Assembly: GCA_964561135.1 (NCBI GenBank)
Contig: CAZLOB010000022.1
Span: forward strand, 5,718-69,717
Source: an uncultured Elusimicrobia bacterium
Lineage (GTDB): Bacteria > Elusimicrobiota > Endomicrobiia > DTEH01
Direction: 5' to 3'
DNA length: 64,000 nucleotides
Shown here: positions 1-64,000 of the stretch, piece by piece
Layout of the letters: each line of letters begins with the position of its first letter
How positions within the stretch are numbered: position 1 is the first letter of the stretch
The notes under the pieces: model-generated
Told to the model about the DNA's origin: nothing
Database searches by the model: none
The model's input: the letters and a program-made list of their open reading frames with translations, nothing else
Position numbers and translations under genes: made by a program

Positions 1-1
1 T

Positions 2-523
2 CGTTCAGCCTTAGAAATATTAAGTGCTGTACCTTCTATTGTGATAGGTATATTTGTGTACGGATTAGTTGTGTTGCCGATGAAAAGATTTTCGTTGCTT
101 GCTGGTTCAATCGCATTAAGTATAATAATGATCCCGTTAGTCGCAAGGACTACTGAAGAAATGTTGAATATGATACCACCAACGATAAAAGAAGCTGGTT
201 TGGCTTTGGGAATAAAAAATTGGAAAGTGATTTTTTATATACTTCTTAACACAGCTAAACCTGGTGTTTTAACAGGGATATTGCTTGCTTTGGCAAGAAT
301 TTTTGGTGAAACAGCACCACTTTTGTTTACTGCTTTTGGGAACAGGTTTTGGCATAGGAGTTTGTTAGACCCTGCTGCTGCTTTACCATTACAAATATTT
401 ATTTATGCAATTTCACCATATGATGACTGGAACAGGCAAGCCTGGGCTGGTGCTTTTGTGTTAATTGCAATTGTTTATATTTTACTTATTATAAGCAGGA
501 AACTAATTTTAAAATATAAGTAA
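2..523 (+). CDS. pstA: phosphate ABC transporter permease PstA, C-terminal part (5' end outside window)
   Basis: The frame is open from the window edge (..RSALEILSAVPSIVIGIFVYG..). It has a hydrophobic multi-TM permease tail and is directly followed by pstB and phoU. Confidence 0.85.
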   Translation, partial: RSALEILSAVPSIVIGIFVYGLVVLPMKRFSLLAGSIALSIIMIPLVARTTEEMLNMIPPTIKEAGLALGIKNWKVIFYILLNTAKPGVLTGILLALARIFGETAPLLFTAFGNRFWHRSLLDPAAALPLQIFIYAISPYDDWNRQAWAGAFVLIAIVYILLIISRKLILKYK

Positions 524-530
524 TAATGAT

Positions 531-1292
531 ATGGAAGAGATAAAGATAAAAATAGAAGGGCTCTCTGCTTGGTATAGTGAACATCAAGTTTTAAAAAATA
601 TATCGTTTAATATTTATAAAAACAAAGTGACAGCTATAATTGGGCCATCTGGTTGTGGTAAGTCAACCTTAATAAGATGTATAAACAGGTTGCATGAAGT
701 TGTACCTTTTGCTAAGGTTACAGGTAAAATATATATAGATGACAAAAATATATACGATCCTGATGTTGATCCAATGGAAGTAAGAAAAAAAGTTGGTATG
801 GTTTTCCAACAGCCAAACCCGTTCCCTACGATGACAATTTATGATAATGTCGTAATTGGTCTCAAACTTAACGGTATTAAAGATAAAAAACAACTAAATG
901 AATTAGCAATACAAGCTTTGATTGAAGCAGGATTATACGAAGAAGTAAAAGATAAACTTAATTCTTATGCAACAAAACTTTCCGGTGGGCAACAACAAAG
1001 GTTGTGTATTGCAAGAACTTTAGCTTTGAAACCAGAGATAATTCTTTTTGATGAACCGTGTTCGGCTCTGGATCCAATTTCTACTGCAATAATAGAGAAT
1101 ACAATAGAGAAATTGAAAGAGAATCATACAGTGATAATTGTTACGCACAACTTACAACAAGCAGCAAGAGTTGCTGACTACACAGCATTTTTATATTTAG
1201 GTGAACTAATAGAATATGGTCCAACGAACTCGTTATTCACTGCACCAAAGATGAAAAAAACTGAAGAATACATAAGAGGAGTTTTTGGGTGA
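531..1292 (+). CDS. pstB: phosphate ABC transporter ATP-binding protein PstB
   Basis: Walker A GPSGCGKST, ABC signature LSGGQQQR, Walker B ILFDEP, and the PstB-typical MVFQQPNPFP. Confidence 0.95.
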   Translation: MEEIKIKIEGLSAWYSEHQVLKNISFNIYKNKVTAIIGPSGCGKSTLIRCINRLHEVVPFAKVTGKIYIDDKNIYDPDVDPMEVRKKVGMVFQQPNPFPTMTIYDNVVIGLKLNGIKDKKQLNELAIQALIEAGLYEEVKDKLNSYATKLSGGQQQRLCIARTLALKPEIILFDEPCSALDPISTAIIENTIEKLKENHTVIIVTHNLQQAARVADYTAFLYLGELIEYGPTNSLFTAPKMKKTEEYIRGVFG

Positions 1293-1395
1293 TTAATAGT
1301 TAAAGTTGACAGTTGAAGGTCATTTTGTGTGCTTTGTAAGAGTTTATATAGTAGAATTTAATACTATCAATAAATATTGGGAGGTGATGCCAAAC

Positions 1396-2061
1396 ATGTT
1401 TCAAGAAAAAATGTTAAGTTTAAAAAACAAAATAATAGAATTTGCTAATTTAGTAATTGATATGTCTAAAGAAACCTTTATACGGTTGAAAAACAGAGAT
1501 GAAAATATTGAAAAGTTAGTAATGGAACGCGAGACAAAAGCAAATAATATGGAAGTAGAAATAGAAGAAGATTGTGTATACATTATAGCACAATATGGAC
1601 CAAAAGCAACTGACTTAAGGTTTGTTATCACGGTATTAAAAATGAGTAACGATTTTGAACGTATTGCTGACCATGTAGTAAATATTGCTCAAAGTGGAAA
1701 AATTTTGATAATGAACAATATGTACATTTTAAAAACATTCTGGAATCTTTTAGAAGAACTTTTTAACAAATCCTCATACATGTTTGAAACAAGCATAAAA
1801 GCGTTTATAAACAAAGATATAGGACAAGCAAAGTATATTTGCAAGTTTGATCAAGAAGTAGATATGTTAAAAAGAGATATATACAAAAAACTTGTTGAAG
1901 AAATAAAAAACAATCCTGAAAATATTGAGAATTTGTTACATATTGAAAGAATAATAAACAATCTTGAACGTATTGCAGATTTGTCTACTAACATTTGTGA
2001 AGATGTTGTGTTTTTATACGAAGCAGCAATTATAAAACATCATAAGAAAGAAATTTTGTAG
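1396..2061 (+). CDS. phoU: phosphate signalling regulator PhoU
   Basis: Two PhoU repeats (FERIADHVVNIA and LERIADLSTNICEDV). I moved the start to the ATG at 1396, downstream of GGGAGGTG. ATG 1387 is an alternative, and the ORF-track start at 1306 looks like an upstream extension. Confidence 0.85.
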   Translation: MFQEKMLSLKNKIIEFANLVIDMSKETFIRLKNRDENIEKLVMERETKANNMEVEIEEDCVYIIAQYGPKATDLRFVITVLKMSNDFERIADHVVNIAQSGKILIMNNMYILKTFWNLLEELFNKSSYMFETSIKAFINKDIGQAKYICKFDQEVDMLKRDIYKKLVEEIKNNPENIENLLHIERIINNLERIADLSTNICEDVVFLYEAAIIKHHKKEIL

Positions 2062-2064
2062 TTT

Positions 2065-3078
2065 ATGTTATTTATACTTTTTATTGTTTTAAACCTTTCC
2101 TTTAATTTATACTCAGAGGTAAGGATAGTTGCAGTAGGTGATTTCATGCCTGGAAGTACTTATCCAAAACCGATACTTCTCTCTAAAGAAAAACTTGATG
2201 AAATTTGTGAAAATATAAAACAATATATACCTCAAGCTGATATAAAAATATTTAACTTAGAAGGGGTTTTAACAACAAGTACACAACCTTTTAAAAGAAT
2301 TAAAAAAACTTATTATTTTGCAATACCACCTGAATATGTGACAATAATAAAAAAATTAGGGTTTAACACAGCAAGTCTGGTTAACAACCATGTGTTAGAT
2401 TTTGGTTTAAGCGGATATAAAGAAACAGTAAAAATTTTAGAAGAAAATCAAATAAAGTATGCTGGTGAAAAAGGTAAGTTTGCTGAGTTTATTGTTAAGG
2501 AAAAAAAAGTTTGTGTTGTATCGTTCGGTTTTACTTATCCTAAAAAATTTTATTCAATTTTAAACATTAACGAAGCAAAAAAAGTTGTCACTGAATTAAA
2601 AGAAAAATATGATATAGTTATTGTTTCTTTTCATGGTGGCAAAGAAAGTTTTGAAAGGACTTTTGATGAAATGGAAGAATTTTTATCAGAAAAAAGGGGT
2701 AACTTAATAGCGTTTAGTCATGCTGTTATTGACGCAGGTGCTGACTTAGTAATAGGTCATGGTCCACATGTTCCACGTGCATTAGAGTTGTATAAGAAAA
2801 AACTTATTGTTTATAGCCTGGGAAACTTTTTTACATATGCAAGGTTTAATTTAGAAGGTATACGTTCATATGCACCAATGATATACGTTCTTCTTGATGA
2901 CGAGGGAAATTTTAAAGAAGGTAAAATAATACCGTTTATACAAACTGGTTTAGGTATACCTGTTTTTGATAACGAAAAAAAAGTTGTTAAATTAATAAAA
3001 AAATTAACTGAGCTTGACTTCCCACAAACAACATTGCATATTGACGAGGAAGGGAATCTGCAAATTAAACAATATTAA
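2065..3078 (+). CDS. CapA/PGA_cap-family metallophosphoesterase, probably secreted or membrane-anchored
   Basis: Hydrophobic N-terminus. Family motifs VAVGDFMPG, LVNNHVLDFG, VSFHGGKE, GHGPHVPR and YSLGNFF. Confidence 0.7.
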   Translation: MLFILFIVLNLSFNLYSEVRIVAVGDFMPGSTYPKPILLSKEKLDEICENIKQYIPQADIKIFNLEGVLTTSTQPFKRIKKTYYFAIPPEYVTIIKKLGFNTASLVNNHVLDFGLSGYKETVKILEENQIKYAGEKGKFAEFIVKEKKVCVVSFGFTYPKKFYSILNINEAKKVVTELKEKYDIVIVSFHGGKESFERTFDEMEEFLSEKRGNLIAFSHAVIDAGADLVIGHGPHVPRALELYKKKLIVYSLGNFFTYARFNLEGIRSYAPMIYVLLDDEGNFKEGKIIPFIQTGLGIPVFDNEKKVVKLIKKLTELDFPQTTLHIDEEGNLQIKQY

Positions 3079-3219
3079 ATCAATCCTTTATGTATCTAAA
3101 TCGTATATTCAAAAAAAAATGACAAGCACGTTAAGCAATTTTTAAAACTATTGATTTTTAGAATATAAATTAGTAAATGATTAAAGTGTCAAATTTTAAA
3201 CTATATTTTGTAAACAATC

Positions 3220-4342
3220 ATGACAATAAATCAAGAATTAATTGAAAAATACAAAGATCTTGTTTCTGAAATAGGAAAGATTGGAGATTTTCTTTAACAT
3301 TGCTGAAAAAGAAAAACTTTTGGCTGAGATACAACAAAAACTTGCTAATACTCAACTGTGGCAAAACACTTCTTCACAACAATATCTTGAACTAACAAAA
3401 CAATTTCAAGAAGTTCAAAAGAGTTTAGAAGTATATAACAAAATAAAATATTTACAACAAGAGTTAGAAACAATATTAGAACTACATAAAGAAACAGATG
3501 AACATTCTTTGGCAACAGAGTTTAAAAATTATCTTGCAGAACTACAGCAAATTGTAAACCAACTTAAGTTAACAATTTTTCTTAACGAACCATATGATAA
3601 ATCTAACGCTATTGTAACGCTTCATGCAGGCGCTGGTGGAACTGAAGCTTGTGACTGGGTTGAGATGTTGTTTAGGATGTACACACGTTGGGCAGATAAA
3701 AAAGGGTTTAAAGTAGAACTTGTTGATATTTCAAAAGGTGAGGAAGCGGGTTTTCGTAGTGTTATGTTTATTGTTAAGGGAGATTATGCATATGGTTTAC
3801 TTAAAGGTGAGGAAGGTGTACATAGGTTAGTGCGAATATCACCCTTTGATGCAAACAAAAGACGACATACATCGTTTGCAAGTTGTGATGTTGCAGCAGA
3901 AGTTGCTGAAGAAGAAATAGTTATTGACGAAAATGATTTAAAGATAGAGACATTTCGTGCTTCAGGCCATGGTGGACAACATCTACAAAAAACTGAGTCT
4001 GCAGTAAGGATTACTCATATACCCACAGGGATTGTGGTACAATGTCAGACAGAACGGTCTCAGTTAAAAAATAAACTAACTGCTTTAAAAATTTTAAAAT
4101 CAAGATTGTACAAACTTAAAAAAGAACAAGAATTAAAAGAAAAGCAAAAAGAACGTATACAGAAAGGTGAGATTGGCTGGGGTAGGCAAAAACGTTCTTA
4201 CATTTTTATGCCGTATCAACTTGTAAAAGATCATATTACAGGAGTTGAAGTAGGAGATATTAATTCTGTAATGGACGGAGAAATAGATGTTTTTATTCAA
4301 GCATATCTTGAATATATTGCAAAAAAGAATAAAAAAATATGA
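3220..4342 (+). CDS. prfB: peptide chain release factor 2, made by a programmed +1 frameshift: join(3220..3294,3296..4342)
   Basis: ORF0 is 25 codons (MTINQELIEKYKDLVSEIGKIGDFL) and ends at TAA 3295-3297. The +1 frame continues NIAEKEKLL... The protein has the RF2 SPF motif (RISPFDA) and GGQ (SGHGGQ). The 25-codon ORF0 length matches E. coli prfB. Confidence 0.9.
3283..3298 (+). other. prfB +1 frameshift cassette: SD-like GGAGAT, TTT spacer, slippery CTT, in-frame TAA, then C
   Basis: Read directly as GGAGATTTTCTTTAAC. The architecture matches E. coli AGGGGGTATCTTTGAC except that the stop codon is TAA rather than TGA. Confidence 0.85.
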
Positions 4343-5409
4343 ATCAAATAGAGAATTTAAGGAAAAAAATAAACCGGATCGATCTAAAAATACTGAATTT
4401 ATTGAACCGTCGTGCTGAGATTGCAAAACAAATTGGCCAAATCAAATCTTCTAAAGGATACCAAATTTATTCTCCAGAACGAGAAAAAGAAATTATACAA
4501 AAAATGATAAAACATAATATGGGACCATTAGATGAGGAAGATGTGAAAGAAATTTTTTCTTTGATTATTCAAATCTGCAGGTATCAACAAAAAAAATTTA
4601 AAGTTTCATATTTAGGTCCTGAAGGAACTTTTACCCAACTTGCAGCAATAAAAATTTTTGGTAATAGAAACATTTATATACCTAAAGAAACAATAGGCGA
4701 TGTGTTTTACAGTGTTGAAAAAAACGAGGTTGAGTACGGTGTTGTTCCTGTAGAAAACACTACTGAAGGTATTGTTTCTCATACACTTGATATGTTTTTA
4801 GAATGTGATTTATACATCTGTGGCGAACTTGATATGAAAATTTCACATTGTTTGCTTTCAAAAGAAAACTCTATTAAAAAAATAAAGTATGTATATTCTA
4901 ACCCACAAGCTTTTGCTCAATGTAAAAACTTTGTTTCTACAAAGTTACATTATGCGAAACTAATTGAAGTGTCTTCTACTGCGGAAGCAGCAAAAATTGT
5001 TGCTAAAAAAAGGTATTCTGCAGCAATATCCTCAGAAGTAAGTGCCAAAATTTATAAATTAAACATTTTAGAAAGAAACATACAGGATTTAGAAGATAAC
5101 TACACAAAGTTTATTGTTATTGGTAAACACCCTATAATGAGACCATCTGGGAAAGATAAAACATCAATTTTGTTTTCTTTAAAAGACAGGGTTGGTATAC
5201 TGCATGACGCTTTAGCACCGTTTAAAAAACATGGGATTAACCTAACAAAGATAGAATCCAGACCGTCAAAACAACGTCCATGGGAATATGTTTTCTTTGT
5301 AGATTTTGTTGGCCATATAAACGATAAAAATGTTAAAAAAGCAATTGAAGAACTGGAAAATTTGTGTACAAATTATAAATTTTTAGGTTCGTATCCACAA
5401 GCGAAATAA
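4339..5409 (+). CDS. pheA: bifunctional chorismate mutase / prephenate dehydratase (P-protein)
   Basis: N-terminal chorismate mutase helix (LRKKINRIDLKILNLLNRRAEIAKQIG), a PDT domain (VSYLGPEGTFTQ) and a C-terminal ACT domain (GILHDALAPFKKHGINLTKIESRP). The start overlaps the prfB stop as ATGA. Confidence 0.9.
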   Translation: MNQIENLRKKINRIDLKILNLLNRRAEIAKQIGQIKSSKGYQIYSPEREKEIIQKMIKHNMGPLDEEDVKEIFSLIIQICRYQQKKFKVSYLGPEGTFTQLAAIKIFGNRNIYIPKETIGDVFYSVEKNEVEYGVVPVENTTEGIVSHTLDMFLECDLYICGELDMKISHCLLSKENSIKKIKYVYSNPQAFAQCKNFVSTKLHYAKLIEVSSTAEAAKIVAKKRYSAAISSEVSAKIYKLNILERNIQDLEDNYTKFIVIGKHPIMRPSGKDKTSILFSLKDRVGILHDALAPFKKHGINLTKIESRPSKQRPWEYVFFVDFVGHINDKNVKKAIEELENLCTNYKFLGSYPQAK

Positions 5410-5419
5410 GTTTAAAACA

Positions 5420-6541
5420 ATGAAAAAAAATATACCGCTACCACAACCTAGAAAAGAAATAAAAAATTTTCAACCATATATTCCTGGCAGACCTATTGAA
5501 GAAATTCAGGATAAATTTGGACTAAAAAATGTTTACAAACTTGCCTCAAACGAAAATCCGCTCGGTTGTTCAAAAACAGTAAAAAATCTTTTAGGCAAAT
5601 TGTACACTTTATTTCATAGGTATCCTGAAGGGTCAAGTTTAAAACTAAGAGAAAAAATTGCAAAAAAGTTTAATGTTTCAAAAGAAGAAGTGATAATAGG
5701 TGCTGGTACTGACGAACTTATCGAACTTCTTGGTAAAACATATCTTTCAAAAGAAGACAATATTGTTGTCTCAAACCATGCGTTTATAAGATATAAAATG
5801 GCAGGCGAGCTTATGGGTTGTAAAGTAATATCAGTACCAATGAAAGATTTTACTCATGATTTGTTCTCAATGGCAAAAAAAGTTAACAAAAAAACTAAAA
5901 TTGTTTTCATTGCTAATCCTAACAATCCAACTGGAACATATAATACAAAAGATGAAGTAAATTGGATGTTAAAATATTTTTTAGAAAAAAAACTTTATCC
6001 AATAGTTGTATTTGATGAAGCGTATTACGAATATGCAAAAGTTTTCAATGATTATCCGGACAGTTTGTCTTTGCGCAAATTATATCCAAATATTGTCATA
6101 CTTAGGACATTTTCAAAAGTATATGGTCTTGCAGGGTTAAGAATAGGGTTTGGTATTTCAAGAAAAGAAATTATTGCTGAATTAGACAGGGTTCGTCCCC
6201 CGTTTAATGTTTCTGTTGTAGCACAATATGTTGCAGAAAAGGCTATTGATGATGAAGAACATATAGAAAAATCCGTGTCTCATGTTATCCGTGAGAAAGA
6301 ATTTTTGTATACTCAATTAGATAAACTTAAAATTGATTATATAAAGTCAGCAACAAATTTTGTTTTAATCAATGTTTATCCAAAGAAAGGAATTGATGTG
6401 TTTTCAAAATTGCTTAGTAAAGGTATTATTGTACGCGCAATGGATGAGTACGATTTACCAAATCATATACGAGTAACTATTGGGACAAGGAAAGAAAATA
6501 TTAAGTTCATAAACAATTTCAAACAAATAATAAAAAACTAA
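5420..6541 (+). CDS. hisC: histidinol-phosphate / aromatic aminotransferase (class II PLP enzyme)
   Basis: LASNENPLG, NPNNPTG and the PLP-lysine motif RTFSKVYGLAGLRIG. It sits inside an aromatic amino acid gene block. Confidence 0.85.
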   Translation: MKKNIPLPQPRKEIKNFQPYIPGRPIEEIQDKFGLKNVYKLASNENPLGCSKTVKNLLGKLYTLFHRYPEGSSLKLREKIAKKFNVSKEEVIIGAGTDELIELLGKTYLSKEDNIVVSNHAFIRYKMAGELMGCKVISVPMKDFTHDLFSMAKKVNKKTKIVFIANPNNPTGTYNTKDEVNWMLKYFLEKKLYPIVVFDEAYYEYAKVFNDYPDSLSLRKLYPNIVILRTFSKVYGLAGLRIGFGISRKEIIAELDRVRPPFNVSVVAQYVAEKAIDDEEHIEKSVSHVIREKEFLYTQLDKLKIDYIKSATNFVLINVYPKKGIDVFSKLLSKGIIVRAMDEYDLPNHIRVTIGTRKENIKFINNFKQIIKN

Positions 6542-6891
6542 TGCAATATTTAGTTTTAGGTATAGTTGCGGGTATATTAGGTGGGTTGTTAGGTATAGGT
6601 GGTGGTACAATCATAGTTCCATATTTAGTTTATATTAAAAATTTTACTCAACATCAGGCACAAGGTGTAAGTTTAATACTTGCGGCTTTACCAATTGGTT
6701 TGCTTGCTTTATTGAAATATTACAAAGAAGGGAACTTTGATTTAAAGATAGGTTTTATAATAGCAATTGGTTTTTTTCTTGGTGGATATTTAGGTGCCAC
6801 AATAGCACATAAAATTCCTGAAAACCTACTTAGGAAATTATTTGGTATATATTTGCTACTTTTAGGTTTAAAAATGGTATTCGGCAAATGA
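6541..6891 (+). CDS. half-size TSUP (TauE/SafE-like) membrane protein, 116 aa with about 4 TM segments
   Basis: Gly-rich TM motifs typical of TSUP (GILGGLLGIGGGTIIVP and GFFLGGYLGA). It is only about half the usual family length. Confidence 0.65.
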   Translation: MQYLVLGIVAGILGGLLGIGGGTIIVPYLVYIKNFTQHQAQGVSLILAALPIGLLALLKYYKEGNFDLKIGFIIAIGFFLGGYLGATIAHKIPENLLRKLFGIYLLLLGLKMVFGK

Positions 6892-6906
6892 AAGGAGGGA
6901 AAACAA

Positions 6907-7923
6907 ATGATATTAGTTTTAAAAAATAATATCTCAGAAGAACAATTTAATCATATAATAGAAAAAATTAAAGAGTTAGGTTTTACACCACATATATCCA
7001 GGGGTGTAAAAAAGACAATTGTTGGTTTAATTGGAGAACAAGCTGAACGTTATAGAGAAATTTTTGAATCAATAGAAGGTATTGAACATATTTCTGAAAT
7101 TGAGAACCCGTTTAAGTTAGCAAGTAGAGAATTTAAAGAAGAAGATACAATAGTAAAAGTAAATCCTGAGGTTGAGCTTGGTGGTAAAAAAATTGTTGTT
7201 ATAGCTGGACCTTGTGCTGTTGAATCTAAAGAACAATTTTTAACTATTGCGAAAGAGGTTAAGAAACACGGTGCTGTTTTGTTACGAGGAGGTATTTTTA
7301 AACCACGTACTTCACCATATTCGTTTCAAGGGTTAGGTAAAGATGGACTAAAAATTTTAAAAGAAGTAAAAGAAGAAGTTGGGTTAGGTATTGTATCTGA
7401 AGCGATGAATATTGAACAAGTTGAAATTTTAGCTGAATATGTTGATATTATACAAATTGGTGCAAGAAATGTACAAAATTTTGAGTTACTTAAAGCTGCT
7501 GGAAGAATAAAAAAACCTGTATTATTAAAACGTGGTATGGCAACAACAATCAAAGAATGGCTAATGTCAGCAGAATATATTATGGCAGAAGGAAATTATA
7601 ACGTAATACTTTGTGAACGAGGTATACGTACGTTTGAAGATTCAACAAGGTTTACTTTAGACTTAAATGCGATACCTGTAGTAAAAAGTTTATCTCATCT
7701 ACCTGTAATTGTTGATCCAAGCCATGGTATAGGAATAAGAAATTTTGTACCAACAATGGCAAAGGCTGCTATTGTAGCAGGTGCCGACGGGTTAATCATA
7801 GAAGTACATCATAATCCTGAACAAGCACTTTCTGATGGCCCACAAAGTATCTATCCGTACCAGTTTGCACAACTTATGCAAGACCTTAGAAAACTTGTGG
7901 AAGCTATCGGAAGAAGTATATAG
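6907..7923 (+). CDS. aroF: 3-deoxy-7-phosphoheptulonate (DAHP) synthase, type I-beta with an N-terminal regulatory domain
   Basis: AGPCAVES, GARNVQNF and VDPSHG motifs. The length of 338 aa and the roughly 80-aa N-terminal extension resemble Thermotoga-type DAHPS. A GGAGGG RBS lies upstream. Confidence 0.9.
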   Translation: MILVLKNNISEEQFNHIIEKIKELGFTPHISRGVKKTIVGLIGEQAERYREIFESIEGIEHISEIENPFKLASREFKEEDTIVKVNPEVELGGKKIVVIAGPCAVESKEQFLTIAKEVKKHGAVLLRGGIFKPRTSPYSFQGLGKDGLKILKEVKEEVGLGIVSEAMNIEQVEILAEYVDIIQIGARNVQNFELLKAAGRIKKPVLLKRGMATTIKEWLMSAEYIMAEGNYNVILCERGIRTFEDSTRFTLDLNAIPVVKSLSHLPVIVDPSHGIGIRNFVPTMAKAAIVAGADGLIIEVHHNPEQALSDGPQSIYPYQFAQLMQDLRKLVEAIGRSI

Positions 7924-7929
7924 CTACTG

Positions 7930-8802
7930 ATGCAAATAAAACAGATAAGTATAATAGGTGTAGGTCTCATTGGTGGATCAATTGGTTTAGCATTAAAAAA
8001 ATGTTTATCTTCTGTAGTTATTATTGGTGTTGGGAGGAATGTTGACAAGTTAAAAATTGCAAAAGAAAAAGGATGTATTGACAAGTTTACAACTGATATT
8101 AAAGAAGGTGTAAAAGACGCAGATATTGTCATTATTAGTGTTCCTGTTAATTTAACTATAAAATTCGTAGAGTTAGTTTTACCATATGTGAAAGAAGATG
8201 CTGTAATAACAGATGTTGCGTCAGTGAAAAATGAAATAATAAAAAAAGTAAAACAAAAGATATTAAAGGTAAAGAAAACAAAAAAAGTACATTTTGTAGG
8301 TTGTCATCCATTAGCAGGACTTGAAAAATCAGGTGTTGAATATGCAAAAGAAAACCTGTTTGAAAATTCTGTCTGCGTTATATGTTATGACAAAACAATA
8401 TGTTCTAAAGATGCTTTAAATAAAATAAAATTTTTGTGGGAAACAATGAAAGCAAATGTCGTTGATCTTGATCCACACAAACATGATAAAATTCTCGCAT
8501 TAACAAGTCATATGTTACATATTATAGCATATGTTTTAGCAAAACAAATTAATTCAAAAAAGGAATATTTAAAATTTACTGCTGGTGCGTATAGAGATAT
8601 GACACGTATCGCTGCGTCAAACCCTGAAATGTGGGCTCAAATATGTTATATGAACAGAAGTTTTGTAAAAAACGAGTTAAAAAAATTTTTAAACTTAACA
8701 AAACAAGTTCTAAACTGTTTAGACAACTACAATAAATTAAAAAAATTTTTCAGTACAGCTTACAGACTTAAACTAAAAAGTTATGAACATAAAAGTATAT
8801 AA
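7930..8802 (+). CDS. tyrA: prephenate dehydrogenase
   Basis: Rossmann motif IIGVGLIGGS, plus GCHPLAG and the TSHMLH family pattern. Confidence 0.85.
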   Translation: MQIKQISIIGVGLIGGSIGLALKKCLSSVVIIGVGRNVDKLKIAKEKGCIDKFTTDIKEGVKDADIVIISVPVNLTIKFVELVLPYVKEDAVITDVASVKNEIIKKVKQKILKVKKTKKVHFVGCHPLAGLEKSGVEYAKENLFENSVCVICYDKTICSKDALNKIKFLWETMKANVVDLDPHKHDKILALTSHMLHIIAYVLAKQINSKKEYLKFTAGAYRDMTRIAASNPEMWAQICYMNRSFVKNELKKFLNLTKQVLNCLDNYNKLKKFFSTAYRLKLKSYEHKSI

Positions 8803-10075
8803 GAAAGACAAAATTAAAGCAGAAATAGAAGTTCCTCCAGACAAATCTATAACACATAGAGCTATAATGTTAGCATCTATATCTTCAGGTGTATCAGAGA
8901 TACACAATTTTTTAAAAAGTAAAGATTGTTATTCTACTATTAACGCTTTTAGGTCGCTTGGAGTAAAAATTGTTGAAGAAAAAAATACATTAAAAGTTTA
9001 CGGTGTTGGTATGGAAGGATTAAAACAACCAAACGATGTTATTGACGCTGGTAACTCTGGCACTACAGTAAGGTTAATATCAGGCATTCTTGCTGGAAAC
9101 GAGATAGAAGTAAAAATTGTTGGTGATGAAAGTTTGTCAAAACGTCCAATGAAACGTATTGTAGAACCGTTATCTCTTATGGGTGCAAAAATTGTTGCTA
9201 CTGAAGGTAACTATTTGCCTATGACTATATATGGAAGCAAAAACTTAAAATCTATCACTTGGGAAAGTAAAATTGCGTCAGCACAAGTAAAATCTTGTAT
9301 TCTATTTGCAGGAATGTATGCAGAAGGTGAAACAATTTATATCGAACCACAAATATCAAGAGATCATACAGAACGTATGTTACAATACTTGGATGTAAAC
9401 ATTGAGAAAAAAGATAGGGTGTGCTCAATTAAGGGTAAAATAAAAAGAATAAAAAATTTTGAAATTGAAATACCAGGAGATCCATCTTCTGCAAGCTATT
9501 TTGTAGCAATTGGTATCTTAACAAAAGATTCTGAGATAGTTATAAGAAATGTTTGTGTAAATCCTACTCGTATGGGATTTATAAACACTTTAATAAAAAT
9601 GGGCGCAAATATAAGTTTGACAAACTTAAAAACAAAATATAATGAACCTGTTGCTGATCTTGTTGTAAAAAGTAGTAAACTAAAAGGTATAAACATATCT
9701 GCTGACGATGTACCATCAATGATTGATGAACTACCGCTGCTTGCTGTTATTGCGACACAGGCTGATGGTTTAACAGAAATACGTGGTGCACAAGAATTAA
9801 GAGTAAAAGAATCTGACAGAATCAAAACTATTACAACTGAACTACAAAAATTAGGTGCAAAAATTGTTGAACTTGAAGATGGTATGATTGTAATGGGTAA
9901 TACAAAACTTTCTTCTGAAAAAGATATTATTGAATTAGAATCTTATAAAGACCATAGGATTGCTTTAAGTTTAGCTGTAGCTGGAACTATTTGTGAAAGA
10001 AATGTAGTTATAAAAGATGCTGAGTGTGTTGATATATCTTTTCCAAACTTTTGGGAAATTTTTAATAGTTTATAA
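8783..10075 (+). CDS. aroA: 3-phosphoshikimate 1-carboxyvinyltransferase (EPSP synthase), class II-like
   Basis: PPDKSITHRA, GNSGTTVRL, KESDRI and DHRIA motifs over the full length. Confidence 0.95.
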   Translation: MNIKVYKKDKIKAEIEVPPDKSITHRAIMLASISSGVSEIHNFLKSKDCYSTINAFRSLGVKIVEEKNTLKVYGVGMEGLKQPNDVIDAGNSGTTVRLISGILAGNEIEVKIVGDESLSKRPMKRIVEPLSLMGAKIVATEGNYLPMTIYGSKNLKSITWESKIASAQVKSCILFAGMYAEGETIYIEPQISRDHTERMLQYLDVNIEKKDRVCSIKGKIKRIKNFEIEIPGDPSSASYFVAIGILTKDSEIVIRNVCVNPTRMGFINTLIKMGANISLTNLKTKYNEPVADLVVKSSKLKGINISADDVPSMIDELPLLAVIATQADGLTEIRGAQELRVKESDRIKTITTELQKLGAKIVELEDGMIVMGNTKLSSEKDIIELESYKDHRIALSLAVAGTICERNVVIKDAECVDISFPNFWEIFNSL

Positions 10076-10080
10076 AAATT

Positions 10081-10941
10081 ATGAAAATAATTTTGGCAAA
10101 ATACATTGGGTTCTGTAAAGGTGTCAACAGATGTATATCTTTAGTTGAACAAGAAATTAAAAATGGAAACAAAGTTTATGCATTAGGCGAACTTCTTCAT
10201 AACCAACAAGAAATGAAGAGGTTAGAATCGTTAGGTGTAAAAGTAATAAACGATATTAAAGAATTAAAAAGCGTATTTAAAAACATAAGTTTAATAATTC
10301 GTACTCATGGTATTGAAAAAGAAGTGTATCAACAAATTGTATCAAAAAATGGAATAAAAGTTGTGGATGGTACTTGTCCTATCGTAAAAAAAAATCAGGT
10401 TATTGTTGAAAAATACTCAAAGGAAGGATATAATGTAATAATTTTTGGCGATATTGAACATCCTGAAATAAGAGCGTTAATATCGTATATATCAAATAAT
10501 GTTAAAAAATATGTAGTTTCTTCATTAGAAGATATAAAAAAATTAGACATTAGTTATGACAAACCTATTATTGTAATTTCTCAAACAACCAAACCTGTTG
10601 ATGAATACAAAAAAATATGTGATGTTTTAAAAAGAAAATTCAAAAACGTTAAAATATTTAACACAATCTGTAAAGAAACAATTTTAAGAGAACAAGAGAT
10701 TAAAGATTTATCAAAAAAGGTTCACAAAGTTATAGTTATAGGTGGGAAGAATTCTGCAAATACAAAAAAGTTAATTTCTATTGCAAAAAAATATAACAAT
10801 GAAGTTTTTGCTATAAGCTGTGAAGAAGAAGTAAAGAATCTAAAAATTAATGGTTATGAAACAATTGCAATTTTTTCTGGCGCTTCAACACCAAGATGGT
10901 TGATACAAAAAATTGTTAAAAAAATTGAAACTAAAGTATGA
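10081..10941 (+). CDS. ispH: 4-hydroxy-3-methylbut-2-enyl diphosphate reductase
   Basis: Three cluster cysteines in context (GFCKGV, DGTCPIV, NTICKET) and the SANTKKL motif. Confidence 0.9.
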   Translation: MKIILAKYIGFCKGVNRCISLVEQEIKNGNKVYALGELLHNQQEMKRLESLGVKVINDIKELKSVFKNISLIIRTHGIEKEVYQQIVSKNGIKVVDGTCPIVKKNQVIVEKYSKEGYNVIIFGDIEHPEIRALISYISNNVKKYVVSSLEDIKKLDISYDKPIIVISQTTKPVDEYKKICDVLKRKFKNVKIFNTICKETILREQEIKDLSKKVHKVIVIGGKNSANTKKLISIAKKYNNEVFAISCEEEVKNLKINGYETIAIFSGASTPRWLIQKIVKKIETKV

Positions 10942-11864
10942 ATAAAAACGGTATATTAAACATTTTGTTATTATTGATTATTATTCTTATTGGAACTATT
11001 TTGTTTGCCATCAAATTAATAGATAATAACATTAGAACAACTAAAGATTTAAATTTTGTTTATAACTACAACTTGTATCTATTTAATTTAGAAAACAAAG
11101 AAATTGAAGAGTATATTGAAAAAGTAAGATACAAAATTATTAAAAACATAATACCACTTGTTGTTATTCGTTGTAAATACAATCCTTATAAACACAATTT
11201 ATATTTGTTAGCACAGATGATAGGGGCAAATATAGAATCAATCCGTAGTACAAATTATATAGAAGCTATTGGATTGTTATATCCTGGTAAAGAACTTTTG
11301 TTACATAATAAAAAAGGTATGCTTTATAAAATAAAGCAGGACGATGTTTCAGTAAAAACAATAGCAAAAAAGTTTTCAAAAAGTATAAAACAAATTTGTG
11401 AAATAAATGAAATCCCACCAACTTATGTGTTTAAAAAAGGTGAATATGTTTTTTTACCTGATACATATATAAAATTCAAAGATTTTATGCTACCACTTTT
11501 TAACGCAAAGATTACTTCAAAGTTTGGTTGGCGGAAACATCCAATCTTCGGAATATTAAAGTATCACGAAGGAATTGACTTAAAACAAAAATATGGTGCG
11601 CCAGTAAGAGCAGCAGCTGATGGTAAAGTAATTTTTGCCGGCTGGGCAGAAGGATACGGGAAACTTGTTATACTAAAACATCATAAAGATTATACAACTT
11701 ATTACGGACATTTATCAAAAATACGTGTTAAAGTTGGTCAAAGTGTCTATAAAGGACAAATAATTGGTAATGTTGGGGCAACCGGTTGGACAACAGGTCC
11801 ACACCTACATTTTGAGATAAGAAAAAATGGGATCCCTGTTGATCCTAAAAAAATATTGTTTTAA
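10938..11864 (+). CDS. membrane-anchored LysM/M23 peptidoglycan endopeptidase
   Basis: N-terminal TM helix, a LysM-like segment (YKIKQDDVSVKTIAKKF) and M23 motifs (HEGIDL, GPHLHFEI). Confidence 0.8.
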   Translation: MNKNGILNILLLLIIILIGTILFAIKLIDNNIRTTKDLNFVYNYNLYLFNLENKEIEEYIEKVRYKIIKNIIPLVVIRCKYNPYKHNLYLLAQMIGANIESIRSTNYIEAIGLLYPGKELLLHNKKGMLYKIKQDDVSVKTIAKKFSKSIKQICEINEIPPTYVFKKGEYVFLPDTYIKFKDFMLPLFNAKITSKFGWRKHPIFGILKYHEGIDLKQKYGAPVRAAADGKVIFAGWAEGYGKLVILKHHKDYTTYYGHLSKIRVKVGQSVYKGQIIGNVGATGWTTGPHLHFEIRKNGIPVDPKKILF

Positions 11865-11888
11865 TTATAACAATTTAGGAGGGAGATC

Positions 11889-12203
11889 ATGAAAAAAGGT
11901 ATTCATCCACAATATGTAGAATGTACGGTAACATGTGCCTGTGGATACACTTTCAAAACAAGGTCTACAAAACCTGAGATAAAACTTGAGATATGTGGCA
12001 ATTGTCATCCATATTTTACTGGGAAACAAAAATATGTTGACACTGCTGGTAGAATTGAGAAGTTTATGAAAAAATATGGTGAAAAATTTGATATCACTCA
12101 AAGGAAAAAGAAAACAAAGAAAGAGAAAAAAATAGTTGAGAAAATAAAATCTACTACTGAAAAAATTTTAACAACAAAACCTACTAAGAAAAAGAAAAAA
12201 TAA
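11889..12203 (+). CDS. rpmE: 50S ribosomal protein L31 (Zn-binding type) with a Lys-rich C-terminal extension
   Basis: [12 protein letters not shown]...[13 protein letters not shown] and the L31 core. A strong RBS AGGAGGGAG lies upstream. A tail of about 35 aa, rich in K/T/E, follows the core. Confidence 0.9.
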
Positions 12204-12206
12204 ACT

Positions 12207-13298
12207 ATGTTAGACAAAGAAATAATCAAAAATTGTGAACACTTAATTATAGAAAAAAAAGAGTTAGAACAAAAACTTGCTGATCCTAATATTATTAACA
12301 ACCAACAAGAATATCAAAATATTGTTGCTGAATACAACCGTGTCAACGAAATTGTTTCTGTATACTTACAAATTAAAGATTTGGAAAACAAAGTTGACGA
12401 ACTTAAAAAAGAATTAAAAAGTTCTACTGATACAGAATATAGTATGTTAGTAGAAGAAGAGATTGAAAAGTTGAGTAAAGAAACTGCTGAGTTAGAACAA
12501 AAATTGCTAGACCTTTTTCTACCCGAAGATCCTAACGAGAAAAAGAATGTGATACTTGAGATACGTGCAGGTACAGGCGGTGAAGAAGCAGCGTTGTTTG
12601 CATACGATTTGTTTAGGATGTACAGCAAATATTGTGCTAAAAAAGGCTGGAAAATAGAAGTTTTAGATATCAACCAGACGGAACTTAAAGGAATAAAGGA
12701 AGTTATATGTTATATTTCTGGTAAAGATGTATACAAATATTTACAGTTTGAAAGTGGAGTACATAGGGTTCAACGTGTACCTATAACAGAATCTTCCGGT
12801 AGAATCCACACTTCAGCTGCAACTGTTGCTGTTTTACCAGAAGCAGAAGATGTTGAGATAGAAATAAAACCTGACGATATTGAGATAGAAACATTTCGTG
12901 CTTCAGGTCATGGAGGACAACACTTACAAAAAACTGAATCTGCAGTAAGGATACGGCATAAACCAACAGGTATTGTTGTTCAATGTCAAGACGAACGTTC
13001 ACAATTAAAGAACCGTGAACGCGCATTAAAAATTTTAAAAGCAAGATTGTACGACTTAAAACTACAACAGCAACAACAAGAAATTGCTAAGTTAAGAAAA
13101 TCACAGGTAAAATCTGGAGACAGGTCTGAAAAAATACGGACATACAATTTTCCACAAAACCGTGTAACTGATCATAGAATAAATTTAACTTTATATAATT
13201 TACAAGAAGTTCTAGATGGTGAGTTAGACGAGATTATTGACAATTTAATCAAAGTTAGGCTGAAAGAAAAAATTGCTGAGTTTCTTTATAACAAATGA
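12207..13298 (+). CDS. prfA: peptide chain release factor 1
   Basis: PxT-type anticodon motif (RVPITES), GGQ (SGHGGQ) and the conserved rpmE-prfA-prmC context. Confidence 0.95.
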
Positions 13299-14140
13299 AC
13301 ACGATAAACGAAATTTATATTGATATATACAACAAACTGAAAAACTTTACTTCAGCACGTATTGAAACAGAACTGATTATATCAAAAACTTTAAATTTAG
13401 ATAAAATAAAAATTTATGTTTATCCTGAAAAAAAACTTAACGAAAAAGAACTTAAGTTGATTTATAAAAATCTTAACTTGAGGCTAAATCGTATACCACT
13501 TGAATATATATTTTGTGAAAAAGAATTTTTTGGTTTTAATTTTTATGTTGACAAAAACGTTTTGATACCACGGCAAGAAACAGAGTTTTTAGTAGAGGAA
13601 GCAATTAAGTTAATATCTTGTTACAAACTTAAAAAAATAGCTGACATTGGTACTGGTTGTGGTAATATCGCGATAAGTATCATTAAAAACATACAAACAA
13701 AAATCAAAATATATGCTACAGATATTTCAAAAGAAGCGATAAATGTCGCAAAAAAGAATGCAACGATGCATAATGTTTTAAACAAAATAGAGTTTGTTTT
13801 AACTGATAAACTAAAATATTTTTTAGATAATTCTATTATATTAGACATGATTGTTTCAAACCCGCCATATGTTACTGAAGAAGAGTATAAAAATCTTCAG
13901 CCAGAGATATATTATGAACCAAAAATTGCGTTAGTTTCGCCGACAGGGTTAGAATTTTATTCATATTTTGCCAAACATAGTAAAAAAGTTTTAAAAGAAA
14001 ATGGATTTTTAGTACTTGAATTGAACCCGAATTTATACAAAGAAATTTGCAACATATTTAAAGAAAATAAATTTTGTATTTATAAAACTATTTATGATTA
14101 CCAAAATCTACCACGTGTTATTGTAGTAAAAAACAATTAG
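13295..14140 (+). CDS. prmC: release factor glutamine N5-methyltransferase
   Basis: SAM-binding motif DIGTGCGNI and NPPY motif (VSNPPYV). The start overlaps the prfA stop. Confidence 0.9.
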
Positions 14141-14144
14141 TTTT

Positions 14145-15428
14145 ATGGAAAAATATATAATTGAAGGTGGATACAGGTTACAAGGAAAAATAACTATCTC
14201 TGGTTCAAAAAATGCTTCATTACCTATCCTTATTGCTACATTATTAACAGATAACAAAGTTGTCCTTCATAATATACCAAAGTTGAAGGATGTTGAGACA
14301 ACAATTTCAATAATAGAATTTTTAGGGAAAAAAGTTATTTGGCAAAACAATTCCACATTAGTTGTTACACAAAACAAATCGCCAATAAAAGAAAAAGATT
14401 TTGTTGTAGCACCATATGAACTAATAAAAAAAATGAGGGCAAGTTTTCTTGTCTCAGGTGCGTTATTAGCAAATTATGAGAAAGTTAAGACAGCTTTACC
14501 AGGCGGATGTGCAATAGGTGTCCGCCCTGTTGATATTCATATTAAAGCTTTTGAAGATTTAGGTATTGAACATTATATAGATTCTGGATATGAAGTTTTT
14601 ATAAAGAAAAAAAACATACCTAAAAAAAGAGTGATAAAATTTCGTTATCCATCAGTTGGTGCTACAGAAAATGTTTTAATGTTTTTATCAAAAGTACCAA
14701 AACAAGTTACAATAGTAAACGCTGCGTGCGAACCTGAAATTGTAGACTTAGCAAACTTTTTAAAAAAATTAGGTGTAGAAATTGAAGGTGCAGGAACACA
14801 TGTTATAAAAGTTGTTGGTTGTAAAAAATTCATCTCAGGTGATATTGAACATACTGTAATACCTGACAGGATTGAAGCAGGAACATTTATTATAGCAGCA
14901 GCAATAACAAAAGGTGAAATAGAACTTTATAACATTCAACCTCAACATCTTACTTTTGTAATAAATAAATTGCGCAAGTGCGGATTAACAATTGAATTAG
15001 AAGATAACAAAATATATGTAGTATGGAAAAAAAACTTAAAGCCACAAAATATCATAACACGCCCTTACCCATATTTTCCAACAGACCTACAAGCACAATA
15101 TATGGCACTTATGTGTACATTAAAAGGAAGTTGTATAATAAAAGAAACTATTTTTGAGAATAGGTTTCTGCATGTTGGTGAACTTCTTCGTATGGGTGCA
15201 AACATCGTTGTTGAAGACCGAAAAGCAATAATTTATGGTGTTGAAAAACTTAAAGGTGCGGAGGTAATGGTTTCTGATTTAAGGGCAGGTGCTGGATTGG
15301 TATTAGCAGCGCTTGCAGCCGAAGGTATCTCAAAAATATCTCATATTTACCACCTTGATCGCGGATATGAAAAATTAGAAGAAAAAATTTCATCTTTAGG
15401 AGGAAAAATAAAACGTATTGATGAATAA
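14145..15428 (+). CDS. murA: UDP-N-acetylglucosamine 1-carboxyvinyltransferase
   Basis: GSKNASLPIL, the catalytic Cys context LPGGCAIGVRPVDIH, and full-length similarity to MurA. Confidence 0.95.
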   Translation: MEKYIIEGGYRLQGKITISGSKNASLPILIATLLTDNKVVLHNIPKLKDVETTISIIEFLGKKVIWQNNSTLVVTQNKSPIKEKDFVVAPYELIKKMRASFLVSGALLANYEKVKTALPGGCAIGVRPVDIHIKAFEDLGIEHYIDSGYEVFIKKKNIPKKRVIKFRYPSVGATENVLMFLSKVPKQVTIVNAACEPEIVDLANFLKKLGVEIEGAGTHVIKVVGCKKFISGDIEHTVIPDRIEAGTFIIAAAITKGEIELYNIQPQHLTFVINKLRKCGLTIELEDNKIYVVWKKNLKPQNIITRPYPYFPTDLQAQYMALMCTLKGSCIIKETIFENRFLHVGELLRMGANIVVEDRKAIIYGVEKLKGAEVMVSDLRAGAGLVLAALAAEGISKISHIYHLDRGYEKLEEKISSLGGKIKRIDE

Positions 15429-16611
15429 CCAAGATATATCTTTAAAAGTAAAAAAAATAATAGAAGATGTTAAAAAATATGGTGACACTGCAATTTTAAA
15501 ATACACACGATTGTTTGATGGTATCAAAAATTTTTCATTAAAAGATATAAAAGTAGAAATCAAAAATTTGCCAAAAATAGACGATGTATTGTTTAAACGT
15601 TCAATAACTTTTGCAATCAATAATGTTAAAAAGTTTCATCAAGCTGAATTAAGAAATATAAAAAAGTTTTGGTTAACAAAATATAACAACATTGTTGCTG
15701 GCCAAAAATTGTTGCCAGTGGAATCTGTTGGTATTTATATACCTGGTGGAAGATATGGGTATAATTATGTTTCAACATTAATTATGACAGTGATACCGGC
15801 ACAAGTTGCAAATGTTAAAAAAATTGTTGTTGTAACACCACCTAAAAATGTCACAAATTATTTTTTATACACTGCTTATTTGTTAAAAATAAAAGAAATT
15901 TACAAAATTGGTGGAGCACAAGCTATCGCTGCGTTAGCGTTCGGTACAGAAACTATACCAAAAGTTGATTTAATAATAGGTCCTGGTAATATTTGGGTAA
16001 GCGAAGCAAAAAGACAACTTGTAGGTTTTGTTGGTATAGATCTTATTGCTGGACCTTCAGAAGTTGTTGTTGTAGCAGATAATTCTTATCCTGTAGAACC
16101 AATTGCTTATGAATTACTTGCTCAAGCTGAACATGACAAAAATGCAAAAAGTTATTTATTAGCATTTGACCAATCTATAATTGAGAAAGTTAAAAATTAT
16201 GTTTTATCAAATGCGAAAGAATTAATTTCACAAATACAATTTAAATATGTTAAAGATATCAACTCTGTAGTAAGTATAATCAATCAAATTGCGCCTGAAC
16301 ATTTGACTTTGTTCACAAAAAAACAAAATTTTATTTTACCAAAGATAAAAAATGTTGGGGCAATATTTTTTGGCAATAATCCTTCAGCAGTTTTCGGCGA
16401 TTATATTGCAGGACCTTCACATGTCCTACCAACAGATACTACAGCAAGATTTTCTTCTGGTTTGTCAGTATTGACTTTTTTAAAAAAAATTAGTTTAATT
16501 AATTTTTCTGTTAACACAACAAAAATGTTGTCAAAATATACTTCTAAACTTGCAGAAATTGAGGGGATGTATTGGCATAAAAAAAGAGTAGATTATGGCA
16601 AGGAAAGTTAA
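15418..16611 (+). CDS. hisD: histidinol dehydrogenase
   Basis: GGAQAIAALAFGT, AGPSEV and AQAEHD motifs. Confidence 0.9.
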   Translation: MMNNQDISLKVKKIIEDVKKYGDTAILKYTRLFDGIKNFSLKDIKVEIKNLPKIDDVLFKRSITFAINNVKKFHQAELRNIKKFWLTKYNNIVAGQKLLPVESVGIYIPGGRYGYNYVSTLIMTVIPAQVANVKKIVVVTPPKNVTNYFLYTAYLLKIKEIYKIGGAQAIAALAFGTETIPKVDLIIGPGNIWVSEAKRQLVGFVGIDLIAGPSEVVVVADNSYPVEPIAYELLAQAEHDKNAKSYLLAFDQSIIEKVKNYVLSNAKELISQIQFKYVKDINSVVSIINQIAPEHLTLFTKKQNFILPKIKNVGAIFFGNNPSAVFGDYIAGPSHVLPTDTTARFSSGLSVLTFLKKISLINFSVNTTKMLSKYTSKLAEIEGMYWHKKRVDYGKES

Positions 16612-17182
16612 ATTACAAAGAGTAACAAAAGAAACAAAAGTTAAATTAGAACTTAATTTAGATGGTAAAGGAAAATATAAAATTTATACTTCCATACCTT
16701 TTTTAGACCATATGTTGGAACAATTTAGTTTACACAGCGGGTTTGACCTATATCTTGTAGCATCTGGCGATATTTATATTGATGACCATCATCTTGTTGA
16801 GGATATAGGTATTGTATTAGGTCAGGCTTTTTTAAAAGCATTAAAAGATAAAAAAGGTATTCTACGATATGGACAAATTTTATCTCCGATGGACGAATCT
16901 TTATCTTACATTGTTGTTGACATTTCAGGCAGACCATATCTAGATTATAAAGTAAAGTTTTTACCTGAATATAAAAAATCGTCTTTTGATTACAGGTTAA
17001 TAAAAGAGTTTTTTAAATCTTTTGTTAACGAAGCAAAGATTACATTACATATAAAACTTCTTCAAGGAAAAGATAATCACCATATATGTGAATCAATTTT
17101 CAAAGGTGTAGCACGTGTATTGAAAAATGCTGTACAATTAAGTAAAAATAAAAATTTGTTATCTACAAAAGGAATTATATAA
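16595..17182 (+). CDS. hisB: imidazoleglycerol-phosphate dehydratase
   Basis: IGPD motifs DDHHLVEDIGI and NHHICESIFKG. It overlaps the hisD 3' end by 17 nt. Confidence 0.9.
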   Translation: MARKVKLQRVTKETKVKLELNLDGKGKYKIYTSIPFLDHMLEQFSLHSGFDLYLVASGDIYIDDHHLVEDIGIVLGQAFLKALKDKKGILRYGQILSPMDESLSYIVVDISGRPYLDYKVKFLPEYKKSSFDYRLIKEFFKSFVNEAKITLHIKLLQGKDNHHICESIFKGVARVLKNAVQLSKNKNLLSTKGII

Positions 17183-17185
17183 TTA

Positions 17186-18769
17186 ATGAAGAAAAAAATA
17201 GAAATTTTTGATACAACATTACGCGATGGTGCACAAACACCGTCAGTAAGTTTTTCTGTCTCAGACAAAATTAAAATAGCAAAACTTTTAGATGAACTCG
17301 GTGTTGACTATATAGAAGGGGGTTGGCCTGGAAGTAACCCTAAAGATATAGAATTTTTTAAACAAGCAAAAAATTTAAAACTTAAAACTGCAAAAATTGT
17401 TGCTTTTGGTTCTACAAGAAGAAAAAATATAAAACCATATGAAGATCAAAACCTTGCTGCAATAATTTCTTCAGGTGTATCCATTGCATGTATTTTTGGT
17501 AAAACATGGCGATTACATGTAGAAAAAGCTTTAGAAACAACATTGCAAGAAAATCTTAAAATGATTTATGATTCTATAAAATTTCTAAAAGAACACAAAC
17601 TTAAAGTAATATATGACGCAGAACATTTTTTTGACGGTTATAAATCAGACAGAAATTATGCGTTAAAATGTTTGTTGACAGCATATCAAGCAGGGGCTGA
17701 TTGTCTTGTGTTAGCAGACACAAACGGTGGTTCTCTTCCAACAGAAGTGAAACAAATTGTATCTGAGGTTATAAATTTTTTGAAAACTAAAAATATAAAA
17801 GTAAAACTTGGAATACATGCACATAACGATTCTGACTGTGCTGTAGCGAATACTATTGTAGCTGTTGAAAGTGGTTGTGAACATGTTCAAGGGACAATAA
17901 ATGGTTTAGGTGAACGTTGTGGTAATGCAAACCTTTGTTCAGTGATTCCTGCGTTAATGCTTAAACTTAACTACGATGTTATACCTAAAGAAAATCTTAA
18001 AAAACTTACTGAAATATCGTTAGAAATTTACGAAATTGCTAATCTTATACCTAATGATAGACAACCATATGTTGGTAGGTCAGCTTTTGCTCATAAAGGA
18101 GGTGTTCATGCGTCAGCTGTTGCAAAAGATGTTCGTTCGTATGAACATATAAATCCTGAACTTGTAGGTAATAAACGAAAAATTTTAATCTCAGAACTTG
18201 CTGGTAAGTCAAGTTTGTTATTCTACAAAAAATTTTTAGATTTAGAGATAACCGAAGAAGAAATTGCTAAGATTATAAAAGTTGTTAAACAAAAAGAGTA
18301 TGATGGATATTCATATGAAAATGCTGAAGGATCATTTTTAATTTTAACTGCGAAAGTTCTTAACAGATACAAAGATTTCTTTAAAGTAAAAGGATTTAGA
18401 GTTATCATAGAATACAAAGAAGAAAAAAATGAAATTGTAACAGAAGCAACATTAAAACTTGAAATTGATGGTAACCAAGAACATGTTGTAGCTGAAGGTG
18501 ATGGTCCAGTAAACGCGTTGGATAACGCTTTAAGAAAAGCGTTAATAAAATATTATCCATCATTAAAAGAAGTAAAACTTACTGATTTTAAAGTACGTGT
18601 GGTAAATCCTCAAGCAGGTACTGCTGCAAAAGTACGTGTTAGTATTGAATCAATGGCAAAAAATGAATTGTGGTCAACAGTTGGTGTTTCAGAAAATATT
18701 ATAGAAGCTTCATGGGAAGCGTTGCGTGATGCTGTAGAATATTATCTGTTTAAAAAATCTAAACAATGA
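17186..18769 (+). CDS. cimA: citramalate synthase (2-isopropylmalate synthase family)
   Basis: FDTTLRDGAQ, HAHND and a C-terminal LeuA-dimer domain. The 527-aa length and GGWPGSNPKD resemble CimA-type enzymes. CimA versus LeuA cannot be proven from the sequence alone. Confidence 0.75.
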   Translation: MKKKIEIFDTTLRDGAQTPSVSFSVSDKIKIAKLLDELGVDYIEGGWPGSNPKDIEFFKQAKNLKLKTAKIVAFGSTRRKNIKPYEDQNLAAIISSGVSIACIFGKTWRLHVEKALETTLQENLKMIYDSIKFLKEHKLKVIYDAEHFFDGYKSDRNYALKCLLTAYQAGADCLVLADTNGGSLPTEVKQIVSEVINFLKTKNIKVKLGIHAHNDSDCAVANTIVAVESGCEHVQGTINGLGERCGNANLCSVIPALMLKLNYDVIPKENLKKLTEISLEIYEIANLIPNDRQPYVGRSAFAHKGGVHASAVAKDVRSYEHINPELVGNKRKILISELAGKSSLLFYKKFLDLEITEEEIAKIIKVVKQKEYDGYSYENAEGSFLILTAKVLNRYKDFFKVKGFRVIIEYKEEKNEIVTEATLKLEIDGNQEHVVAEGDGPVNALDNALRKALIKYYPSLKEVKLTDFKVRVVNPQAGTAAKVRVSIESMAKNELWSTVGVSENIIEASWEALRDAVEYYLFKKSKQ

Positions 18770-18870
18770 AATTTCATTTTCAACTTTAACTTATAAATTT
18801 TTGCGTGTTAATTCTAAGAGCGATTTTTATATTATTTTCATTAAAATTTTCATAAAGAGGGGAACTAAAT

Positions 18871-20595
18871 ATGAAAAGGGGGAGAAAAAAGAAAGTTTTA
18901 CCACTAAAACCTATTGAGTTAATAAGTAACCAAATAAAAAAATCTCCAACCAGAGCGCCACACAGGGCACTTTTATATGCCACAGGTATTTCTTCATCAG
19001 ATTTATCCAAACCTTTTATTGGCATAGCGTCAGCATATAGCGATATTGTACCAGGTCATATACACCTTCGTGAGCTTGAACGATGGATTGAACGAGGTGT
19101 TGCAGAAGCAGGTGGTGTACCATTTGTCTTCGGTATACCAGGCATATGTGATGGTATTGCGATGGGTCATAGTGGTATGCATTATTCATTACCTTCAAGA
19201 GAACTTATTGCTGATTCTATTGAATCTATGGTAAAAGCACATTGCTTTGATGGTATTGTGTTGTTAACCAACTGTGACAAAATTACGCCTGGGATGATTA
19301 TGGGTGCAGTAAGAGTAAACGTTAACATACCAATGATAGTTGTGACAGGCGGTCCGATGCTTGCTGGATATTATAAAGGTAAAAGAAGATCGTTAGTAAG
19401 AGACACTTTTGAAGCTGTAGGCCTTTATGAAGCAGGCAAAATTTCGTTAGAAGAACTATACCAGCTTGAATGTGCAGCATGTCCAACAGCAGGTTCCTGC
19501 CAAGGACTTTATACTGCGAACACAATGGCATGTTTGTCTGAAGCAATGGGTTTATCATTACCATATTGTGCGACAACACCAGCTGTCTCTGCAGAGAAAA
19601 AACGTATTGCTTATGAATCAGGTAAACGTATTGTACAAATGGTTTATGAAAACTTAACTCCGTTAAAAATTTTGTCTTATAACTCAATTTATAACGCAAT
19701 TGTAGTTGATGCTGCACTCGGTGGTTCAACAAATACTATATTACATCTAAAAGCTATCGCATATGAAGCAGGGATTAGATTTGATTTAAAACTTTTTGAC
19801 GATGTTTCAAAAATTGTACCAAATATAGTAAGATTAGAACCCGCTGGTGATTATTATATGGAAGATCTACATAAAGCTGGCGGAATACCAGCGGTACTAA
19901 ACGTTTTACAAAAGTATCTCAAAAGTGCACTCACTGTTACAGGAAAAAATATTCTTGAGATTGCAAGTTTAGGAAAAGTTGAAGATGAAGAAATTATACG
20001 GTATAAAAACCCTTATTCTACTGAAGGTGGTTTAGCTATATTGTATGGCAACCTTGCACCAGAAGGTGCTGTAGTTAAACAATCAGCTGTTTTACCAAAT
20101 ATGAGGAAATTTGTTGGTCCTGCAGTAGTGTTTGATTCTGAACAATCTGCTATGAACGCTATTTTGAACAAAAAAATTAAAAAAGGTGATGTTATAGTGA
20201 TACGTTATGAAGGTCCTAAAGGTGGGCCAGGAATGAGGGAGATGTTAGGTCCTACAAGTGTTATTCAAGGAATGGGATTAGCTGATAAAGTAGCTTTAAT
20301 CACTGATGGTAGGTTCTCAGGTGGCACTCGGGGGCCGTGTATCGGCCATGTTTCACCTGAAGCTGCTGCTGGTGGACCTATTGGTGTGATCCAAAATGGT
20401 GATATAATCGAAATTGATATTCCAAACAGAAAACTTAATGTTCGTCTTACTGATACAGAACTTAACTCAAGGTTAGCAAAGTTTCAAGGTGAGCTTGAAA
20501 CAAGAGAAAAAAAGTTTAAAACAGGTTGGCTTGCAAGATATGTTGAATTTGTTACTTCTGCATCTGAAGGTGCTGTGTTAAAACCTAGAAAATGA
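18871..20595 (+). CDS. ilvD: dihydroxy-acid dehydratase
   Basis: [20 protein letters not shown] and GRFSGGT motifs. The basic N-terminal extension of about 15 aa ([14 protein letters not shown]) is unusual. Confidence 0.95.
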
Positions 20596-21680
20596 AAGTT
20601 GTGCAATGGAATACAGCAAAAGTGTTAGGCGGCGCTGAATTAAGAACATTAGAACTTACAAAAGCTTTAATAAAAAAAGGTCATCAGGTATATATAATCT
20701 GTAGAAAGAATTCGTTCTTTGAAAATAAATTAAAACAAGAGCATATGAATATTATAGCTTACAAAAATCCATTTGTGGGATTCATTAAAATCTTAGTCTT
20801 TCTAAAAAATTGGAAACCAGATATTATTCATGTGCACTCAGGGAAAGATTATGCCATATCTATAATTCTAGGTATGTTAAACTCAATACCTGTTGTGATA
20901 CACAGGCGTCTTATGTCAAAAGTAAACCCAATAACTAAGTTTTTAATAAATAATTGGAAGACAAAAATTATCGCTATTTCAAAGGCTACAAAAGAAATTT
21001 TAATAAAAGAAAATAAATTTGAGGAAGAAAAAATAGAACTCGTATATAACGCAATACCACAAGAAAGATTAAAGTTTGACTCAGATAAAATAATCCAACT
21101 TCAACATCATTTTGATAAAAAAAATAAAAAAATTGATTTAAGTGTAGGTAATCTTTATCCTACAAAAGGATTTGAAGAATTAATAAAAGTTGCAAAAATC
21201 TTAAAAGAAAAAATAAAAAACTTGCTTGTTTTAATTGCTGGGGAGGGTGAAGAAAGAAAAAAATTGGAAAAATTAATAATCCAATACAATTTGTCTGACA
21301 CAGTTAAACTTTTAGGATTTAGGAATGATGTTATAGAATTGTTAAAAATTTGTGATTGTTTTGTATTGTTATCATATGAGGAACCTTTTGGAGTAGCATT
21401 TATTGAAGCGCTAGGGTGTGGGAAACCAGTGGTAGGGTATCGATGTGGTGGTCTCCCTGAGATAATTGCTGATAACGAAGTCGGGTATTTGGTTGAACCA
21501 CACGATATTAATGCTGTATGTGAAAAGTTAGAAAAAATTTTGCTTGATGAAGAACTTGCTAAAAAATTGGGCACAAACGCGAAAAGATATTTTGATTGTA
21601 AATTTAGTTTTAATAATATGATTGAAAAAATTGAAAATATATTCTACGAATTAAAAAATTTGACTAACAATAAGGAGTAA
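20592..21680 (+). CDS. GT4-family (GT-B fold) glycosyltransferase
   Basis: N-terminal GGAE motif and the C-terminal pattern [19 protein letters not shown]. The start overlaps the ilvD stop as ATGA. Confidence 0.8.
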
Positions 21681-21689
21681 GAATTAGCA

Positions 21690-23411
21690 ATGAAAAAGAA
21701 AGTTGTTAAGACAGGTGCTGAAATTTTTGTTGAAACCTTAGAAAAAGAAGGTGTAGAAATAATGTTTGGTATTCCAGGTGGTGCAGTGTTACCTATTTTT
21801 GACAGGTTATACGATTCAAAAAAAATAAAATTTGTATTAACTCGGCATGAACAAGCTGCTGCACACATGGCAGACGGGTACGCACGTGCTACTGGCAAAG
21901 TAGGTGTATGTATTGCTACTTCTGGACCTGGTGCTACAAATCTTACCACAGGTATTGCTACTGCATATATGGATTCTGTACCAATAGTAGCGTTTACAGG
22001 GCAAGTTGCGACACATCTTATTGGGAATGATGCGTTCCAAGAAGCGGATACAACCGGTATCACAAGACCTATAACAAAACATAATTATTTAGTAAAAGAT
22101 GTGAAAGAATTAGCAAGAACTATAAGAGAAGCATTTTATATTGCATCTACAGGACGGCCCGGACCTGTGTTAATCGACTTACCTGTAGATGTACAACGTG
22201 CAACAACTGAATTTATTTGGCCAACAGAAATTGAAATACCATCATATAAACCAACTTACAAAGGTCATCCTCTACAAATAAAAAAGCTTGCAGAAGCAAT
22301 TAATTCTGCAAAAAGGCCTGTATTGTATGTAGGAGGTGGTGTTGTAATTTCTAACGCTTGTGATGAACTAAAACGTCTTGCTGAACTGTGTCAAATACCT
22401 GTTACTACAACACTTATGGCTATTGGCAGTTTTCCACCAAACCATGAACTTTATTTAGGTATGCTTGGTATGCACGGTACTGTATATGCAAATTTAAGTA
22501 TGCAAAATGCTGACCTAATTATTGCTGTGGGTGCAAGGTTTGATGATAGATGTACAGGTAAACTTGCTGCATTTGCTCCTAAAGCAAATCATATTGCACA
22601 TGTTGATATTGACCCTACAAGTATTTCTAAAAATGTTGTAGCTGATATTCCCGTTGTAGGTGATTGTAAGACAGTACTACAAGACTTGTTAAAGCTTGTA
22701 AAACCTAAAAAACATACTGAATGGTTAAAGCAAATTGAAGAATGGAAAAAGAAATATCCTTTAACTTATAAAAACGACGAAAAATTAAGACCACAATATA
22801 TAATTGAAGAAATTTCAAAATTAACAAAAGGTGATGCAATCCTTGTAACAGAAGTAGGTCAACACCAGATGTGGTCTGCACAATATTATAAACCAAACGG
22901 GCCAAGAAAATTTTTGTCATCAGGTGGGTTAGGGACCATGGGTTTTGGATTCCCAGCAGGTATTGGAGCAAAGTTTGGTAAACCTGATCAAACAGTTATA
23001 GTTATTGCAGGCGATGGTTCGTTCCAAATGAACATACAAGAATTATCCACTGCCGTGGTTAACAAAATTAATATTATTGTTTGTATAATGAACAATGGAT
23101 ATTTAGGTATGGTTCGTCAATGGCAAGAATTGTTTTATAACAAAAGATATTCACAAATATATTTATGTACAAGGAAGTCAGGCAAACTAACCTGCGAACC
23201 AATACCTGATTTTGTAGAAGTTGCAAAAGCGTATAAAGCTGAAGGATTTAGAGTAACTAAAAAAGAAGAAGTTGTGCCAACATTAAAAAAAGCTTTTGAA
23301 ATAAAAGATAAACCTGTGATAATCGATTTTTGGATTGAACCAGAAGAAAATGTATTCCCTATGGTTCCTGCAGGCGCGTCATTAGATGAAGTTATTACAA
23401 GCCTAGCATAA
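21690..23411 (+). CDS. ilvB: acetolactate synthase large (catalytic) subunit
   Basis: ThDP enzyme motifs GGLGTMGFGFPAGIGA and GDGSFQMN over the full length. An AAGGAG RBS lies upstream. Confidence 0.9.
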   Translation: MKKKVVKTGAEIFVETLEKEGVEIMFGIPGGAVLPIFDRLYDSKKIKFVLTRHEQAAAHMADGYARATGKVGVCIATSGPGATNLTTGIATAYMDSVPIVAFTGQVATHLIGNDAFQEADTTGITRPITKHNYLVKDVKELARTIREAFYIASTGRPGPVLIDLPVDVQRATTEFIWPTEIEIPSYKPTYKGHPLQIKKLAEAINSAKRPVLYVGGGVVISNACDELKRLAELCQIPVTTTLMAIGSFPPNHELYLGMLGMHGTVYANLSMQNADLIIAVGARFDDRCTGKLAAFAPKANHIAHVDIDPTSISKNVVADIPVVGDCKTVLQDLLKLVKPKKHTEWLKQIEEWKKKYPLTYKNDEKLRPQYIIEEISKLTKGDAILVTEVGQHQMWSAQYYKPNGPRKFLSSGGLGTMGFGFPAGIGAKFGKPDQTVIVIAGDGSFQMNIQELSTAVVNKINIIVCIMNNGYLGMVRQWQELFYNKRYSQIYLCTRKSGKLTCEPIPDFVEVAKAYKAEGFRVTKKEEVVPTLKKAFEIKDKPVIIDFWIEPEENVFPMVPAGASLDEVITSLA

Positions 23412-23423
23412 AAAGGAGGTTAA

Positions 23424-24374
23424 ATGTACACAAATCTTATTGATGGTAACAAAATTGCCCAAAGGATAAAAGATGAAATTGTTCAACAATTGAACGAAAT
23501 AAAAACAAAATTTTCTTTAATACCAAAAGTTGTTTCAATTATTGTTGGTGAAAACCCTGCTACAAAAGTATATGTAAACACACAATGTAAAATTTGTCAA
23601 GAACTCGGTATTAATATTGAAATATTATCGTTACAGTCAGATATAACTGAGAAAGAACTTGAACAAAGAATTGAAGAACTTAACAACGATAAAAATGTTA
23701 ATGCTATAATGCTTAATTTGCCACTTCCACAACATCTAAATCCAAGAAAATTACAAAACAAAATTTCGTCATCAAAAGATATTGAAGGAGTTACTGCAGA
23801 AAATTTAGGTAAACTTTTTTATGCAGAAACGCCTCCTGTCGTTGCACCATGTACAGCATTAGCTGTTATAGAATGTTTAAAAGAGACAAAAATTGAGCTT
23901 AAAGGTAAAGAAGTTGTTATTGTTGGACATTCAGAAATTGTTGGAAAACCAGTACTTATTTTGCTTCTTTCATCACTTTTTAACTCACCAACACCTACTG
24001 TCTGCCATATCGCAACAAAAAATCTTGCTGAACACACAAAAAATGCTGATGTTTTAATTGTAGCTGTTGGGAAGCCTAACTTGATTACTGCAGACATGGT
24101 AAAAGAAGGTGTGGTTGTAATAGATGTTGGTATAAATAAAGTAAAAATCTTGGATGAAAACGGTAAAGAAGTTATTGATGAAAAAACTGGAAAACCAAAA
24201 ACAAAAATTGTTGGTGATGTAGATTTTGAAAATGTATCAAAAAAGGCTTTGTTTATAACACCTGTACCTGGTGGTGTCGGTCCTGTAACTTCTTGTATTT
24301 TAGTAAAAAATTTAGTAAATTTAATAAAATTACAACTTGGATTACCTGTAGAAGGATACAAAATTTTTAATTAA
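23424..24374 (+). CDS. folD: bifunctional methylenetetrahydrofolate dehydrogenase / methenyl-THF cyclohydrolase
   Basis: PATKVYV, LPLPQHL, TPVPGGVGPVT and an AGGAGG RBS. It has an insertion of about 15 aa (KILDENGKEVIDEKTGKPK) before GDVDF. Confidence 0.9.
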   Translation: MYTNLIDGNKIAQRIKDEIVQQLNEIKTKFSLIPKVVSIIVGENPATKVYVNTQCKICQELGINIEILSLQSDITEKELEQRIEELNNDKNVNAIMLNLPLPQHLNPRKLQNKISSSKDIEGVTAENLGKLFYAETPPVVAPCTALAVIECLKETKIELKGKEVVIVGHSEIVGKPVLILLLSSLFNSPTPTVCHIATKNLAEHTKNADVLIVAVGKPNLITADMVKEGVVVIDVGINKVKILDENGKEVIDEKTGKPKTKIVGDVDFENVSKKALFITPVPGGVGPVTSCILVKNLVNLIKLQLGLPVEGYKIFN

Positions 24375-24396
24375 ACTTGTAAACTTATAAAAAGCT

Positions 24397-25353
24397 ATGA
24401 ACTATGAACCTTATGTAGAAAAATGGTCTGCTGAAATAATTGAAGTTACAATAGGTGCAACAAGTCAGGATGGTGGTACAAGAAGTAAAGTTTTAAAAGT
24501 AGGTGGAGCAAAAACTTTACCTTTTTTAAATTTTGAAGGTGGTTCATCTAACAAACCGGCTGTCGTAGCTGAAGTTGTTGATTATTTACCTGAAGAGCTT
24601 TGGCCAATTTTCTATGAGAACTTAAAAGATATTGTATCTGATCCAATAAAATGGATAAAAGAAGTTGAAAAATTACAGCCTGATGCAATATGTATAAGAT
24701 TGTTATCATGCCATCCTGATATAAAAAACAATTCAGTTGATTATATTAAATCTTTTATACCTGAAGTTTTAAAAACAACTTCTTTACCACTTATAATTCT
24801 AGGTTGTGAACATATAGAACGTGATACAGAAATACTACCTGTTGTATGCGAACTTACAAAAGGGGAAAAAATTCTTGTAGGTATGGCAGTAAAAGAAAAC
24901 TATAAAACAATATCTTTATCAGCGTTTGCTTGTGGACATTCAGTAATTGCTCAAACACCACTTGATATAAATTTGGCTAAACAACTTAATATTTTAATAA
25001 ATGATGCTGGTGTCCCTCTCGACAGAATTGTTATGCATCATACAACTGGTGGGTTAGGCTATGGGTTTGAATATTGTTATTCTATTATGGAACGTTGTAG
25101 ACTTGCTGGCTTACAAGGTGATAGTGTAATGGCTACACCTATTATAAACCTTGTTGGAGAAGAAACTTGGAAAACAAAAGAAGCTAAAGCTACAGTTGAA
25201 GAAGAACCTCTCTGGGGAAATGATACAATAAAAAGGGGAATTATGTGGGAAACAACTACTGCGTTTGGTTACCTTCAAGCAGGAAGTGATATAGTTGTAT
25301 TAGTTCATCCTGAAAGTATTAAAAATGTGAAATCTTTTTTAAGTCAAACATAA
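24397..25353 (+). CDS. acsD: AcsD/CdhD-like protein (corrinoid iron-sulfur protein small subunit family)
   Basis: Collinear similarity, from memory, to Moorella AcsD: GATSQDGGTRS.., LPFLNFEG, PLDINLAKQLNILIN, GGLGYGFEYCYSIMERCRL, RGIMWE. Confidence 0.7.
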   Translation: MNYEPYVEKWSAEIIEVTIGATSQDGGTRSKVLKVGGAKTLPFLNFEGGSSNKPAVVAEVVDYLPEELWPIFYENLKDIVSDPIKWIKEVEKLQPDAICIRLLSCHPDIKNNSVDYIKSFIPEVLKTTSLPLIILGCEHIERDTEILPVVCELTKGEKILVGMAVKENYKTISLSAFACGHSVIAQTPLDINLAKQLNILINDAGVPLDRIVMHHTTGGLGYGFEYCYSIMERCRLAGLQGDSVMATPIINLVGEETWKTKEAKATVEEEPLWGNDTIKRGIMWETTTAFGYLQAGSDIVVLVHPESIKNVKSFLSQT

Positions 25354-25381
25354 TAATAAAATCTCTTCTTTTCTAAACTTT

Positions 25382-26041
25382 ATGATAGATAAAAAATTTA
25401 TAAAGGGCATAATAGAAACACTAATTTTTATCGCAGATAAACCGTTAAGTATATCAAAGATTGTAGAACTTATCAACGAGCCCGAAGTTGATGAATCTGT
25501 CGTTAAAGAATTAATAACTGATTTGCAAACAGAATATATAAACCGTTCTGCAATAGAAATAAGAGAAGTTGCTGGTGGCTACCAGATGGCTACAAAACCT
25601 GAATTCTCAGAATATGTAAGAAGGTTATATCAAGATAGGACATTGTTAAGACTATCTCCTGCTGCTGTTGAAACATTAGCAATCATCGCTTATAAACAAC
25701 CTATAACAAAAGCAGAAATAGAAGAAATACGCGGTGTTGATTGTACAACTGTGTTAGAAACACTTCTTCAACGTAGACTTATAAAAATTGTTGGTAGAAA
25801 AGAAGTTGTTGGTAAACCGTTATTGTACGGTACGACACAAGAATTTTTAAAATATTTTGGGATAAACTCACTTAATGATCTACCACCTATTGAACAATTT
25901 GTTGAACAAGCAACACAAGAACAACTTCCAACTCAAGAAAATGTAGAAACTGTAGGTACAGAACCTACAATATCAATTTCGACAAGCGAAGTAACTGTTG
26001 ACCAAACGACATCTGCCCAAAATGATAAACAGCAAGAATAA
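25382..26041 (+). CDS. scpB: segregation and condensation protein B
   Basis: Winged-helix ScpB pattern (IETLIFIADKPLS, ETLAIIAYKQPITKAEIEEIRGV, GKPLLYGTT) with an acidic, Thr/Gln-rich tail. Confidence 0.9.
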   Translation: MIDKKFIKGIIETLIFIADKPLSISKIVELINEPEVDESVVKELITDLQTEYINRSAIEIREVAGGYQMATKPEFSEYVRRLYQDRTLLRLSPAAVETLAIIAYKQPITKAEIEEIRGVDCTTVLETLLQRRLIKIVGRKEVVGKPLLYGTTQEFLKYFGINSLNDLPPIEQFVEQATQEQLPTQENVETVGTEPTISISTSEVTVDQTTSAQNDKQQE

Positions 26042-26981
26042 TTTAGGTATTTCAACTATTTACTTTTATAAAGAAATCGTTAAAAGAAGCATTAATTGGC
26101 AACAAATTAAAGAGAAATTGTACCAACTTGGTTTATCCGCTGTAGAACTTAACGCTGATGTACCTATTGAATGGTTTAAAGAAATACAAAAAGATGTAAA
26201 TGAAGGCGAAATAAGAATTCTTTCTTTACACAATTTTTGTCCTTCAGTAGAAAATATTCCTAAAGGAAAGTATGGTTTTAATGCATTTTCTTTAACATCT
26301 ACTGATGAAGAAGAACATAAACTTGCAATAAAGTATACATTAAGAACTATTGATTATGCACAAATTGTTAACAGTAATATCGTAGTAGTACATTTAGGCG
26401 AAATTGTGACACAACCTTCTTCAGACGAAGTATACAAAATTGCTAAAGAATTTGGACCCACTTCAGAAATTTATCAAAAATATAAACAATCACTAATATC
26501 CTCTCGGTTACAAAACAAACAAAAATATTTTGATTTGTTAAAAAAAACAATTGATATAATTCTACCTTATGCAGAAAGTAAAAAAGTTAGTATTTGTATA
26601 GAAACACGGTTTTTCCCTAACGAAATACCTAATTTTGAAGAGTTTGCTGAAATTTTTGAATGTTATAAAAATGATTATTTACGCTACTGGCACGATTTTG
26701 GACATGTAGAGATACAAACAATTTTTGATTTTGAAAAAGGACATAAAATATTTTTTGATACATATGGAAACTACTTATCTGGGTATCATATACATGGGGT
26801 AAAAAATTTTGTCGACCATTTTGTTCCATTACCAGAAACACAACCCGATTATAAAAAATTGTTAAACTATCAAGAAAACAAGATATATGTATTAGAAGTA
26901 CATCCAAAAGAAAGTTTTGATAATCTAATTAAAGGAGTAAAATATATAAAATCGTTACTTAACGGAGGACGAAATGCGTGA
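26022..26981 (+). CDS. xylose-isomerase-like TIM-barrel protein (sugar phosphate isomerase/epimerase family)
   Basis: This is a general family resemblance only (VELNAD.., VVVHLG, ICIET, HDFGH pattern). I chose the start at ATG 26022 instead of the TTG at 25998. Confidence 0.55.
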   Translation: MINSKNNLGISTIYFYKEIVKRSINWQQIKEKLYQLGLSAVELNADVPIEWFKEIQKDVNEGEIRILSLHNFCPSVENIPKGKYGFNAFSLTSTDEEEHKLAIKYTLRTIDYAQIVNSNIVVVHLGEIVTQPSSDEVYKIAKEFGPTSEIYQKYKQSLISSRLQNKQKYFDLLKKTIDIILPYAESKKVSICIETRFFPNEIPNFEEFAEIFECYKNDYLRYWHDFGHVEIQTIFDFEKGHKIFFDTYGNYLSGYHIHGVKNFVDHFVPLPETQPDYKKLLNYQENKIYVLEVHPKESFDNLIKGVKYIKSLLNGGRNA

Positions 26982-27969
26982 ATTTCGTCGCGATCTTATA
27001 ACAGGTAGGTGGATAATAATATCCACAGAACGAGCAAAACGACCATTCGCTTTTGTTAAATACCCACGTGAAATTGACGATGTTGATACATGTCCATTTT
27101 GTTCGGGCAACGAAAAATTTACACCGCCGGAAATTGTTGCCTATAGACCACAAAATACGCAAAAAGATACTCCTGGGTGGCAAGTAAGAACCATACCAAA
27201 CAAGTATCCAGCATTACGTGTTGAAGGTGAAGTTATAAAATCTGCCTGTGGTATATACGATTGTATTACAGGTATAGGAGCTCATGAAGTTATTATAGAA
27301 ACGCCACACCATGATAAGGATATCTACCAACTTGAACTAAACAATATTATTGATATTTTTAGAATGTATAAAGAGAGGATTGAAGATCTTAAACGTGATA
27401 TAAGATTTGAATATATATTAGTATTTAAAAACTGTGGAAAAAATGCTGGTGCTACACTATCACACCCTCATTCACAACTTATTGCATTACCTATGATACC
27501 AATAATAATCCAACAAGAACTTGAAGGTGCCAAAAAATATTATGAATTTAAAGAACGATGTGTGTATTGTGACATAATTAACGAAGAATTAAAAACTAAC
27601 TTGCGTGTTGTAACAGAAAATGATGATTTTATAGCAATATGTCCGTATGCAAGTAGATTTCCGTTTGAAGTTTGGATTTTACCAAAACGACATGACCCTA
27701 TGTACGAAGATATACATTATAACGAACTTAAAAATTTAGCTTCTATTATGAAAATTATTAATAGGAAATTAAATCTAGCTTTAGAAAATCCACCGTATAA
27801 CTATTTACTTCACACTTCTCCTTTGAAACATTCTAATTTACATCATTATCATTGGCATATAGAAATTATTCCAATACTGACAGGAATAGGCGGATTTGAA
27901 TGGGGGACAGGGTTTTATATTAATCCTGTTGAACCAGAAGAAGCAACAAAGTTTCTACAACAAACATGA
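26974..27969 (+). CDS. galT: GalT-like HIT-family hexose-1-phosphate nucleotidyltransferase
   Basis: Zn knuckle CPFCSGNE and active-site motif HPHSQLIALP. At about 330 aa it matches the COG1085-type enzyme. The substrate is not inferable. Confidence 0.75.
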   Translation: MREFRRDLITGRWIIISTERAKRPFAFVKYPREIDDVDTCPFCSGNEKFTPPEIVAYRPQNTQKDTPGWQVRTIPNKYPALRVEGEVIKSACGIYDCITGIGAHEVIIETPHHDKDIYQLELNNIIDIFRMYKERIEDLKRDIRFEYILVFKNCGKNAGATLSHPHSQLIALPMIPIIIQQELEGAKKYYEFKERCVYCDIINEELKTNLRVVTENDDFIAICPYASRFPFEVWILPKRHDPMYEDIHYNELKNLASIMKIINRKLNLALENPPYNYLLHTSPLKHSNLHHYHWHIEIIPILTGIGGFEWGTGFYINPVEPEEATKFLQQT

Positions 27970-30149
27970 GCCAAGAAAAAAATCTTATTGACCAACTACT
28001 GAGAACTTTTAAAATGACAATAATAAATATAAAAATTTACCCTATTAACAACCCGTTGATAGAAAAACAGATTTCTGAACTATTTGCTGTTTTAAAACAA
28101 ATTTTGCAAAAAGAAACAATTTTAACAATCTCAGAAATCGATAATAAAATATTTATAAACGACAAAGAGTATTTAGGGAAAGATCCTACATCTATTGCAA
28201 ACATAACTTCTATTACACAATTTTTTTTACAAACAGGGATTAAAAGTATAACTTTTAAAAAAGAAATTGAGTTAGACGAACTTAAAAACTTACTTTTAGC
28301 AATGTCTATCAAAAAACCTAAAGTATCAACCAAAGAAATTGTTAACCAGATAATTAAAGAAAAAAATATAAAAAATATTGCTATTGATGAAATTGAATAT
28401 ATTACAATAACAAAATCTGACCAAACAGCAAAATCAATCTTAAATCTTATTTCACAACCTGTATCAAATTTGTCAGAACTTATCAACATATTAGGAACAA
28501 GTTTTAATGAACTTGATAAAATCAAAGATGAAAAAACTAAAAAAAATCTTACTGACGCTATTGTAAAATACTTGTCATCATTGGATATTAATCTTATAAA
28601 AGAGTTGTTTATTCAACCATTACCACAAAAAATTGAACAAACCGGTATCAAACAATTGTTGTTTAATAAACTAACGAAACAAACTGTTGAAGAAATTTTT
28701 AACGAAATAATATCTTGGTGTAAACAACTAAAATCAAAAGTTGAAAGTGAAACTGAATATATTGAACAACTACAAAATTTGAAAGAGTTTATAAAACTTG
28801 TAATAAACTCGCCTGTAAGTAAACTTGTGCCGATAGAAGTTTTTGAAGAATTGTTTAAAATAGGACTTATTGACGCACTACCTGAATGGATATTAGAACA
28901 AAAAAAAGAAAAAAAATCGTGGATTGCACAACTTGACGAGTTGTTGTCCACTAACGAACCAGTAAAATTGTTACAAGAAAAATTTTTAGATAATTTACAA
29001 GAGAATATAGAAAAGTTATGTTTAATTGGTCTTGACGATAAACTTGATAGATTAGTATATTTAATGACAGAAAATTTTTCAAATCCTATAGTGAAACTTA
29101 GACAACTCGCAGCATCTACTACTGAAAATATTGCGAAACAGTTAACAAAGTTTCAAAAAGGAAAAATTGCAAAAAATCTTGTAAGCAACATTTTAAAATT
29201 TTTAATAAAAGAACAAGATGAAACTGTAGTTAAATTACAAATACAAGCCCTTGAACACTCATTGTGTTGTTTAATAATCAATGATGACTATAAATCGTTT
29301 GTTGAATATTCACAACAATTATTACAATTTGCTGAAGAACTCATAAAAGTTAATCCTGAAAAATCAAAGTTAATTTATTTTTTACTTGATAAAGTTTATC
29401 AACAAACTAAAGATTTTATATTATCAGATTTAGCAGATCCTAAAGACAACCTTAATGAAATTATATGGTTTTTAACTTATGTAGCAGAACAATCTATTGA
29501 TATTTTGTTGTCTGCAATCATGAATACAAACAACATAAATATAACCAATATTTTAGTAAAAGTTCTGTTATCATTAAAAGATCAAAAACAAGTAATAGAT
29601 TCTATTGAACAACTTATTGTGCCTCAAACTCCTGTATATAAACTTAGCAAAATTTTAGAAATACTACCAAAATTTGACTATGATTTTTCTAATTCACTAA
29701 GAAATCTTTATAATTACACAAACTATGCTAACAAAATCGCTATATTAAATTATATCCAAGAAAGACCTACAGAAGAAAACCTACAATGGCTTACATCTTT
29801 ATTAACGATAGAAGACCCTCAAATACTTCAGTATATTATTGACATACTAACATTTTTAGATTACAAACCCGCTGCAGAAAAAATTATTAAATTGTTAAAA
29901 ATGAAAGATATAGATGTTAAAAAACGTGTGTGTATATCTGTTGGTATGCTGAAATATATTGGCGCAATAAAAAAACTTAAAAAAATACTTAAATCAAAAA
30001 AAGAAAATATAGATGTACGTATAGCAGCATGTTGGTCATTAGGTAATTTTATAACTTTACCAGAAGTAAAATCTTATTTACAGAATGTTGCCAAAAAAAT
30101 AAAAGAACCTACAATTTTAAATGTAATACAAGAAATACTAAACAAATAA
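27966..30149 (+). CDS. large uncharacterised protein with C-terminal HEAT/PBS-lyase-like repeats
   Basis: 727 aa and predicted helical throughout. The C-terminal repeats follow the pattern AAEKIIKLLK..DIDVKKRV / ..NIDVRIAACWSLG. The start overlaps the galT-like stop as ATGA. Confidence 0.55.
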   Translation: MSQEKNLIDQLLRTFKMTIINIKIYPINNPLIEKQISELFAVLKQILQKETILTISEIDNKIFINDKEYLGKDPTSIANITSITQFFLQTGIKSITFKKEIELDELKNLLLAMSIKKPKVSTKEIVNQIIKEKNIKNIAIDEIEYITITKSDQTAKSILNLISQPVSNLSELINILGTSFNELDKIKDEKTKKNLTDAIVKYLSSLDINLIKELFIQPLPQKIEQTGIKQLLFNKLTKQTVEEIFNEIISWCKQLKSKVESETEYIEQLQNLKEFIKLVINSPVSKLVPIEVFEELFKIGLIDALPEWILEQKKEKKSWIAQLDELLSTNEPVKLLQEKFLDNLQENIEKLCLIGLDDKLDRLVYLMTENFSNPIVKLRQLAASTTENIAKQLTKFQKGKIAKNLVSNILKFLIKEQDETVVKLQIQALEHSLCCLIINDDYKSFVEYSQQLLQFAEELIKVNPEKSKLIYFLLDKVYQQTKDFILSDLADPKDNLNEIIWFLTYVAEQSIDILLSAIMNTNNINITNILVKVLLSLKDQKQVIDSIEQLIVPQTPVYKLSKILEILPKFDYDFSNSLRNLYNYTNYANKIAILNYIQERPTEENLQWLTSLLTIEDPQILQYIIDILTFLDYKPAAEKIIKLLKMKDIDVKKRVCISVGMLKYIGAIKKLKKILKSKKENIDVRIAACWSLGNFITLPEVKSYLQNVAKKIKEPTILNVIQEILNK

Positions 30150-30150
30150 A

Positions 30151-30699
30151 ATGTTAAAAATTTTGTTGTTAATTTATATATTTTACAACTACATCTTCTC
30201 TCAACAAAATACCAACTTGATACAAAACAAATTCATTGATTTTGAGCTTCCATCTATATCAACATACAATATAAAACTGTCAGATCTTGTAGGTAAAAAA
30301 CTTATTTTATTAAACTTTTGGACAACATGGTGCCCATATTGTAAACAAGAAATTCCACGTCTTATAACACTCGCTAATAAATATAAAGATAAAAATTTAG
30401 AAATAATTGGAATCAATATTCGTGAACCAGAAAAAATGGTTAAAAAGTTTGCAGAAAATAAACAAATAAATTATACAATTGTATTAGATACAGCAGCAGT
30501 AGTTGCAAAAAAATACAATATCAAAGGAATACCAACAAATTTTATTATAAACAAAGAAGGGAATATAGTTTTTGTAGGGCCCTTACTACCTACCGAAGAA
30601 ATTATAATTAAAAATTTAATTGAGTTTGAGAAAAAAGAAGTAGAAACAAATAAAAAGAGAAAAAAAAGATTAAAGGGAAAAACCAAGATTGTCTATTAA
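30151..30699 (+). CDS. TlpA/ResA-like thiol-disulfide oxidoreductase (exported thioredoxin fold)
   Basis: Hydrophobic N-terminus, CxxC motif WTTWCPYC, and a GIPTNFII pattern. The C-terminal tail is Lys-rich. Confidence 0.75.
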   Translation: MLKILLLIYIFYNYIFSQQNTNLIQNKFIDFELPSISTYNIKLSDLVGKKLILLNFWTTWCPYCKQEIPRLITLANKYKDKNLEIIGINIREPEKMVKKFAENKQINYTIVLDTAAVVAKKYNIKGIPTNFIINKEGNIVFVGPLLPTEEIIIKNLIEFEKKEVETNKKRKKRLKGKTKIVY

Positions 30700-31590
30700 T
30701 CGTGTAGAACCTAAATACATTGCAACAAAAATTCTTAATTTCTTTCCTTTAGGTATTTTTGAAATTCTGTCATCTATTGGAAACAAATCTTCATCATAAA
30801 CTTCAAAATATTGTATTTTATGTCTTACTCCAACTAATAGATTGCGCAAATATTTTTTTGATACTTCTATACATTTTTTTATACTATCATATCTTCTTTC
30901 AGAGATCAGATCTTTGCAATATAGAAGAGATTTATATATAGAAGATGCTACTTTTCTTTCTATTTTTGTAAGATAAGTGTTCCTACTTGAACACGCAAGA
31001 CCGTCTTCTTCACGAACTGTACCCACAGGAATTATTTCTATATCAAAATTTAAATCTTTAACCATTTGTTGGATTATCTTTAATTGTTGATAGTCTTTTT
31101 CACCAAAATATGCTCTGTGTGGTTTAACAATGTTAAACAATTTTGTCACTACAGTACAAACACCTCTAAAATGTCCGGGCCTGTACTTACCACAAAGAAT
31201 GTCTTGTAGCTTTTCTACTTCTACAAAAGTAAGAATTCTTTTTTCATTATCATCTTTGGACTTTAAACTTTGAACTAACTTTTTACTTACAGGGTACATC
31301 TCATTAACTTCTGGGTAAAAAACATAATCAACATTGTTTTCTCTACAAATTTTTAAATCTTGTTTAATAGGTCTTGGATATTTTTTATAATCTTCTTTAG
31401 GCCCAAATTGTATAGGATTAACAAAAATTGAAACCACAACAACATCATTTTCTCTTTTTGCTTTTTTAATAAGTTCCAAATGCCCTTTATGTAATGCACC
31501 CATTGTTGGAACAAAACCTATTATTTTATTTTGCTTGCGTAAAAAATCAGCAATTTTTTGCATCTGTTTTATTTTTTTTATAACTTTCAT
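30670..31590 (-). CDS. panC: pantoate--beta-alanine ligase
   Basis: GFVPTMGALHKGH, FGEKDYQQ and SSRN motifs. The exact start is uncertain because of upstream Met codons. Confidence 0.9.
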   Translation of the reverse strand: MKVIKKIKQMQKIADFLRKQNKIIGFVPTMGALHKGHLELIKKAKRENDVVVVSIFVNPIQFGPKEDYKKYPRPIKQDLKICRENNVDYVFYPEVNEMYPVSKKLVQSLKSKDDNEKRILTFVEVEKLQDILCGKYRPGHFRGVCTVVTKLFNIVKPHRAYFGEKDYQQLKIIQQMVKDLNFDIEIIPVGTVREEDGLACSSRNTYLTKIERKVASSIYKSLLYCKDLISERRYDSIKKCIEVSKKYLRNLLVGVRHKIQYFEVYDEDLFPIDDRISKIPKGKKLRIFVAMYLGSTRLIDNLGFSL

Positions 31591-31907
31591 ATGTATCTCT
31601 CTATAAGTTCAATATACTCTTTTTTATTCCTTACTCCTGTAACTTGTTCAACTGGTTTACCATCTTTAAAAATTATTACAGTGGGAATAGCCATAATACC
31701 ATATTTTGCTGCGATTTGTGGGTTTTCATCTACATTTAATTTATAAATTTTTATTTTTTGTTCGTCGTATTCCTTTGCAAGTTCTTCAATAATAGGTGTT
31801 AACATACGGCATGGACCACACCACTGTGCCCAAAAATCTACTAATACAGGAGTTTTTGAGTTTAACACTTTCTCAACAAAATCTTTATCATTTATTTCTT
31901 CCACCAT
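31587..31907 (-). CDS. trxA: thioredoxin
   Basis: 106 aa with the canonical WAQWCGPC active site and a GGAGG RBS upstream. Confidence 0.95.
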   Translation of the reverse strand: MVEEINDKDFVEKVLNSKTPVLVDFWAQWCGPCRMLTPIIEELAKEYDEQKIKIYKLNVDENPQIAAKYGIMAIPTVIIFKDGKPVEQVTGVRNKKEYIELIERYI

Positions 31908-31935
31908 AGTGCTTTTAAACCTCCTTATTGTAATT

Positions 31936-31965
31936 TTATTATAATTTTGTTAATTTTGATATAAT
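31936..31965 (+). promoter_or_regulatory. candidate extended -10 promoter for comF
   Basis: TGATATAAT (TG-n-TATAAT) at 31957-31965 with a weak -35 (TTATTA). AT-rich background makes chance matches likely. Confidence 0.25.
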
Positions 31966-32006
31966 ATATCTAAATCAAAAAATATTTTCAATAAAAAACA
32001 AAAATA

Positions 32007-32741
32007 ATGAACTTTATAAAAAAATTTTTTGAATTATTCATTTACAGTTTTTTTCCAAAAATATGTTTTTATTGCAATAAACCAATTGATTATTTTTCTA
32101 ACTTGCCTTTATGCAACAATTGTGTCAACAAAATAAAAATTATCGATGGACTCGTATGTGACAAGTGTGGTCTTCCATTATACAGTGGGGGAAAATTTTG
32201 TTATAACTGTAGAAAACAAGAAAGAAAATTTTATTTTGATTTTGTCCGTGGTGTGGTTGAGTACAGAGAACCAATAAAAACATTAATTCATGAATTTAAA
32301 TATAACAAAAAAACATTCCTTGTTTCTTTCTTAAGCAATATTTTCACAAAAGGATATGAAAAAGAATTTAAGAATATAAAAATTGATATTGTATGTTGTG
32401 TCCCAATGCATAGAATAAAAAAGTTTTTACGCGGGTTTAACCAAGCAGAACTTCTTGCTAAAGTTTTAGCAAAAAAATTTTATCTAAACTTCATTCCAGA
32501 TCTCTTAATAAGAAAAAAATATACTGTTTCACAATTCAAACTTTCACAACAAAAACGTATTGAAAATGTCAAAGATGCGTTTGAAATAAATCATAAATTT
32601 GAAAACATAATAAAAGAAAAAAATGTTTTAATAATTGATGATGTTTGTACCACTGCTGAAACAATTAATCAATGTGCAAAAATGTTAAAAAAACATAAAG
32701 CAAAAAATGTTTATGGTTTTGTTTTAGCAAGAGATATATAA
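32007..32741 (+). CDS. comF: ComF-family phosphoribosyltransferase (ComFC-like)
   Basis: N-terminal Cys pairs (CFYCNK..CNNC, CDKCG..CYNC) and the C-terminal PRTase motif VLIIDDVCTTAET. Confidence 0.8.
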   Translation: MNFIKKFFELFIYSFFPKICFYCNKPIDYFSNLPLCNNCVNKIKIIDGLVCDKCGLPLYSGGKFCYNCRKQERKFYFDFVRGVVEYREPIKTLIHEFKYNKKTFLVSFLSNIFTKGYEKEFKNIKIDIVCCVPMHRIKKFLRGFNQAELLAKVLAKKFYLNFIPDLLIRKKYTVSQFKLSQQKRIENVKDAFEINHKFENIIKEKNVLIIDDVCTTAETINQCAKMLKKHKAKNVYGFVLARDI

Positions 32742-32789
32742 CTATGTATTGTTATATCTAACGAAATTTTGTAAAATAATAATAACAAT

Positions 32790-34085
32790 ATGAAACAAAA
32801 AGTGTTTTTTAAAACCTTTGGTTGCCAAATGAATGTTGCTGATTCTGAGTATGTGGCATCTCTGTTAGTTTCTAAAGAAAATTATGAAATAACGCAAAAT
32901 ATAAATGAAGCAGATTTAATAATAGTTAATACTTGCTGTGTGAGAAAACATGCTGAAGATAGAGAAAAGTCGTTTCTTGGACAATTGAAGAAAATAAAAC
33001 TTAAAAACAACTGCAAAATCATTGTTTTAGGCTGTCTTGTACAAAAAGCAAAAAACGAACTTAAAAGACAATTTCCATACATAGACCTATTTATTGGTCC
33101 TACAGAATATGAAAATCTTTGCCAAATTTTAGAAAATGAACTTGATTTTCAAATCACTAATCCACAAATACATATAAACGTGTTCAACAAAACAAGTTGT
33201 TTTGTACCAATAATGAAAGGTTGTAACAATTTTTGTTCATACTGTATTGTACCATATGTAAGAGGTAGGGAAGTCTCTATAGATATAAACAATATTATTA
33301 AAGAGGTCAACTTTTTACTTGACAACGGTGTTAAAGAAATTATACTTATCGGACAGAATGTTAACTCTTATAAATGGGACAACAATGGAAATATTATTAC
33401 ATTTGCAAAACTTTTAGAAAAAGTTGCAACTTTAAATACTGACAAAAAATACTGGGTTCGTTTCTTGACAAATCATCCAAAAGATATGAACTATGAAATT
33501 GTTAAAACAATAAAAACTTATAATAACATTTCACGACATATTCATCTTCCATTACAATCAGGCTCTAACAAGATCTTAGAACTTATGAACAGAAATTACA
33601 CTTTGGAAAAATACAAACAAATTGTAGAAATGATACGTTCTGAAATTCCTGAGATCTCTATAACTACAGACCTTATTGTTGGATTTCCCTACGAAACAGA
33701 AGAAGATTTTAAACAAACACTACAGGCTGTAAAAGATATACAATTTGATGCAGCATTTGTTTTTAAATATTCCCCAAGAGAAGGGACAAAAGCTTATTTA
33801 TTACCTGATAACGTCCCAAAAGAAGTAAAAGAAAAAAGACATGCTGAATTATTGTCTTTATGTGACGGTATCGCTTCTCAAAAAAATAAAAAATATCTTG
33901 AAAAAGAAGTGGAAACATTAATTATTTCGCAAAACTTTAAACATGCAAAAAGTTATTATATCGGCAAAACTTTAGAAAACAAAACTGTTGAAATTATAAC
34001 AAAAAAAACTGGACTAGTAGGCAATTTTGTGAAAACAAAAATAAAAGAAGTAAAACTACATACTTTGATTGGTGAGCTGAGTTAA
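32790..34085 (+). CDS. miaB: tRNA methylthiotransferase, MiaB family
   Basis: UPF0004 domain (FGCQMN), radical-SAM motif CNNFCSYC and a C-terminal TRAM-like domain. Confidence 0.85.
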   Translation: MKQKVFFKTFGCQMNVADSEYVASLLVSKENYEITQNINEADLIIVNTCCVRKHAEDREKSFLGQLKKIKLKNNCKIIVLGCLVQKAKNELKRQFPYIDLFIGPTEYENLCQILENELDFQITNPQIHINVFNKTSCFVPIMKGCNNFCSYCIVPYVRGREVSIDINNIIKEVNFLLDNGVKEIILIGQNVNSYKWDNNGNIITFAKLLEKVATLNTDKKYWVRFLTNHPKDMNYEIVKTIKTYNNISRHIHLPLQSGSNKILELMNRNYTLEKYKQIVEMIRSEIPEISITTDLIVGFPYETEEDFKQTLQAVKDIQFDAAFVFKYSPREGTKAYLLPDNVPKEVKEKRHAELLSLCDGIASQKNKKYLEKEVETLIISQNFKHAKSYYIGKTLENKTVEIITKKTGLVGNFVKTKIKEVKLHTLIGELS

Positions 34086-34086
34086 T

Positions 34087-36789
34087 ATGAAAGAATTACA
34101 AGAAATTAATCTTACACCTTTAATGAAACAATACCACCAAATAAAACAACAATATAAAGATTGTATACTAATGTTTCGTCTAGGCGATTTTTATGAAATG
34201 TTTGGTGAAGATGCGATAAAATCAGCGCCTGTTTTAGGTGTTGTTTTAACAAAGAGGCAAGGGGTACCAATGTGTGGTGTCCCATTCCACAGTGTTAACA
34301 ACTATATCTCAAAACTTCTTAATTGTGGATTCAAAGTTGCTATATGTGAACAAGTCGAAGATCCAAAACTTGCAAAAGGTGTAGTTAAAAGAGAAGTGGT
34401 AAGAGTTATAACTCCAGGAACAATTATTGAAGAAAATCTTCTTGATGCTAAAAAAAATAATTTCTTGACTTCTATAAATTTTGCTTTTGTCAAAAACAAA
34501 CTTTGTTTTGGTATTGCTAATGTTGATATTTCAACAGGTGATTTTTTAGTCACTCAATTTGAAGACCAAAATAGTTCCAAAATTATAGATGAGTTAATCA
34601 GGATCTCACCTTCTGAAATTGTTGCAAAAGAAACACAAAAAGAAGAAATTATCAAAATTGTAAAACAATACAAAGAAGTACATATAGAATTTTTAGAAGA
34701 TTGGTTCTTTGATGTATTAACAGCTGTAGAAAGAATTAAAGAGTATTATAAAATTTATTCTCTTGAAACATTTGGACTTGATATGACGAAACATGCAATT
34801 TTATTATCTTCTGTAGGCGGGTTATTAGAATACTTAAATAGGACACAAAAAAAATTGATACCAAAATTAAAAGGAATAAAATTTTATAACTTAGATGACT
34901 ACTTGTTTATGGACAGCAGCTGTATAAGAAATTTGGAGTTAGTAGAAAATCTTTATGATAGGACACAAAAAAATACTTTACTTGATGTTATCGACAAAAC
35001 ACAGACAGCCCAAGGTGCAAGATTATTACGAAGTTGGTTATTAAAACCATTAAAAGATGTAAAAGAAATTAATAATCGTTTATTAATTGTAGAAATGTTT
35101 TATAACGATGATACAAACAGACAAAAACTCAAAGATATTCTACGAAACATAGCAGATATTGAAAGAATAACAAATAGAATCACATCAAAAAATGCAACAC
35201 CAAAGGATCTTATCACACTAAAAGAATCTTTAGAATTAATACCTGAAATTAAAACATTATTACAACATATAATAAATTCTCAATTTGTTTTAAAACTTGA
35301 CGAACTACACAAAATGATCGATATTCCCGAATTAGAAGAAGTTAAACAACTTATAGAAAATAGTATAGTACCGGACGCGCCTACTGATATAAAAAAAGGA
35401 GGAGTTATCAAAAAAGGGTTTAATAAAGAACTTGATGAAATTAGAGAACTTTATTCTTCATCAAAAGAATGGTTGTTAAACTATCAAGAAGAACAACGAC
35501 GAAAAACACAAATACAGTCATTAAAAGTTGGATATACTTCTGTCTTCGGGTATTATATAGAAGTTACAAAATCTAATTTACATCTAATACCAAAAGAATA
35601 CATTAGGAAACAAACATTGAAAAATGCAGAACGGTTCACAACGCCTGAATTACAAGATTTTGAAAACAAAATCCTTTCAGCTGAAGAAAAAATTTTAAAT
35701 CTAGAAGAATATCTTTTCAATTCTGTAGTTGAACAAGTTGGACAATATGCTGAACAACTATATGAAGTAAGTTATAAGATAGCTTTAATAGATGTGTTTA
35801 GTAACCTTGCTGAAGTTGCAAAAAGAAATAATTATAAAAAACCTATTGTAGATGATTCATATATTATTGAATTAAAATCTTGTCGTCATCCTATAGTAGA
35901 ACAAATATTGCCTTACGGAAAGTTTATACCAAATGATGTATACCTTGACGGAGACAATGTAAAACTTATAATTTTAACAGGTCCTAATATGGCTGGAAAA
36001 TCAACTTATATAAGACAGGTTGCGTTGTGCACAATCTTAGCACAAATGGGAAGTTTTGTGCCAGCTGAATATTCACGTATAGGTGTTGTGGACAAAATTT
36101 TTGCTCGTATAGGTGCAGCTGATTATTTAGCAAAAGGATTGTCAACATTTATGGTTGAAATGCAAGAAACTGCTAATATACTTCATAATGCTACTGATAG
36201 AAGTTTGATAATTTTAGACGAAGTTGGACGTGGGACATCAACTTATGATGGTATCTCTATTGCTTGGGCTGTGATAGAATATCTTGTTAACAAACAAAAT
36301 TGGCCGAATAAAACCCATTGCCCTAAAACTTTGTTTGCTACACATTATTTTGAACTTACAGAACTTGAACAAAGGTATACTGGGATTAAAAATTTTAATG
36401 TTGCTGTTAAAGAATATAAAGACGAAATTGTATTTTTGTACAAAGTTATTGAAGGTTGTTCAGATAAATCTTATGGAATACATGTAGCAAAACTTGCTGG
36501 TATACCACAACAAGTTGTTAACCGGGCAAATATATTATTAAAATATTTACTTAACGCTGCTGCAAACATTGATAAAGCAACCAAATCTAAAAGTGTACAA
36601 CTACAACTAATCCATATTACTGAACAAAAAGAACAAGAAAAAAATTTTTTTAATGAAATATTGGTAAATCTAAAAAAAATTGATATAAACAAAATTACAC
36701 CATTAGATGCGTTTAATTTGTTACTACAATGGAAAAAAATGATAGAACAAAATACACAGGACCGGAACGACGAAAATATAAACGGTTAA
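34087..36789 (+). CDS. mutS: DNA mismatch repair protein MutS
   Basis: Mismatch-binding GDFYE, Walker A GPNMAGKST, DEVGRGTST and full length of 900 aa. Confidence 0.95.
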   Translation: MKELQEINLTPLMKQYHQIKQQYKDCILMFRLGDFYEMFGEDAIKSAPVLGVVLTKRQGVPMCGVPFHSVNNYISKLLNCGFKVAICEQVEDPKLAKGVVKREVVRVITPGTIIEENLLDAKKNNFLTSINFAFVKNKLCFGIANVDISTGDFLVTQFEDQNSSKIIDELIRISPSEIVAKETQKEEIIKIVKQYKEVHIEFLEDWFFDVLTAVERIKEYYKIYSLETFGLDMTKHAILLSSVGGLLEYLNRTQKKLIPKLKGIKFYNLDDYLFMDSSCIRNLELVENLYDRTQKNTLLDVIDKTQTAQGARLLRSWLLKPLKDVKEINNRLLIVEMFYNDDTNRQKLKDILRNIADIERITNRITSKNATPKDLITLKESLELIPEIKTLLQHIINSQFVLKLDELHKMIDIPELEEVKQLIENSIVPDAPTDIKKGGVIKKGFNKELDEIRELYSSSKEWLLNYQEEQRRKTQIQSLKVGYTSVFGYYIEVTKSNLHLIPKEYIRKQTLKNAERFTTPELQDFENKILSAEEKILNLEEYLFNSVVEQVGQYAEQLYEVSYKIALIDVFSNLAEVAKRNNYKKPIVDDSYIIELKSCRHPIVEQILPYGKFIPNDVYLDGDNVKLIILTGPNMAGKSTYIRQVALCTILAQMGSFVPAEYSRIGVVDKIFARIGAADYLAKGLSTFMVEMQETANILHNATDRSLIILDEVGRGTSTYDGISIAWAVIEYLVNKQNWPNKTHCPKTLFATHYFELTELEQRYTGIKNFNVAVKEYKDEIVFLYKVIEGCSDKSYGIHVAKLAGIPQQVVNRANILLKYLLNAAANIDKATKSKSVQLQLIHITEQKEQEKNFFNEILVNLKKIDINKITPLDAFNLLLQWKKMIEQNTQDRNDENING

Positions 36790-37100
36790 AAATTTTTCAT
36801 CTTTCTATACCCATAGTCCTAAAAACTAATACTGAAGATTTATCATTTCCAGGGATACTTTTAGACATCTCTGCTAATGGGATAGGAATTCTTACTTTTA
36901 AAGAAATACCTGTTAACACTATTGTCAATTTACAAATTAATTTACATCAGATAAAAACTGATTGTATTAAAGCAAAAGTTGTATGGACAAAACAATTAGA
37001 TAAAACATATAGAGCTGGGTTACAATTTATAGAAATTTCAAAGAAAGATTTTGAACAAATATCAGATTATGTTGAACAACATCTAATGGAAGATTTTTGA
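36729..37100 (+). CDS. PilZ-domain protein (putative c-di-GMP receptor)
   Basis: RxxxR motif (RRKYKR) near the N-terminus and DxSxxG motif (DISANG). It overlaps the mutS 3' end by 61 nt and the mutL start by 4 nt. Confidence 0.75.
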   Translation: MEKNDRTKYTGPERRKYKRLKIFHLSIPIVLKTNTEDLSFPGILLDISANGIGILTFKEIPVNTIVNLQINLHQIKTDCIKAKVVWTKQLDKTYRAGLQFIEISKKDFEQISDYVEQHLMEDF

Positions 37101-38818
37101 CTATGACCAAAATTAAGATCTTACCACCTGAGGTTTATACACGTATCGCAGCAGGTGAAGTTGTTGAACGACCATCTAATGTTGTCAAAGAACTTGTAGA
37201 AAATAGTATTGATGCTAACGCCACTGAAATAACAATAGAAATTGTTTCTTCTGGAAGGAAACTTATTCGTGTAGCAGATAACGGTTGCGGTATGACAAAA
37301 GATGATCTGTTATTATCAGTTAAACCACATGCTACAAGTAAAATAGAAAAATTTGAAGATATATATAGTTTAACAACTTTAGGATTTCGTGGAGAAGCCT
37401 TAGCTTCAATTTCAAATGTTTCTAAACTTACAATTATTTCAAAAACAGAAGAACAACCTCTCGGATACCAAATCGTTGTTCATGGTGGAGAAATTATATC
37501 AGTAAAAGAATGTTCATGTAATAAAGGAACGATTGTTGAAGTTAAAGATTTGTTTTACAACACTCCTGCAAGACTTAAATTTTTAAAATCTGATTATACA
37601 GAAAAAGTACATGTTACACGTACTGTTGAAGAATATGCAATTGCCTATCCTGAAATTTCGTTTAAGTTCTATTCAGATAACGAACTTGTCTTTTCAACAG
37701 AAGCTACCACAAAACTTGTTAGTAGATTAAAAGATATTATAAAAAAAGATATTGTGAAAGACATGTTATACATTGCTCATACTGAAGATAACATTTGTAT
37801 CTACGGATTTATAACACCGATAGAATTTACACAAGTTAACAAATCTTTACAAATGTTTTATGTTAACAAAAGACCCGTTACTTTACGTATTTTATCACAA
37901 GCGTTATATGATGCATACAGGGATAGTTTACCTACTGGTAGACATCCTGGAGCGGTTATTTTTATCAATATCTCGTCAGATTTGATTGATGTTAATGTAC
38001 ATCCAACAAAACGTGTTATAAAGTTTAAAGATGAAGATTATGTATATGAAACACTTAAAAATTTGTTCAAAAAAACATTAAAAGAATATTACACTAAAAC
38101 ATATAAAATTGAAACTGGACAACCAATACAAACTTTAACAATAACACAAAAAGAAAAACAACTAACAGAAACAAAAGTTGAACAAAAACAAACAGAGTTG
38201 GAATTACGGTATGAACAACCTATTTTAAACTATGAAAAACTTGGACTACAAAATTTTGTATATTTGGGTCAACTACATAGAACATATCTGTTGTTTGAAA
38301 CACAAGAAGGTTTGTTATTAATAGACCAACATGCAGCAAGTGAACGTATACTTTTTGAAAAATTTATGAAATCAAAAAATGTCCAAATACAGAAATTGCT
38401 TATTCCATTAAATATAGAACTAAAACCCTCAGATTTTGAATCTATAAAGCCATATATAGACCTACTTAATACTTTAGGGTTTGAAGTAACAATTTCTGGT
38501 AAGAGTTCAATAGGGTTTGCTAGTATTCCATCATTATTCAATATACAAGATGTGAAAGATTTTATTCTAAGATTTATAGAAAATCTTATGGAAGATATAA
38601 AAAATGAAATTAATAATGTTACTCCTAAAGAAAAAATTATCCGTAGTGCATGTCGTGCTGCAATAAAAGCTAATGAACTATTAGCAATATCTGAAGTTAA
38701 TGCTTTAATATCAGATTTGTCTAATTGTGAACAACCTTTTTTTTGTCCTCATGGTAGACCTACTATAATCAAACTTGAGTTAGAAAAAATTGAAAAACTT
38801 TTTTCACGACGTAAATGA
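37097..38818 (+). CDS. mutL: DNA mismatch repair endonuclease MutL
   Basis: GHKL ATPase motifs (ELVENSIDA, DNGCGM, GFRGEAL), C-terminal endonuclease motif DQHAASERILFE, and CPHGRP. Confidence 0.95.
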   Translation: MTMTKIKILPPEVYTRIAAGEVVERPSNVVKELVENSIDANATEITIEIVSSGRKLIRVADNGCGMTKDDLLLSVKPHATSKIEKFEDIYSLTTLGFRGEALASISNVSKLTIISKTEEQPLGYQIVVHGGEIISVKECSCNKGTIVEVKDLFYNTPARLKFLKSDYTEKVHVTRTVEEYAIAYPEISFKFYSDNELVFSTEATTKLVSRLKDIIKKDIVKDMLYIAHTEDNICIYGFITPIEFTQVNKSLQMFYVNKRPVTLRILSQALYDAYRDSLPTGRHPGAVIFINISSDLIDVNVHPTKRVIKFKDEDYVYETLKNLFKKTLKEYYTKTYKIETGQPIQTLTITQKEKQLTETKVEQKQTELELRYEQPILNYEKLGLQNFVYLGQLHRTYLLFETQEGLLLIDQHAASERILFEKFMKSKNVQIQKLLIPLNIELKPSDFESIKPYIDLLNTLGFEVTISGKSSIGFASIPSLFNIQDVKDFILRFIENLMEDIKNEINNVTPKEKIIRSACRAAIKANELLAISEVNALISDLSNCEQPFFCPHGRPTIIKLELEKIEKLFSRRK

Positions 38819-39762
38819 ACAACAAAGTTGTTCTCATTGTTGGACCAACAGCTTCAGGGAAAACAGAAGTTGCTGTTGAACTTTGCCAAAAATTACCCGC
38901 TGAAATAATATCAGCTGATTCTAGACAAGTTTATAAATACTTAACAATAGGTACAAACAAACCTGTTGGTGAATGGATTGGGGAGGAATATTTGTATAAA
39001 AACATACCTTACCATTTAGTTGATTTTCTTGAGCCACACTTGTATTACGATGCAAACAGGTTTTATACTGACGCTTCATCTTTAATCAATAGAATTTGGT
39101 CAAAAAATAAAATCCCCATTGTTGTTGGTGGGACAGGGTTATATATCAAAACAATTACCGAAGGGATCACTATATTACCTAAAAAAAATGAGAAAATAAG
39201 AAATTACTTAACACAGCTTGCAATATTGTATGGAAAAAACTATCTTTATAATATGCTTAAAACTTATGACCCACAACGGGCAAAAGAAATACATCCAAAT
39301 AATACACAAAGAATAATACGTTCATTAGAAATTATTCTTCAAACAGGTAAACCTTTTACACAAATTGTTTCAGAAAATCCTAAAACAAAATCTTATGATA
39401 CAATTATCTTTGGTCTTTATTATGATAAAAAAACTTTGTTTCACAAAGTCACTGAACGTACAAAACAAATGTTTCAAATTGGTATCGTAGAAGAAACAAA
39501 ACAACTTTTAGCAAAAGGTATTAAGGAAACATCTCCTGCGTTTAGTTCTATAGGTTACCATTGGGTAATAAAATATATAAACCACGAAATCTCGTTGGAA
39601 GAAACACAAAAAAATTTTATCAAAGATACTATGGACTACATTAAACGACAATTAGTATGGTTTAAAAAAGATAAAAACATACAATGGATAAACTGTGAAG
39701 ATATGTCAATAAAACACATTGTGGAATATATTTATGAAATAATATCAAAAATTTGTTTCTAA
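38815..39762 (+). CDS. miaA: tRNA dimethylallyltransferase
   Basis: P-loop GPTASGKT and family motifs (ISADSRQVYK, GGTGLY). Confidence 0.9.
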   Translation: MNNKVVLIVGPTASGKTEVAVELCQKLPAEIISADSRQVYKYLTIGTNKPVGEWIGEEYLYKNIPYHLVDFLEPHLYYDANRFYTDASSLINRIWSKNKIPIVVGGTGLYIKTITEGITILPKKNEKIRNYLTQLAILYGKNYLYNMLKTYDPQRAKEIHPNNTQRIIRSLEIILQTGKPFTQIVSENPKTKSYDTIIFGLYYDKKTLFHKVTERTKQMFQIGIVEETKQLLAKGIKETSPAFSSIGYHWVIKYINHEISLEETQKNFIKDTMDYIKRQLVWFKKDKNIQWINCEDMSIKHIVEYIYEIISKICF

Positions 39763-39777
39763 ACAACTTATAATGCT

Positions 39778-41058
39778 ATGGAAAAAGTTGTCACTGTAGG
39801 AACAGTTTTAAAATCTGCTGGGAAAAAAGCTATTGAAGAAGAAAAAAAGTCTTTAGAAGAACTAAAAAATCTAGTTGCTACTGCGAATGGTATTGTGATA
39901 AAATCTTTTTTAGTAAAACGTGATAAAATTGACCCTGCTTATTACATCGGGAGAGGAAAAGCAGAAGAAATTAATGATTTTATTGTCCAAAACAATATTC
40001 GTACAGTTGTTTTTGATAACGAACTTTCTCCTGCACAAATAAAAAATTTAGAAGAAGTAATATCAGCAAAAATTGTAGATAGAACAAGGTTAATACTTGA
40101 CATTTTTGCACAACGAGCACATACAAAAGAAGCACAACTCCAAGTAGAACTTGCTCAACTTCAATATATGCTACCACGTCTCACTCAAAAAGGTATCTAT
40201 ATGGACAACCAAGTAGGTGGGATAGGTACAAGGGGACCCGGAGAAACAAAACTTGAATATGACAGACGTAAAATTATGCAACGTATCGAAAAAATAAAAG
40301 AAGAACTTAAAAAAGTTGTTGTTGCACGAAATGAACAAAAAAAGTTAAGAATGGAAACAAATATACCTTTAATAGCGTTAGTAGGTTACACTAATGTTGG
40401 TAAATCAACATTGTTTAACACTATTCTTAAATCTTCTTCTGCATATACAGATGACAAACTTTTTGCAACTTTAGACCCGTTAATAAGAAAAGTAGTCCTT
40501 CCTACAAAAGAAGAATTTTTGCTTGTAGACACTGTAGGGTTTATAAATAAACTGCCACATCATTTAGTAGAAAGTTTTAAGTCAACTTTAGAAATTGTTA
40601 AAGATGCAACATTATTATTAGAAATTATTGACATAACTGACGAAGATTATCATAAAAAAGAACTATTAGTAAAAAAAATTTTGGAAGAACTAAACGCAGA
40701 TAAAATTCCTATTATAAAAGTTTACAATAAAATCGATCTCTTAGATGAAAGATTACAAAAGGTATATATAAAAAAATTAAACAAAGAAAAGACAAGTGTT
40801 GTTATTTCAGCAAAGACAGGTTTTGGAATCGAAAAATTACTCAAAAAAATACTTTTCTTTATTGGACAAAATTATGTTACAAAAACAATAAATGTTCCTA
40901 ATAAATATTTTGAACTCTTGAATTTTATTAACAAACATTGCAAAGTAATTTCTTATAATATAAACCACAATCTATTAAATATAAAAATTTCAACAACAAA
41001 AGAAATTTATAATAAAATAATAAAAATGCTAAATGAATACACTGTTCACAATACCTAA
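39778..41058 (+). CDS. hflX: GTPase HflX
   Basis: HflX N-domain (LSPAQIKNLE, RTRLILDIFAQRA), G1 GYTNVGKST, G3 DTVGF and G4 NKID. Confidence 0.9.
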   Translation: MEKVVTVGTVLKSAGKKAIEEEKKSLEELKNLVATANGIVIKSFLVKRDKIDPAYYIGRGKAEEINDFIVQNNIRTVVFDNELSPAQIKNLEEVISAKIVDRTRLILDIFAQRAHTKEAQLQVELAQLQYMLPRLTQKGIYMDNQVGGIGTRGPGETKLEYDRRKIMQRIEKIKEELKKVVVARNEQKKLRMETNIPLIALVGYTNVGKSTLFNTILKSSSAYTDDKLFATLDPLIRKVVLPTKEEFLLVDTVGFINKLPHHLVESFKSTLEIVKDATLLLEIIDITDEDYHKKELLVKKILEELNADKIPIIKVYNKIDLLDERLQKVYIKKLNKEKTSVVISAKTGFGIEKLLKKILFFIGQNYVTKTINVPNKYFELLNFINKHCKVISYNINHNLLNIKISTTKEIYNKIIKMLNEYTVHNT

Positions 41059-41578
41059 TTTGTTGTCTATATTACGAATGTGTTTTACATTTTTATTTGT
41101 TCACAGTTTGTTGAATGATAAAATTACTAAATCTATTCTATTTTTAAGTATATGTATTCTTACTGACTTTCTTGATGGATTTTTTGCACGTGTCTTTAAA
41201 CAGAAAACAAAAATAGGTGTTTTATTAGACCCGCTTGCTGATAAAGTTTTAGTTATATCAACATTAATAGTTTTAATGGTAAAAAACTATTTACCATGGT
41301 GGTTCTTTAGTATAATAATTATACGAGAAACGTTAGTTATCGCAGGCTGGATCGTTACATACCAACATACACCACAATCTTTTCCAAAACCACGTTTCTT
41401 AGGAAAAGTTTCAATAGCATTGTTAATGATAACTTTAATAATCGTAGTTTTAAATATCCATCTACAATACGAAATTGTTTCTGATATAATAAATGAACTA
41501 TTTTTTTTAACATCAGTTTTTGTCACAGGTTCTTTGGTTGATTATATTGGATACGCTAGAAAAGTTTTCTCAAAATAA
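41033..41578 (+). CDS. pgsA: CDP-alcohol phosphatidyltransferase (PgsA-like)
   Basis: Signature DGFFARVFKQKTKIGVLLDPLADK (D-G-x2-A-R-x8-G-x3-D-x3-D) in a multi-TM protein. Confidence 0.75.
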   Translation: MNTLFTIPNLLSILRMCFTFLFVHSLLNDKITKSILFLSICILTDFLDGFFARVFKQKTKIGVLLDPLADKVLVISTLIVLMVKNYLPWWFFSIIIIRETLVIAGWIVTYQHTPQSFPKPRFLGKVSIALLMITLIIVVLNIHLQYEIVSDIINELFFLTSVFVTGSLVDYIGYARKVFSK

Positions 41579-41597
41579 AATTTTGTTATAAAAGATA

Positions 41598-42182
41598 ATG
41601 AAAAATTTTATAATATTTTTTTTATCATACATAATTGGTGGTATCCCCACTGCATTTATATTAACTAAAATCTTTAAAGGAGTAGATATACGAACTGTTG
41701 GGTCAAAAAATCCTGGCACAACAAATGTGATACGTACAGCAGGATTTTTGTTAGGAGCAATAACATTTATCATAGATTTTTTGAAAGGAGGAATATCTAT
41801 ATTTATTACAAAAAAATATTTAGGATATGAATTTTTGCCACTAACAATGTTTTTTACCGTGCTTGGGCATACAACATCCCCTTTTCTTTCGTTTAAAGGG
41901 GGAAAAGGTGTTGCAACATTTTTTGGTTCGCTATTTGCAATTTCAACTAATATGTTTATATATAGCTGTATTTGTTTTGCAATTATATTTTTATTAACAC
42001 ATATTGTGTCAATATCTTCTATTGTTTCAGTATTTTTTTTCTTTTGGTATGTGTTGTTAAAAAATCCAGTTGAGTATCAAGACACAAAAATATTTTTTCT
42101 ATTAACAGTCTTATGGATAATCTATAGACACAAGTCAAATATCAAAAGGTTAATATTAAAAGAAGAAAAAAGGTTGTTTTAA
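41598..42182 (+). CDS. plsY: glycerol-3-phosphate acyltransferase PlsY
   Basis: GSKNPGTTNV and FKGGKGVAT motifs in a multi-TM protein. Confidence 0.9.
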   Translation: MKNFIIFFLSYIIGGIPTAFILTKIFKGVDIRTVGSKNPGTTNVIRTAGFLLGAITFIIDFLKGGISIFITKKYLGYEFLPLTMFFTVLGHTTSPFLSFKGGKGVATFFGSLFAISTNMFIYSCICFAIIFLLTHIVSISSIVSVFFFFWYVLLKNPVEYQDTKIFFLLTVLWIIYRHKSNIKRLILKEEKRLF

Positions 42183-42185
42183 AAT

Positions 42186-43190
42186 ATGAAAAACATTTTT
42201 ATAATAGGTGGAGGTTGTTGGGGGGCAACCTTAGCAACAATATATGCTAAGAAGGGATTAAAAATTACCATCTATGAACCTGTTTTGGAAAACTATAATT
42301 ATCTTAAACAACATCGTCACCCAAAATTTTTTAAGTATGTAAGTATCCCTGAAAATGTAAACATTACTAACGATGCGAATCAAATACAAAAAAATGATAT
42401 TGTTTTTTTAGTAATACCATCAATTTATGTGTTACCAATATTGAATAAATTTAAAAATGTAAATACTAAAGAAAAAATTTTTATTTCTTGTGTCAAAGGG
42501 TTTGAACCAAAAACTTTTAATTCTATCTCAAAAACAATTGCTGAAAGTTTAAAAATTAATAAAGAAAAAATTTTTGTCTTAAGTGGACCTTCTCATGCTG
42601 AAGAAGTTGCTATGGAAAAACCTACAGCAGTATCTTTAGCAGGAGTAAATAAGGATCTGCTTGTTAAATTACAAAAATTGTTAGCAACACAAATGTTAAG
42701 GATTTATGTCAATACAGACATTGTTGGGGTAGAAATAGCAGGAGCTGTGAAAAATATATATGCTATTGCTGCCGGCATCTGTGATGGTCTTAAGCTTGGT
42801 AATAATGCAAAAGCTGCTTTAATTACACGTTCATTAAAAGAAATGATATTAGTTGGCAACCTTTTCGGTGCAGAAACAAAAACCTTTTTTGGTTTATCAG
42901 GAATTGGTGATTTACTTACAACGGCTTATTCACCTTATTCAAGAAACCGTACTTTTGGCGAATATATTGCTAAATACAAAAACATAGAAAAAGCAAAACA
43001 AAAAATTCATACTTTTATCGAAGGTATCTACACTGTAAAAACAATTAATAAAATTGCAAAAAAATATTCTCTAGAGTTACCTATTGCAGAAGAAGTTTAT
43101 AAAATTATATATAAAAACAAACCGCCAGAACTTTCAATAAAATCTTTATTAACAAGACCGTTAAAAGAAGAGTTTAGTTGGTTAAAATGA
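42186..43190 (+). CDS. gpsA: NAD(P)H-dependent glycerol-3-phosphate dehydrogenase
   Basis: Rossmann motif GGGCWG, GPSHAEEV, GAVKNIYAIAAG and SRNRTFG. Confidence 0.9.
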   Translation: MKNIFIIGGGCWGATLATIYAKKGLKITIYEPVLENYNYLKQHRHPKFFKYVSIPENVNITNDANQIQKNDIVFLVIPSIYVLPILNKFKNVNTKEKIFISCVKGFEPKTFNSISKTIAESLKINKEKIFVLSGPSHAEEVAMEKPTAVSLAGVNKDLLVKLQKLLATQMLRIYVNTDIVGVEIAGAVKNIYAIAAGICDGLKLGNNAKAALITRSLKEMILVGNLFGAETKTFFGLSGIGDLLTTAYSPYSRNRTFGEYIAKYKNIEKAKQKIHTFIEGIYTVKTINKIAKKYSLELPIAEEVYKIIYKNKPPELSIKSLLTRPLKEEFSWLK

Positions 43191-43471
43191 ATAAAAATGA
43201 TTTAATTAAAATATTAACACAATATACTTTAACAAAAAATGATGCAAAAAAGTTTGTAAATATTATTTTTGACTCAATAAGAGATGCTTTGTTATCTGGT
43301 GAAAAAGTTGTGATACAAAACTTTGGTAGTTTTATTCCAAAATTTTATAAATCAAAAAGAATGTATAATCCAAAACAAAAAAAATACGTTGTATTAACAC
43401 CAAGAAAAAAAATAAAATTTACTCTTTCTAAAAAATTTTTTGCAGCGTTAAACTTAAAAGAAAAAAAGTAA
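43187..43471 (+). CDS. hup: HU/IHF-family DNA-binding protein
   Basis: MNKNDLI..., FGSF and a beta-arm with Pro (NPKQKKYVVLTPRKK). The start ATG 43187 overlaps the gpsA stop as ATGA. Confidence 0.85.
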   Translation: MNKNDLIKILTQYTLTKNDAKKFVNIIFDSIRDALLSGEKVVIQNFGSFIPKFYKSKRMYNPKQKKYVVLTPRKKIKFTLSKKFFAALNLKEKK

Positions 43472-43477
43472 GCAACT

Positions 43478-43840
43478 ATGACTGAAGAAAACAAACAACA
43501 TTACTATACTATCAAAGAGTTTGCAAAAAAAGTTGGTGTTGAAGAATATGTGTTAAGATACTGGGAAAGTGTATTTCCACAATTAAAACCTTTAAAAACT
43601 GAAAAAGGGCATAGAAGATATACAGACGAACATATACCTATTGTAGAAAAAATTAAAGAACTTATGTGGGAAAAAAAATATACTATTGAAGGAGCAAGAA
43701 AGGAATTAAAAGAATTTTTTTCTAAAAAGAAAAATGTGCAATCCACATTATTTTTAGATTTCCAAACTGCAGGTAATAAAAAAATATTAAACGAAATTAA
43801 AAGTGTTTTAGAAGAAATTTTAAAAATTCTTGAAGAATAG
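43478..43840 (+). CDS. MerR-family transcriptional regulator (short form)
   Basis: N-terminal MerR helix-turn-helix (YTIKEFAKKVGVEEYVLRYWE...GHRRYT) followed by a helical tail. Confidence 0.75.
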   Translation: MTEENKQHYYTIKEFAKKVGVEEYVLRYWESVFPQLKPLKTEKGHRRYTDEHIPIVEKIKELMWEKKYTIEGARKELKEFFSKKKNVQSTLFLDFQTAGNKKILNEIKSVLEEILKILEE

Positions 43841-43842
43841 AT

Positions 43843-44340
43843 ATGATAGAAAATCTTGTACAACTTTTTTCTAATTTACCAAAAGAAGTTGCAATAATAC
43901 TTATCTCAGCCATTCCTATAAGCGAACTACGTGGTGCTATACCGGTAGGTATTGGTATCTATAAGTTTAGTGTAACCAAAACATTAACTTTAGCAATAAT
44001 TGGTAATTTATCTTTTGTTATACCGTTCTTATGGTTTTTAAACAACTTACATTTGCATTTTATGAAATATTATTACTACAACAAATTTTTTACTTGGTGG
44101 TTCAGTAAAGTAAAGCCAAGAACAAAAAATATTAAAAAATATGAATATGTTGGACTAGCTTTGTTTGTTGCTATACCTTTACCTGTGACTGGTGCTTGGA
44201 GTGGATGTGTAGCAAGCTATCTTTTAGGATTAGACTTTTGGAAATCAGTTGTAGCTATATCAATAGGAGTTTTAATTGCAGCAATAATTGTGACCGTTAT
44301 CACTCTTGTTACTACACAAACTATTCAATTAATAATTTAA
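43843..44340 (+). CDS. small membrane protein of the putative small multidrug export family (COG2426-like)
   Basis: ISELRGAIPVGI motif and 4-5 TM segments. This is a family-level call only. Confidence 0.6.
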   Translation: MIENLVQLFSNLPKEVAIILISAIPISELRGAIPVGIGIYKFSVTKTLTLAIIGNLSFVIPFLWFLNNLHLHFMKYYYYNKFFTWWFSKVKPRTKNIKKYEYVGLALFVAIPLPVTGAWSGCVASYLLGLDFWKSVVAISIGVLIAAIIVTVITLVTTQTIQLII

Positions 44341-44342
44341 AA

Positions 44343-44419
44343 AGCGGGCGATGGGATTCGAACCCACGACCTTCTGCTTGGCAAGCAGACGTTCTTAAAC
44401 CAGGCTGAACTACGCCCGC
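44343..44419 (-). tRNA. tRNA-Gly (anticodon GCC)
   Basis: The reverse complement, GCGGGCGTAGTTCAGCCTGGTTTAAGAACGTCTGCTTGCCAAGCAGAAGGTCGTGGGTTCGAATCCCATCGCCCGCT, folds as a cloverleaf. It has a 7-bp acceptor stem, anticodon stem TCTGC/GCAGA, anticodon loop TTGCCAA and a GGTTCGAATCC T-arm. No CCA is encoded. Confidence 0.9.
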
Positions 44420-44512
44420 ATTTTCCTAGTTTTTTAATTTATAAAATCAATAAATAAAAGTCAATATTTTTGATTTTATTTCTAACAAATTTAAAACGAA
44501 AGGAGAAAAAAA

Positions 44513-46066
44513 ATGAAAAATGCTATAATAAGTGTATCAGATAAAACAAATTTAATAGAGTTTGCAAAAGAACTTAATAATATAGGAATAAAAATTTATT
44601 CAACTGGTGGAACTGCAAAAATTTTAAAAGAGCATAATATCAGTGTTATAGAAATATCTGAATACACTTCTTTTGCAGAAATTTTAGATGGAAGAGTTAA
44701 AACTTTACACCCAAAAATTCACGGTGGTATACTTGCAAAACGAAACAAACAAGAACATATGCAAGAGATTCAAAAATATAATATTACTCTTTTCGATCTT
44801 GTAGTAGTAAACCTTTATCCATTTGAAGAAACTCTACAAAAAACAAATGATGAAGAAGAAATTATTGAAAACATTGATATTGGGGGTGTTACACTTATTC
44901 GTGCAGCAGCAAAAAATTATAAAGATGTAGCTGTTGTTGTTGACTATAACGATTATCCCGAAGTTATACATAGAATCAAAAATAACACATTAGATTTAGA
45001 ATACAAAAAATATCTTGCAACAAAAGCATTTTTACATACTGCAAGATATGATTCTATAATCTCAAACTGGTTTGTTAAAACTTCAAAAAAAGAAGTTTTT
45101 GATTTTGAAGAAATATCTATCGGACTTAAAAAAGTGTCTAACTTAAGATATGGAGAGAATCCACATCAAAAAGCTGCTTTGTTCAAATTCGCGTCAAAAA
45201 CATCAAGTTTAGTTTCTGCAGAAAAGTTGCAAGGTAAAGAATTGTCATATAACAATTACTTAGATTTAGATTCAGCAATGAATATTGTAAAAAATTTTTC
45301 AAATCCTGCTTGTGTTATAATAAAACATAACAATCCTTGTGGTGTAGCAGAAGCAAATACTTTGTTAGATGCATATAAAAAAGCATTAAGTTGTGACCCT
45401 GTTTCTGCATTTGGTGGTATAATTGCTTTTAATTACGAAGTGGACGAAAATACTGCAAAAGAAGTTATTAACCTATTTACAGAATGTATAATTGCACCTG
45501 CGTATACACAAAAAGCAAAAGAAGTGTTCTCAAAAAAGAAAGATTTAAGATTATTAGTACTACCAGGGTTGATGAATTCAATAACAGAAGAAATTGAGTT
45601 TAGACAAATTGACGGTGGGATGCTTGTTCAATCAAAAGATTTAACTCTGTATAATGAACTTGTATATGTAACAAAACGGCACCCAACTGAACAAGAACTT
45701 AAAAGTTTAATTTTCGCGTTTAAAGTTGTAAAATATGTAAAATCAAATGCTATAGTGTTAGCAAAAGGAACACAAACTGTTGGTATAGGTGCGGGACAAA
45801 TGTCACGTATCGACGCGTTGAAAATTGCCACAATCAAAATGAACCAAATTGATAAAGAAATTTTAGAGTCGTTAAAGGAATATCCACTTGTTTTAGCATC
45901 GGATGCGTTTTTCCCGTTCAACGATGTTGTGAATGAAGCTGCAAAAATTGGTGTTTCTGCTATAATACAACCTGGTGGATCCGTACGAGATGCAGATTCT
46001 ATATCTTTAGCGAATGAATATAATATAGCTATGGTCTTTACCAAAACTCGCCACTTTAAACATTGA
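44513..46066 (+). CDS. purH: bifunctional AICAR formyltransferase / IMP cyclohydrolase
   Basis: Full-length PurH (ALISVSDKT-type N-terminus, GRVKTLHPKIHGGIL, YGENPHQ). An AAAGGAG RBS lies upstream. Confidence 0.95.
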   Translation: MKNAIISVSDKTNLIEFAKELNNIGIKIYSTGGTAKILKEHNISVIEISEYTSFAEILDGRVKTLHPKIHGGILAKRNKQEHMQEIQKYNITLFDLVVVNLYPFEETLQKTNDEEEIIENIDIGGVTLIRAAAKNYKDVAVVVDYNDYPEVIHRIKNNTLDLEYKKYLATKAFLHTARYDSIISNWFVKTSKKEVFDFEEISIGLKKVSNLRYGENPHQKAALFKFASKTSSLVSAEKLQGKELSYNNYLDLDSAMNIVKNFSNPACVIIKHNNPCGVAEANTLLDAYKKALSCDPVSAFGGIIAFNYEVDENTAKEVINLFTECIIAPAYTQKAKEVFSKKKDLRLLVLPGLMNSITEEIEFRQIDGGMLVQSKDLTLYNELVYVTKRHPTEQELKSLIFAFKVVKYVKSNAIVLAKGTQTVGIGAGQMSRIDALKIATIKMNQIDKEILESLKEYPLVLASDAFFPFNDVVNEAAKIGVSAIIQPGGSVRDADSISLANEYNIAMVFTKTRHFKH

Positions 46067-46076
46067 TAGATGAGAG

Positions 46077-46619
46077 ATGTTTAGAAAAACTTTTGTTTTT
46101 TTAAGAGTCTTAACTATATTTCTAGTATGTGTTTTACATGTTTTTTCAAAAGAGTTGCCAACAGAACTTTTGGGTTTCCAAATTAATACTGAATTAAAAA
46201 GTGTAAAAAAATCTGTACAATTAAAAAAAATCAAAAATTCGTTTGAAAAAGTTTACAAGGTTTTATATATTGAACAAAGTATTGAAACTTATCTTTATTT
46301 TTTTAATAAAAAAATTTACAAAATAATTATCTGTTTTTCTGAAAAAGTTTTTGACCAAGAAGATTGGGAAAATATTGTTAGCCAAGCAATTTCTTTGTAC
46401 GATAGACCTAAAAAAGTTTTTGTAACACACAAAAATGGTTTATCACAAGAAGTTTATCTTTGGGAAGATGAAAAAGTAAAATATATCTACAAAAAAGTTA
46501 GTAAAGAAAATAAAATACAGAATTTTAGTATAGAACTAGTAGATAAACATACTGAACAAAAAATAACACAATTGTCTTTTATAAAAAAGTTATATCTCAG
46601 ATTGATTAATTTGTTTTAA
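46077..46619 (+). CDS. hypothetical exported protein
   Basis: Signal-peptide-like N-terminus (MFRKTFVFLRVLTIFLVCVLHVFS). I recognise no family. The gene is tightly packed between purH and suhB. Confidence 0.5.
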   Translation: MFRKTFVFLRVLTIFLVCVLHVFSKELPTELLGFQINTELKSVKKSVQLKKIKNSFEKVYKVLYIEQSIETYLYFFNKKIYKIIICFSEKVFDQEDWENIVSQAISLYDRPKKVFVTHKNGLSQEVYLWEDEKVKYIYKKVSKENKIQNFSIELVDKHTEQKITQLSFIKKLYLRLINLF

Positions 46620-46624
46620 AAACA

Positions 46625-47416
46625 ATGAAAAACTTTCTTATAAATTTAGTAAAAACAGCTGGAAGAATTTTGCAAAAATATTATTATTCAGATATATCAC
46701 AGTTGTCATTAAAATATAAATCAAAACATAATCCCGTAACAAAAGCAGATAAAGAAGCTGAAGAAATTATAAAATATATGATATCTAAAAAATTTCCTAA
46801 CGATAAATTTATATGTGAAGAAAGTTGTCCTACAGTTGACAAACTTAATAAAGAACAAAGATACTGGGTGATAGACCCACTTGATGGTACCGTAAATTTT
46901 TCACACAAACTTCCAATATTTTGTATCTCAATTGCTATAATAGAAAATAACGATATTGTTGAAGGAATTGTATATAATCCTATAACAAAAGATTTGTATT
47001 ATGCAAAAAAAGGATGTGGAGCGTATAAAAATAATAAAAAAATACTTGTATCTAAAATAAAAAATTTGTATAATTCTTTATTAGTAACAGGTTTTCCATA
47101 TTATACATATAAAAATCCACAACGGGTGTTTAAATTGTTTAACAAATTTGCGATTTCTGCACAAGCAGTACGTAGATTAGGTTCAGCAGCGTTAGACCTT
47201 TGTATGGTAGCCGAAGGTATCTTTGAAGGATTTTGGGAAGAAAACTTGCAAATATGGGATGTAGCAGCAGGATCTTTAATTGTTAAAGAAGCTGGAGGAG
47301 AAGTAACAGATTTTTTTGGTAAAGATAATTATTTGTTTGGTAAAACAATAGTTGCAACAAACGGAAAAATACATAAACAAATGTTGAATATTATAAGCAA
47401 AACAGTCAAAAGTTAA
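46625..47416 (+). CDS. suhB: inositol monophosphatase family protein
   Basis: Metal-binding motifs WVIDPLDGTVNF and WDVAAG. Confidence 0.85.
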   Translation: MKNFLINLVKTAGRILQKYYYSDISQLSLKYKSKHNPVTKADKEAEEIIKYMISKKFPNDKFICEESCPTVDKLNKEQRYWVIDPLDGTVNFSHKLPIFCISIAIIENNDIVEGIVYNPITKDLYYAKKGCGAYKNNKKILVSKIKNLYNSLLVTGFPYYTYKNPQRVFKLFNKFAISAQAVRRLGSAALDLCMVAEGIFEGFWEENLQIWDVAAGSLIVKEAGGEVTDFFGKDNYLFGKTIVATNGKIHKQMLNIISKTVKS

Positions 47417-47421
47417 GAAGA

Positions 47422-47502
<81 letters not shown>

Positions 47503-47532
47503 AAGAAAATTATTTTTATTTTTTTACTTAAA

Positions 47533-48192
47533 ATGAAACTGAAACAAATTAGTGAATTTTTACCACGGGAAAAACTTTTAAAATACAACAGACCCGATAA
47601 ACTCAAAAATGAAGAGTTGCTTGCTATCATCCTTAGAACTGGAACAAAAAATTACAATGTGTTAACTTTAGCAAAAAAAATTTTAAAACAATATGGTAAA
47701 GAATTACCTTATGTTTCAGTAAATGAGTTAAAAAATTTTTTAGGTATAGGTGAAGCACGTGCATGTAGTATTGTTGCATGTTTTGAACTTGGTAAACGTT
47801 TGTTAAGAGATAAAAAGACATATCTTTATCTTACACCGAAAGATGTATACGAACGACTTTCAGAATACAGAACAGCTAAAAAAGAATATTTTTTTGTGTT
47901 TTACCTCGACAGTAGAAACCAAGAAATAAAATGTGAAGTTGTAAGTGTTGGGATTTTAAATTCAAGTTTAGTACATCCAAGGGAAGTGTTTGAACCTGCA
48001 GTGAAACATCTTGCATGTCAGATTATTGTTGCACATAATCATCCATCAGGTTGTTTAGAACCGTCAAAAGATGATCTTGAGATTACACAACGTTTAATAA
48101 AAGCAGGTGAAATACTTGGTATAGAACTGTTAGATCATGTTATTGTTGCTAAAAACGGATATTTTAGTTTTAAAGAATATAAACTTATGTAA
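47533..48192 (+). CDS. radC: RadC-family (JAMM-like) protein
   Basis: HhH-like N-terminal region and the motif HNHPSG...PSKDD. Confidence 0.85.
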   Translation: MKLKQISEFLPREKLLKYNRPDKLKNEELLAIILRTGTKNYNVLTLAKKILKQYGKELPYVSVNELKNFLGIGEARACSIVACFELGKRLLRDKKTYLYLTPKDVYERLSEYRTAKKEYFFVFYLDSRNQEIKCEVVSVGILNSSLVHPREVFEPAVKHLACQIIVAHNHPSGCLEPSKDDLEITQRLIKAGEILGIELLDHVIVAKNGYFSFKEYKLM

Positions 48193-48216
48193 CAACAAAT
48201 TGTTGAGGTTAAACAT

Positions 48217-48414
48217 ATGAAAGAATGTAAAATAAATGAAAATCTTAAAATTTGTCCATGCAGTTATCCAGTGTGTTCCAGAAAAGGTATTTGTTGTGAA
48301 TGTTTGCATTACCACAGAGAAAGAGGGGAACTGCCAGCATGTTATTTTTCACCAAAAGTTGAAAAAACATACGACAGAAGTATCGAAAATTTTATAAAAA
48401 ATTATAAAAAATAA
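48217..48414 (+). CDS. small Cys-rich cytoplasmic protein (DUF6485-like)
   Basis: 65 aa with the pattern [27 protein letters not shown], recalled as a conserved uncharacterised family. A GAGG RBS-like sequence lies upstream. Confidence 0.5.
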
Positions 48415-48448
48415 TAAGTCTCCAAACAATCTAAAGGAAAACCAAAAA

Positions 48449-49183
48449 ATGAGTATAAGACCTATAGTGATGAAATTTGGGGGTTCTTCAGTAGCAAATG
48501 TTGAACGTATAAAAAATGTTGCTAAAATCATTGTTAATAAAAAGAAAAAGTATAAACATATTGTAGTTGTTGTTTCAGCACCTGGAGATATGACCGACGA
48601 ACTTATTGAAAAAGCATACCAAATCACTCCTGACCCTGATAAACGAGAATTTGATATGTTGTTATCTACAGGAGAACAAATATCAATTGCTCTTTTAGCA
48701 ATGGCATTACATACATTAAACTGTGATGCTATTTCTTTAACAGGACCACAAGCAGGCATCTATGCTGATGCATCATATACCAAAGCTAAAATTATTGATA
48801 TTGATACAAAAAAAATAAAAAGATATTTAAAACAAGGTAAAGTGGTTATAGTTGCTGGTTTTCAAGGAATAAATCCTTATCAAGATATAACAACCTTAGG
48901 ACGGGGCGGTTCTGACCTTACCGCAATAGCGTTAGCTGCAAAGTTAAAAAGTCCTATCTGCGAAATATATACAGATGTAGAAGGTGTCTATACTACAGAT
49001 CCAAGAATTGTACCAGAAGCAAGAAAAATTAATTATCTTACCTATGACGAAATGCTTGAGATAGCAGGCAGTGGCGCACAAGTTATGATGGCAAGATCTA
49101 TTGAAGTAGCAAAAAAATATAATGTTAAACTTGAAATAAAATCGTCTCTTGTTCGAAAACCAGGAACAATAATTTATAAATAA
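48449..49183 (+). CDS. aspartate kinase catalytic domain only (no ACT domains)
   Basis: KFGGSSV, VVVVSAPGDMTDEL, LLSTGEQIS, TTLGRGGSDLTA and EIYTDVEGVYTTDPR. The ORF stops right after the ..SSLVRKPGTIIYK region, where ACT domains normally begin. Confidence 0.8.
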   Translation: MSIRPIVMKFGGSSVANVERIKNVAKIIVNKKKKYKHIVVVVSAPGDMTDELIEKAYQITPDPDKREFDMLLSTGEQISIALLAMALHTLNCDAISLTGPQAGIYADASYTKAKIIDIDTKKIKRYLKQGKVVIVAGFQGINPYQDITTLGRGGSDLTAIALAAKLKSPICEIYTDVEGVYTTDPRIVPEARKINYLTYDEMLEIAGSGAQVMMARSIEVAKKYNVKLEIKSSLVRKPGTIIYK

Positions 49184-49257
49184 AATTCTTAACTTTCTTT
49201 TTGAAAATTCTATCATTATTTCGCTACTCATATTTTGCCAAAATTATTGTCCTTATA

Positions 49258-49286
49258 TTGACATATATAAAATAAATTTGTATCTT
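49258..49286 (+). promoter_or_regulatory. candidate sigma-70-type promoter upstream of queH
   Basis: Perfect -35 TTGACA (49258-49263), a 17-nt spacer, and -10 TATCTT (49281-49286). The queH ATG lies only 10 nt downstream and has no SD. Confidence 0.3.
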
Positions 49287-49295
49287 TTTATTCGT

Positions 49296-49838
49296 ATGAA
49301 CAACAATAAAGTATTGCTTCATATTTGTTGTGGAATATGCGCATTAGAATCTATAAATAGGTTACTACAGCAAAAGTATAAAGTTATAGGTTACTTTTAC
49401 AACCCTAACATTTATCCAAAAGAAGAATATCAAAAAAGATTACAAGTTGTTGAAAAAGTTGCTGAAATATACAATATTAAGATCATCTATGATAATTACG
49501 AACCTGAAGTTTGGCAAAAATTATGTGGACAATACGAAAGCGAACCTGAAGGGGGAAAAAGATGTTTATTGTGTTATGAATTAAGATTAAGAAAAACATA
49601 CAATACTATGGTAAAAGAAAATCTTGATTTATTCACTACGACACTTACTATAAGTCCACATAAAAAATCAAATATAATTTTTGAAATAGGTGAAAAAATT
49701 GGTGGTGAAAAATTTTTAAAAATTGATTTTAAAAAACATGACGGATTTAAAAAAACTATTGAACTAGCAAAACAATTCGAGTTTTATAGACAAAACTATT
49801 GTGGATGCAAATTTTCATTAAGAAAAACTATCTTATGA
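49296..49838 (+). CDS. queH: epoxyqueuosine reductase QueH (DUF208)
   Basis: Cys motifs HICCGIC, CLLCYELRL and the C-terminal NYCGC. I chose the start at ATG 49296. Confidence 0.8.
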   Translation: MNNNKVLLHICCGICALESINRLLQQKYKVIGYFYNPNIYPKEEYQKRLQVVEKVAEIYNIKIIYDNYEPEVWQKLCGQYESEPEGGKRCLLCYELRLRKTYNTMVKENLDLFTTTLTISPHKKSNIIFEIGEKIGGEKFLKIDFKKHDGFKKTIELAKQFEFYRQNYCGCKFSLRKTIL

Positions 49839-50575
49839 AAAAAACTAATCTTGTAGCAGTATTTACCTGCGAAAATATCAACAAACAATTATCTTTGCTT
49901 AAAAAATACAAAAATTTTATTGACAGCGTAGAAATAAGGGTTGACTCCTTTTATAAGAATAATAAAATCAAAGAAATACCAAATATTATAAAAAATATAA
50001 AAGATACTATACCAAAGATAAAAATTATTATAACATTCAGAAAACTTGAAGAAGGTGGTTGTGTAAAAGTTTATGAAAAAACAAGGCAATTTGTAATAAC
50101 AGAACTTTTAAAAAGTTCTCATCAATACATAAATTTCGTAGATATTGAATTTTTCTCTAAAATAAAAAATAAAATAATTAATCTAGCAAAAAAATATAAA
50201 AAAATTGTAATTTTATCGTTTCATAAATTAGACAAAAATTTTAAGCTAAATGAAGTAACAAAAATAATTAAAAAAATGCAAAAATTTGTTAATAGCAATA
50301 AAAAACACTGCATCATTAAAATAGTTGTTTATTGTGATTCATTATACAAATACATCGAGATCTTAAAAAGTGCTCACATTAAGCCAACAACGAAAACAAA
50401 AGTTTTTAAAAACATAAGCATTTTTTCTGTTGGCAAAACTTCGATACTTTCAAGGCTAATTTGTTTCGTTTTGGATATGCCGATTGTTTACGCTGCACTA
50501 TCAAAAGCAGTAATTAAAACACAGCCTACTATAAAACAGATTGTCAAAATAAAAAGACTTCTTGCCAACAACTAA
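49835..50575 (+). CDS. aroD: type I 3-dehydroquinate dehydratase
   Basis: The VEIRVD, TFRKLEEGG, VDIE, SFH and IKIV pattern of type I DHQase. The start ATG 49835 overlaps the queH stop as ATGA. Confidence 0.7.
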   Translation: MKKTNLVAVFTCENINKQLSLLKKYKNFIDSVEIRVDSFYKNNKIKEIPNIIKNIKDTIPKIKIIITFRKLEEGGCVKVYEKTRQFVITELLKSSHQYINFVDIEFFSKIKNKIINLAKKYKKIVILSFHKLDKNFKLNEVTKIIKKMQKFVNSNKKHCIIKIVVYCDSLYKYIEILKSAHIKPTTKTKVFKNISIFSVGKTSILSRLICFVLDMPIVYAALSKAVIKTQPTIKQIVKIKRLLANN

Positions 50576-50655
50576 ATTCTAAAAACTTAAACTTAAAATG
50601 ACGATTTAAAACTTAATCCGGCTATTGAATTTAACCAAATTTTAATCTAATTTTA

Positions 50656-50683
50656 AGTTCCTATAAGATATATTATGTTAATT
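50656..50683. other. dif: candidate dif site (XerC/XerD chromosome dimer resolution site)
   Basis: AGTTCCTATAAGATATATTATGTTAATT matches B. subtilis dif at 23/28 positions and E. coli dif at 21/28, with the XerD arm matching 10/11. It lies in the only long intergenic gap, at the convergent gene-orientation switch. Confidence 0.7.
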
Positions 50684-50859
50684 TATATTTTTTGAATGAT
50701 ACTTTAAAATAAAGACGAAAAATTACGAAAAAACGAAATCATAAAACAAAAATTAATGTAATAGTTTAAATTCGAATAAAAATAAAAATTAAAGTAATAC
50801 TTGAAAATAGAAATTGCAAAAATTGTAAAACTTGCAGCTTCAAAAAAGAAACTTGCAAG

Positions 50860-51606
50860 TTAAACTTTTGTAATAATGGAAAGTAAGCGGTAAGAAGTGG
50901 CATTTTTTCTAAAAGAAAAGAAAAGGTCATCATGAAAAGTACAAAAACCAGTGTTAATAATCTGCTGTTTTGAAAAACCGAAATTTAAAAGTTTTTTAAA
51001 AAGTATATCAAATAAAGAAAATTTCTCCCCATCTACATAATAACAATTCCCGCAAATATGAGGGCCTGCTATAAATAGAGTATCTTTTAAAGAAAAAGAA
51101 AGAGTATTTAGTTTCTCAAAAAGACATTCTATTATACCTTTTTGCAATCCTATTCTTCCAATATGAACAAGTCCAAACCAGCTGTTTTCTATATCCACAA
51201 CAAATAAAGGGATACAATCGGCTGTAAAAATAGCAATAATTTCTTTATTATTTTTAGAAATTATGCCATCTGTATGTAGAATTATTTTATAGTCAACCAC
51301 AAAATTTTTGAATTGTAGTTTACCAAAATAACCTTCAAAATCTGACTGATTGGTTTCTATTATTTTATTATCGTGTATTTGCTCGCACATTACCACAACT
51401 TTGTTTAAAAATATACTTGGATATTTAGTAGCAAAAGAGTACAAAGAAAGGGTTTTTTCTTTAGAAATAAAAGGGATAAAAGGAATAGACAAGTTAGCTT
51501 CTTTGGTTTCAGATATTAAATTCTTTGTTGTAGTAAGTAACAAAAAATCTTTTATTTTAAAAGATATATAATCACAATTTTCTTCATAGCTAATCATTTT
51601 CCACAA
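50860..51606 (-). CDS. pgeF: YfiH/PgeF-family (DUF152) purine nucleoside phosphorylase / peptidoglycan editing factor
   Basis: Family motifs TADCIPLFVVD, HIGRIG and HICGNCY. Confidence 0.8.
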   Translation of the reverse strand: MWKMISYEENCDYISFKIKDFLLLTTTKNLISETKEANLSIPFIPFISKEKTLSLYSFATKYPSIFLNKVVVMCEQIHDNKIIETNQSDFEGYFGKLQFKNFVVDYKIILHTDGIISKNNKEIIAIFTADCIPLFVVDIENSWFGLVHIGRIGLQKGIIECLFEKLNTLSFSLKDTLFIAGPHICGNCYYVDGEKFSLFDILFKKLLNFGFSKQQIINTGFCTFHDDLFFSFRKNATSYRLLSIITKV

Positions 51607-51613
51607 ATTCTTC

Positions 51614-52735
51614 TTAAAAACGTTCTATTATATGAGATGGCCCTCCTCCTGATTCTATACCTTTTATTGCTAACATAAGTTCCTCTGGACTTGAAGCTGC
51701 TTGTAACGCATCTTCTAACGATACTAATCCTTTTTTGAATAATTCTAACAATGCTTGGTTAAATGTTTGCATACCGTAAATTTTTCCTTGTTTCATCAAG
51801 TTTATAATATCACCCAAATTTTTTTCTTCTATACATTTTTTAACAGCTGGAGTAACTACCAAAACTTCTACTGCAGGAATTAACCCTTTTTTATCTTTTC
51901 TTGGTAGCAATCTTTGAGAAATAATACCTTTTAAAGTATCGGCAAGTTGTAAACGTACTTGGTTCTGTTGGTGTGGTGGAAATATATCTATTATTCTATT
52001 TATTGTTTGAACTGCATCAACAGTGTGAACTGTTGAAAGAACAAGATGGCCAAGTTGTGCTGCAGTAAGTGCAGCTTGCATTGTTTCAAGATCTCTCATC
52101 TCTCCAATTAAAATTACATCCGGATTTTGTCTAACAACATGTCTTAATGCTGAAACAAAAGATGTTGTATCATAAGGCACTTCTCTTTGTGATATAATCG
52201 ACTTTTTATCTTTATATACAAACTCTATAGGATCCTCAATCGTTATAATATGTGCAGGACGTGTAGAATTGATATAATCGATCATACATGCAAGTGTTGT
52301 TGATTTTCCTGAGCCTGCAGGCCCTGTAACAAGAATAAACCCACGGACATTCTCTGCAAGTTTATAAACGACTTCCGGCAAATTTAGTTCTTCTCTATTT
52401 GGTATTTGGAAAGGTATACGTCTTATAGCTATATTTATTACACCACGTTGATAAAATATATTCATTCTTAAACGAGCAATATTCTCAAAATTGTATCCTA
52501 TATCACACTCTTTCTCTAATTCAAACCTTTTTTGTTGTTGTGGCGTAGTTATATAAAGAACAAAATTTTCAATATCTTCTTTAGAAAGTATAAATTGTTG
52601 ATCTTCAATTGGCTGTAATATTCCATTTATTCTAACATATGGTACACATTCACTTCTTAAATGTAGATCGCTAGCATTAGTTTCCAAAAATTTTCTTATT
52701 ATATTAAATATTTTTTCAATATTTTTATCACTCAT
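51614..52735 (-). CDS. pilT: PilT-family type IV pilus retraction ATPase
   Basis: ASDLHL N-terminal motif, Walker A GPAGSGKST, the GEMRD Asp box and the His box TVHT. Confidence 0.9.
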   Translation of the reverse strand: MSDKNIEKIFNIIRKFLETNASDLHLRSECVPYVRINGILQPIEDQQFILSKEDIENFVLYITTPQQQKRFELEKECDIGYNFENIARLRMNIFYQRGVINIAIRRIPFQIPNREELNLPEVVYKLAENVRGFILVTGPAGSGKSTTLACMIDYINSTRPAHIITIEDPIEFVYKDKKSIISQREVPYDTTSFVSALRHVVRQNPDVILIGEMRDLETMQAALTAAQLGHLVLSTVHTVDAVQTINRIIDIFPPHQQNQVRLQLADTLKGIISQRLLPRKDKKGLIPAVEVLVVTPAVKKCIEEKNLGDIINLMKQGKIYGMQTFNQALLELFKKGLVSLEDALQAASSPEELMLAIKGIESGGGPSHIIERF

Positions 52736-52738
52736 AAA

Positions 52739-53851
52739 CTACCTCAACACACGTAATTTACCAGTTCTAAAAAACTTTTGTTGGATTTCTTTTTCTTCTA
52801 AAATAGCATCTTCTTTATCTACAACTATTTCGGTTTTGGTACGTAACGATCTTAATGTTTTTTTAGATTTTGTTTTTTCAACCATTTGGAACCCACTTGC
52901 GATAATCGTAACTTCAACTTTATCTTCAAAATCATTAGAATTTACATATCCTATATAAGTCACGACTTCTTTATCCATATAATGTTGTAAATATTCAAAC
53001 GCATTATAAACATCGTGCCCTGTTATATTTTTCCCACAAATATTTACTAACAAATTTTTTGCACTACGAATATCAAATTCTATAAATGGATTATTCATAG
53101 CATTTTTTATTGCTTTTTTTAAACAGCTTTCAGCACTTGCTTTTTCTACACCATACGACATAATTATCTGGCCTGCATTTTTTAATACATTTCTTGCATC
53201 AGCATAATCAACATTGACATACCCTGGTTGTGTCACAACTTTCCACATACTTAACACCGCTTTGTGTAAAACATCATCTGCTAATCTATATAAAACTTCA
53301 CCAAAACTTAAATTAGGATACATTTCTAAAAATTTATTGTTTGGTATAGTCAATAAAGCATCAACATATTTTTTTAATTCTGTGATTCCTGTAATTGCAT
53401 TATCCATTCTTATTTTTCCTTCGAAGTCGAAAGGTTTTGTTACAACAGCCACTGTTAAAACACCCAATTCTTTAGCCACTCTTGCAATAACAGGTGTTGC
53501 ACCAGTCCCCGTCCCTTTCCCCATACCACAGGTTAAAAACACCATATCTGTATGTGTCAATAAGTCACGAATTATATCTATTGATTCTTCCGCAGCCTGT
53601 TTCCCAACAAGCGGATCTCCTCCAGACCCTTGTCCTTTTGTAGTTTTTGGACCTATATGTATAACAATTGGCGCTTTTGACTCTTTTAAAGCTTGCAGAT
53701 CTGTGTTGATAGCGATCATTTCTACAGAAGGATCAATAAGACCAGCAGTAGCGATTCTATTTATAGCGTTCCCTCCTGCACCACCAATCCCCATTATTTT
53801 TATTCTTACAGGATATTTTTTTGTAACAATATTGTCATCCATAGAAATCAC
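52739..53851 (-). CDS. ftsZ: cell division protein FtsZ
   Basis: GIGGAGGNAINR, NTDLQAL, GMGKGTGTGATPV, VVTKPFDFEG and NVDYAD. The conserved ftsQ-ftsA-ftsZ order is present. Confidence 0.95.
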   Translation of the reverse strand: MISMDDNIVTKKYPVRIKIMGIGGAGGNAINRIATAGLIDPSVEMIAINTDLQALKESKAPIVIHIGPKTTKGQGSGGDPLVGKQAAEESIDIIRDLLTHTDMVFLTCGMGKGTGTGATPVIARVAKELGVLTVAVVTKPFDFEGKIRMDNAITGITELKKYVDALLTIPNNKFLEMYPNLSFGEVLYRLADDVLHKAVLSMWKVVTQPGYVNVDYADARNVLKNAGQIIMSYGVEKASAESCLKKAIKNAMNNPFIEFDIRSAKNLLVNICGKNITGHDVYNAFEYLQHYMDKEVVTYIGYVNSNDFEDKVEVTIIASGFQMVEKTKSKKTLRSLRTKTEIVVDKEDAILEEKEIQQKFFRTGKLRVLR

Positions 53852-55143
53852 TCCCCAAAAAAACTCCAGATTTTACGAAAGAAACCTTTTATCCCTTTTG
53901 ACTGTTTTTTCCCTTTAAAAGGTTTTTTTTGACTTTCTATTTCGTATTTTATCAAACTTATTGAAGTAGTATAAGAAAAATTAGAAATAATATCTTCATC
54001 TCCCACAATAGAACTCTCCATACCTACATTTCCTGCACGAACATCAATACTTTCTTCAAGATCACTATATTCACTTTTTAACAACTCACGTAACGCGTCA
54101 GTAATACCCACCAAATTTCCCCCACCACCTGCTAAAACAACATCTCCATACTGTAGTGCTAACTCAACATAATGAATTTTTTTCAACTCGGGGATAACAA
54201 TGTCTAAAAAAATCTTTTCAATAACTTCAGCAATAATTTTTGCTATTTCTTTTTTTGTTGTAGTTCTAATATTTTTACCATCTCTGGATGGTATCTCAAC
54301 TTGTTCATCTTTTTTCACTGATGACGGTTGTGCAACACCATAACGACGTTTTATATTCTCTGCTACATTCCAAGATGTTTTATAATAAGCTGCAATTTCT
54401 CTCGTTATAAGGTCCGCTCCTAAATCAATATCTTTACTTTGAAACTCTCTACAATATCTTATGCATCCACCTAAATATACCACAGTCCCTATTGATTGTC
54501 CACCAAAATCTATTACTAAACAACCTAAATTACGTTCTTCAGCTTCCGTAACCAACTGTGCTAAAGAAATTAAACCATAATGTAAATTATCAATTACATA
54601 ACCAGCTTCCGTAAAAGTTCGTTCTATGTTCCTTATAAAACTTGAATATCCAACAATTGCATAAGCTTTTACTTCTAGAATACTTCCTTCCATATTAACA
54701 GGATTTGAAATTCCAGGTTGACCATCGATAATATACTCTTGAGGTATAATATTCATTATTAAACGATCATTCGAAATTCTTAAATTTTTTACTGCATGTT
54801 CAATAACTTTTTCTTGATCTTCAAAAGTAATTGTTCGATCAGTTGAGGTAATAGGAATTTGTGCTGAAGTTTCATAAGTACTTACAAACGGCCCTCTCAC
54901 ACCAACAATAAGTTTTGTCCTTTCAACTTTTGCCATATCTTCTAATGATGAAATCAACTCGTTTATAAGAGCAGCACTTCTCTCAATATCTTTAATTACA
55001 CCTGCAGAAATTGCTTCTTTATCGACTAACTGTTTACCTGCAATAATTTCTATAATTTCTTGTTCAGGATCGTACTTTCCTAAAACACCTGTAACACAAC
55101 CTGAACCTATATCAACCCCACAATAAATTTCTTCTTTTGGCAT
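53848..55143 (-). CDS. ftsA: cell division protein FtsA
   Basis: Actin-fold motifs (GVDIGSG, DFGGQS, LAGGGG) and a C-terminal amphipathic helix (GIKGFFRKIWSFF). Confidence 0.9.
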   Translation of the reverse strand: MPKEEIYCGVDIGSGCVTGVLGKYDPEQEIIEIIAGKQLVDKEAISAGVIKDIERSAALINELISSLEDMAKVERTKLIVGVRGPFVSTYETSAQIPITSTDRTITFEDQEKVIEHAVKNLRISNDRLIMNIIPQEYIIDGQPGISNPVNMEGSILEVKAYAIVGYSSFIRNIERTFTEAGYVIDNLHYGLISLAQLVTEAEERNLGCLVIDFGGQSIGTVVYLGGCIRYCREFQSKDIDLGADLITREIAAYYKTSWNVAENIKRRYGVAQPSSVKKDEQVEIPSRDGKNIRTTTKKEIAKIIAEVIEKIFLDIVIPELKKIHYVELALQYGDVVLAGGGGNLVGITDALRELLKSEYSDLEESIDVRAGNVGMESSIVGDEDIISNFSYTTSISLIKYEIESQKKPFKGKKQSKGIKGFFRKIWSFFGE

Positions 55144-55199
55144 TTTTATTCTCCAAAAAAGAAATTATTTAAAATTTTTAAATATAAAATTATTAAGTT

Positions 55200-55970
55200 T
55201 TATTCAATATATGCCTTTCCATAGGATAATAACTGTGTATAAATTCTTGTGTTTTTATCAAATTTATATTTTATCAATTTAGATAGCATCTCTTTTTTTA
55301 CATTCTCAAATTTTTTGTCAACAATAAAATAAAGAATACAATTATCTTCCTCTCCACGGACACAAACAACATATTTATTGTTTTCTTTTCTAATTTTTTC
55401 AACTTTATCCCAAACATTAGCTTCACTAAATTTTTGATAGATAATCTTTAATGTTGGAATATCCACTTCGCCTTCTATATATGGCAGTTTAGCTAAATTA
55501 ATTTTTCTAGCATCATAAACTTTATACCATTTTATATCACTGGACAGAAACAAAATTCCATCATCAATTCCCTTTTTGTAACCTATTGGAGAAAAAGTAT
55601 GAATTTTAATTTTTAAAGGTTTTGTTGGAAAAAACATAATTTTTATCTCTTTAATTTCAGGAAAAACTTTTTGTAGTTTAAGAATATTTTTTTTATAATT
55701 AAAAACATCAAGATGTTCCGCATTTAGTTGTTTATAAATAATTTCGTCTGGTACTGTTGATTTGTTCTCGCATAAGTATACTTTTTGTATTTTAAAAACT
55801 TCATACTTAAAAACTTCATACAAAGATTTAACTTTACTTATTTTATAAACAACAAAAATCAAAATTGTTAAACAAGCTGTAGCCAATAAAAATCTGAAAA
55901 CAATTTTAAATTTTTTCTTTTTCTTATTTTTTTTCTTTACCAAAATGTTGAATGAATAATATCTACTCAT
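55200..55970 (-). CDS. ftsQ: cell division protein FtsQ/DivIB-like
   Basis: A basic N-terminus, a single TM helix and a POTRA-like region. Its position between ddl and ftsA supports the call, but sequence similarity is weak. Confidence 0.7.
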   Translation of the reverse strand: MSRYYSFNILVKKKNKKKKKFKIVFRFLLATACLTILIFVVYKISKVKSLYEVFKYEVFKIQKVYLCENKSTVPDEIIYKQLNAEHLDVFNYKKNILKLQKVFPEIKEIKIMFFPTKPLKIKIHTFSPIGYKKGIDDGILFLSSDIKWYKVYDARKINLAKLPYIEGEVDIPTLKIIYQKFSEANVWDKVEKIRKENNKYVVCVRGEEDNCILYFIVDKKFENVKKEMLSKLIKYKFDKNTRIYTQLLSYGKAYIE

Positions 55971-56925
55971 ATTTTTTAAATGACACGAAGACTATTTTTC
56001 TTACAAGCTCAGCAAAAGATATACCTTGATACTTAGCAGCTTCAGGCAATAAAGATGTCTCAGTCATACCAGGGACAGTGTTTACTTCTAACACATATGG
56101 TATTTTTTTTCTTTCATCAAAAATAGTATCTACTCTGCACAAAATTTCACACCCTATTAATTTTGCAGTTTTCAAAGCAATATTTTTAATTTTTTCATAT
56201 GAAATTTTATCAATTCTTGGTGGTATTAAATGTTGTGATCCCCCAGGCTGATATTTTGATTTATAGTCATAAAATCTGTTTAACTTTGGGATGATTTCTA
56301 TCAAAGGTAAAACTTCACCATCTAAAATAGGGACAGTTATTTCTTTTCCATTTATAAATTTTTCTATAATAATAACATTATCATACTTTAACGCATTTTT
56401 TACTGCAGGAATTAAATTTTTGTAATTATTCACGATAGAAGTGCCAATAGTTGAACCCTCACGTGCAGGTTTCACTACTAATGGAAAACCAAAATTTTTT
56501 TCTTTAACGAAATAAAAATTTTTTTCATCAATATCTTTTTTAATTTTAGAAAAGTTTAATACTTTAAAATCAGGTGTGGGTATTCCGTTATCTTTTAATA
56601 AAAGTTTTGTAAGATATTTATTCATTCCTATCATTGACGCTTCAACACCACAACCAGTATATTTAAGCCCTATATTCTCAAGTAACATTTGCAATTTACC
56701 ATCTTCACCAAATTTTCCATGTAATGCTATAAAAATAATATCGACTTTTTTCTTTTTTAATTTAAGTAATTGATTTACACAATGTTCTTTTTTAATATCA
56801 ATTAAAGAAACTTTAAAATCCTGCCATTTAGATAAGTTGTTAAACACAGCTTTACCAGTTTTCAAACTTATTTCTCGTTCAGAAGAGAAGCCACCACACA
56901 GTACCGCTATTTTGATCTTCCTCAT
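55963..56925 (-). CDS. ddl: D-alanine--D-alanine ligase
   Basis: ATP-grasp enzyme with the CGGFSSEREISL, ALHGKFGEDG and EVNTVPGMT motifs. Confidence 0.9.
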   Translation of the reverse strand: MRKIKIAVLCGGFSSEREISLKTGKAVFNNLSKWQDFKVSLIDIKKEHCVNQLLKLKKKKVDIIFIALHGKFGEDGKLQMLLENIGLKYTGCGVEASMIGMNKYLTKLLLKDNGIPTPDFKVLNFSKIKKDIDEKNFYFVKEKNFGFPLVVKPAREGSTIGTSIVNNYKNLIPAVKNALKYDNVIIIEKFINGKEITVPILDGEVLPLIEIIPKLNRFYDYKSKYQPGGSQHLIPPRIDKISYEKIKNIALKTAKLIGCEILCRVDTIFDERKKIPYVLEVNTVPGMTETSLLPEAAKYQGISFAELVRKIVFVSFKKYE

Positions 56926-57854
56926 TATAACTCTACCCCAACAAAAGTTATTTCAGGCTGAAGTTCAATTTTATATTTTTCTTTCACAACTTTGATAATA
57001 TGCCGGATAAGATTTACAAAATCTTCACAAGTAGCATTATTTTTGTTTATAATAAAATTTGCATGTTTTTCTGAAACACAAGCCCCACCAATTGAAAAAC
57101 CTTTTAGTCCAGCAGATTCTATTAACTTTGCAGCAGTAAGTTCTGTTTCATATGGATTTTTAAAGATACAGCCAGCGTTAAAAGTACCTAAAGGTTGTGT
57201 CTGTATACGTTGAAGTAAAGCTTCGTTAAGCCGTTTTTTAATTAATTCTTTATCTTCTTTTTTAAGGCGAAAATGAGCAGATACAACTACATACTTGTTT
57301 TGTAACCCACTATTTCTGTATCCAAAATCTATCTGTTCTTTATACAATTTTATTATTCCTTGTTCAGGATCATCAATTTTAACAACTTCAATATATTCTA
57401 AACAATCAGATATTGTAGCTGTTTTTGTTCCAGCATTCATTATTATAGCGCCACCAACACTACCCGGTATTCCAAAAAGTTCTTCTAATCCAGATAAAGA
57501 ATGTTCTACAGTTGTATTTATCAATGAAGGTAACATCGTGGCTGAATATGCAATAACTTTTTCTTCTTCTATATTTACTGTAGAAAAATCTTTCTTTAGT
57601 TTAATTACAACACCATCAAAACCTTTGTCAGAAACTAACAAGTTTGACCCTGCACCAATGACAAAAATTTTTTCGTTATAAAATTTTATTATGGATAAAA
57701 CATCAATAAGTTGCGATATATTTTCTACATAGACAAAATATTTCGCAGGACCACCTATGTTTAATGTTGTGTGTTTATTTAACTTTTCATTAAGAACTAC
57801 ATTAATATTATGTTTTTTAAATGTTGTTATTATCTTATCTCCCATAATATTCAA
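56925..57854 (-). CDS. murB: UDP-N-acetylenolpyruvoylglucosamine reductase
   Basis: FAD-binding domain (TLNIGGPA, GAGSNLL) and a GCIFKNP-type motif in the C-terminal domain. Confidence 0.9.
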   Translation of the reverse strand: MNIMGDKIITTFKKHNINVVLNEKLNKHTTLNIGGPAKYFVYVENISQLIDVLSIIKFYNEKIFVIGAGSNLLVSDKGFDGVVIKLKKDFSTVNIEEEKVIAYSATMLPSLINTTVEHSLSGLEELFGIPGSVGGAIIMNAGTKTATISDCLEYIEVVKIDDPEQGIIKLYKEQIDFGYRNSGLQNKYVVVSAHFRLKKEDKELIKKRLNEALLQRIQTQPLGTFNAGCIFKNPYETELTAAKLIESAGLKGFSIGGACVSEKHANFIINKNNATCEDFVNLIRHIIKVVKEKYKIELQPEITFVGVEL

Positions 57855-59223
57855 TTAATTTATCTGCAATTTTGTATACATCACCTGCACCTAAAGTTAA
57901 AACAACGCTATCTTCAGCTAAATTTTTTAGATAGTTTACCAATCTGTCAAAATTATACATTTCAACATTATAACCATTTTTTACAAACTCGTCATATACT
58001 AATTTTATATTCACTCCTTCTATTGGTTTTTCATTAGCAGGATATATTTGTACAAGGAAAACTTTATCTTTATGTGAAAAAGCTTTCGGAAATTCTTTAT
58101 AAAGAAGTTGTGTACGTGTGTATCTATGTGGTTGGAAAACAACAACTATTTTTTTATTATTTGTTTTTATTCTTAATGTTTGAAGAGTATAATAAATTTC
58201 GGTTGGATGATGACCATAATCATCATAAACATCAATTACCTTATCATCAATAGCTATTTGCCCTTTAAATTCAATTCTACGTTTTATACCATCAAAACTT
58301 TCCAAAGCAGATTTTATATCTGAAAAATTAAACCCGCAAACAATACCTAAAGAAATTGTTGCTAACGCGTTCAATACGTTATGAATACCAGTCGTATTTA
58401 ACAATACTTTCCCTACCAATTTGTCATTTTTATATACTACAAACCTTGAAAAATTTGGTTTTAACTCAATATTTTTTGCAACAAAGTCATTGTTTCCATT
58501 TTTTATTCCATAAGTGTAATATTTTCTTTTAATTTTAGGTAATAACGAACAAATTCTTTTATCATCTCCATAAAGAATACTAAAGCCATAAAACGGAACA
58601 GAATTGAAATGTTGTAAAAACGCTTGTTTTAGATTATTCATAGATCCATAGTTGTCTAAATGGTCATTATCTATATTTGTGCAAACAACAATATAAGGTG
58701 ACAGATGTAAAAAAGAGCCATCACTTTCATCCGCTTCAACAACAATAAATTTACCCTTTCCAATTTTTGCTGACGAACCAATGTTTTTTAATATCCCACC
58801 GACAACTATTGTGGGATCATATCCACATTGTTGTAGTAGTAATCCTATCATTGAAGTTGTTGTTGTTTTTCCATGTGTACCACAAATACTTATTGTATAT
58901 TTCATTCTTGCAATTTCTACTAACATTTCAATACGAGGAATCACAGGAATGTTTCTTTTCTTTGCAGCAACTATTTCAGGATTATTCTCTTTTATTGCCG
59001 TGGAATAAACAACAACATCTACATCATTAACATTAGTAGCTTTATGGCCAATAAAAACTTTTGCACCTAATTTTTTTAATCTCTCTATCACGACAGAATT
59101 TTTTATATCAGACCCTGAAACTTGATATCCCAAATTAAGCAAAACTTCTGCGATACTGCTCATCCCACTGCCACCAATACCAATAAGATGTACTTTTTTT
59201 ACTTTATTAAATATTTCCTCCAT
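57835..59223 (-). CDS. murC: UDP-N-acetylmuramate--L-alanine ligase
   Basis: GIGGSGMS, GTHGKTTTT and full-length Mur ligase architecture. Confidence 0.95.
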   Translation of the reverse strand: MEEIFNKVKKVHLIGIGGSGMSSIAEVLLNLGYQVSGSDIKNSVVIERLKKLGAKVFIGHKATNVNDVDVVVYSTAIKENNPEIVAAKKRNIPVIPRIEMLVEIARMKYTISICGTHGKTTTTSMIGLLLQQCGYDPTIVVGGILKNIGSSAKIGKGKFIVVEADESDGSFLHLSPYIVVCTNIDNDHLDNYGSMNNLKQAFLQHFNSVPFYGFSILYGDDKRICSLLPKIKRKYYTYGIKNGNNDFVAKNIELKPNFSRFVVYKNDKLVGKVLLNTTGIHNVLNALATISLGIVCGFNFSDIKSALESFDGIKRRIEFKGQIAIDDKVIDVYDDYGHHPTEIYYTLQTLRIKTNNKKIVVVFQPHRYTRTQLLYKEFPKAFSHKDKVFLVQIYPANEKPIEGVNIKLVYDEFVKNGYNVEMYNFDRLVNYLKNLAEDSVVLTLGAGDVYKIADKLIEYYGR

Positions 59224-59225
59224 TT

Positions 59226-59624
59226 TTATTTTGACTCTCTTTTAACTATAGTTTTAATACCACCACGAAGGTTAAACTCAAGTTCTACATACAACCATTT
59301 TGGTTTTAACAATTTATTTAAATCTTCAAAAATTTGGTTCACTGCGGACTCGTGTACAATATGTACATTGCGATAACTTTGAATGTAATACTTTAGAGAC
59401 TTTAACTCAACACATACTTTATTTGGTACATATTTTATTCTAAGTGTTGCAAAATCGGGAAGGTTATTCCATGGACATAAACATGTAAATTCTTGCGTTT
59501 CAATTTCTATTGTTATATCTTTCCCTTTATATTCGTATTCTAGTGGTATTAACAACTCTGGCGAAATTTTATCAAATTTCACTGACAAATTCTTTATTCT
59601 ATCATATAATTCTACTTTTTTCAT
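59226..59624 (-). CDS. queF: NADPH-dependent 7-cyano-7-deazaguanine (preQ0) reductase, unimodular type
   Basis: Catalytic Cys context [13 protein letters not shown] and the QueF motif ELKSLKYY. The start overlaps the upstream stop as TAATG. Confidence 0.85.
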
Positions 59625-60817
59625 TAATTAAAAATTTCTGTTACAATAAATTTTAAATATTCTGTTTCATCTTTCATCGGAAAATATATAGGATGATCTT
59701 CTGATTGTGTCCCATAATATATTATAAAACCTTTTTGTTCGTTTTTCAACATAGAAGATAAAATCAACTCTTCTATATCTTCCAACGAAATGTGTCTACT
59801 GCACACAGAAAAAGCTAAAAGTCCGTTGTTTGTTAACAATTTCATAATCTGTGATAAGACAAATTTATATTTCTTTTTTGCAGGATTAACATCTTTATCA
59901 GATTTTGCATATGATGGTGGATCAAAAATTATTAAATCAAACTTTGTTTTATTCTCTTGGATGAAATCTTCAATTTTTGCGCAAACAAACTCAACTTTGA
60001 CTTTATTTATTTTAGCATTTTCTTTTGCAAGTTCTATCGCATATGAAGACGAATCTACACCAATAACATTCTTGCAACCTGATAAAGCACAAATTACACC
60101 AAATGAACCTGTATAACAGCATAAATCAAGAACATTTTTATCATTAGCGATACAAGATATATATTTTCTGTTTTCAAATTGATCATAATAAAAACCTGTT
60201 TTTTGCCCATTTAAAACATCAACAACAAATTTTGCATTCAAATGTTCAATAACAGTTATTAATTCATTAGTAATTTTATTTTTTGAATAAACAACTTCTT
60301 TATATTTTGGTGCGACTTCAAGTTCTCGTTGGTAAATATCGTTGTTTACAACAATAAATTTTGGATTAAAAATATCTATTAAACAACTAAAAATTTCGTT
60401 TTTAAACAACTCCATTGCATAAGAAAAAAACTGTATAACAAAAATATCTCCGTATCTATCTATTACTACACCCGGTAAAAAATCACTCTCTCCATAAACA
60501 ATTCTACAGTACTTTATATTTATTCCATACTTCTTTCTTCTTTCTATTGCATTCTTTATTCTTTTATAAAAAAAATCTTTATTGATTTTTTCCTCTCTTC
60601 TTTGTGAAAGAATACGAATAGAAATTAAAGAATGTGGATTATATACACCTTTACACAAAAAATTATCTTTGTGATCATATACTTCGACAAAAGAAATTTG
60701 TTTTGTTAAGTTTTTATGTTCAATTTCATTAGAAAAAATCCATAAGTATCCATTTTTAACTCTGTTTTTAAATTGTTTTGAAACTTTAATTTTTATAGGT
60801 TCAACATAATTATTCAT
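59624..60817 (-). CDS. RlmI-like PUA-domain class I SAM-dependent (cytosine-C5) RNA methyltransferase
   Basis: N-terminal PUA-like region, the QKTGFYYDQ motif, FDPPSY and a catalytic-type Cys (SVCS). At about 397 aa it matches RlmI/RlmK-type enzymes. Confidence 0.8.
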
Positions 60818-61631
60818 ATACTAACCAAAATTCTGATGATGTCAAATCAATTTTGTTTTTTAGAAACTCGTATGCATTAGCTTTGTTTATTGCAACTTCA
60901 ATATATCCGATAGAATTAACGTATGCTAAAAATTCTTTTTCTTTTACATCTGCATAACATTTTTTAATTTTGGCCTTAAACATAGGTTTATTTTTATAAC
61001 AAATTGTAAGATAATATCTCTCAATTTTGTTTTTATTTAATACTTCTTCAGGTAAAGATGTAATGATATTCCCGAAACTATCACTAAAAAGATATTTTCC
61101 AACAACAATTTTTTTATTACCAAGTTTTTTTATTTCATAAGAAAAGTTTTGTAGTGTTATAATTTTTGATTTTTCAAATTTTTCACAAATTTTTTTAATA
61201 GGCACATTTTTAGATATATAAGCACCTACAGGTGAAAAAATATCCCGTCCATGGAAAGTATTACTTATTTTAGGTAAAAAAAATTTTGTGTTAACTATTT
61301 TATAAACTGAATAATTTTTTTCTTTATCTATCACTTTTGTTATTAATCCATTATTGGGTACAATAAAAACATAAAATCTTGTCTTTATCAAAAGTATTTC
61401 TCTTTCACTTCCTACTCCAGGGTCAACTACACATACAAAAATACTTCCTCTCGGAAAAAACTCATAAGATTTTGCAAGGATAACTGATGCTTGTAGAACA
61501 TTTTGTGGTGCAATATTATGACAAAGATCAATTATTTCTGCATTAGGATTTATCTTTTTAATTACTCCTTTCATTTGGCCAATATAAAAGTCGTTATTGA
61601 AATCTGTCAACAAAACAATAGGCCTTTTCAT
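60810..61631 (-). CDS. DUF62-family SAM hydrolase (SAM hydroxide adenosyltransferase-like)
   Basis: LLTDF, GQMKGVI, VVDPGVG and SNTFHGRDIFSPV motifs, typical of the fluorinase/chlorinase-related DUF62 family. Confidence 0.8.
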   Translation of the reverse strand: MKRPIVLLTDFNNDFYIGQMKGVIKKINPNAEIIDLCHNIAPQNVLQASVILAKSYEFFPRGSIFVCVVDPGVGSEREILLIKTRFYVFIVPNNGLITKVIDKEKNYSVYKIVNTKFFLPKISNTFHGRDIFSPVGAYISKNVPIKKICEKFEKSKIITLQNFSYEIKKLGNKKIVVGKYLFSDSFGNIITSLPEEVLNKNKIERYYLTICYKNKPMFKAKIKKCYADVKEKEFLAYVNSIGYIEVAINKANAYEFLKNKIDLTSSEFWLVYE

Positions 61632-62335
61632 TTTATATAATACAAGGTCCTGTGTAACTGAGGAATTATATGTATTGATGGTACATATCTTTTTGCTTTC
61701 CTAAAAATTTCAACAAGATTAAAAAAAAGTTTTCTATTTCTTTTTTTTAATGCTGAAGTTTCCGGCTGTAATACCAAAATTTTTGGTTTTGCATTTTTTA
61801 AAAGATGACAAATTTTTTTTAATGTATTTTTTTTATACCACGCTCTCCCACAAACCACCATCTTTATAAAAAACTTCTTATTTTTATTCTTACATAAACT
61901 AATAACTTTTTCAGCTTCACGCAGTGTATTTTTTTTATTTAAATCATCATCTGGAATTTTGACATTAACTGCGCAAACATCTATAAGATCTATTATTTTT
62001 TCAAATTGGTTTAATGATGAAGCATTTGTTTCTAAATAAATTTTTACTCTACAATTTTTTATAATCTCTTTTATAAAAAACGGTAGATCTTTTTGTAGCA
62101 AAGGTTCACCACCTGTTAAACTTATAAACTCAGGTCTATATTTTTTAACATATTCCAAAACTTTTTTAACAGCAACATTTAATTCAACTTTATCCTTTGA
62201 TGAAACTTTTTTTGCATATTTTGTATCACAATAACAACAACTAAGATTACATCCTGCAAACCTTACAAACACCGTTGGGCAACCAATATAAGGACCTTCA
62301 GCTTGGTAAGAAAAGAAAATTTCTTTAATGTTCAT
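61628..62335 (-). CDS. queE: 7-carboxy-7-deazaguanine synthase (radical SAM)
   Basis: QAEGPYIG and Cx3Cx2C (CNLSCCYC). It sits in a queD-queC-queE context. Confidence 0.85.
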   Translation of the reverse strand: MNIKEIFFSYQAEGPYIGCPTVFVRFAGCNLSCCYCDTKYAKKVSSKDKVELNVAVKKVLEYVKKYRPEFISLTGGEPLLQKDLPFFIKEIIKNCRVKIYLETNASSLNQFEKIIDLIDVCAVNVKIPDDDLNKKNTLREAEKVISLCKNKNKKFFIKMVVCGRAWYKKNTLKKICHLLKNAKPKILVLQPETSALKKRNRKLFFNLVEIFRKAKRYVPSIHIIPQLHRTLYYIK

Positions 62336-63000
62336 TTTTTATCCAATGGATCAACAAGCCCTGCTTTTTTAAACCCCATTTTACGAAACCTGCAAGAGTC
62401 ACAACTTCCACAAGGTCTTTTTGCACCTTTATAACAACTCCATGTGTTTTGCAAAGGGACACCAAGTTTTACTGCTAATTTAACAATTTCTTCTTTTGTC
62501 AAATTGATAAGTGGAGCAACAATTTTTATTTTTTTACCACTTACACCCTTCTTTGTTCCAACATTTATCATTTTTTGGAAAGCGTCAACAAACTCTTGCC
62601 TACAGTCAGGATATCCAGAAAAATCAATTTGGTTTGCTCCAAAAAAAATGTAATTAGCATCTATTACTTCTGCCAAAGATGTTGCAAACGATAAAAATAT
62701 TATATTTCTTGCAGGAACATAAGTTAACGGGATTACATTTTTGTGTTTGCTTTTAGTCAACTTAAGTTTTTTATTAATTAACGAACTACCTTTCCAAGGT
62801 AGACCAAATTTTACAACATAGTATTTCAACCCTAAACTTTTAGCAATTTTTTTTGCACAATAAATTTCTTTTTTATGTCTTTGTCCATAGTCAAATATAA
62901 GGCACACAGGCTTATATCCTTGCTTAATTACATAATAAAGAGTGGTAGTAGAATCTAACCCGCCAGAAAGTAAAACAACACATTTTTTATTCTTCTTCAT
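62332..63000 (-). CDS. queC: 7-cyano-7-deazaguanine synthase
   Basis: PP-loop LLSGGLDS and the C-terminal Zn motif CGSCDSC. Confidence 0.9.
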   Translation of the reverse strand: MKKNKKCVVLLSGGLDSTTTLYYVIKQGYKPVCLIFDYGQRHKKEIYCAKKIAKSLGLKYYVVKFGLPWKGSSLINKKLKLTKSKHKNVIPLTYVPARNIIFLSFATSLAEVIDANYIFFGANQIDFSGYPDCRQEFVDAFQKMINVGTKKGVSGKKIKIVAPLINLTKEEIVKLAVKLGVPLQNTWSCYKGAKRPCGSCDSCRFRKMGFKKAGLVDPLDKK

Positions 63001-63373
63001 AACTCGCGTACTGGGTTGGTGTTTCCCACACGATAACCTTTATTTTTTGTATATTTTTATATTTTAAAAGTTTCTCTTTTAATTTTTCGTATATAAACTT
63101 TGCAATATTTTCTGCAGTTGGTTGATTATTTTTAAAAAATGGAAGGTTGTTTAAATATTTATGGTCTAACTGGTATAAAATTTTGTTCAAAACTTTTTTT
63201 AATTTCACAAAATCTATTACCATTTGTTGAGTGTTTAACTTTGTAGATGAAACGATAACCCCTACTTTCCAATTATGTCCATGTAGATTCTCACATTTAC
63301 CTTTATATAATTTCAAATGATGTGCAGCAGAAAAACTGTTTTCTACATATACTTCAAATTTATTCACTTTCAT
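62987..63373 (-). CDS. queD: 6-carboxy-5,6,7,8-tetrahydropterin synthase
   Basis: PTPS fold with FSAAHHL and the CENLHGHNW motif. 128 aa. Confidence 0.9.
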   Translation of the reverse strand: MKVNKFEVYVENSFSAAHHLKLYKGKCENLHGHNWKVGVIVSSTKLNTQQMVIDFVKLKKVLNKILYQLDHKYLNNLPFFKNNQPTAENIAKFIYEKLKEKLLKYKNIQKIKVIVWETPTQYASYEEE

Positions 63374-64000
63374 TCAATTTTAACTTTTTTAACATATTTT
63401 ATTTCTTGACCTAATAACAACGATCCTATTTTTTTAAAACTTTCAGGATTGTCAGAAACAAAAAATTTATATTTTGGTTTGTTATTCCTAAATTTACACA
63501 ATTTATTTTCTTCAAGAATTTTTTTAACTTCTTTTGCTGTTTCTAACGACGAATCCACAACAGTAACATTTTTACCAATTATATCTTGAATTATATTTTT
63601 TATTGCAGGATAATGAGTACAACCTAATACTAAAACATCAATACCAAAATTTTTTAAAGGTGCTAAATACTCAGCTGATAGTTGTCTTAAAATATTTTCA
63701 TGGTTTATTGTTTGATAATAGTCACTATTTATAAGTTGAAGTTTATCAATCCATCCTTCTTCTATTAAAGGGACAAACAAAGGTGTTGGTTGGCAAAAAA
63801 TTTTTGCCTTATTACAAATTTTTTTAATCGCTTTTATATATGATTTGCTTTTTATAGTTGCTTTTGTACCGATTACTCCAATTTTATAATTTTTTGTGTA
63901 TTCAACAGCAGCCCTAGCACCAGGAGTGACAACTTCTACTATTTTGAGATTTTTAAACATTTTTTTTAACATTGGGATAGCATATGATGATGAAGTATTA
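63370..64000 (-). CDS. murI: glutamate racemase, C-terminal part (5' end outside window)
   Basis: The frame is open to the window edge (..NTSSSYAIPML..). It has the second catalytic Cys context (LVLGCTHYP). The start is not in the window. Confidence 0.85.
   Translation of the reverse strand, partial: NTSSSYAIPMLKKMFKNLKIVEVVTPGARAAVEYTKNYKIGVIGTKATIKSKSYIKAIKKICNKAKIFCQPTPLFVPLIEEGWIDKLQLINSDYYQTINHENILRQLSAEYLAPLKNFGIDVLVLGCTHYPAIKNIIQDIIGKNVTVVDSSLETAKEVKKILEENKLCKFRNNKPKYKFFVSDNPESFKKIGSLLLGQEIKYVKKVKIE

Follow-up and report, generated by a model that had tools for sequence, protein, structure and literature searches.

In the textbook view of RF2 autoregulation, the design turns on UGA being specific to RF2; UAA is read by both RF1 and RF2. 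In E. coli, the prfB cassette reportedly reads AGGGGG TAT CTT TGA C, a description ascribed to Craigen and Caskey (1986) and Baranov et al. (2002).

Reviews present the prfB cassette as remarkably conserved, with UGA-C at the shift site (PMC5009743). In the prfB survey of Prince, Lin and Feaga (mBio 2025; PMC12421855; preprint 10.1101/2024.09.24.614795), which comprised 8,164 motif-bearing genomes, CTTTGA accounted for 98.6% and CTTTAA for 1.4%, and TAG for none. The authors of the survey describe TAA as 'poorly tolerated' and 'not broadly fixed in clades', and they consider that CTTTAA probably keeps the RF2 feedback, since RF2 reads UAA in most bacteria (PMC12421855). The E. coli RF2 shift cassette also works with other stop signals, and the factor cognate to the stop then governs termination there (PMC2680264).

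Here, we describe the prfB gene of an uncultured bacterium of the phylum Elusimicrobiota, class Endomicrobiia, carried by a stretch of 64,000 nucleotides that was analysed as a whole and is called the window below. The in-frame stop of this prfB is TAA and not the RF2-specific UGA, a stop that RF2 is still able to read. The gene is a new example of a rare, already catalogued variant, and its mechanism is most likely ordinary. The earlier note on this DNA had given UGA as almost universal, and the 98.6% of the mBio 2025 survey bears this out. It had also implied that a TAA-type cassette was novel, which does not hold, as such cassettes were already published; they are catalogued but not common (CTTTAA, 1.4% of 8,164; PMC12421855).

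Like the canonical E. coli cassette, that of the window has a 25-codon ORF0, a Shine-Dalgarno (SD)-like element 3 nt before CUU, a CUU_U slippery site, a stop in the A site, a C at +4 and the remaining RF2 in the +1 frame. It differs from the E. coli cassette in its stop (UAA, read by RF1 and RF2, versus the RF2-specific UGA), in residue 26 (Asn, AAC, versus Asp, GAC) and in its shorter SD core (GGAG). With the CTTTAA cassettes of the mBio 2025 survey it has in common the same motif in an otherwise complete cassette, kept among contigs of the same species (L081-L083 and L085). Unlike what the summary of that survey conveys, TAA occurs in two of the four sister Endomicrobiia lineages of the window clade, a local enrichment not described there, and this is the only new point. 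The main text and the searchable supplementary text of PMC12421855 mention neither Elusimicrobiota nor Endomicrobiia. The locus adds a verified TAA instance, seen in several independent assemblies, from a phylum not named in that work.

Two other systems offer a comparison. In engineered RF2 shift cassettes with swapped stops (Curran and Yarus; the assay of Poole, Brown and Tate 1995; PMC2680264), termination likewise competes with a +1 shift at a CUU-stop; these cassettes were built as reporters for E. coli, whereas the window carries a natural, selected prfB allele. An identical CUU UAA C has been proposed as the +1 shift site of the Megavirus class-I release factor gene (PMC3521657). Unlike the RF2 of the window, the Megavirus factor is of the eukaryote type, belongs to a giant virus, has no SD stimulator and works in a different host translation system (PMC3521657).

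The prfB cassette and its product

The anatomy of the cassette is as the earlier note gave it: all the coordinates match (Table 1), and the +1 frame encodes a full RF2. The peptide encoded by ORF0, MTINQELIEKYKDLVSEIGKIGDFL (25 sense codons from the ATG at 3220), is kept in relatives despite nucleotide divergence.

Table 1. Coordinates in the window of the prfB shift cassette and of the genes for RF1 and the release-factor methyltransferase.
Feature	Position	Strand	Details
prfB ORF0	3220..3297	+	ATG 3220-3222, 25 sense codons (RF2 N-terminus), in-frame TAA
Internal Shine-Dalgarno-like GGAGAT, core GGAG	3283..3288	+	CTT 3 nt downstream, stop 6 nt downstream
Spacer TTT between GGAGAT and CTT	3289-3291	+	
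prfB shift site CTT TAA C	3292..3298	+	Slippery CUU_U, UAA stop, +4 C
Parts of the shift site	CTT 3292-3294, TAA 3295-3297, C 3298	+	CUU immediately 5' of the stop, followed by T 3295; +4 C is a weak termination context
prfB ORF1 (+1 frame)	3296..4342	+	AAC (Asn26) onward, 348 codons, TGA 4340-4342; RF2 main body with SPF and GGQ
prfA (RF1)	12207..13298	+	TIGR00019, 509.8 bits (cutoff 423)
prmC, release-factor glutamine methyltransferase	13295..14140	+	TIGR03534, 229.1 bits (cutoff 199)

In a tblastn of RF2, frame 0 accounts for residues 1-25 and the +1 frame for residues 24-365. The joined product of ORF0 and ORF1 (373 residues) scores 464.8 bits on the NCBIfam prfB model TIGR00020 (cutoff 370), versus only 273-276 bits on RF1 models, and it has the RF2-specific SPF tripeptide together with GGQ. 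At the equivalent of E. coli position 246 it carries an alanine (FRASGHGGQ), as in an RF2 of the normal, fully active type and unlike the weak variant with Thr at 246 that is found in E. coli K-12 (PMC5373646). The dN/dS of RF2 ranges from 0.09 to 0.16 (dS 0.5-1.1), with 0.09-0.12 for ORF1 of the window against the sister lineages, values that point to strong purifying selection (dN/dS about 0.1) and by which a pseudogenised prfB was rejected. The SGHGGQ sequence in place of SGAGGQ was also considered as a special trait of the TAA lineages; it was discarded, being common in relatives.

Given its homology and its integrity, this gene is very probably a functional prfB of an uncultured member of the Endomicrobiia, expressed via a canonical programmed +1 frameshift. 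In such a mechanism, the ribosome would read the 25 codons of ORF0 and would then pause while peptidyl-tRNA-Leu sits on CUU and the A site holds a poor stop signal. The anti-SD of the 16S rRNA would pair with the internal GGAG lying 3 nt upstream, the tRNA would re-pair on UUU, and decoding would resume at AAC (Asn) in the +1 frame, yielding full-length RF2.

The heptamer CTTTAAC is found in 11 copies on the + strand of the AT-rich (29% GC) window. What is non-random in the prfB copy is its place at codon 25/26 together with the change of frame, and not the heptamer itself. Within the 64-kb window there is no 16S rRNA gene and no tRNA-Leu gene, and the pairing of GGAGAT with the organism's own 16S rRNA is thus predicted only. 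Since the core of the SD-like element comprises only 4 nt (GGAG) and SD-like cores stand before the starts of only 15 of the 62 window genes, the strength of the predicted SD:anti-SD stimulus is uncertain. Around the prfB site, we detected neither a stimulatory RNA structure above shuffled controls (fold z-score -0.57) nor a promoter or terminator signal above shuffles, promoter-like matches being no commoner than in shuffled sequence.

The count of SD-like cores refers to GGAG, GAGG or AGGA at -20 to -4 of the long ORFs (15/62, versus 4/62 at a control position inside the ORFs). In the window, most starts, including those of prfB (leader 3190-3219) and prfA, have A/T-rich leaders without an SD, and a few genes have very strong ones. 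As most starts do without an SD, the internal GGAG would belong to a rather small set of SD-like elements that are used.

A practical matter for annotation is that public gene calls shorten the prfB of the window to the +1 ORF running from TTG 3281 to 4342 (P0001, 353 aa, beginning LEIFFN...), and those of relatives are called shorter still (P0003, 328 aa; P0004, 303 aa); frameshifted prfB genes are therefore systematically mis-annotated in metagenome protein catalogues.

Authenticity and direction of change of the TAA

The TAA at 3295-3297 differs by a single base from the canonical site and lies in a low-GC, metagenome-derived sequence, features that would suit a sequencing, assembly or strain-level artefact in which the true base gives TGA. 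The gene-caller product P0001 is on record for JGI contigs. Three of these, L081, L082 and L083, come from three different metagenomes, have the same TAA and each read GGAGAT TTT CTT TAA C. Their nucleotide identity to the window is 99.83-99.96%, with one substitution each and, in L081, one gap in addition. The ENA metagenome contig L085 has exactly the same cassette with TAA. From these matches, four independently assembled contigs appear to represent the organism of the window, the identity figures being those of three of them (L081-L083). Moreover, a second lineage, ~84% identical to the window, has TAA as well, in two metagenomes. With TAA in four independent assemblies and again in a second lineage, we regard it as genuine and not as a read or assembly error; on this evidence, the artefact is already effectively refuted, and we give it almost no credence.

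The record name of L083 (GBSSSed77CDRAFT_c006858, JGI 3300000082) suggests, by the name only, a 77 C hot-spring sediment; for a member of the Endomicrobiia with 29% GC, such a habitat would be unusual.

The nearest genomes to the window are MAGs of Elusimicrobiota Endomicrobiia, with an RF2 identity of 85% for L001 and 68-73% for L002-L006. The relatives were then surveyed for TAA versus TGA, using metagenome loci and GTDB species-representative loci, 80 of each, from which 154 prfB shift sites were taken. The stop is TGA throughout, except in three lineages with TAA: the organism of the window, a second lineage formed by L084/L165 (JGI 3300044273) and L089 (Ga0080004), and the distant Elusimicrobiota MAG L017, in which the cassette is AGGGGG TTT CTT TAA C. 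Outside the window's own clade, TAA is found in one of about 145 sites. The frequency of TAA in the 154-site survey agrees with the published 1.4%.

The L017 site (423-439 of JBNJFW010000131.1, MAG Y22_60dBSe2.bin.2) is a further, independent instance: its prfB cassette combines CTT TAA C with a strong AGGGGG SD, and the RF2 identity is ~50%. A 'TAA G' in L018 was rejected as an internal chance match, the real site of L018 being CTT TGA A.

Four lineages, here called A to D and about equally distant from one another, form a group with 100% support that includes the window. Lineage A (the window) and lineage B (L084/L089/L165) have TAA, and lineage C (L001/L088) and lineage D (L086/L087/L166/L167) have TGA. 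As CTT TGA is the form in C, in D and in every outgroup, TAA is derived from TGA by one G-to-A transition. The same base is also the first position of the first codon in the +1 frame, so that A and B have Asn (AAC) at residue 26 in place of Asp (GAC).

The rest of the cassette is kept. All three TAA lineages retain the GGAG core (AGGGGG in L017), the 3-nt spacer, CTT and the +4 C; the same GGAG spacing is found in C and D, and GGAGA[N] stands at equal spacing in all closer Endomicrobiia-type relatives (L001-L006, L084-L093). As for a compensating change in the TAA lineages, the +4 C is present in 3/3, but also in 68% of the TGA sites, and with n=3 this is not significant. TAA and TGA alleles thus coexist among four close lineages with otherwise identical cassettes, which would make them convenient natural material for a comparison of stop identity.

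Release factors and the shift-site UAA

A natural UAA version of the cassette asks whether the RF2 circuit tolerates cross-talk from RF1, a question already present in the literature (mBio 2025). The premise of the earlier note, namely that RF1 is available to read UAA, is borne out by the finding of prfA and prmC in the same window; the RF1 encoded there is 43% identical to the RF2. As prfA is present, the UAA at the shift site is readable by both RF1 and RF2. That RF1 might be missing, leaving UAA in effect to RF2 alone, was rejected on the same grounds, prfA being found in the second TAA lineage too.

The stops of 65 non-overlapping long ORFs of the window are TAA in 41, TGA in 18 (28%) and TAG in 6 (9%), and both prfB and prfA end in TGA-A. 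With TGA closing 28% of the ORFs, RF2 is indispensable. An alternative genetic code, or the loss of TGA as a stop, was likewise rejected, given that TGA ends 18/65 long ORFs, prfB and prfA included, and that RF2 is intact. TGA stops (28%) exceed TAG stops (9%), and RF2 is therefore likely the major release factor in this organism, stop-codon usage being only a proxy.

At the shift site, termination at UAA would compete with the +1 shift; as RF2 reads UAA, the negative feedback of RF2 would be kept, and termination by RF1 would add an RF2-independent term that dilutes this feedback. If RF1 terminated at this UAA as effectively as RF2, the circuit would become a sensor of total RF1+RF2 capacity, which is how the earlier note read it. 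RF1 is established as a reader of UAA, and A and B each carry an intact prfA. Moreover, the E. coli shift cassette with TAG reports RF1 activity, termination being reduced ~10-fold in prfA mutants (PMC2680264). Three observations go the other way: TGA stops are three times as frequent as TAG stops here, which suggests that RF2 is the more abundant factor; the mBio 2025 survey cites evidence that in most bacteria, E. coli K-12 excepted, UAA is read mainly by RF2 (PMC12421855); and the RF2 of the window has the canonical Ala (FRASGHGGQ) and not the weak Thr of K-12. We thus consider a sensor of total capacity possible but doubtful, and the circuit is probably still mainly one of RF2 autoregulation.

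The neighbourhood of these genes was also recorded. The genes rpmE (L31), prfA and prmC are closely packed at 11889-14140, ~9 kb downstream of prfB, and both class-I release factor genes and the methyltransferase gene lie within 11 kb, an arrangement also seen in L165 of the second TAA lineage. The rpmE gene (11889-12203), annotated from its position and from Pfam PF01197 on the L165 orthologue, is preceded by a strong SD, AGGAGGGAG. The TGA of prfB overlaps the ATG of pheA (ATGA at 4339-4342), the first gene of an aromatic amino-acid row (4339-10075) that comprises chorismate mutase/prephenate dehydratase, aminotransferase, DAHP synthase, prephenate dehydrogenase and EPSP synthase. The linkage of prfB to pheA is kept in all Endomicrobiia relatives whose downstream genes were examined. 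The upstream neighbours of prfB vary, with a Cas Csx3 gene in L165 and a Y1 transposase gene in L166. Farther along the window, gene orientation switches from + to - at ~50.6-50.9 kb, and the GC skew changes sign at ~52 kb (4-kb resolution), where the cumulative skew peaks; this pattern at 50.6-52 kb would fit replication forks that converge in a terminus region, or simply a skew coupled to the gene strand.

One or two origins of TAA in the clade

The relationships among the four lineages were considered with regard to the number of origins of the TAA. In neighbour-joining (NJ) trees, C and D are grouped with a bootstrap of 90% (RF2+PheA), and the grouping of A and B, both with TAA, receives 22% with RF2 alone, 73% with PheA alone and 57% with the two concatenated. 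Across six syntenic genes (those for RF2, PheA, aminotransferase, DAHP synthase, prephenate dehydrogenase and EPSP synthase), the counts of quartet-informative sites are flat, with 22 for AB, 29 for AD and 26 for BD. The dS value peaks at 1.13 between the TAA lineages A and B and is lowest, at 0.51, between C and D. On these data, TAA would either have persisted through a deep divergence, with or without reversion in C and D, or have arisen twice. The probability of two independent gains in four lineages is ~1e-3, if each occurs independently at the 1.4% background. Either way, TAA is locally enriched in the clade, being found in 2/4 sister species-level lineages.

Could the TAA mark a decaying gene, or one that has lost its autoregulation? 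TAA-C would then act as an efficient stop, RF2 would be low and constitutive, and the allele would be slightly deleterious and transient. The scattered distribution of TAA, taken in the survey as 'poorly tolerated' (PMC12421855), would fit such a fate, and TGA in two sister lineages is compatible with reversion. However, ORF0 and ORF1 are intact and under the strong purifying selection noted above, the SD, spacer, CTT and +4 C are kept in every TAA lineage, and an RF2 on which 28% of the ORFs depend for their TGA stop is indispensable. In addition, the TAA lineages are separated by a dS of ~1.1, which implies long persistence or two origins, and neither looks fleeting. Decay or lost autoregulation is thus improbable.

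We rather put forward, tentatively but as a serious possibility, that the TAA-type cassette may be stably tolerated in this small clade of Endomicrobiia and may not be a fleeting accident there. If so, something in the clade would make UAA acceptable as the sensor codon, the candidates being a dominance of RF2 at UAA, a low RF1 activity and a weak termination at UAA-C.

Follow-up and report, generated by a model that had tools for sequence, protein, structure and literature searches.

Introduction

Two blocks of genes pointing towards each other meet in the genome of an uncultured Elusimicrobia bacterium, and between them lies a 28-bp sequence that resembles dif, the site at which chromosome dimers are resolved. 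The locus raises the question of whether this sequence is the chromosome's own dif, of the kind recombined by XerC and XerD, and whether the meeting point of the two gene blocks belongs to the terminus of replication. The two halves of the question are linked by position: dif lies at the terminus, where the co-directional bias of genes flips.

The XerCD recombinases are present in this phylum (Kono 2011, PMC3025954; Izawa 2016, PMC5174739). A unique dif was predicted in 641 strains chosen for their XerCD orthologues, including Elusimicrobium minutum (Kono 2011, PMC3025954), and another was predicted near the terminus of Ca. Endomicrobium trichonymphae, where a 200-kb inversion has been described around dif (Izawa 2016, PMC5174739).

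A sequence-only reading of the DNA studied here had proposed that the 28-mer is the chromosome dimer resolution site and that the window, by which we mean the whole stretch of 64,000 nucleotides analysed, probably spans the replication terminus. The first proposal is supported by the match to known dif sites, by the conservation of the site as an island in related genomes, by its single occurrence in the contigs examined and by its non-coding position between convergent genes. We conclude, with a probability of about 0.9, that the site is the chromosomal dif of an uncultured low-GC Elusimicrobiota/Endomicrobiia-like bacterium and that it lies in the replication terminus region.

Results

The dif-like site lies between two long, convergent gene arms

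The 28-mer is found in the longest non-coding gap of the window, 284 nt between two convergent genes (50576-50859). The gap is bordered on the left by a gene for a type I 3-dehydroquinate dehydratase (aroD-like, 49799-50575, plus strand), which is the last gene of the plus-strand arm and is syntenic in relatives, and on the right by a pgeF/YfiH-like gene (Cu-oxidase_4, 50860-51597, minus strand), the last gene of the minus-strand arm and the tail of a cluster made up of pilT and dcw genes (ftsZ, ftsA, ddl, murB and murC). The site is non-coding, 80 nt past the aroD-like stop and 176 nt past the pgeF-like stop. Within the 284-nt gap we found no Rfam match that would indicate an RNA gene, no credible small ORF and no canonical GC-rich terminator. 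This gap had been described as the only long non-coding one of the window; it is indeed the longest, but a second gap (48193-48448) is nearly equal at 256 nt, and contains a small called gene in relatives.

The earlier description of about 50 kb of almost exclusively plus-strand genes meeting 13 kb of exclusively minus-strand genes is accurate. The left arm (1-50575) carries 50 housekeeping genes on the plus strand and two on the minus strand, and all 15 genes of the right arm (50860-64000) are on the minus strand, so that about 97% of the genes of the window are co-oriented. The left arm includes pst/phoU, prfB, aro genes, ispH, prfA, murA, his, leu and ilv genes, folD, scpB, mutS, mutL, miaA, hflX, plsY, gpsA, purH and others, and the right arm pilT, ftsZ, ftsA, a gene in the position of ftsQ, ddl, murB, murC and genes of the queuosine pathway. 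The only left-arm genes on the minus strand are panC and trxA (30670-31907). They are part of a stretch of odd composition (27000-33000; GC about 25%, skew near zero or negative), which holds a gene for a 727-aa HEAT-repeat protein (27966-30149) in addition to panC (30670-31590) and trxA (31587-31907). Elsewhere in the left arm, prfB (3220-4342, plus strand) has an apparent programmed +1 frameshift: a short ORF starting at the ATG at 3220 ends in GGAGATTTT CTT TAA C (3292-3298) and ORF 3281-4342, in the +1 frame, supplies the RF2 body, the in-frame stop being UAA instead of the usual UGA.

No integrase, phage or plasmid genes were found within the 64-kb window, and neither a Xer recombinase nor FtsK was among its 50 Pfam-scanned proteins. 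Seven further genes (41598-46619) were annotated solely via the Pfam matches of their orthologues in the relative L006, with no recombinase among them. A tblastn search with E. coli XerD (an approximate query) gave no match in the window or in the loci of the lineage; its matches came solely from Bacilli- and Tenericutes-type loci. The lineage DNA examined did not yield an FtsK gene either.

The 28-mer has the layout of dif and matches Firmicutes dif better than expected by chance

On re-reading, the letters previously quoted for the 28-mer proved exactly right. The site, AGTTCCTATAAGATATATTATGTTAATT (50656-50683, plus strand), consists of an XerC-type arm, AGTTCCTATAA (50656-50666), a central region, GATATA (50667-50672), and an XerD-type arm, TTATGTTAATT (50673-50683), and thus has the 11-6-11 dif architecture, with a conserved XerD arm resembling TTATGTTAAAT. 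A position-by-position recount returned the same numbers as before: 23/28 identities to B. subtilis dif (nine in each arm and five in the centre), 21/28 to E. coli dif and 10/11 between the XerD arm and its canonical counterpart. The XerC arm matches that of E. coli at 7/11 positions only. We additionally counted 24/28 identities to S. aureus dif, as listed in Kono 2011, and only 20/28 to the dif predicted for E. minutum. The two arms of the site are asymmetric, with 7/11 positions mutually palindromic, which fits a system of two recombinases.

The host genome has a GC content of about 29%, and the significance of such matches was assessed by simulating the window 200 times with a first-order Markov model and recording the best match to each reference dif. 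A match of 23/28 to B. subtilis dif was reached in 0/200 simulated windows (the maximum was 22, in 2/200), and a match of 21/28 or better to E. coli dif in 5/200 (2.5%). No chance match of the quality seen here is expected in the host's base composition. Because 21/28 or better arises in five simulations at 29% GC, the likeness to E. coli dif would by itself be weak evidence, barely above chance in DNA this rich in AT; the Firmicutes-type similarity is convincing. The window contains no second copy of the 28-mer with up to three mismatches, and its next-best match to either B. subtilis or E. coli dif is 19/28. With the predicted E. minutum dif as query, a chance match of 22/28 was found inside a gene at 60820, which indicates that AT-rich reference sites are poor discriminators on their own.

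The arms of the site are conserved in relatives

The strongest evidence for dif is the conservation of the site across relatives. Apart from metagenome assemblies, the only source of identical or near-identical copies of the locus is one NCBI assembly (GCA_000404505.1), and the footprint was taken from eight distinct relatives, all uncultured Elusimicrobiota/Endomicrobiia contigs (L122 is an uncultured Elusimicrobia sp. and L099 is Endomicrobia bacterium SKYB98), whose PgeF proteins are 37-86% identical to that of the window. The order ftsA-ftsZ-pilT-pgeF, dif, aroD-queH is kept in 8/8. The site is identical at 28/28 positions in L006 (PgeF 86% identical), L148 (57%), L008 and L122 (both 55%), and all 26 of the 26 bases present are identical in L007 (58%), where the contig ends inside the site. 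It is kept at 27/28 positions in L009 (40%) and in L011 (37%), each with a single change in the 6-bp centre, and at 25/28 in L099 (38%), where a G of the XerC arm is replaced by C and two bases of the centre differ. The XerD arm is thus invariant in 8/8 relatives, the XerC arm is changed at one base in one of them, L099, and the centre is changed in L009, L011 and L099. Mean column identity over the whole aligned gap, site included, is 66-67%, and outside the site identity is down to about 60%. The arms of dif are under purifying selection, and the centre and flanks are not. With its XerD arm unchanged, its XerC arm nearly so and its centre more variable, the site fits the pattern described for dif across phyla, in which conservation is higher in the XerD arm than in the XerC arm and the centre varies more freely (Kono 2011, PMC3025954).

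The block conserved in all relatives of the lineage is slightly longer than the 28-mer, since it includes an A before it and TA after it (50655-50685, plus strand); the three extra bases may owe their conservation to chance in an AT-rich genome. The site is single-copy in every lineage contig examined. The most distant PgeF homologue (P0010, 31% identical) was non-syntenic and uninformative.

The neighbourhood of the site is less stable between strains. Contig L001 follows the window with 99.6% identity between 56006 and 47413 and then passes abruptly into unrelated genes (Glyco_transf_9, a YchF-like GTPase and LigA beyond about 47413), and L006 has, relative to 48153-48182 of the window, a 1.8-kb insertion encoding a TPR/PMT_2 protein; together these point to strain-level rearrangement within 2.5-3.2 kb of dif. 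In addition, contigs end at or near dif in 2/8 lineage relatives (L007 inside the site, L148 69 nt past it), and a contig end lies within about 125 nt of the site in 8 of the at least 120 matches of the scan described below (L049, L063, L076, L080, L114, L118, L119 and L131). It is our impression that contig ends are commoner near dif-like sites than expected; they may reflect a coverage trough, strain heterogeneity or mobile elements at the terminus.

Skew and gene orientation both change at the site

The cumulative G-C curve of the window has its maximum at 50086, 570 nt (0.6 kb) from dif, and the cumulative A-T curve at 51239. Plus-strand GC skew changes across dif from about +0.1 to about -0.2; it is mostly between +0.05 and +0.25 in the left arm and between -0.14 and -0.32 in the right arm. 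The same flip from positive to negative is seen at the site in L001, L006, L008, L009 and L122. The right arm could be extended with a QueC-based metagenome scan, which returned three close relatives (L143, L137 and L140; 84-88% identical) in which this arm runs about 10 kb further with all genes co-oriented and a skew of 0.16-0.30. The co-oriented arms therefore total at least 50 kb on the left and, with the relatives included, at least 23 kb on the right.

The GC skew here largely tracks the coding strand: panC and trxA, which oppose the other genes of the left arm, are positively skewed when read on their own strand, and intergenic DNA lacks the expected flip (+0.01 on the left and +0.16 on the right, both from small samples). 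As skew follows the coding strand, its flip at dif is not independent of the flip in gene orientation. The proposal that the window probably spans the terminus is nonetheless supported locally, by 50 kb of plus-strand genes meeting 13 kb of minus-strand genes in an arm that continues in relatives, and on this local evidence, namely the G-C maximum at 50086 and the orientation flip at the gap, dif occupies the position expected at a terminus.

The same class of motif marks skew flips in other phyla

A scan of 185,579 species genomes for TTCCTATAA-N6-TTATGTTAA returned the core motif in at least 120 stretches, with one match in each and each from a different assembly. Among the matches listed, the phyla and groups represented include Bacteroidota, Bacilli and Mollicutes, Omnitrophota, Planctomycetota, Acinetobacter and Elusimicrobiota. 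Skew was tested, by a measure that is independent of the strand read, at the 62 loci among the matches listed with at least 1.5 kb on both sides of the motif. It dropped across the motif in 53/62 of these testable loci (sign test p = 1e-8), with a positive left and a negative right side in 34 loci and the reverse in two. In two complete chromosome records the motif is located at 47% and 46% of the record length, positions that would be antipodal to the origin provided that the records begin there. Among the matches listed, the core motif behaves as dif.

In 11 loci (L017, L018, L019, L034, L041, L042, L044, L057, L102, L123 and L124), which come from MAGs labelled as Bacilli, Tenericutes or Clostridiales, the dif-like site has a gene for a full-length XerD homologue, 36-41% identical to the E. 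coli protein, no more than a few kb away; this linkage was not seen in the Elusimicrobiota lineage. One 4.2-kb viral contig fragment (IMGVR_UViG_3300027811_000065; L145, 570-596) carries the sequence AAGTTCCTATAATACATGTTATGTTAATTA, both arms of which equal those of the dif described here. It may belong to a Xer-exploiting element, or be host DNA in a viral bin.

A palindrome is kept at a fixed distance from the XerD arm

Apart from the site, conservation in the gap is patchy and confined to the pgeF side, i.e. the side of the XerD arm; the aroD side, next to the XerC arm, is not conserved. The most evident feature on the pgeF side is a 17-bp palindrome, TTAAAGTAATACTTGAA (50789-50805; consensus TTAAAGTAWTACTTTAA), separated by 105 nt from the XerD arm; between it and dif are another two conserved boxes. 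A weaker second copy of the palindrome, TTAATGTAATAGTTTAA (50753-50769), lies 36 nt upstream of the main one and is conserved solely in the closer relatives; the two copies are contained in a 36-nt direct repeat (50743-50776 and 50779-50812). The distance from the palindrome to the XerD arm is fixed at 105-117 nt in all relatives (L006, L007, L008, L009, L011, L099, L122 and L148), and that to the pgeF stop is anything between 3 and 57 nt. Across about 220 kb of DNA from the lineage, the palindrome is essentially confined to the dif gap, the exceptions being two matches with one or two mismatches inside the aroD genes of L009 and L099, and none of the dif loci from 118 assemblies of other phyla among the matches listed contains it.

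RNAalifold, applied to both strands, predicted as its sole structure a weak hairpin of 7 bp (-2.6 kcal/mol) formed by the palindrome, in which the relatives show one compensatory and two disruptive changes. On the strand of the pgeF transcript the palindrome is often followed by a T-rich run, so that the ordinary reading takes it for a putative terminator of pgeF/dcw transcription. Its conservation at the level of sequence and its fixed spacing to dif leave room for a role as a candidate protein-binding site. The wider idea that dif and the conserved sequence on its XerD side together form a module of about 150 nt, with a putative protein-binding palindrome, is one that we hold doubtful; if it were true, a protein specific to the lineage could bind the palindrome and act at the terminus, for example in fork arrest, in terminus organisation or in the control of Xer.

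Discussion

We interpret the 28-mer as a classical XerCD-type dif, probably situated at the terminus. By analogy with E. coli and B. subtilis, XerC-type and XerD-type tyrosine recombinases would bind the left arm, AGTTCCTATAA, and the right arm, TTATGTTAATT, respectively, on each of the two dif copies within a chromosome dimer. A septum-anchored FtsK translocase would bring these copies together and activate XerD; strands would then be exchanged in two successive steps at the borders of the 6-bp centre, which would convert the dimer to monomers at division. The XerC, XerD and FtsK proteins of this genome are assumed in this scheme.

The alternatives to this interpretation differ in how much of it they would leave standing. 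The dif could be real and conserved and the strand switch still be a local convergence of operons or the boundary of an inversion, the true terminus being elsewhere. Such an arrangement would be in keeping with a right arm that covers 13 kb only in the window and consists largely of the dcw cluster and queuosine genes, with a skew that tracks the coding strand, with the strain-level rearrangements 2.5-3.2 kb from dif, and with the fact that the termination point and dif need not exactly coincide (Kono 2011, PMC3025954). It is at odds with the continuation of the right arm, co-oriented and strongly skewed, for about 10 kb further in three close relatives, and with a left arm of about 50 kb that has two opposed genes only; moreover, this class of motif sits at plus-to-minus skew flips in 53/62 loci across phyla, among the matches listed, and the pgeF-dif-aroD arrangement survives deep divergence. 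We therefore think it improbable that the terminus is elsewhere. There is also little to recommend the idea that the site serves a single recombinase, in the manner of XerS/difSL or XerH/difH, rather than XerC and XerD. XerCD has been replaced in some lineages, and no recombinase gene turned up in the DNA examined from this genome, but the 31 bp of difSL are only weakly similar to classical dif and adjoin the gene of their dedicated recombinase, xerS (PMC1914069), whereas the site described here matches classical dif strongly, has a canonical XerD arm (10/11) and arms that are asymmetric (7/11), and has no recombinase gene within 50 kb on one side and 13 kb on the other.

Two further readings would deny that the site is the chromosome's own dif at all. 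It is very hard to reconcile the data with an integrated element exploiting Xer (an IMEX, with its attL or attR) or with a plasmid-type Xer site: no second dif-like site in the 64 kb is better than 19/28, conserved housekeeping genes flank the site on both sides in 8/8 relatives, and the window is free of phage, plasmid and integrase genes, even if contigs break at or beside the site in L007 and L148, a near-identical site is carried by one viral contig, and the one-sided conserved flank of the core loosely resembles accessory sequences. With syntenic housekeeping flanks and no second site above 19/28, the locus does not have the make-up of an IMEX integration. Finally, the site could be a chance AT-rich look-alike without function, given that dif is AT-rich, that the genome has 29% GC and that 21/28 matches to E. 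coli dif arise in 2.5% of simulated windows. This last reading is effectively refuted by the conservation pattern, in which the site forms a near-invariant island across relatives despite a diverged gap, and the 23/28 match to B. subtilis dif, which none of the 200 simulated windows reached, also speaks against it. The reading that we retain is hence that of a chromosomal, XerCD-type dif in the terminus region.

Such a site is a reliable landmark of the terminus in an uncultured and poorly studied lineage, and can be used to orient and scaffold MAG contigs, in coverage-based estimates of growth and to spot Xer-exploiting mobile elements. It is an ordinary landmark and brings no new biology, since dif sites are routinely predicted from similarity, conservation and skew, and this phylum already has such predictions. 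What retains some interest is only the palindrome module, which is specific to the lineage and keeps a fixed spacing to the XerD arm.

Comparison with known systems

The one-sided conservation around the site recalls the Xer sites cer and psi, in which a core site is also accompanied by conserved sequence on one side. The cer and psi sites are carried by plasmids, and accessory sequences of about 180 bp on the XerC side bind PepA together with ArgR or ArcA and make recombination FtsK-independent. The site described here is, in contrast, chromosomal, with its conserved boxes on the side of the XerD arm and no conservation in the flank beside the XerC arm, and is accordingly not of the plasmid cer/psi type. 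The difSL/XerS system of streptococci and lactococci is likewise a chromosome dimer resolution site at the terminus. The locus does not correspond to a XerS/difSL module, as its similarity to classical dif is strong and no recombinase gene is nearby.

The dif of E. coli, GGTGCGCATAATGTATATTATGTTAAAT, recombined by XerC and XerD with FtsK, shares with the site 10/11 positions of the XerD arm, the inner ATAA/TTAT symmetry and the location at the convergence of the replichores; it is unlike it in the XerC arm (7/11 only) and overall (21/28). Within the phylum, the dif predicted for E. minutum Pei191, ACTAACGATAATTTTTATTATGTCAATT (Kono 2011, Additional file 2), is identical at 20/28 positions only. 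The site resembles the predicted dif of E. minutum in its ...CAATT/TAATT end, and has in common with that site and with the one predicted in Ca. Endomicrobium trichonymphae its predicted role near the terminus.

The closest counterparts are the dif sites of Firmicutes (B. subtilis, ACTTCCTAGAATATATATTATGTAAACT; S. aureus, ACTTCCTATAATATATATTATGTAAACT), which are recombined by CodV/RipX (XerC/XerD). The site differs from these in having G instead of C at position 2, a centre that begins with G and a right arm with the gamma-proteobacterial GTTAA instead of GTAAA, and its host is a diderm Elusimicrobiota bacterium. It shares with them the 28-bp, 11-6-11 layout, 23/28 (B. subtilis) and 24/28 (S. 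aureus) positions, the TTCCTA..AA of the left arm and a non-coding location at the terminus, and it is the Firmicutes dif profile that was found to transfer best to Elusimicrobia (Kono 2011, PMC3025954).

Follow-up and report, generated by a model that had tools for sequence, protein, structure and literature searches.

The stretch of DNA analysed here (the window, 64,000 nucleotides), from a bacterium related to Endomicrobiia, contains genes for preQ1 biosynthesis between murI and murC. Two further genes, for a SAM hydrolase of the DUF62 family and for an RlmI-like RNA methyltransferase (MTase), lie between queE and queF. The arrangement raises the question whether SAM turnover or RNA methylation is functionally tied to 7-deazaguanine synthesis, as the preliminary description of the locus considered possible, or whether the genes merely share an operon in a compact genome, which was its null hypothesis. 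The coordinates (Table 1) confirm the minus-strand order murI, queD, queC, queE, DUF62, RlmI-like MTase, queF, murC that had been described. The junction overlaps from murI through queF (4, 14, 4, 4, 8 and 1 nt) and the 2-nt gap before murC proved exact on recount, and at the next junction the ends of murC and murB share 20 nt. The 5' end of murI is cut by the window edge. The ATG given for it at 63972 is not its real start codon, because the NCBIfam match covers model positions 89-265 of 267, and because murI homologues in relatives are 283-290 aa long.

Table 1. Genes of the murI-ftsZ string and other features of the window
Feature	Position	Strand	Basis or remark
murI (glutamate racemase)	63370-64000, running past window end	minus	NF002035 match
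queD, 6-carboxytetrahydropterin synthase	62987-63373	minus	PF01242, TIGR03367
queC, 7-cyano-7-deazaguanine (preQ0) synthase	62332-63000	minus	PF06508, TIGR00364
queE, radical-SAM 7-carboxy-7-deazaguanine synthase	61628-62335	minus	best family matches and gene context
DUF62 / SAM hydroxide adenosyltransferase (SAM hydrolase)	60810-61631	minus	PF01887, PF20257
RlmI-like PUA-domain class I SAM-dependent RNA MTase (m5C-type)	59624-60817	minus	PUA_3, Methyltrans_SAM
queF, unimodular NADPH-dependent preQ0 reductase (preQ1 synthase)	59226-59624	minus	PF14489, TIGR03139
murC	57835-59223	minus
murB	56925-57854	minus
ddl	55963-56925	minus
ORF in ftsQ position	55200-55970	minus
ftsA	53848-55143	minus
ftsZ	52739-53851	minus
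T2SSE-family ATPase	51614-52735	minus
Cu-oxidase_4 family protein	50860-51606	minus
queH, epoxyqueuosine reductase	49278-49838	plus	PF02677, E = 1.1e-59
murA	14145-15428		away from the murC-ftsZ string

The gene identities proposed earlier are upheld by Pfam and NCBIfam matches, and all six genes from queD to queF, including DUF62 and the MTase, look intact and canonical. QueD (PF01242, E = 7.8e-44; TIGR03367, 103 bits, cut-off 89.25), QueC (PF06508, E = 1.4e-75; TIGR00364, 228 bits, cut-off 150.3) and QueF (PF14489, E = 4.5e-30; TIGR03139, 135 bits, cut-off 86.9) all score above the NCBIfam cut-offs. QueE has Radical_SAM and Fer4_12 domains (Pfam) and a CxxxCxxC motif (CNLSCCYC). Its top three NCBIfam models are all QueE subfamilies, with scores of 82-94 bits that are each below the cut-off (206-300). 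The assignment draws on these best family matches and on the gene's place between queC and queF. Together, QueD, QueE, QueC and QueF would convert H2NTP to preQ1. As noted before, tgt, queA and folE are missing from the window, since none of its ORFs of at least 100 aa matches the TGT, QueA or GTP cyclohydrolase I families.

The DUF62 protein exceeds the Pfam cut-offs for both of its domains (PF01887, SAM_HAT_N, 169.8 bits, E = 3.9e-50; PF20257, SAM_HAT_C, 60.4 bits, E = 2.2e-16). It shares these domains and the Asp-Arg-His triad with PH0463 of P. horikoshii, StDUF62 of Salinispora and the SAMH proteins of Sulfolobus and Haloferax. The triad residues D70, R77 and H127 are invariant in an alignment of 20 sequences and align with the PH0463 motifs DPGVG..R and TFHGRD (full-length alignment to PH0463, E = 1e-36). 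Unlike the characterised enzymes, the protein stays below the equivalog cut-offs of its best NCBIfam models, both named (R)-S-adenosyl-L-methionine hydrolase (147 and 145 bits, cut-offs 350 and 470), and the descriptions of the characterised homologues carry no que-gene context. With respect to activity, the reaction given in the preliminary description can be kept: the enzyme would hydrolyse SAM to adenosine and methionine. The view of the substrate has to be updated. Recent reports find that DUF62 enzymes select one sulfonium epimer of SAM, the inactive (R) form (bioRxiv 10.1101/2025.08.29.672840; PMC12120602; PMC10491745), and the role now described for them is cofactor repair. Deletion of DUF62 in archaea raises the (R)-SAM share (bioRxiv 10.1101/2025.08.29.672840). 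By analogy, the present enzyme probably acts on this spontaneously formed epimer.

The MTase combines an N-terminal PUA domain (PUA_3, 66 bits) with a class I SAM-dependent MTase domain (Methyltrans_SAM, PF10672 type, 57 bits; Pfam). This architecture is the same as in the RlmI / RlmO family (E. coli YccW, T. thermophilus TTHA1280 and TTHA1493, P. horikoshii PH1915), with a full-length match, and the nearest structures are those of PH1915 (2as0) and RlmI/YccW (3c0k). The residues D299-P300-P301 and C339-S340 are invariant among 17 aligned homologues; in m5C RNA methyltransferases, these DPP and Cys-Ser motifs serve in catalysis. Among NCBIfam models, those for the 23S rRNA C1962 and C2499 m5C methyltransferases fit best. 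None is matched at the equivalog level (NF053718, 226 against a cut-off of 575; NF011707, RlmI, 182 against 712), and the target nucleotide is therefore putative. Many phyla have homologues with an rRNA methyltransferase annotation that match the entire protein at about 40% identity. The most likely substrate, as for the closest characterised relatives, is a cytosine in 23S rRNA.

The window is 97% coding, with a median gap of 2 nt at 63 co-directional junctions. Overlaps are found at 7 of the 8 junctions from murI to murB, compared with 21 of 55 (38%) outside the cluster, where 39 of 55 junctions (71%) measure at most 10 nt. The run of overlaps from murI to queF is somewhat denser than average, yet ordinary for this genome and not exceptional. 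The minus strand from 50 to 64 kb has no terminator-like site, and promoter-like matches are about as frequent as chance predicts (89 against 84.5 expected). Together with the lack of intergenic gaps, this agrees with the co-regulation that had been deduced from the tight coupling, and a single co-regulated unit is likely. Because the genome is extremely compact, the genes probably share one long transcript, with coupled translation. Since queD overlaps murI, there is neither a leader region for a preQ1 riboswitch nor a dedicated promoter region for the preQ1 genes; a search of the window for riboswitches found none, and only two tRNAs reach the Rfam gathering score.

The gene order is not confined to this genome. 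It is identical at eight Endomicrobiia loci (L001, L003/L004, L005/L006, L088, L090, L093), where it persists down to about 50% protein identity and is embedded in a block whose synteny extends over at least 17 kb, with fliG/motAB at one end and ftsZ at the other. Parts of it are found across the Elusimicrobiota: the order murC-murB-ddl-ftsQ-ftsA-ftsZ, followed by the genes for the T2SSE-family ATPase and the Cu-oxidase_4 family protein, recurs in relatives, an amidase gene lies upstream at murI, and deeper lineages have the order amidase-murI-queC-queE-...-methyltransferase. The slot after queE has five architectures. These are DUF62 with MTase; NTPase_1 with DUF62 (L087, where the que genes are present, the MTase is gone and DUF62 is still between queE and queF); NTPase_1 with MTase and without DUF62 (L091); MTase alone (L141 and L173, where queD, queF and DUF62 are missing); and NTPase_1, CorA and MTase (L174, where a breakpoint removed murC from downstream). 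The MTase is thus present in four of the five, and it still adjoins queC-queE across the deepest splits in the sampled Elusimicrobiota, at 33% identity and with genomic GC contents of about 29% in contrast to about 70%. Other contexts exist as well. In L092, from another Elusimicrobia lineage, the surroundings are unrelated and lack que genes, with DUF62 one gene away from the MTase, and L175 (Elusimicrobia) has an MTase homologue in a different context, again without que genes. In L089, the DUF62 gene follows a gene for a 364-aa radical-SAM protein.

When the slot variants are ordered on a rough neighbour-joining tree of MurI, QueC and QueE, the MTase appears as an old resident of the slot, which DUF62, queD and queF seem to have joined later. 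The MTase would have been next to queC-queE before the classes of Elusimicrobiota diverged; queD, queF and DUF62 would then have been added on the branch to Endomicrobiia, and later losses of NTPase_1, DUF62 or MTase from the slot would have occurred in individual lineages. This history differs from an insertion of two genes between queE and queF, as which the arrangement had first been described: the MTase seems to have been beside queE first, with queF and DUF62 as later arrivals.

Outside the phylum, a que gene lies within 10 kb of DUF62 at only 2 of 80 loci, at distances of 4.5 and 9.3 kb (1.14 Mb of flanks). None of these 80 loci has a que gene adjoining DUF62 or an MTase near it. No conserved DUF62 neighbour was found, as no neighbour family occurs at more than 5 of 77 loci, and ORFs with a CxxxCxxC motif are not enriched beside DUF62 (1 of the 145 ORFs directly next to it has the motif, compared with 11 of 683 farther away). 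Likewise, neither que genes nor DUF62 are found beside the MTase at 78 loci outside Elusimicrobiota, and its linkage to queC-queE is thus seen within this phylum. In a published analysis of canonical QueC neighbourhoods, queD and queE are the frequent neighbours, and its main text makes no mention of a methyltransferase, SAM hydrolase, DUF62 or PF01887 (PMC13329287).

We consider it reasonably probable that the locus is a lineage-specific housekeeping super-operon of Elusimicrobiota, explained best by hitch-hiking within a conserved mur/fts operon. A peptidoglycan and division string, amidase-murI ... murC-murB-ddl-ftsQ-ftsA-ftsZ, would carry the preQ0/preQ1 genes mid-way, with a short variable slot straight after queE that here holds the DUF62 SAM hydrolase and the RlmI-type RNA m5C MTase. 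The layout, inherited within one phylum, most likely reflects shared expression rather than a new shared pathway. What these genes share would be expression that is constitutive and tied to growth, with no preQ1 riboswitch, and apparently there is no biochemical pathway common to the que genes, DUF62 and the MTase. A functional tie with 7-deazaguanine synthesis is not supported, because a single inherited arrangement accounts for all conserved cases, because DUF62 or the MTase is missing from some slots, and because neither gene associates with que genes outside the phylum. Hitch-hiking in a compact genome, the earlier null hypothesis, fits best.

Some observations count against hitch-hiking, all of them from within Elusimicrobiota. 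The MTase adjoins queC-queE through deep divergence and through the breakpoint in L174, although neutral linkage might decay. DUF62 is kept between queE and queF in L087 despite the loss of the MTase, and is close to the MTase in the unrelated context of L092. Finally, overlaps are denser from murI to murB than elsewhere in the window.

A possible, though unlikely, alternative is that DUF62 is kept to clear inactive and inhibitory (R)-SAM near SAM-dependent enzymes of the same message. The beneficiaries would be the radical-SAM enzyme QueE and the MTase, with QueA encoded elsewhere, and the link would be through the cofactor, not through a pathway intermediate. The epimer selectivity of DUF62 enzymes and the effect of the archaeal deletion are in line with this idea, as are the position of DUF62 straight after queE (at all loci where it is paired with the MTase in the slot, and in L087), its vicinity to the MTase in two contexts (that of the window and L092) and the radical-SAM gene ahead of it in L089. 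However, since the cofactor can diffuse, the genes have little need to be adjacent, and the physiological role of (R)-SAM hydrolysis is itself disputed (PMC12120602). Moreover, the slot lacks DUF62 in L091, L141, L173 and L174, and outside the phylum DUF62 is associated neither with que genes, nor with the MTase, nor with any other family, nor with CxxxCxxC ORFs.

We have little confidence in the alternative that the MTase is not an rRNA enzyme, but a queuosine-linked RNA methyltransferase that acts, for example, on a cytosine in Q-receiving tRNAs or on 7-deazaguanine-modified RNA. The tRNA role would be analogous to the eukaryotic Q-Dnmt2 m5C38 cross-talk, and a link to queuosine would explain why the gene has accompanied queC-queE from a time before the classes split. 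A precedent for Q-dependent m5C methylation is reported in eukaryotes (PMC5372726). The persistence of the MTase in the slot, in one case without murC downstream, argues in the same direction, and its NCBIfam scores, which reach none of the equivalog cut-offs set for RlmI-type enzymes, formally leave room for another target. Against this stand the similarity to annotated rRNA methyltransferases with all family-invariant residues kept, the 78 outside loci and the homologues in L092 and L175 without que genes, and L087, which has que genes and no MTase.

Similarly doubtful is a combination, in which the MTase is queuosine-linked (to Q-family tRNAs or deazaguanine-modified RNA) and DUF62 was recruited in Endomicrobiia to clean SAM. 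If true, the SAM pool would be kept clean for QueE, QueA and the MTase, and the locus would represent, in one operon, a bacterial equivalent of the Q-m5C cross-talk in eukaryotes. In a last alternative, this genome had a standard queDCEF operon that recently received a DUF62-MTase cassette by horizontal transfer. This would account for the interruption of a unit that is compact in Bacillus subtilis and for the slightly lower GC content at 60-62 kb (0.251, about 0.28 in neighbours), but is highly improbable: it is contradicted by the same order in relatives, with divergence of both genes tracking that of the flanking genes, and by the MTase in slots of lineages without queF and DUF62, and the pair has no flanking repeats or mobile-element genes and is joined by overlaps of 4, 8 and 1 nt.

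The locus can be compared with known systems. In Bacillus subtilis, queCDEF (ykvJKLM) is a compact preQ1 operon of four genes. The same four families, with unimodular QueF, are found here on one strand and in one gene string. In contrast to B. subtilis, the order is queD-queC-queE ... queF, contiguity is broken by two unrelated genes, riboswitch and dedicated promoter region are lacking, and the whole set sits inside a mur/fts operon. From the dcw cluster, the distal part murC-murB-ddl-ftsQ-ftsA-ftsZ is present in canonical order, whereas the contiguous order mraZ ... murG-murC-murB-ddl-ftsQAZ is not found: instead of murG or ftsW, the que genes, MTase, DUF62, murI and (in relatives) the amidase gene lie upstream of murC.

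In E. coli, QueE moonlights as a division inhibitor, and queE is here encoded 3.8 kb upstream of the start of ftsQAZ in the same gene string. The moonlighting, which requires an enterobacterial-specific region, is not a property of QueE from B. subtilis or P. aeruginosa (PMC11142719). The present QueE is of the short type, with best NCBIfam matches that include the Clostridium and B. subtilis type subfamilies, and the closeness to ftsQAZ is best regarded as coincidence until shown otherwise. The remaining queuosine gene of the window, queH, is on the opposite strand from the murI-queF string and outside its operon. It had been placed across the terminus, in agreement with a change of sign of the GC skew and a switch of gene orientation near 50-51 kb, which are compatible with a replication terminus.

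The genes lie on the minus strand in the order murI-queD-queC-queE-DUF62-MTase-queF-murC, where DUF62 denotes a SAM hydrolase (SAM_HAT) and MTase an RlmI-like PUA-domain RNA methyltransferase. The six-frame ORF list reproduces exactly the order given in the preliminary description, and the ORF coordinates (table below) agree with its overlaps of 4, 14, 4, 4, 8 and 1 nt and the 2-nt gap to murC. Pfam and NCBIfam confirmed the gene identities, with queE assigned from its best models, all below cut-off; at the sequence level, the family membership of the other cluster proteins is unambiguous. The family match of murI begins at model position 89 of 267, so this gene is cut off by the window end. 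On the other side, murC and murB overlap by 20 nt and are followed by ddl, an ORF in the ftsQ position, ftsA, ftsZ, and genes for a T2SSE-type ATPase and a Cu-oxidase_4 protein. The counterparts of the ftsQ-position ORF in Endomicrobiia relatives are likewise without a Pfam match, and the one in the high-GC Elusimicrobia locus L173 gives a weak FtsQ_DivIB_C match.

Features in the window, with strand and basis of assignment
Feature	Position	Strand	Remark
murI	63370 to past window end	-	truncated
queD	62987-63373	-	Pfam/NCBIfam, above equivalog cut-off
queC	62332-63000	-	Pfam/NCBIfam, above equivalog cut-off
queE	61628-62335	-	radical-SAM protein; best three models are QueE subfamilies, each below cut-off
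DUF62	60810-61631	-	both SAM_HAT domains
PUA-domain methyltransferase	59624-60817	-	PUA_3 and RlmI-type catalytic domain
queF	59226-59624	-	Pfam/NCBIfam, above equivalog cut-off
murC	57835-59223	-	six-frame ORF list, Pfam/NCBIfam
ftsQ-position ORF	55200-55970	-	256 aa; no Pfam family at thresholds used
queH	49278-49838	+	across putative terminus
ORF	46077-46619	+	180 aa; no Pfam family at thresholds used
mutS-pilZ-mutL-miaA-hflX	34087-41058	+	gene string
MiaB/RimO-type gene	32790-34085	+	radical-SAM methylthiotransferase
prmC-like methyltransferase gene	13295-14140		after prfA
prfB (RF2-like)	3220-4342	+	apparent programmed +1 frameshift

The GC skew changes sign at 50000-51000, where gene orientation is convergent, which suggests a replication terminus near 50-51 kb and fits the earlier placement of a terminus between queH and the que operon; queH was found at the described distance of about 10 kb. 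The putative terminus lies about 2 kb past the end of the ftsZ-containing string, and the mur/fts/que operon is thus terminus-adjacent. In agreement with the reported absence of tgt, queA and folE, neither TGT nor QueA nor GTP cyclohydrolase I turned up when the other non-overlapped ORFs of 100 aa or more in the window were compared with Pfam.

The tight spacing of the cluster is only mildly special when compared with the genome norm. The window is 97% coding, with a median gap of 2 nt across 63 co-directional junctions. Outside the cluster, genes overlap at 21 of 55 junctions and are separated by at most 10 nt at 39 of 55; from murI to murB, 7 of 8 junctions overlap, against a background of 38%. 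Overlapping genes are the rule in this genome and are not, taken alone, a sign of a functional tie. An Rfam search of the whole window at gathering thresholds returned two tRNAs and nothing else, hence no riboswitch. Between 50 and 64 kb, promoter-like matches occur at chance level (89, compared to 84.5 expected from shuffled sequence) and no terminator-like site was found on the minus strand, so the scan cannot resolve internal transcription units. Taken together, these results make a single long transcription unit the simplest inference, and it remains one.

By homologue searches, the window belongs in or close to the class Endomicrobiia. Confinement to this genome, named in the preliminary description as a refuting outcome, does not apply: the order amidase-murI-queD-queC-queE-DUF62-MTase-queF-murC-murB-ddl-ftsQ-ftsA-ftsZ recurs in the homologous loci L001, L003/L004, L005/L006, L088, L090 and L093, with DUF62 identities down to 49-51%, and in five same-order loci synteny reaches upstream to fliG-motA-motB and a histidine kinase. 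Because the whole block of at least 17 kb is syntenic, the linkage of any two genes inside it carries no independent information. Other Elusimicrobiota loci differ in the slot, the short variable gene stretch directly after queE.

Slot architectures among Elusimicrobiota loci
Variant	Loci	Genes after queE
A	window, L001, L003/4, L005/6, L088, L090, L093	DUF62, MTase, then queF
B	L087	NTPase_1 (PF03266), DUF62, then queF; MTase absent
C	L091	NTPase_1, MTase, then queF; DUF62 absent
D	L141, L173 (high-GC Elusimicrobia)	MTase, then murC; queD, queF, DUF62 absent from cluster
E	L174	NTPase_1, CorA, MTase, then opposite-strand ATP synthase operon; murC not downstream

In a neighbour-joining tree of concatenated MurI, QueC and QueE, a simple distance tree of few loci rooted on the high-GC loci, the loci with the window architecture form one clade, L087 and L091 are its sister clade, and L174 branches below both. 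On this topology, it is most parsimonious that the MTase would be the oldest gene beside queE, that queD, queF and DUF62 would have been gained on the Endomicrobiia stem, and that NTPase_1, DUF62 or MTase would later have been lost in particular lineages. The THEP1-type NTPase gene (PF03266, 181-199 aa), of a family with poorly known function, directly follows queE in three Elusimicrobiota lineages (L087 7441-8028, L091 7391-7990, L174 6361-6906) and is absent in the clade of the window; in this sample, it is as persistent beside queC-queE as DUF62. In two further Elusimicrobia loci, L092 and L175, the MTase belongs to another context (AsmA/DUF748-phosphoribosyltransferase- ... -MTase) without que genes. 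The distant contig L092 has DUF62, a response regulator gene and the RlmI-like MTase grouped at 6635-9179; DUF62 is one gene upstream of the MTase, and no que or mur genes are nearby. The flanks of L175 are syntenic with those of L092, and an MFS transporter and an adenylosuccinate lyase replace DUF62.

Outside the Elusimicrobiota, no conserved linkage of either gene to que genes was detected. A DUF62 alignment, searched against one genome per GTDB species, yielded 80 loci spread over many phyla of bacteria and archaea, and their flanks (1.14 Mb) were searched by tblastn with the proteins of the window. Neither a que gene adjoining DUF62 nor an MTase near it was found in any of the 80 loci. 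A que gene within 10 kb was present in 2 of 80 (in L077, queC at 9.3 kb), roughly the chance level, which we estimate at 1-2 if a genome of a few Mb has a few que loci. The other of the two, L029, contains the closest DUF62 of the set outside the phylum, with queC-queF 4.5 kb upstream; this proximity was judged coincidental, as five unrelated genes intervene. When the three genes to either side of DUF62 were clustered in an unbiased way for 77 loci, no family occurred more than five times; the most frequent was a generic response regulator (5/77). The converse scan, in which metagenomes were searched with an alignment of the MTase, yielded 80 loci and 0.66 Mb of flanking sequence. With two Elusimicrobiota loci (L093, L141) set apart, none of 78 had a que gene or DUF62 near the MTase; this test is weaker than that from the DUF62 side, since many contigs are short and only 31 loci are flanked by 2 kb or more on each side. 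In a published analysis of canonical QueC neighbourhoods, queD and queE are the frequent neighbours, the main text does not mention methyltransferase, SAM hydrolase, DUF62 or PF01887, and the supplement has no entry for PF01887, PF10672, PF17785 or PF03266 (PMC13329287). In L089 (5095-7866), DUF62 has a 364-aa radical-SAM gene on one side and, on the other, a dethiobiotin-synthase-like gene (CbiA/AAA_26), a single case that may represent a biotin-synthesis context; its DUF62 protein groups with matches named Brocadiales/Scalindua.

The original (R)-SAM hydrolase paper is reportedly that of Kornfuehrer et al. 2020. The DUF62 protein of the window keeps all 36 positions that are invariant in a 20-sequence alignment of bacteria and archaea, including D70, R77 and H127, whose counterparts in P. 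horikoshii PH0463 lie in the motifs DPGVG..R and TFHGRD. This His-Arg-Asp triad separates DUF62 hydrolases from the fluorinase/chlorinase branch (reviewed in PMC10491745). The cleavage of SAM to adenosine and methionine, previously given as the background, needs an update: DUF62 enzymes are now reported to be selective for (R)-sulfonium SAM, an epimer without biological activity, and in Sulfolobus and Haloferax the share of (R)-SAM rises once the gene is deleted (bioRxiv 10.1101/2025.08.29.672840). One group questions (R)-SAM hydrolysis as the physiological role (PMC12120602). Across its whole length, the MTase shares about 40% identity with proteins from many phyla that carry the annotation class I rRNA methyltransferase or RlmI, and it keeps the invariant DPP and Cys-Ser motifs. 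Among solved structures it is closest to PH1915, E. coli YccW/RlmI and Thermus homologues. It scores under every NCBIfam equivalog cut-off, so an rRNA target nucleotide is putative. Further SAM or RNA-modification genes occur elsewhere in the window (MiaB/RimO-type, miaA-containing string, prmC-like); SAM-dependent enzymes are thus scattered and not gathered near DUF62.

The best-supported explanation is a phylum-specific housekeeping super-operon, in which preQ1 genes, an RNA methyltransferase and a SAM-repair hydrolase would be co-expressed with peptidoglycan and division genes. The juxtaposition would have been maintained by vertical inheritance in a strongly conserved operon, together with genome compaction. 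The tie of SAM turnover or RNA methylation to 7-deazaguanine synthesis that had been considered earlier does not hold up well, with the linkage inherited within one phylum and not seen in the loci sampled outside it. Such a tie is favoured by the MTase staying beside queC-queE through very deep divergence and one breakpoint (L174), by DUF62 still lying between queE and queF where the MTase is missing (L087), and by the second context with DUF62 close to the MTase (L092), all of them cases from within the phylum. A SAM-quality module, in which DUF62 would serve QueE and the MTase, is unlikely, if conceivable; by a crude proxy, radical-SAM-like CxxxCxxC ORFs are not enriched next to DUF62 (1/145 vs 11/683, Fisher p = 0.70). 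That the MTase is a Q-linked RNA methyltransferase appears quite improbable. Recent horizontal insertion of DUF62-MTase is ruled out by the conserved synteny. E. coli QueE can block septation, a finding brought to mind by the location of queE shortly before the division genes. The block needs a segment specific to enterobacterial QueE (PMC11142719); the resemblance is therefore taken as coincidental, and QueE as a cell-division regulator was rejected as the explanation for the division-operon site.

Every component of the super-operon comes from a known family. What is new is the architecture, a riboswitch-less que cluster inside a mur/fts operon with a variable slot after queE; our literature search found no paper combining 'queuosine' and 'Endomicrobi'. 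If the housekeeping reading is right, an Elusimicrobiota-specific operon architecture is documented, which should aid the annotation of uncultured genomes, and the case cautions that linkage conserved in one phylum is not evidence for shared function. That DUF62 has no conserved neighbour in the roughly 77 loci, which come from many phyla, is consistent with a general role in cofactor repair, itself debated. Should one of the minority readings be true instead, it would point to a new RlmI-family target, or to a physiological client for (R)-SAM hydrolases.

The prfB gene of the window is a separate observation. A short ORF from the ATG at 3220 ends with GGAGATTTTCTT TAA C (3281-3297); the main ORF goes on in the +1 frame. 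The in-frame stop of this site is TAA; the E. coli prfB frameshift site uses TGA.
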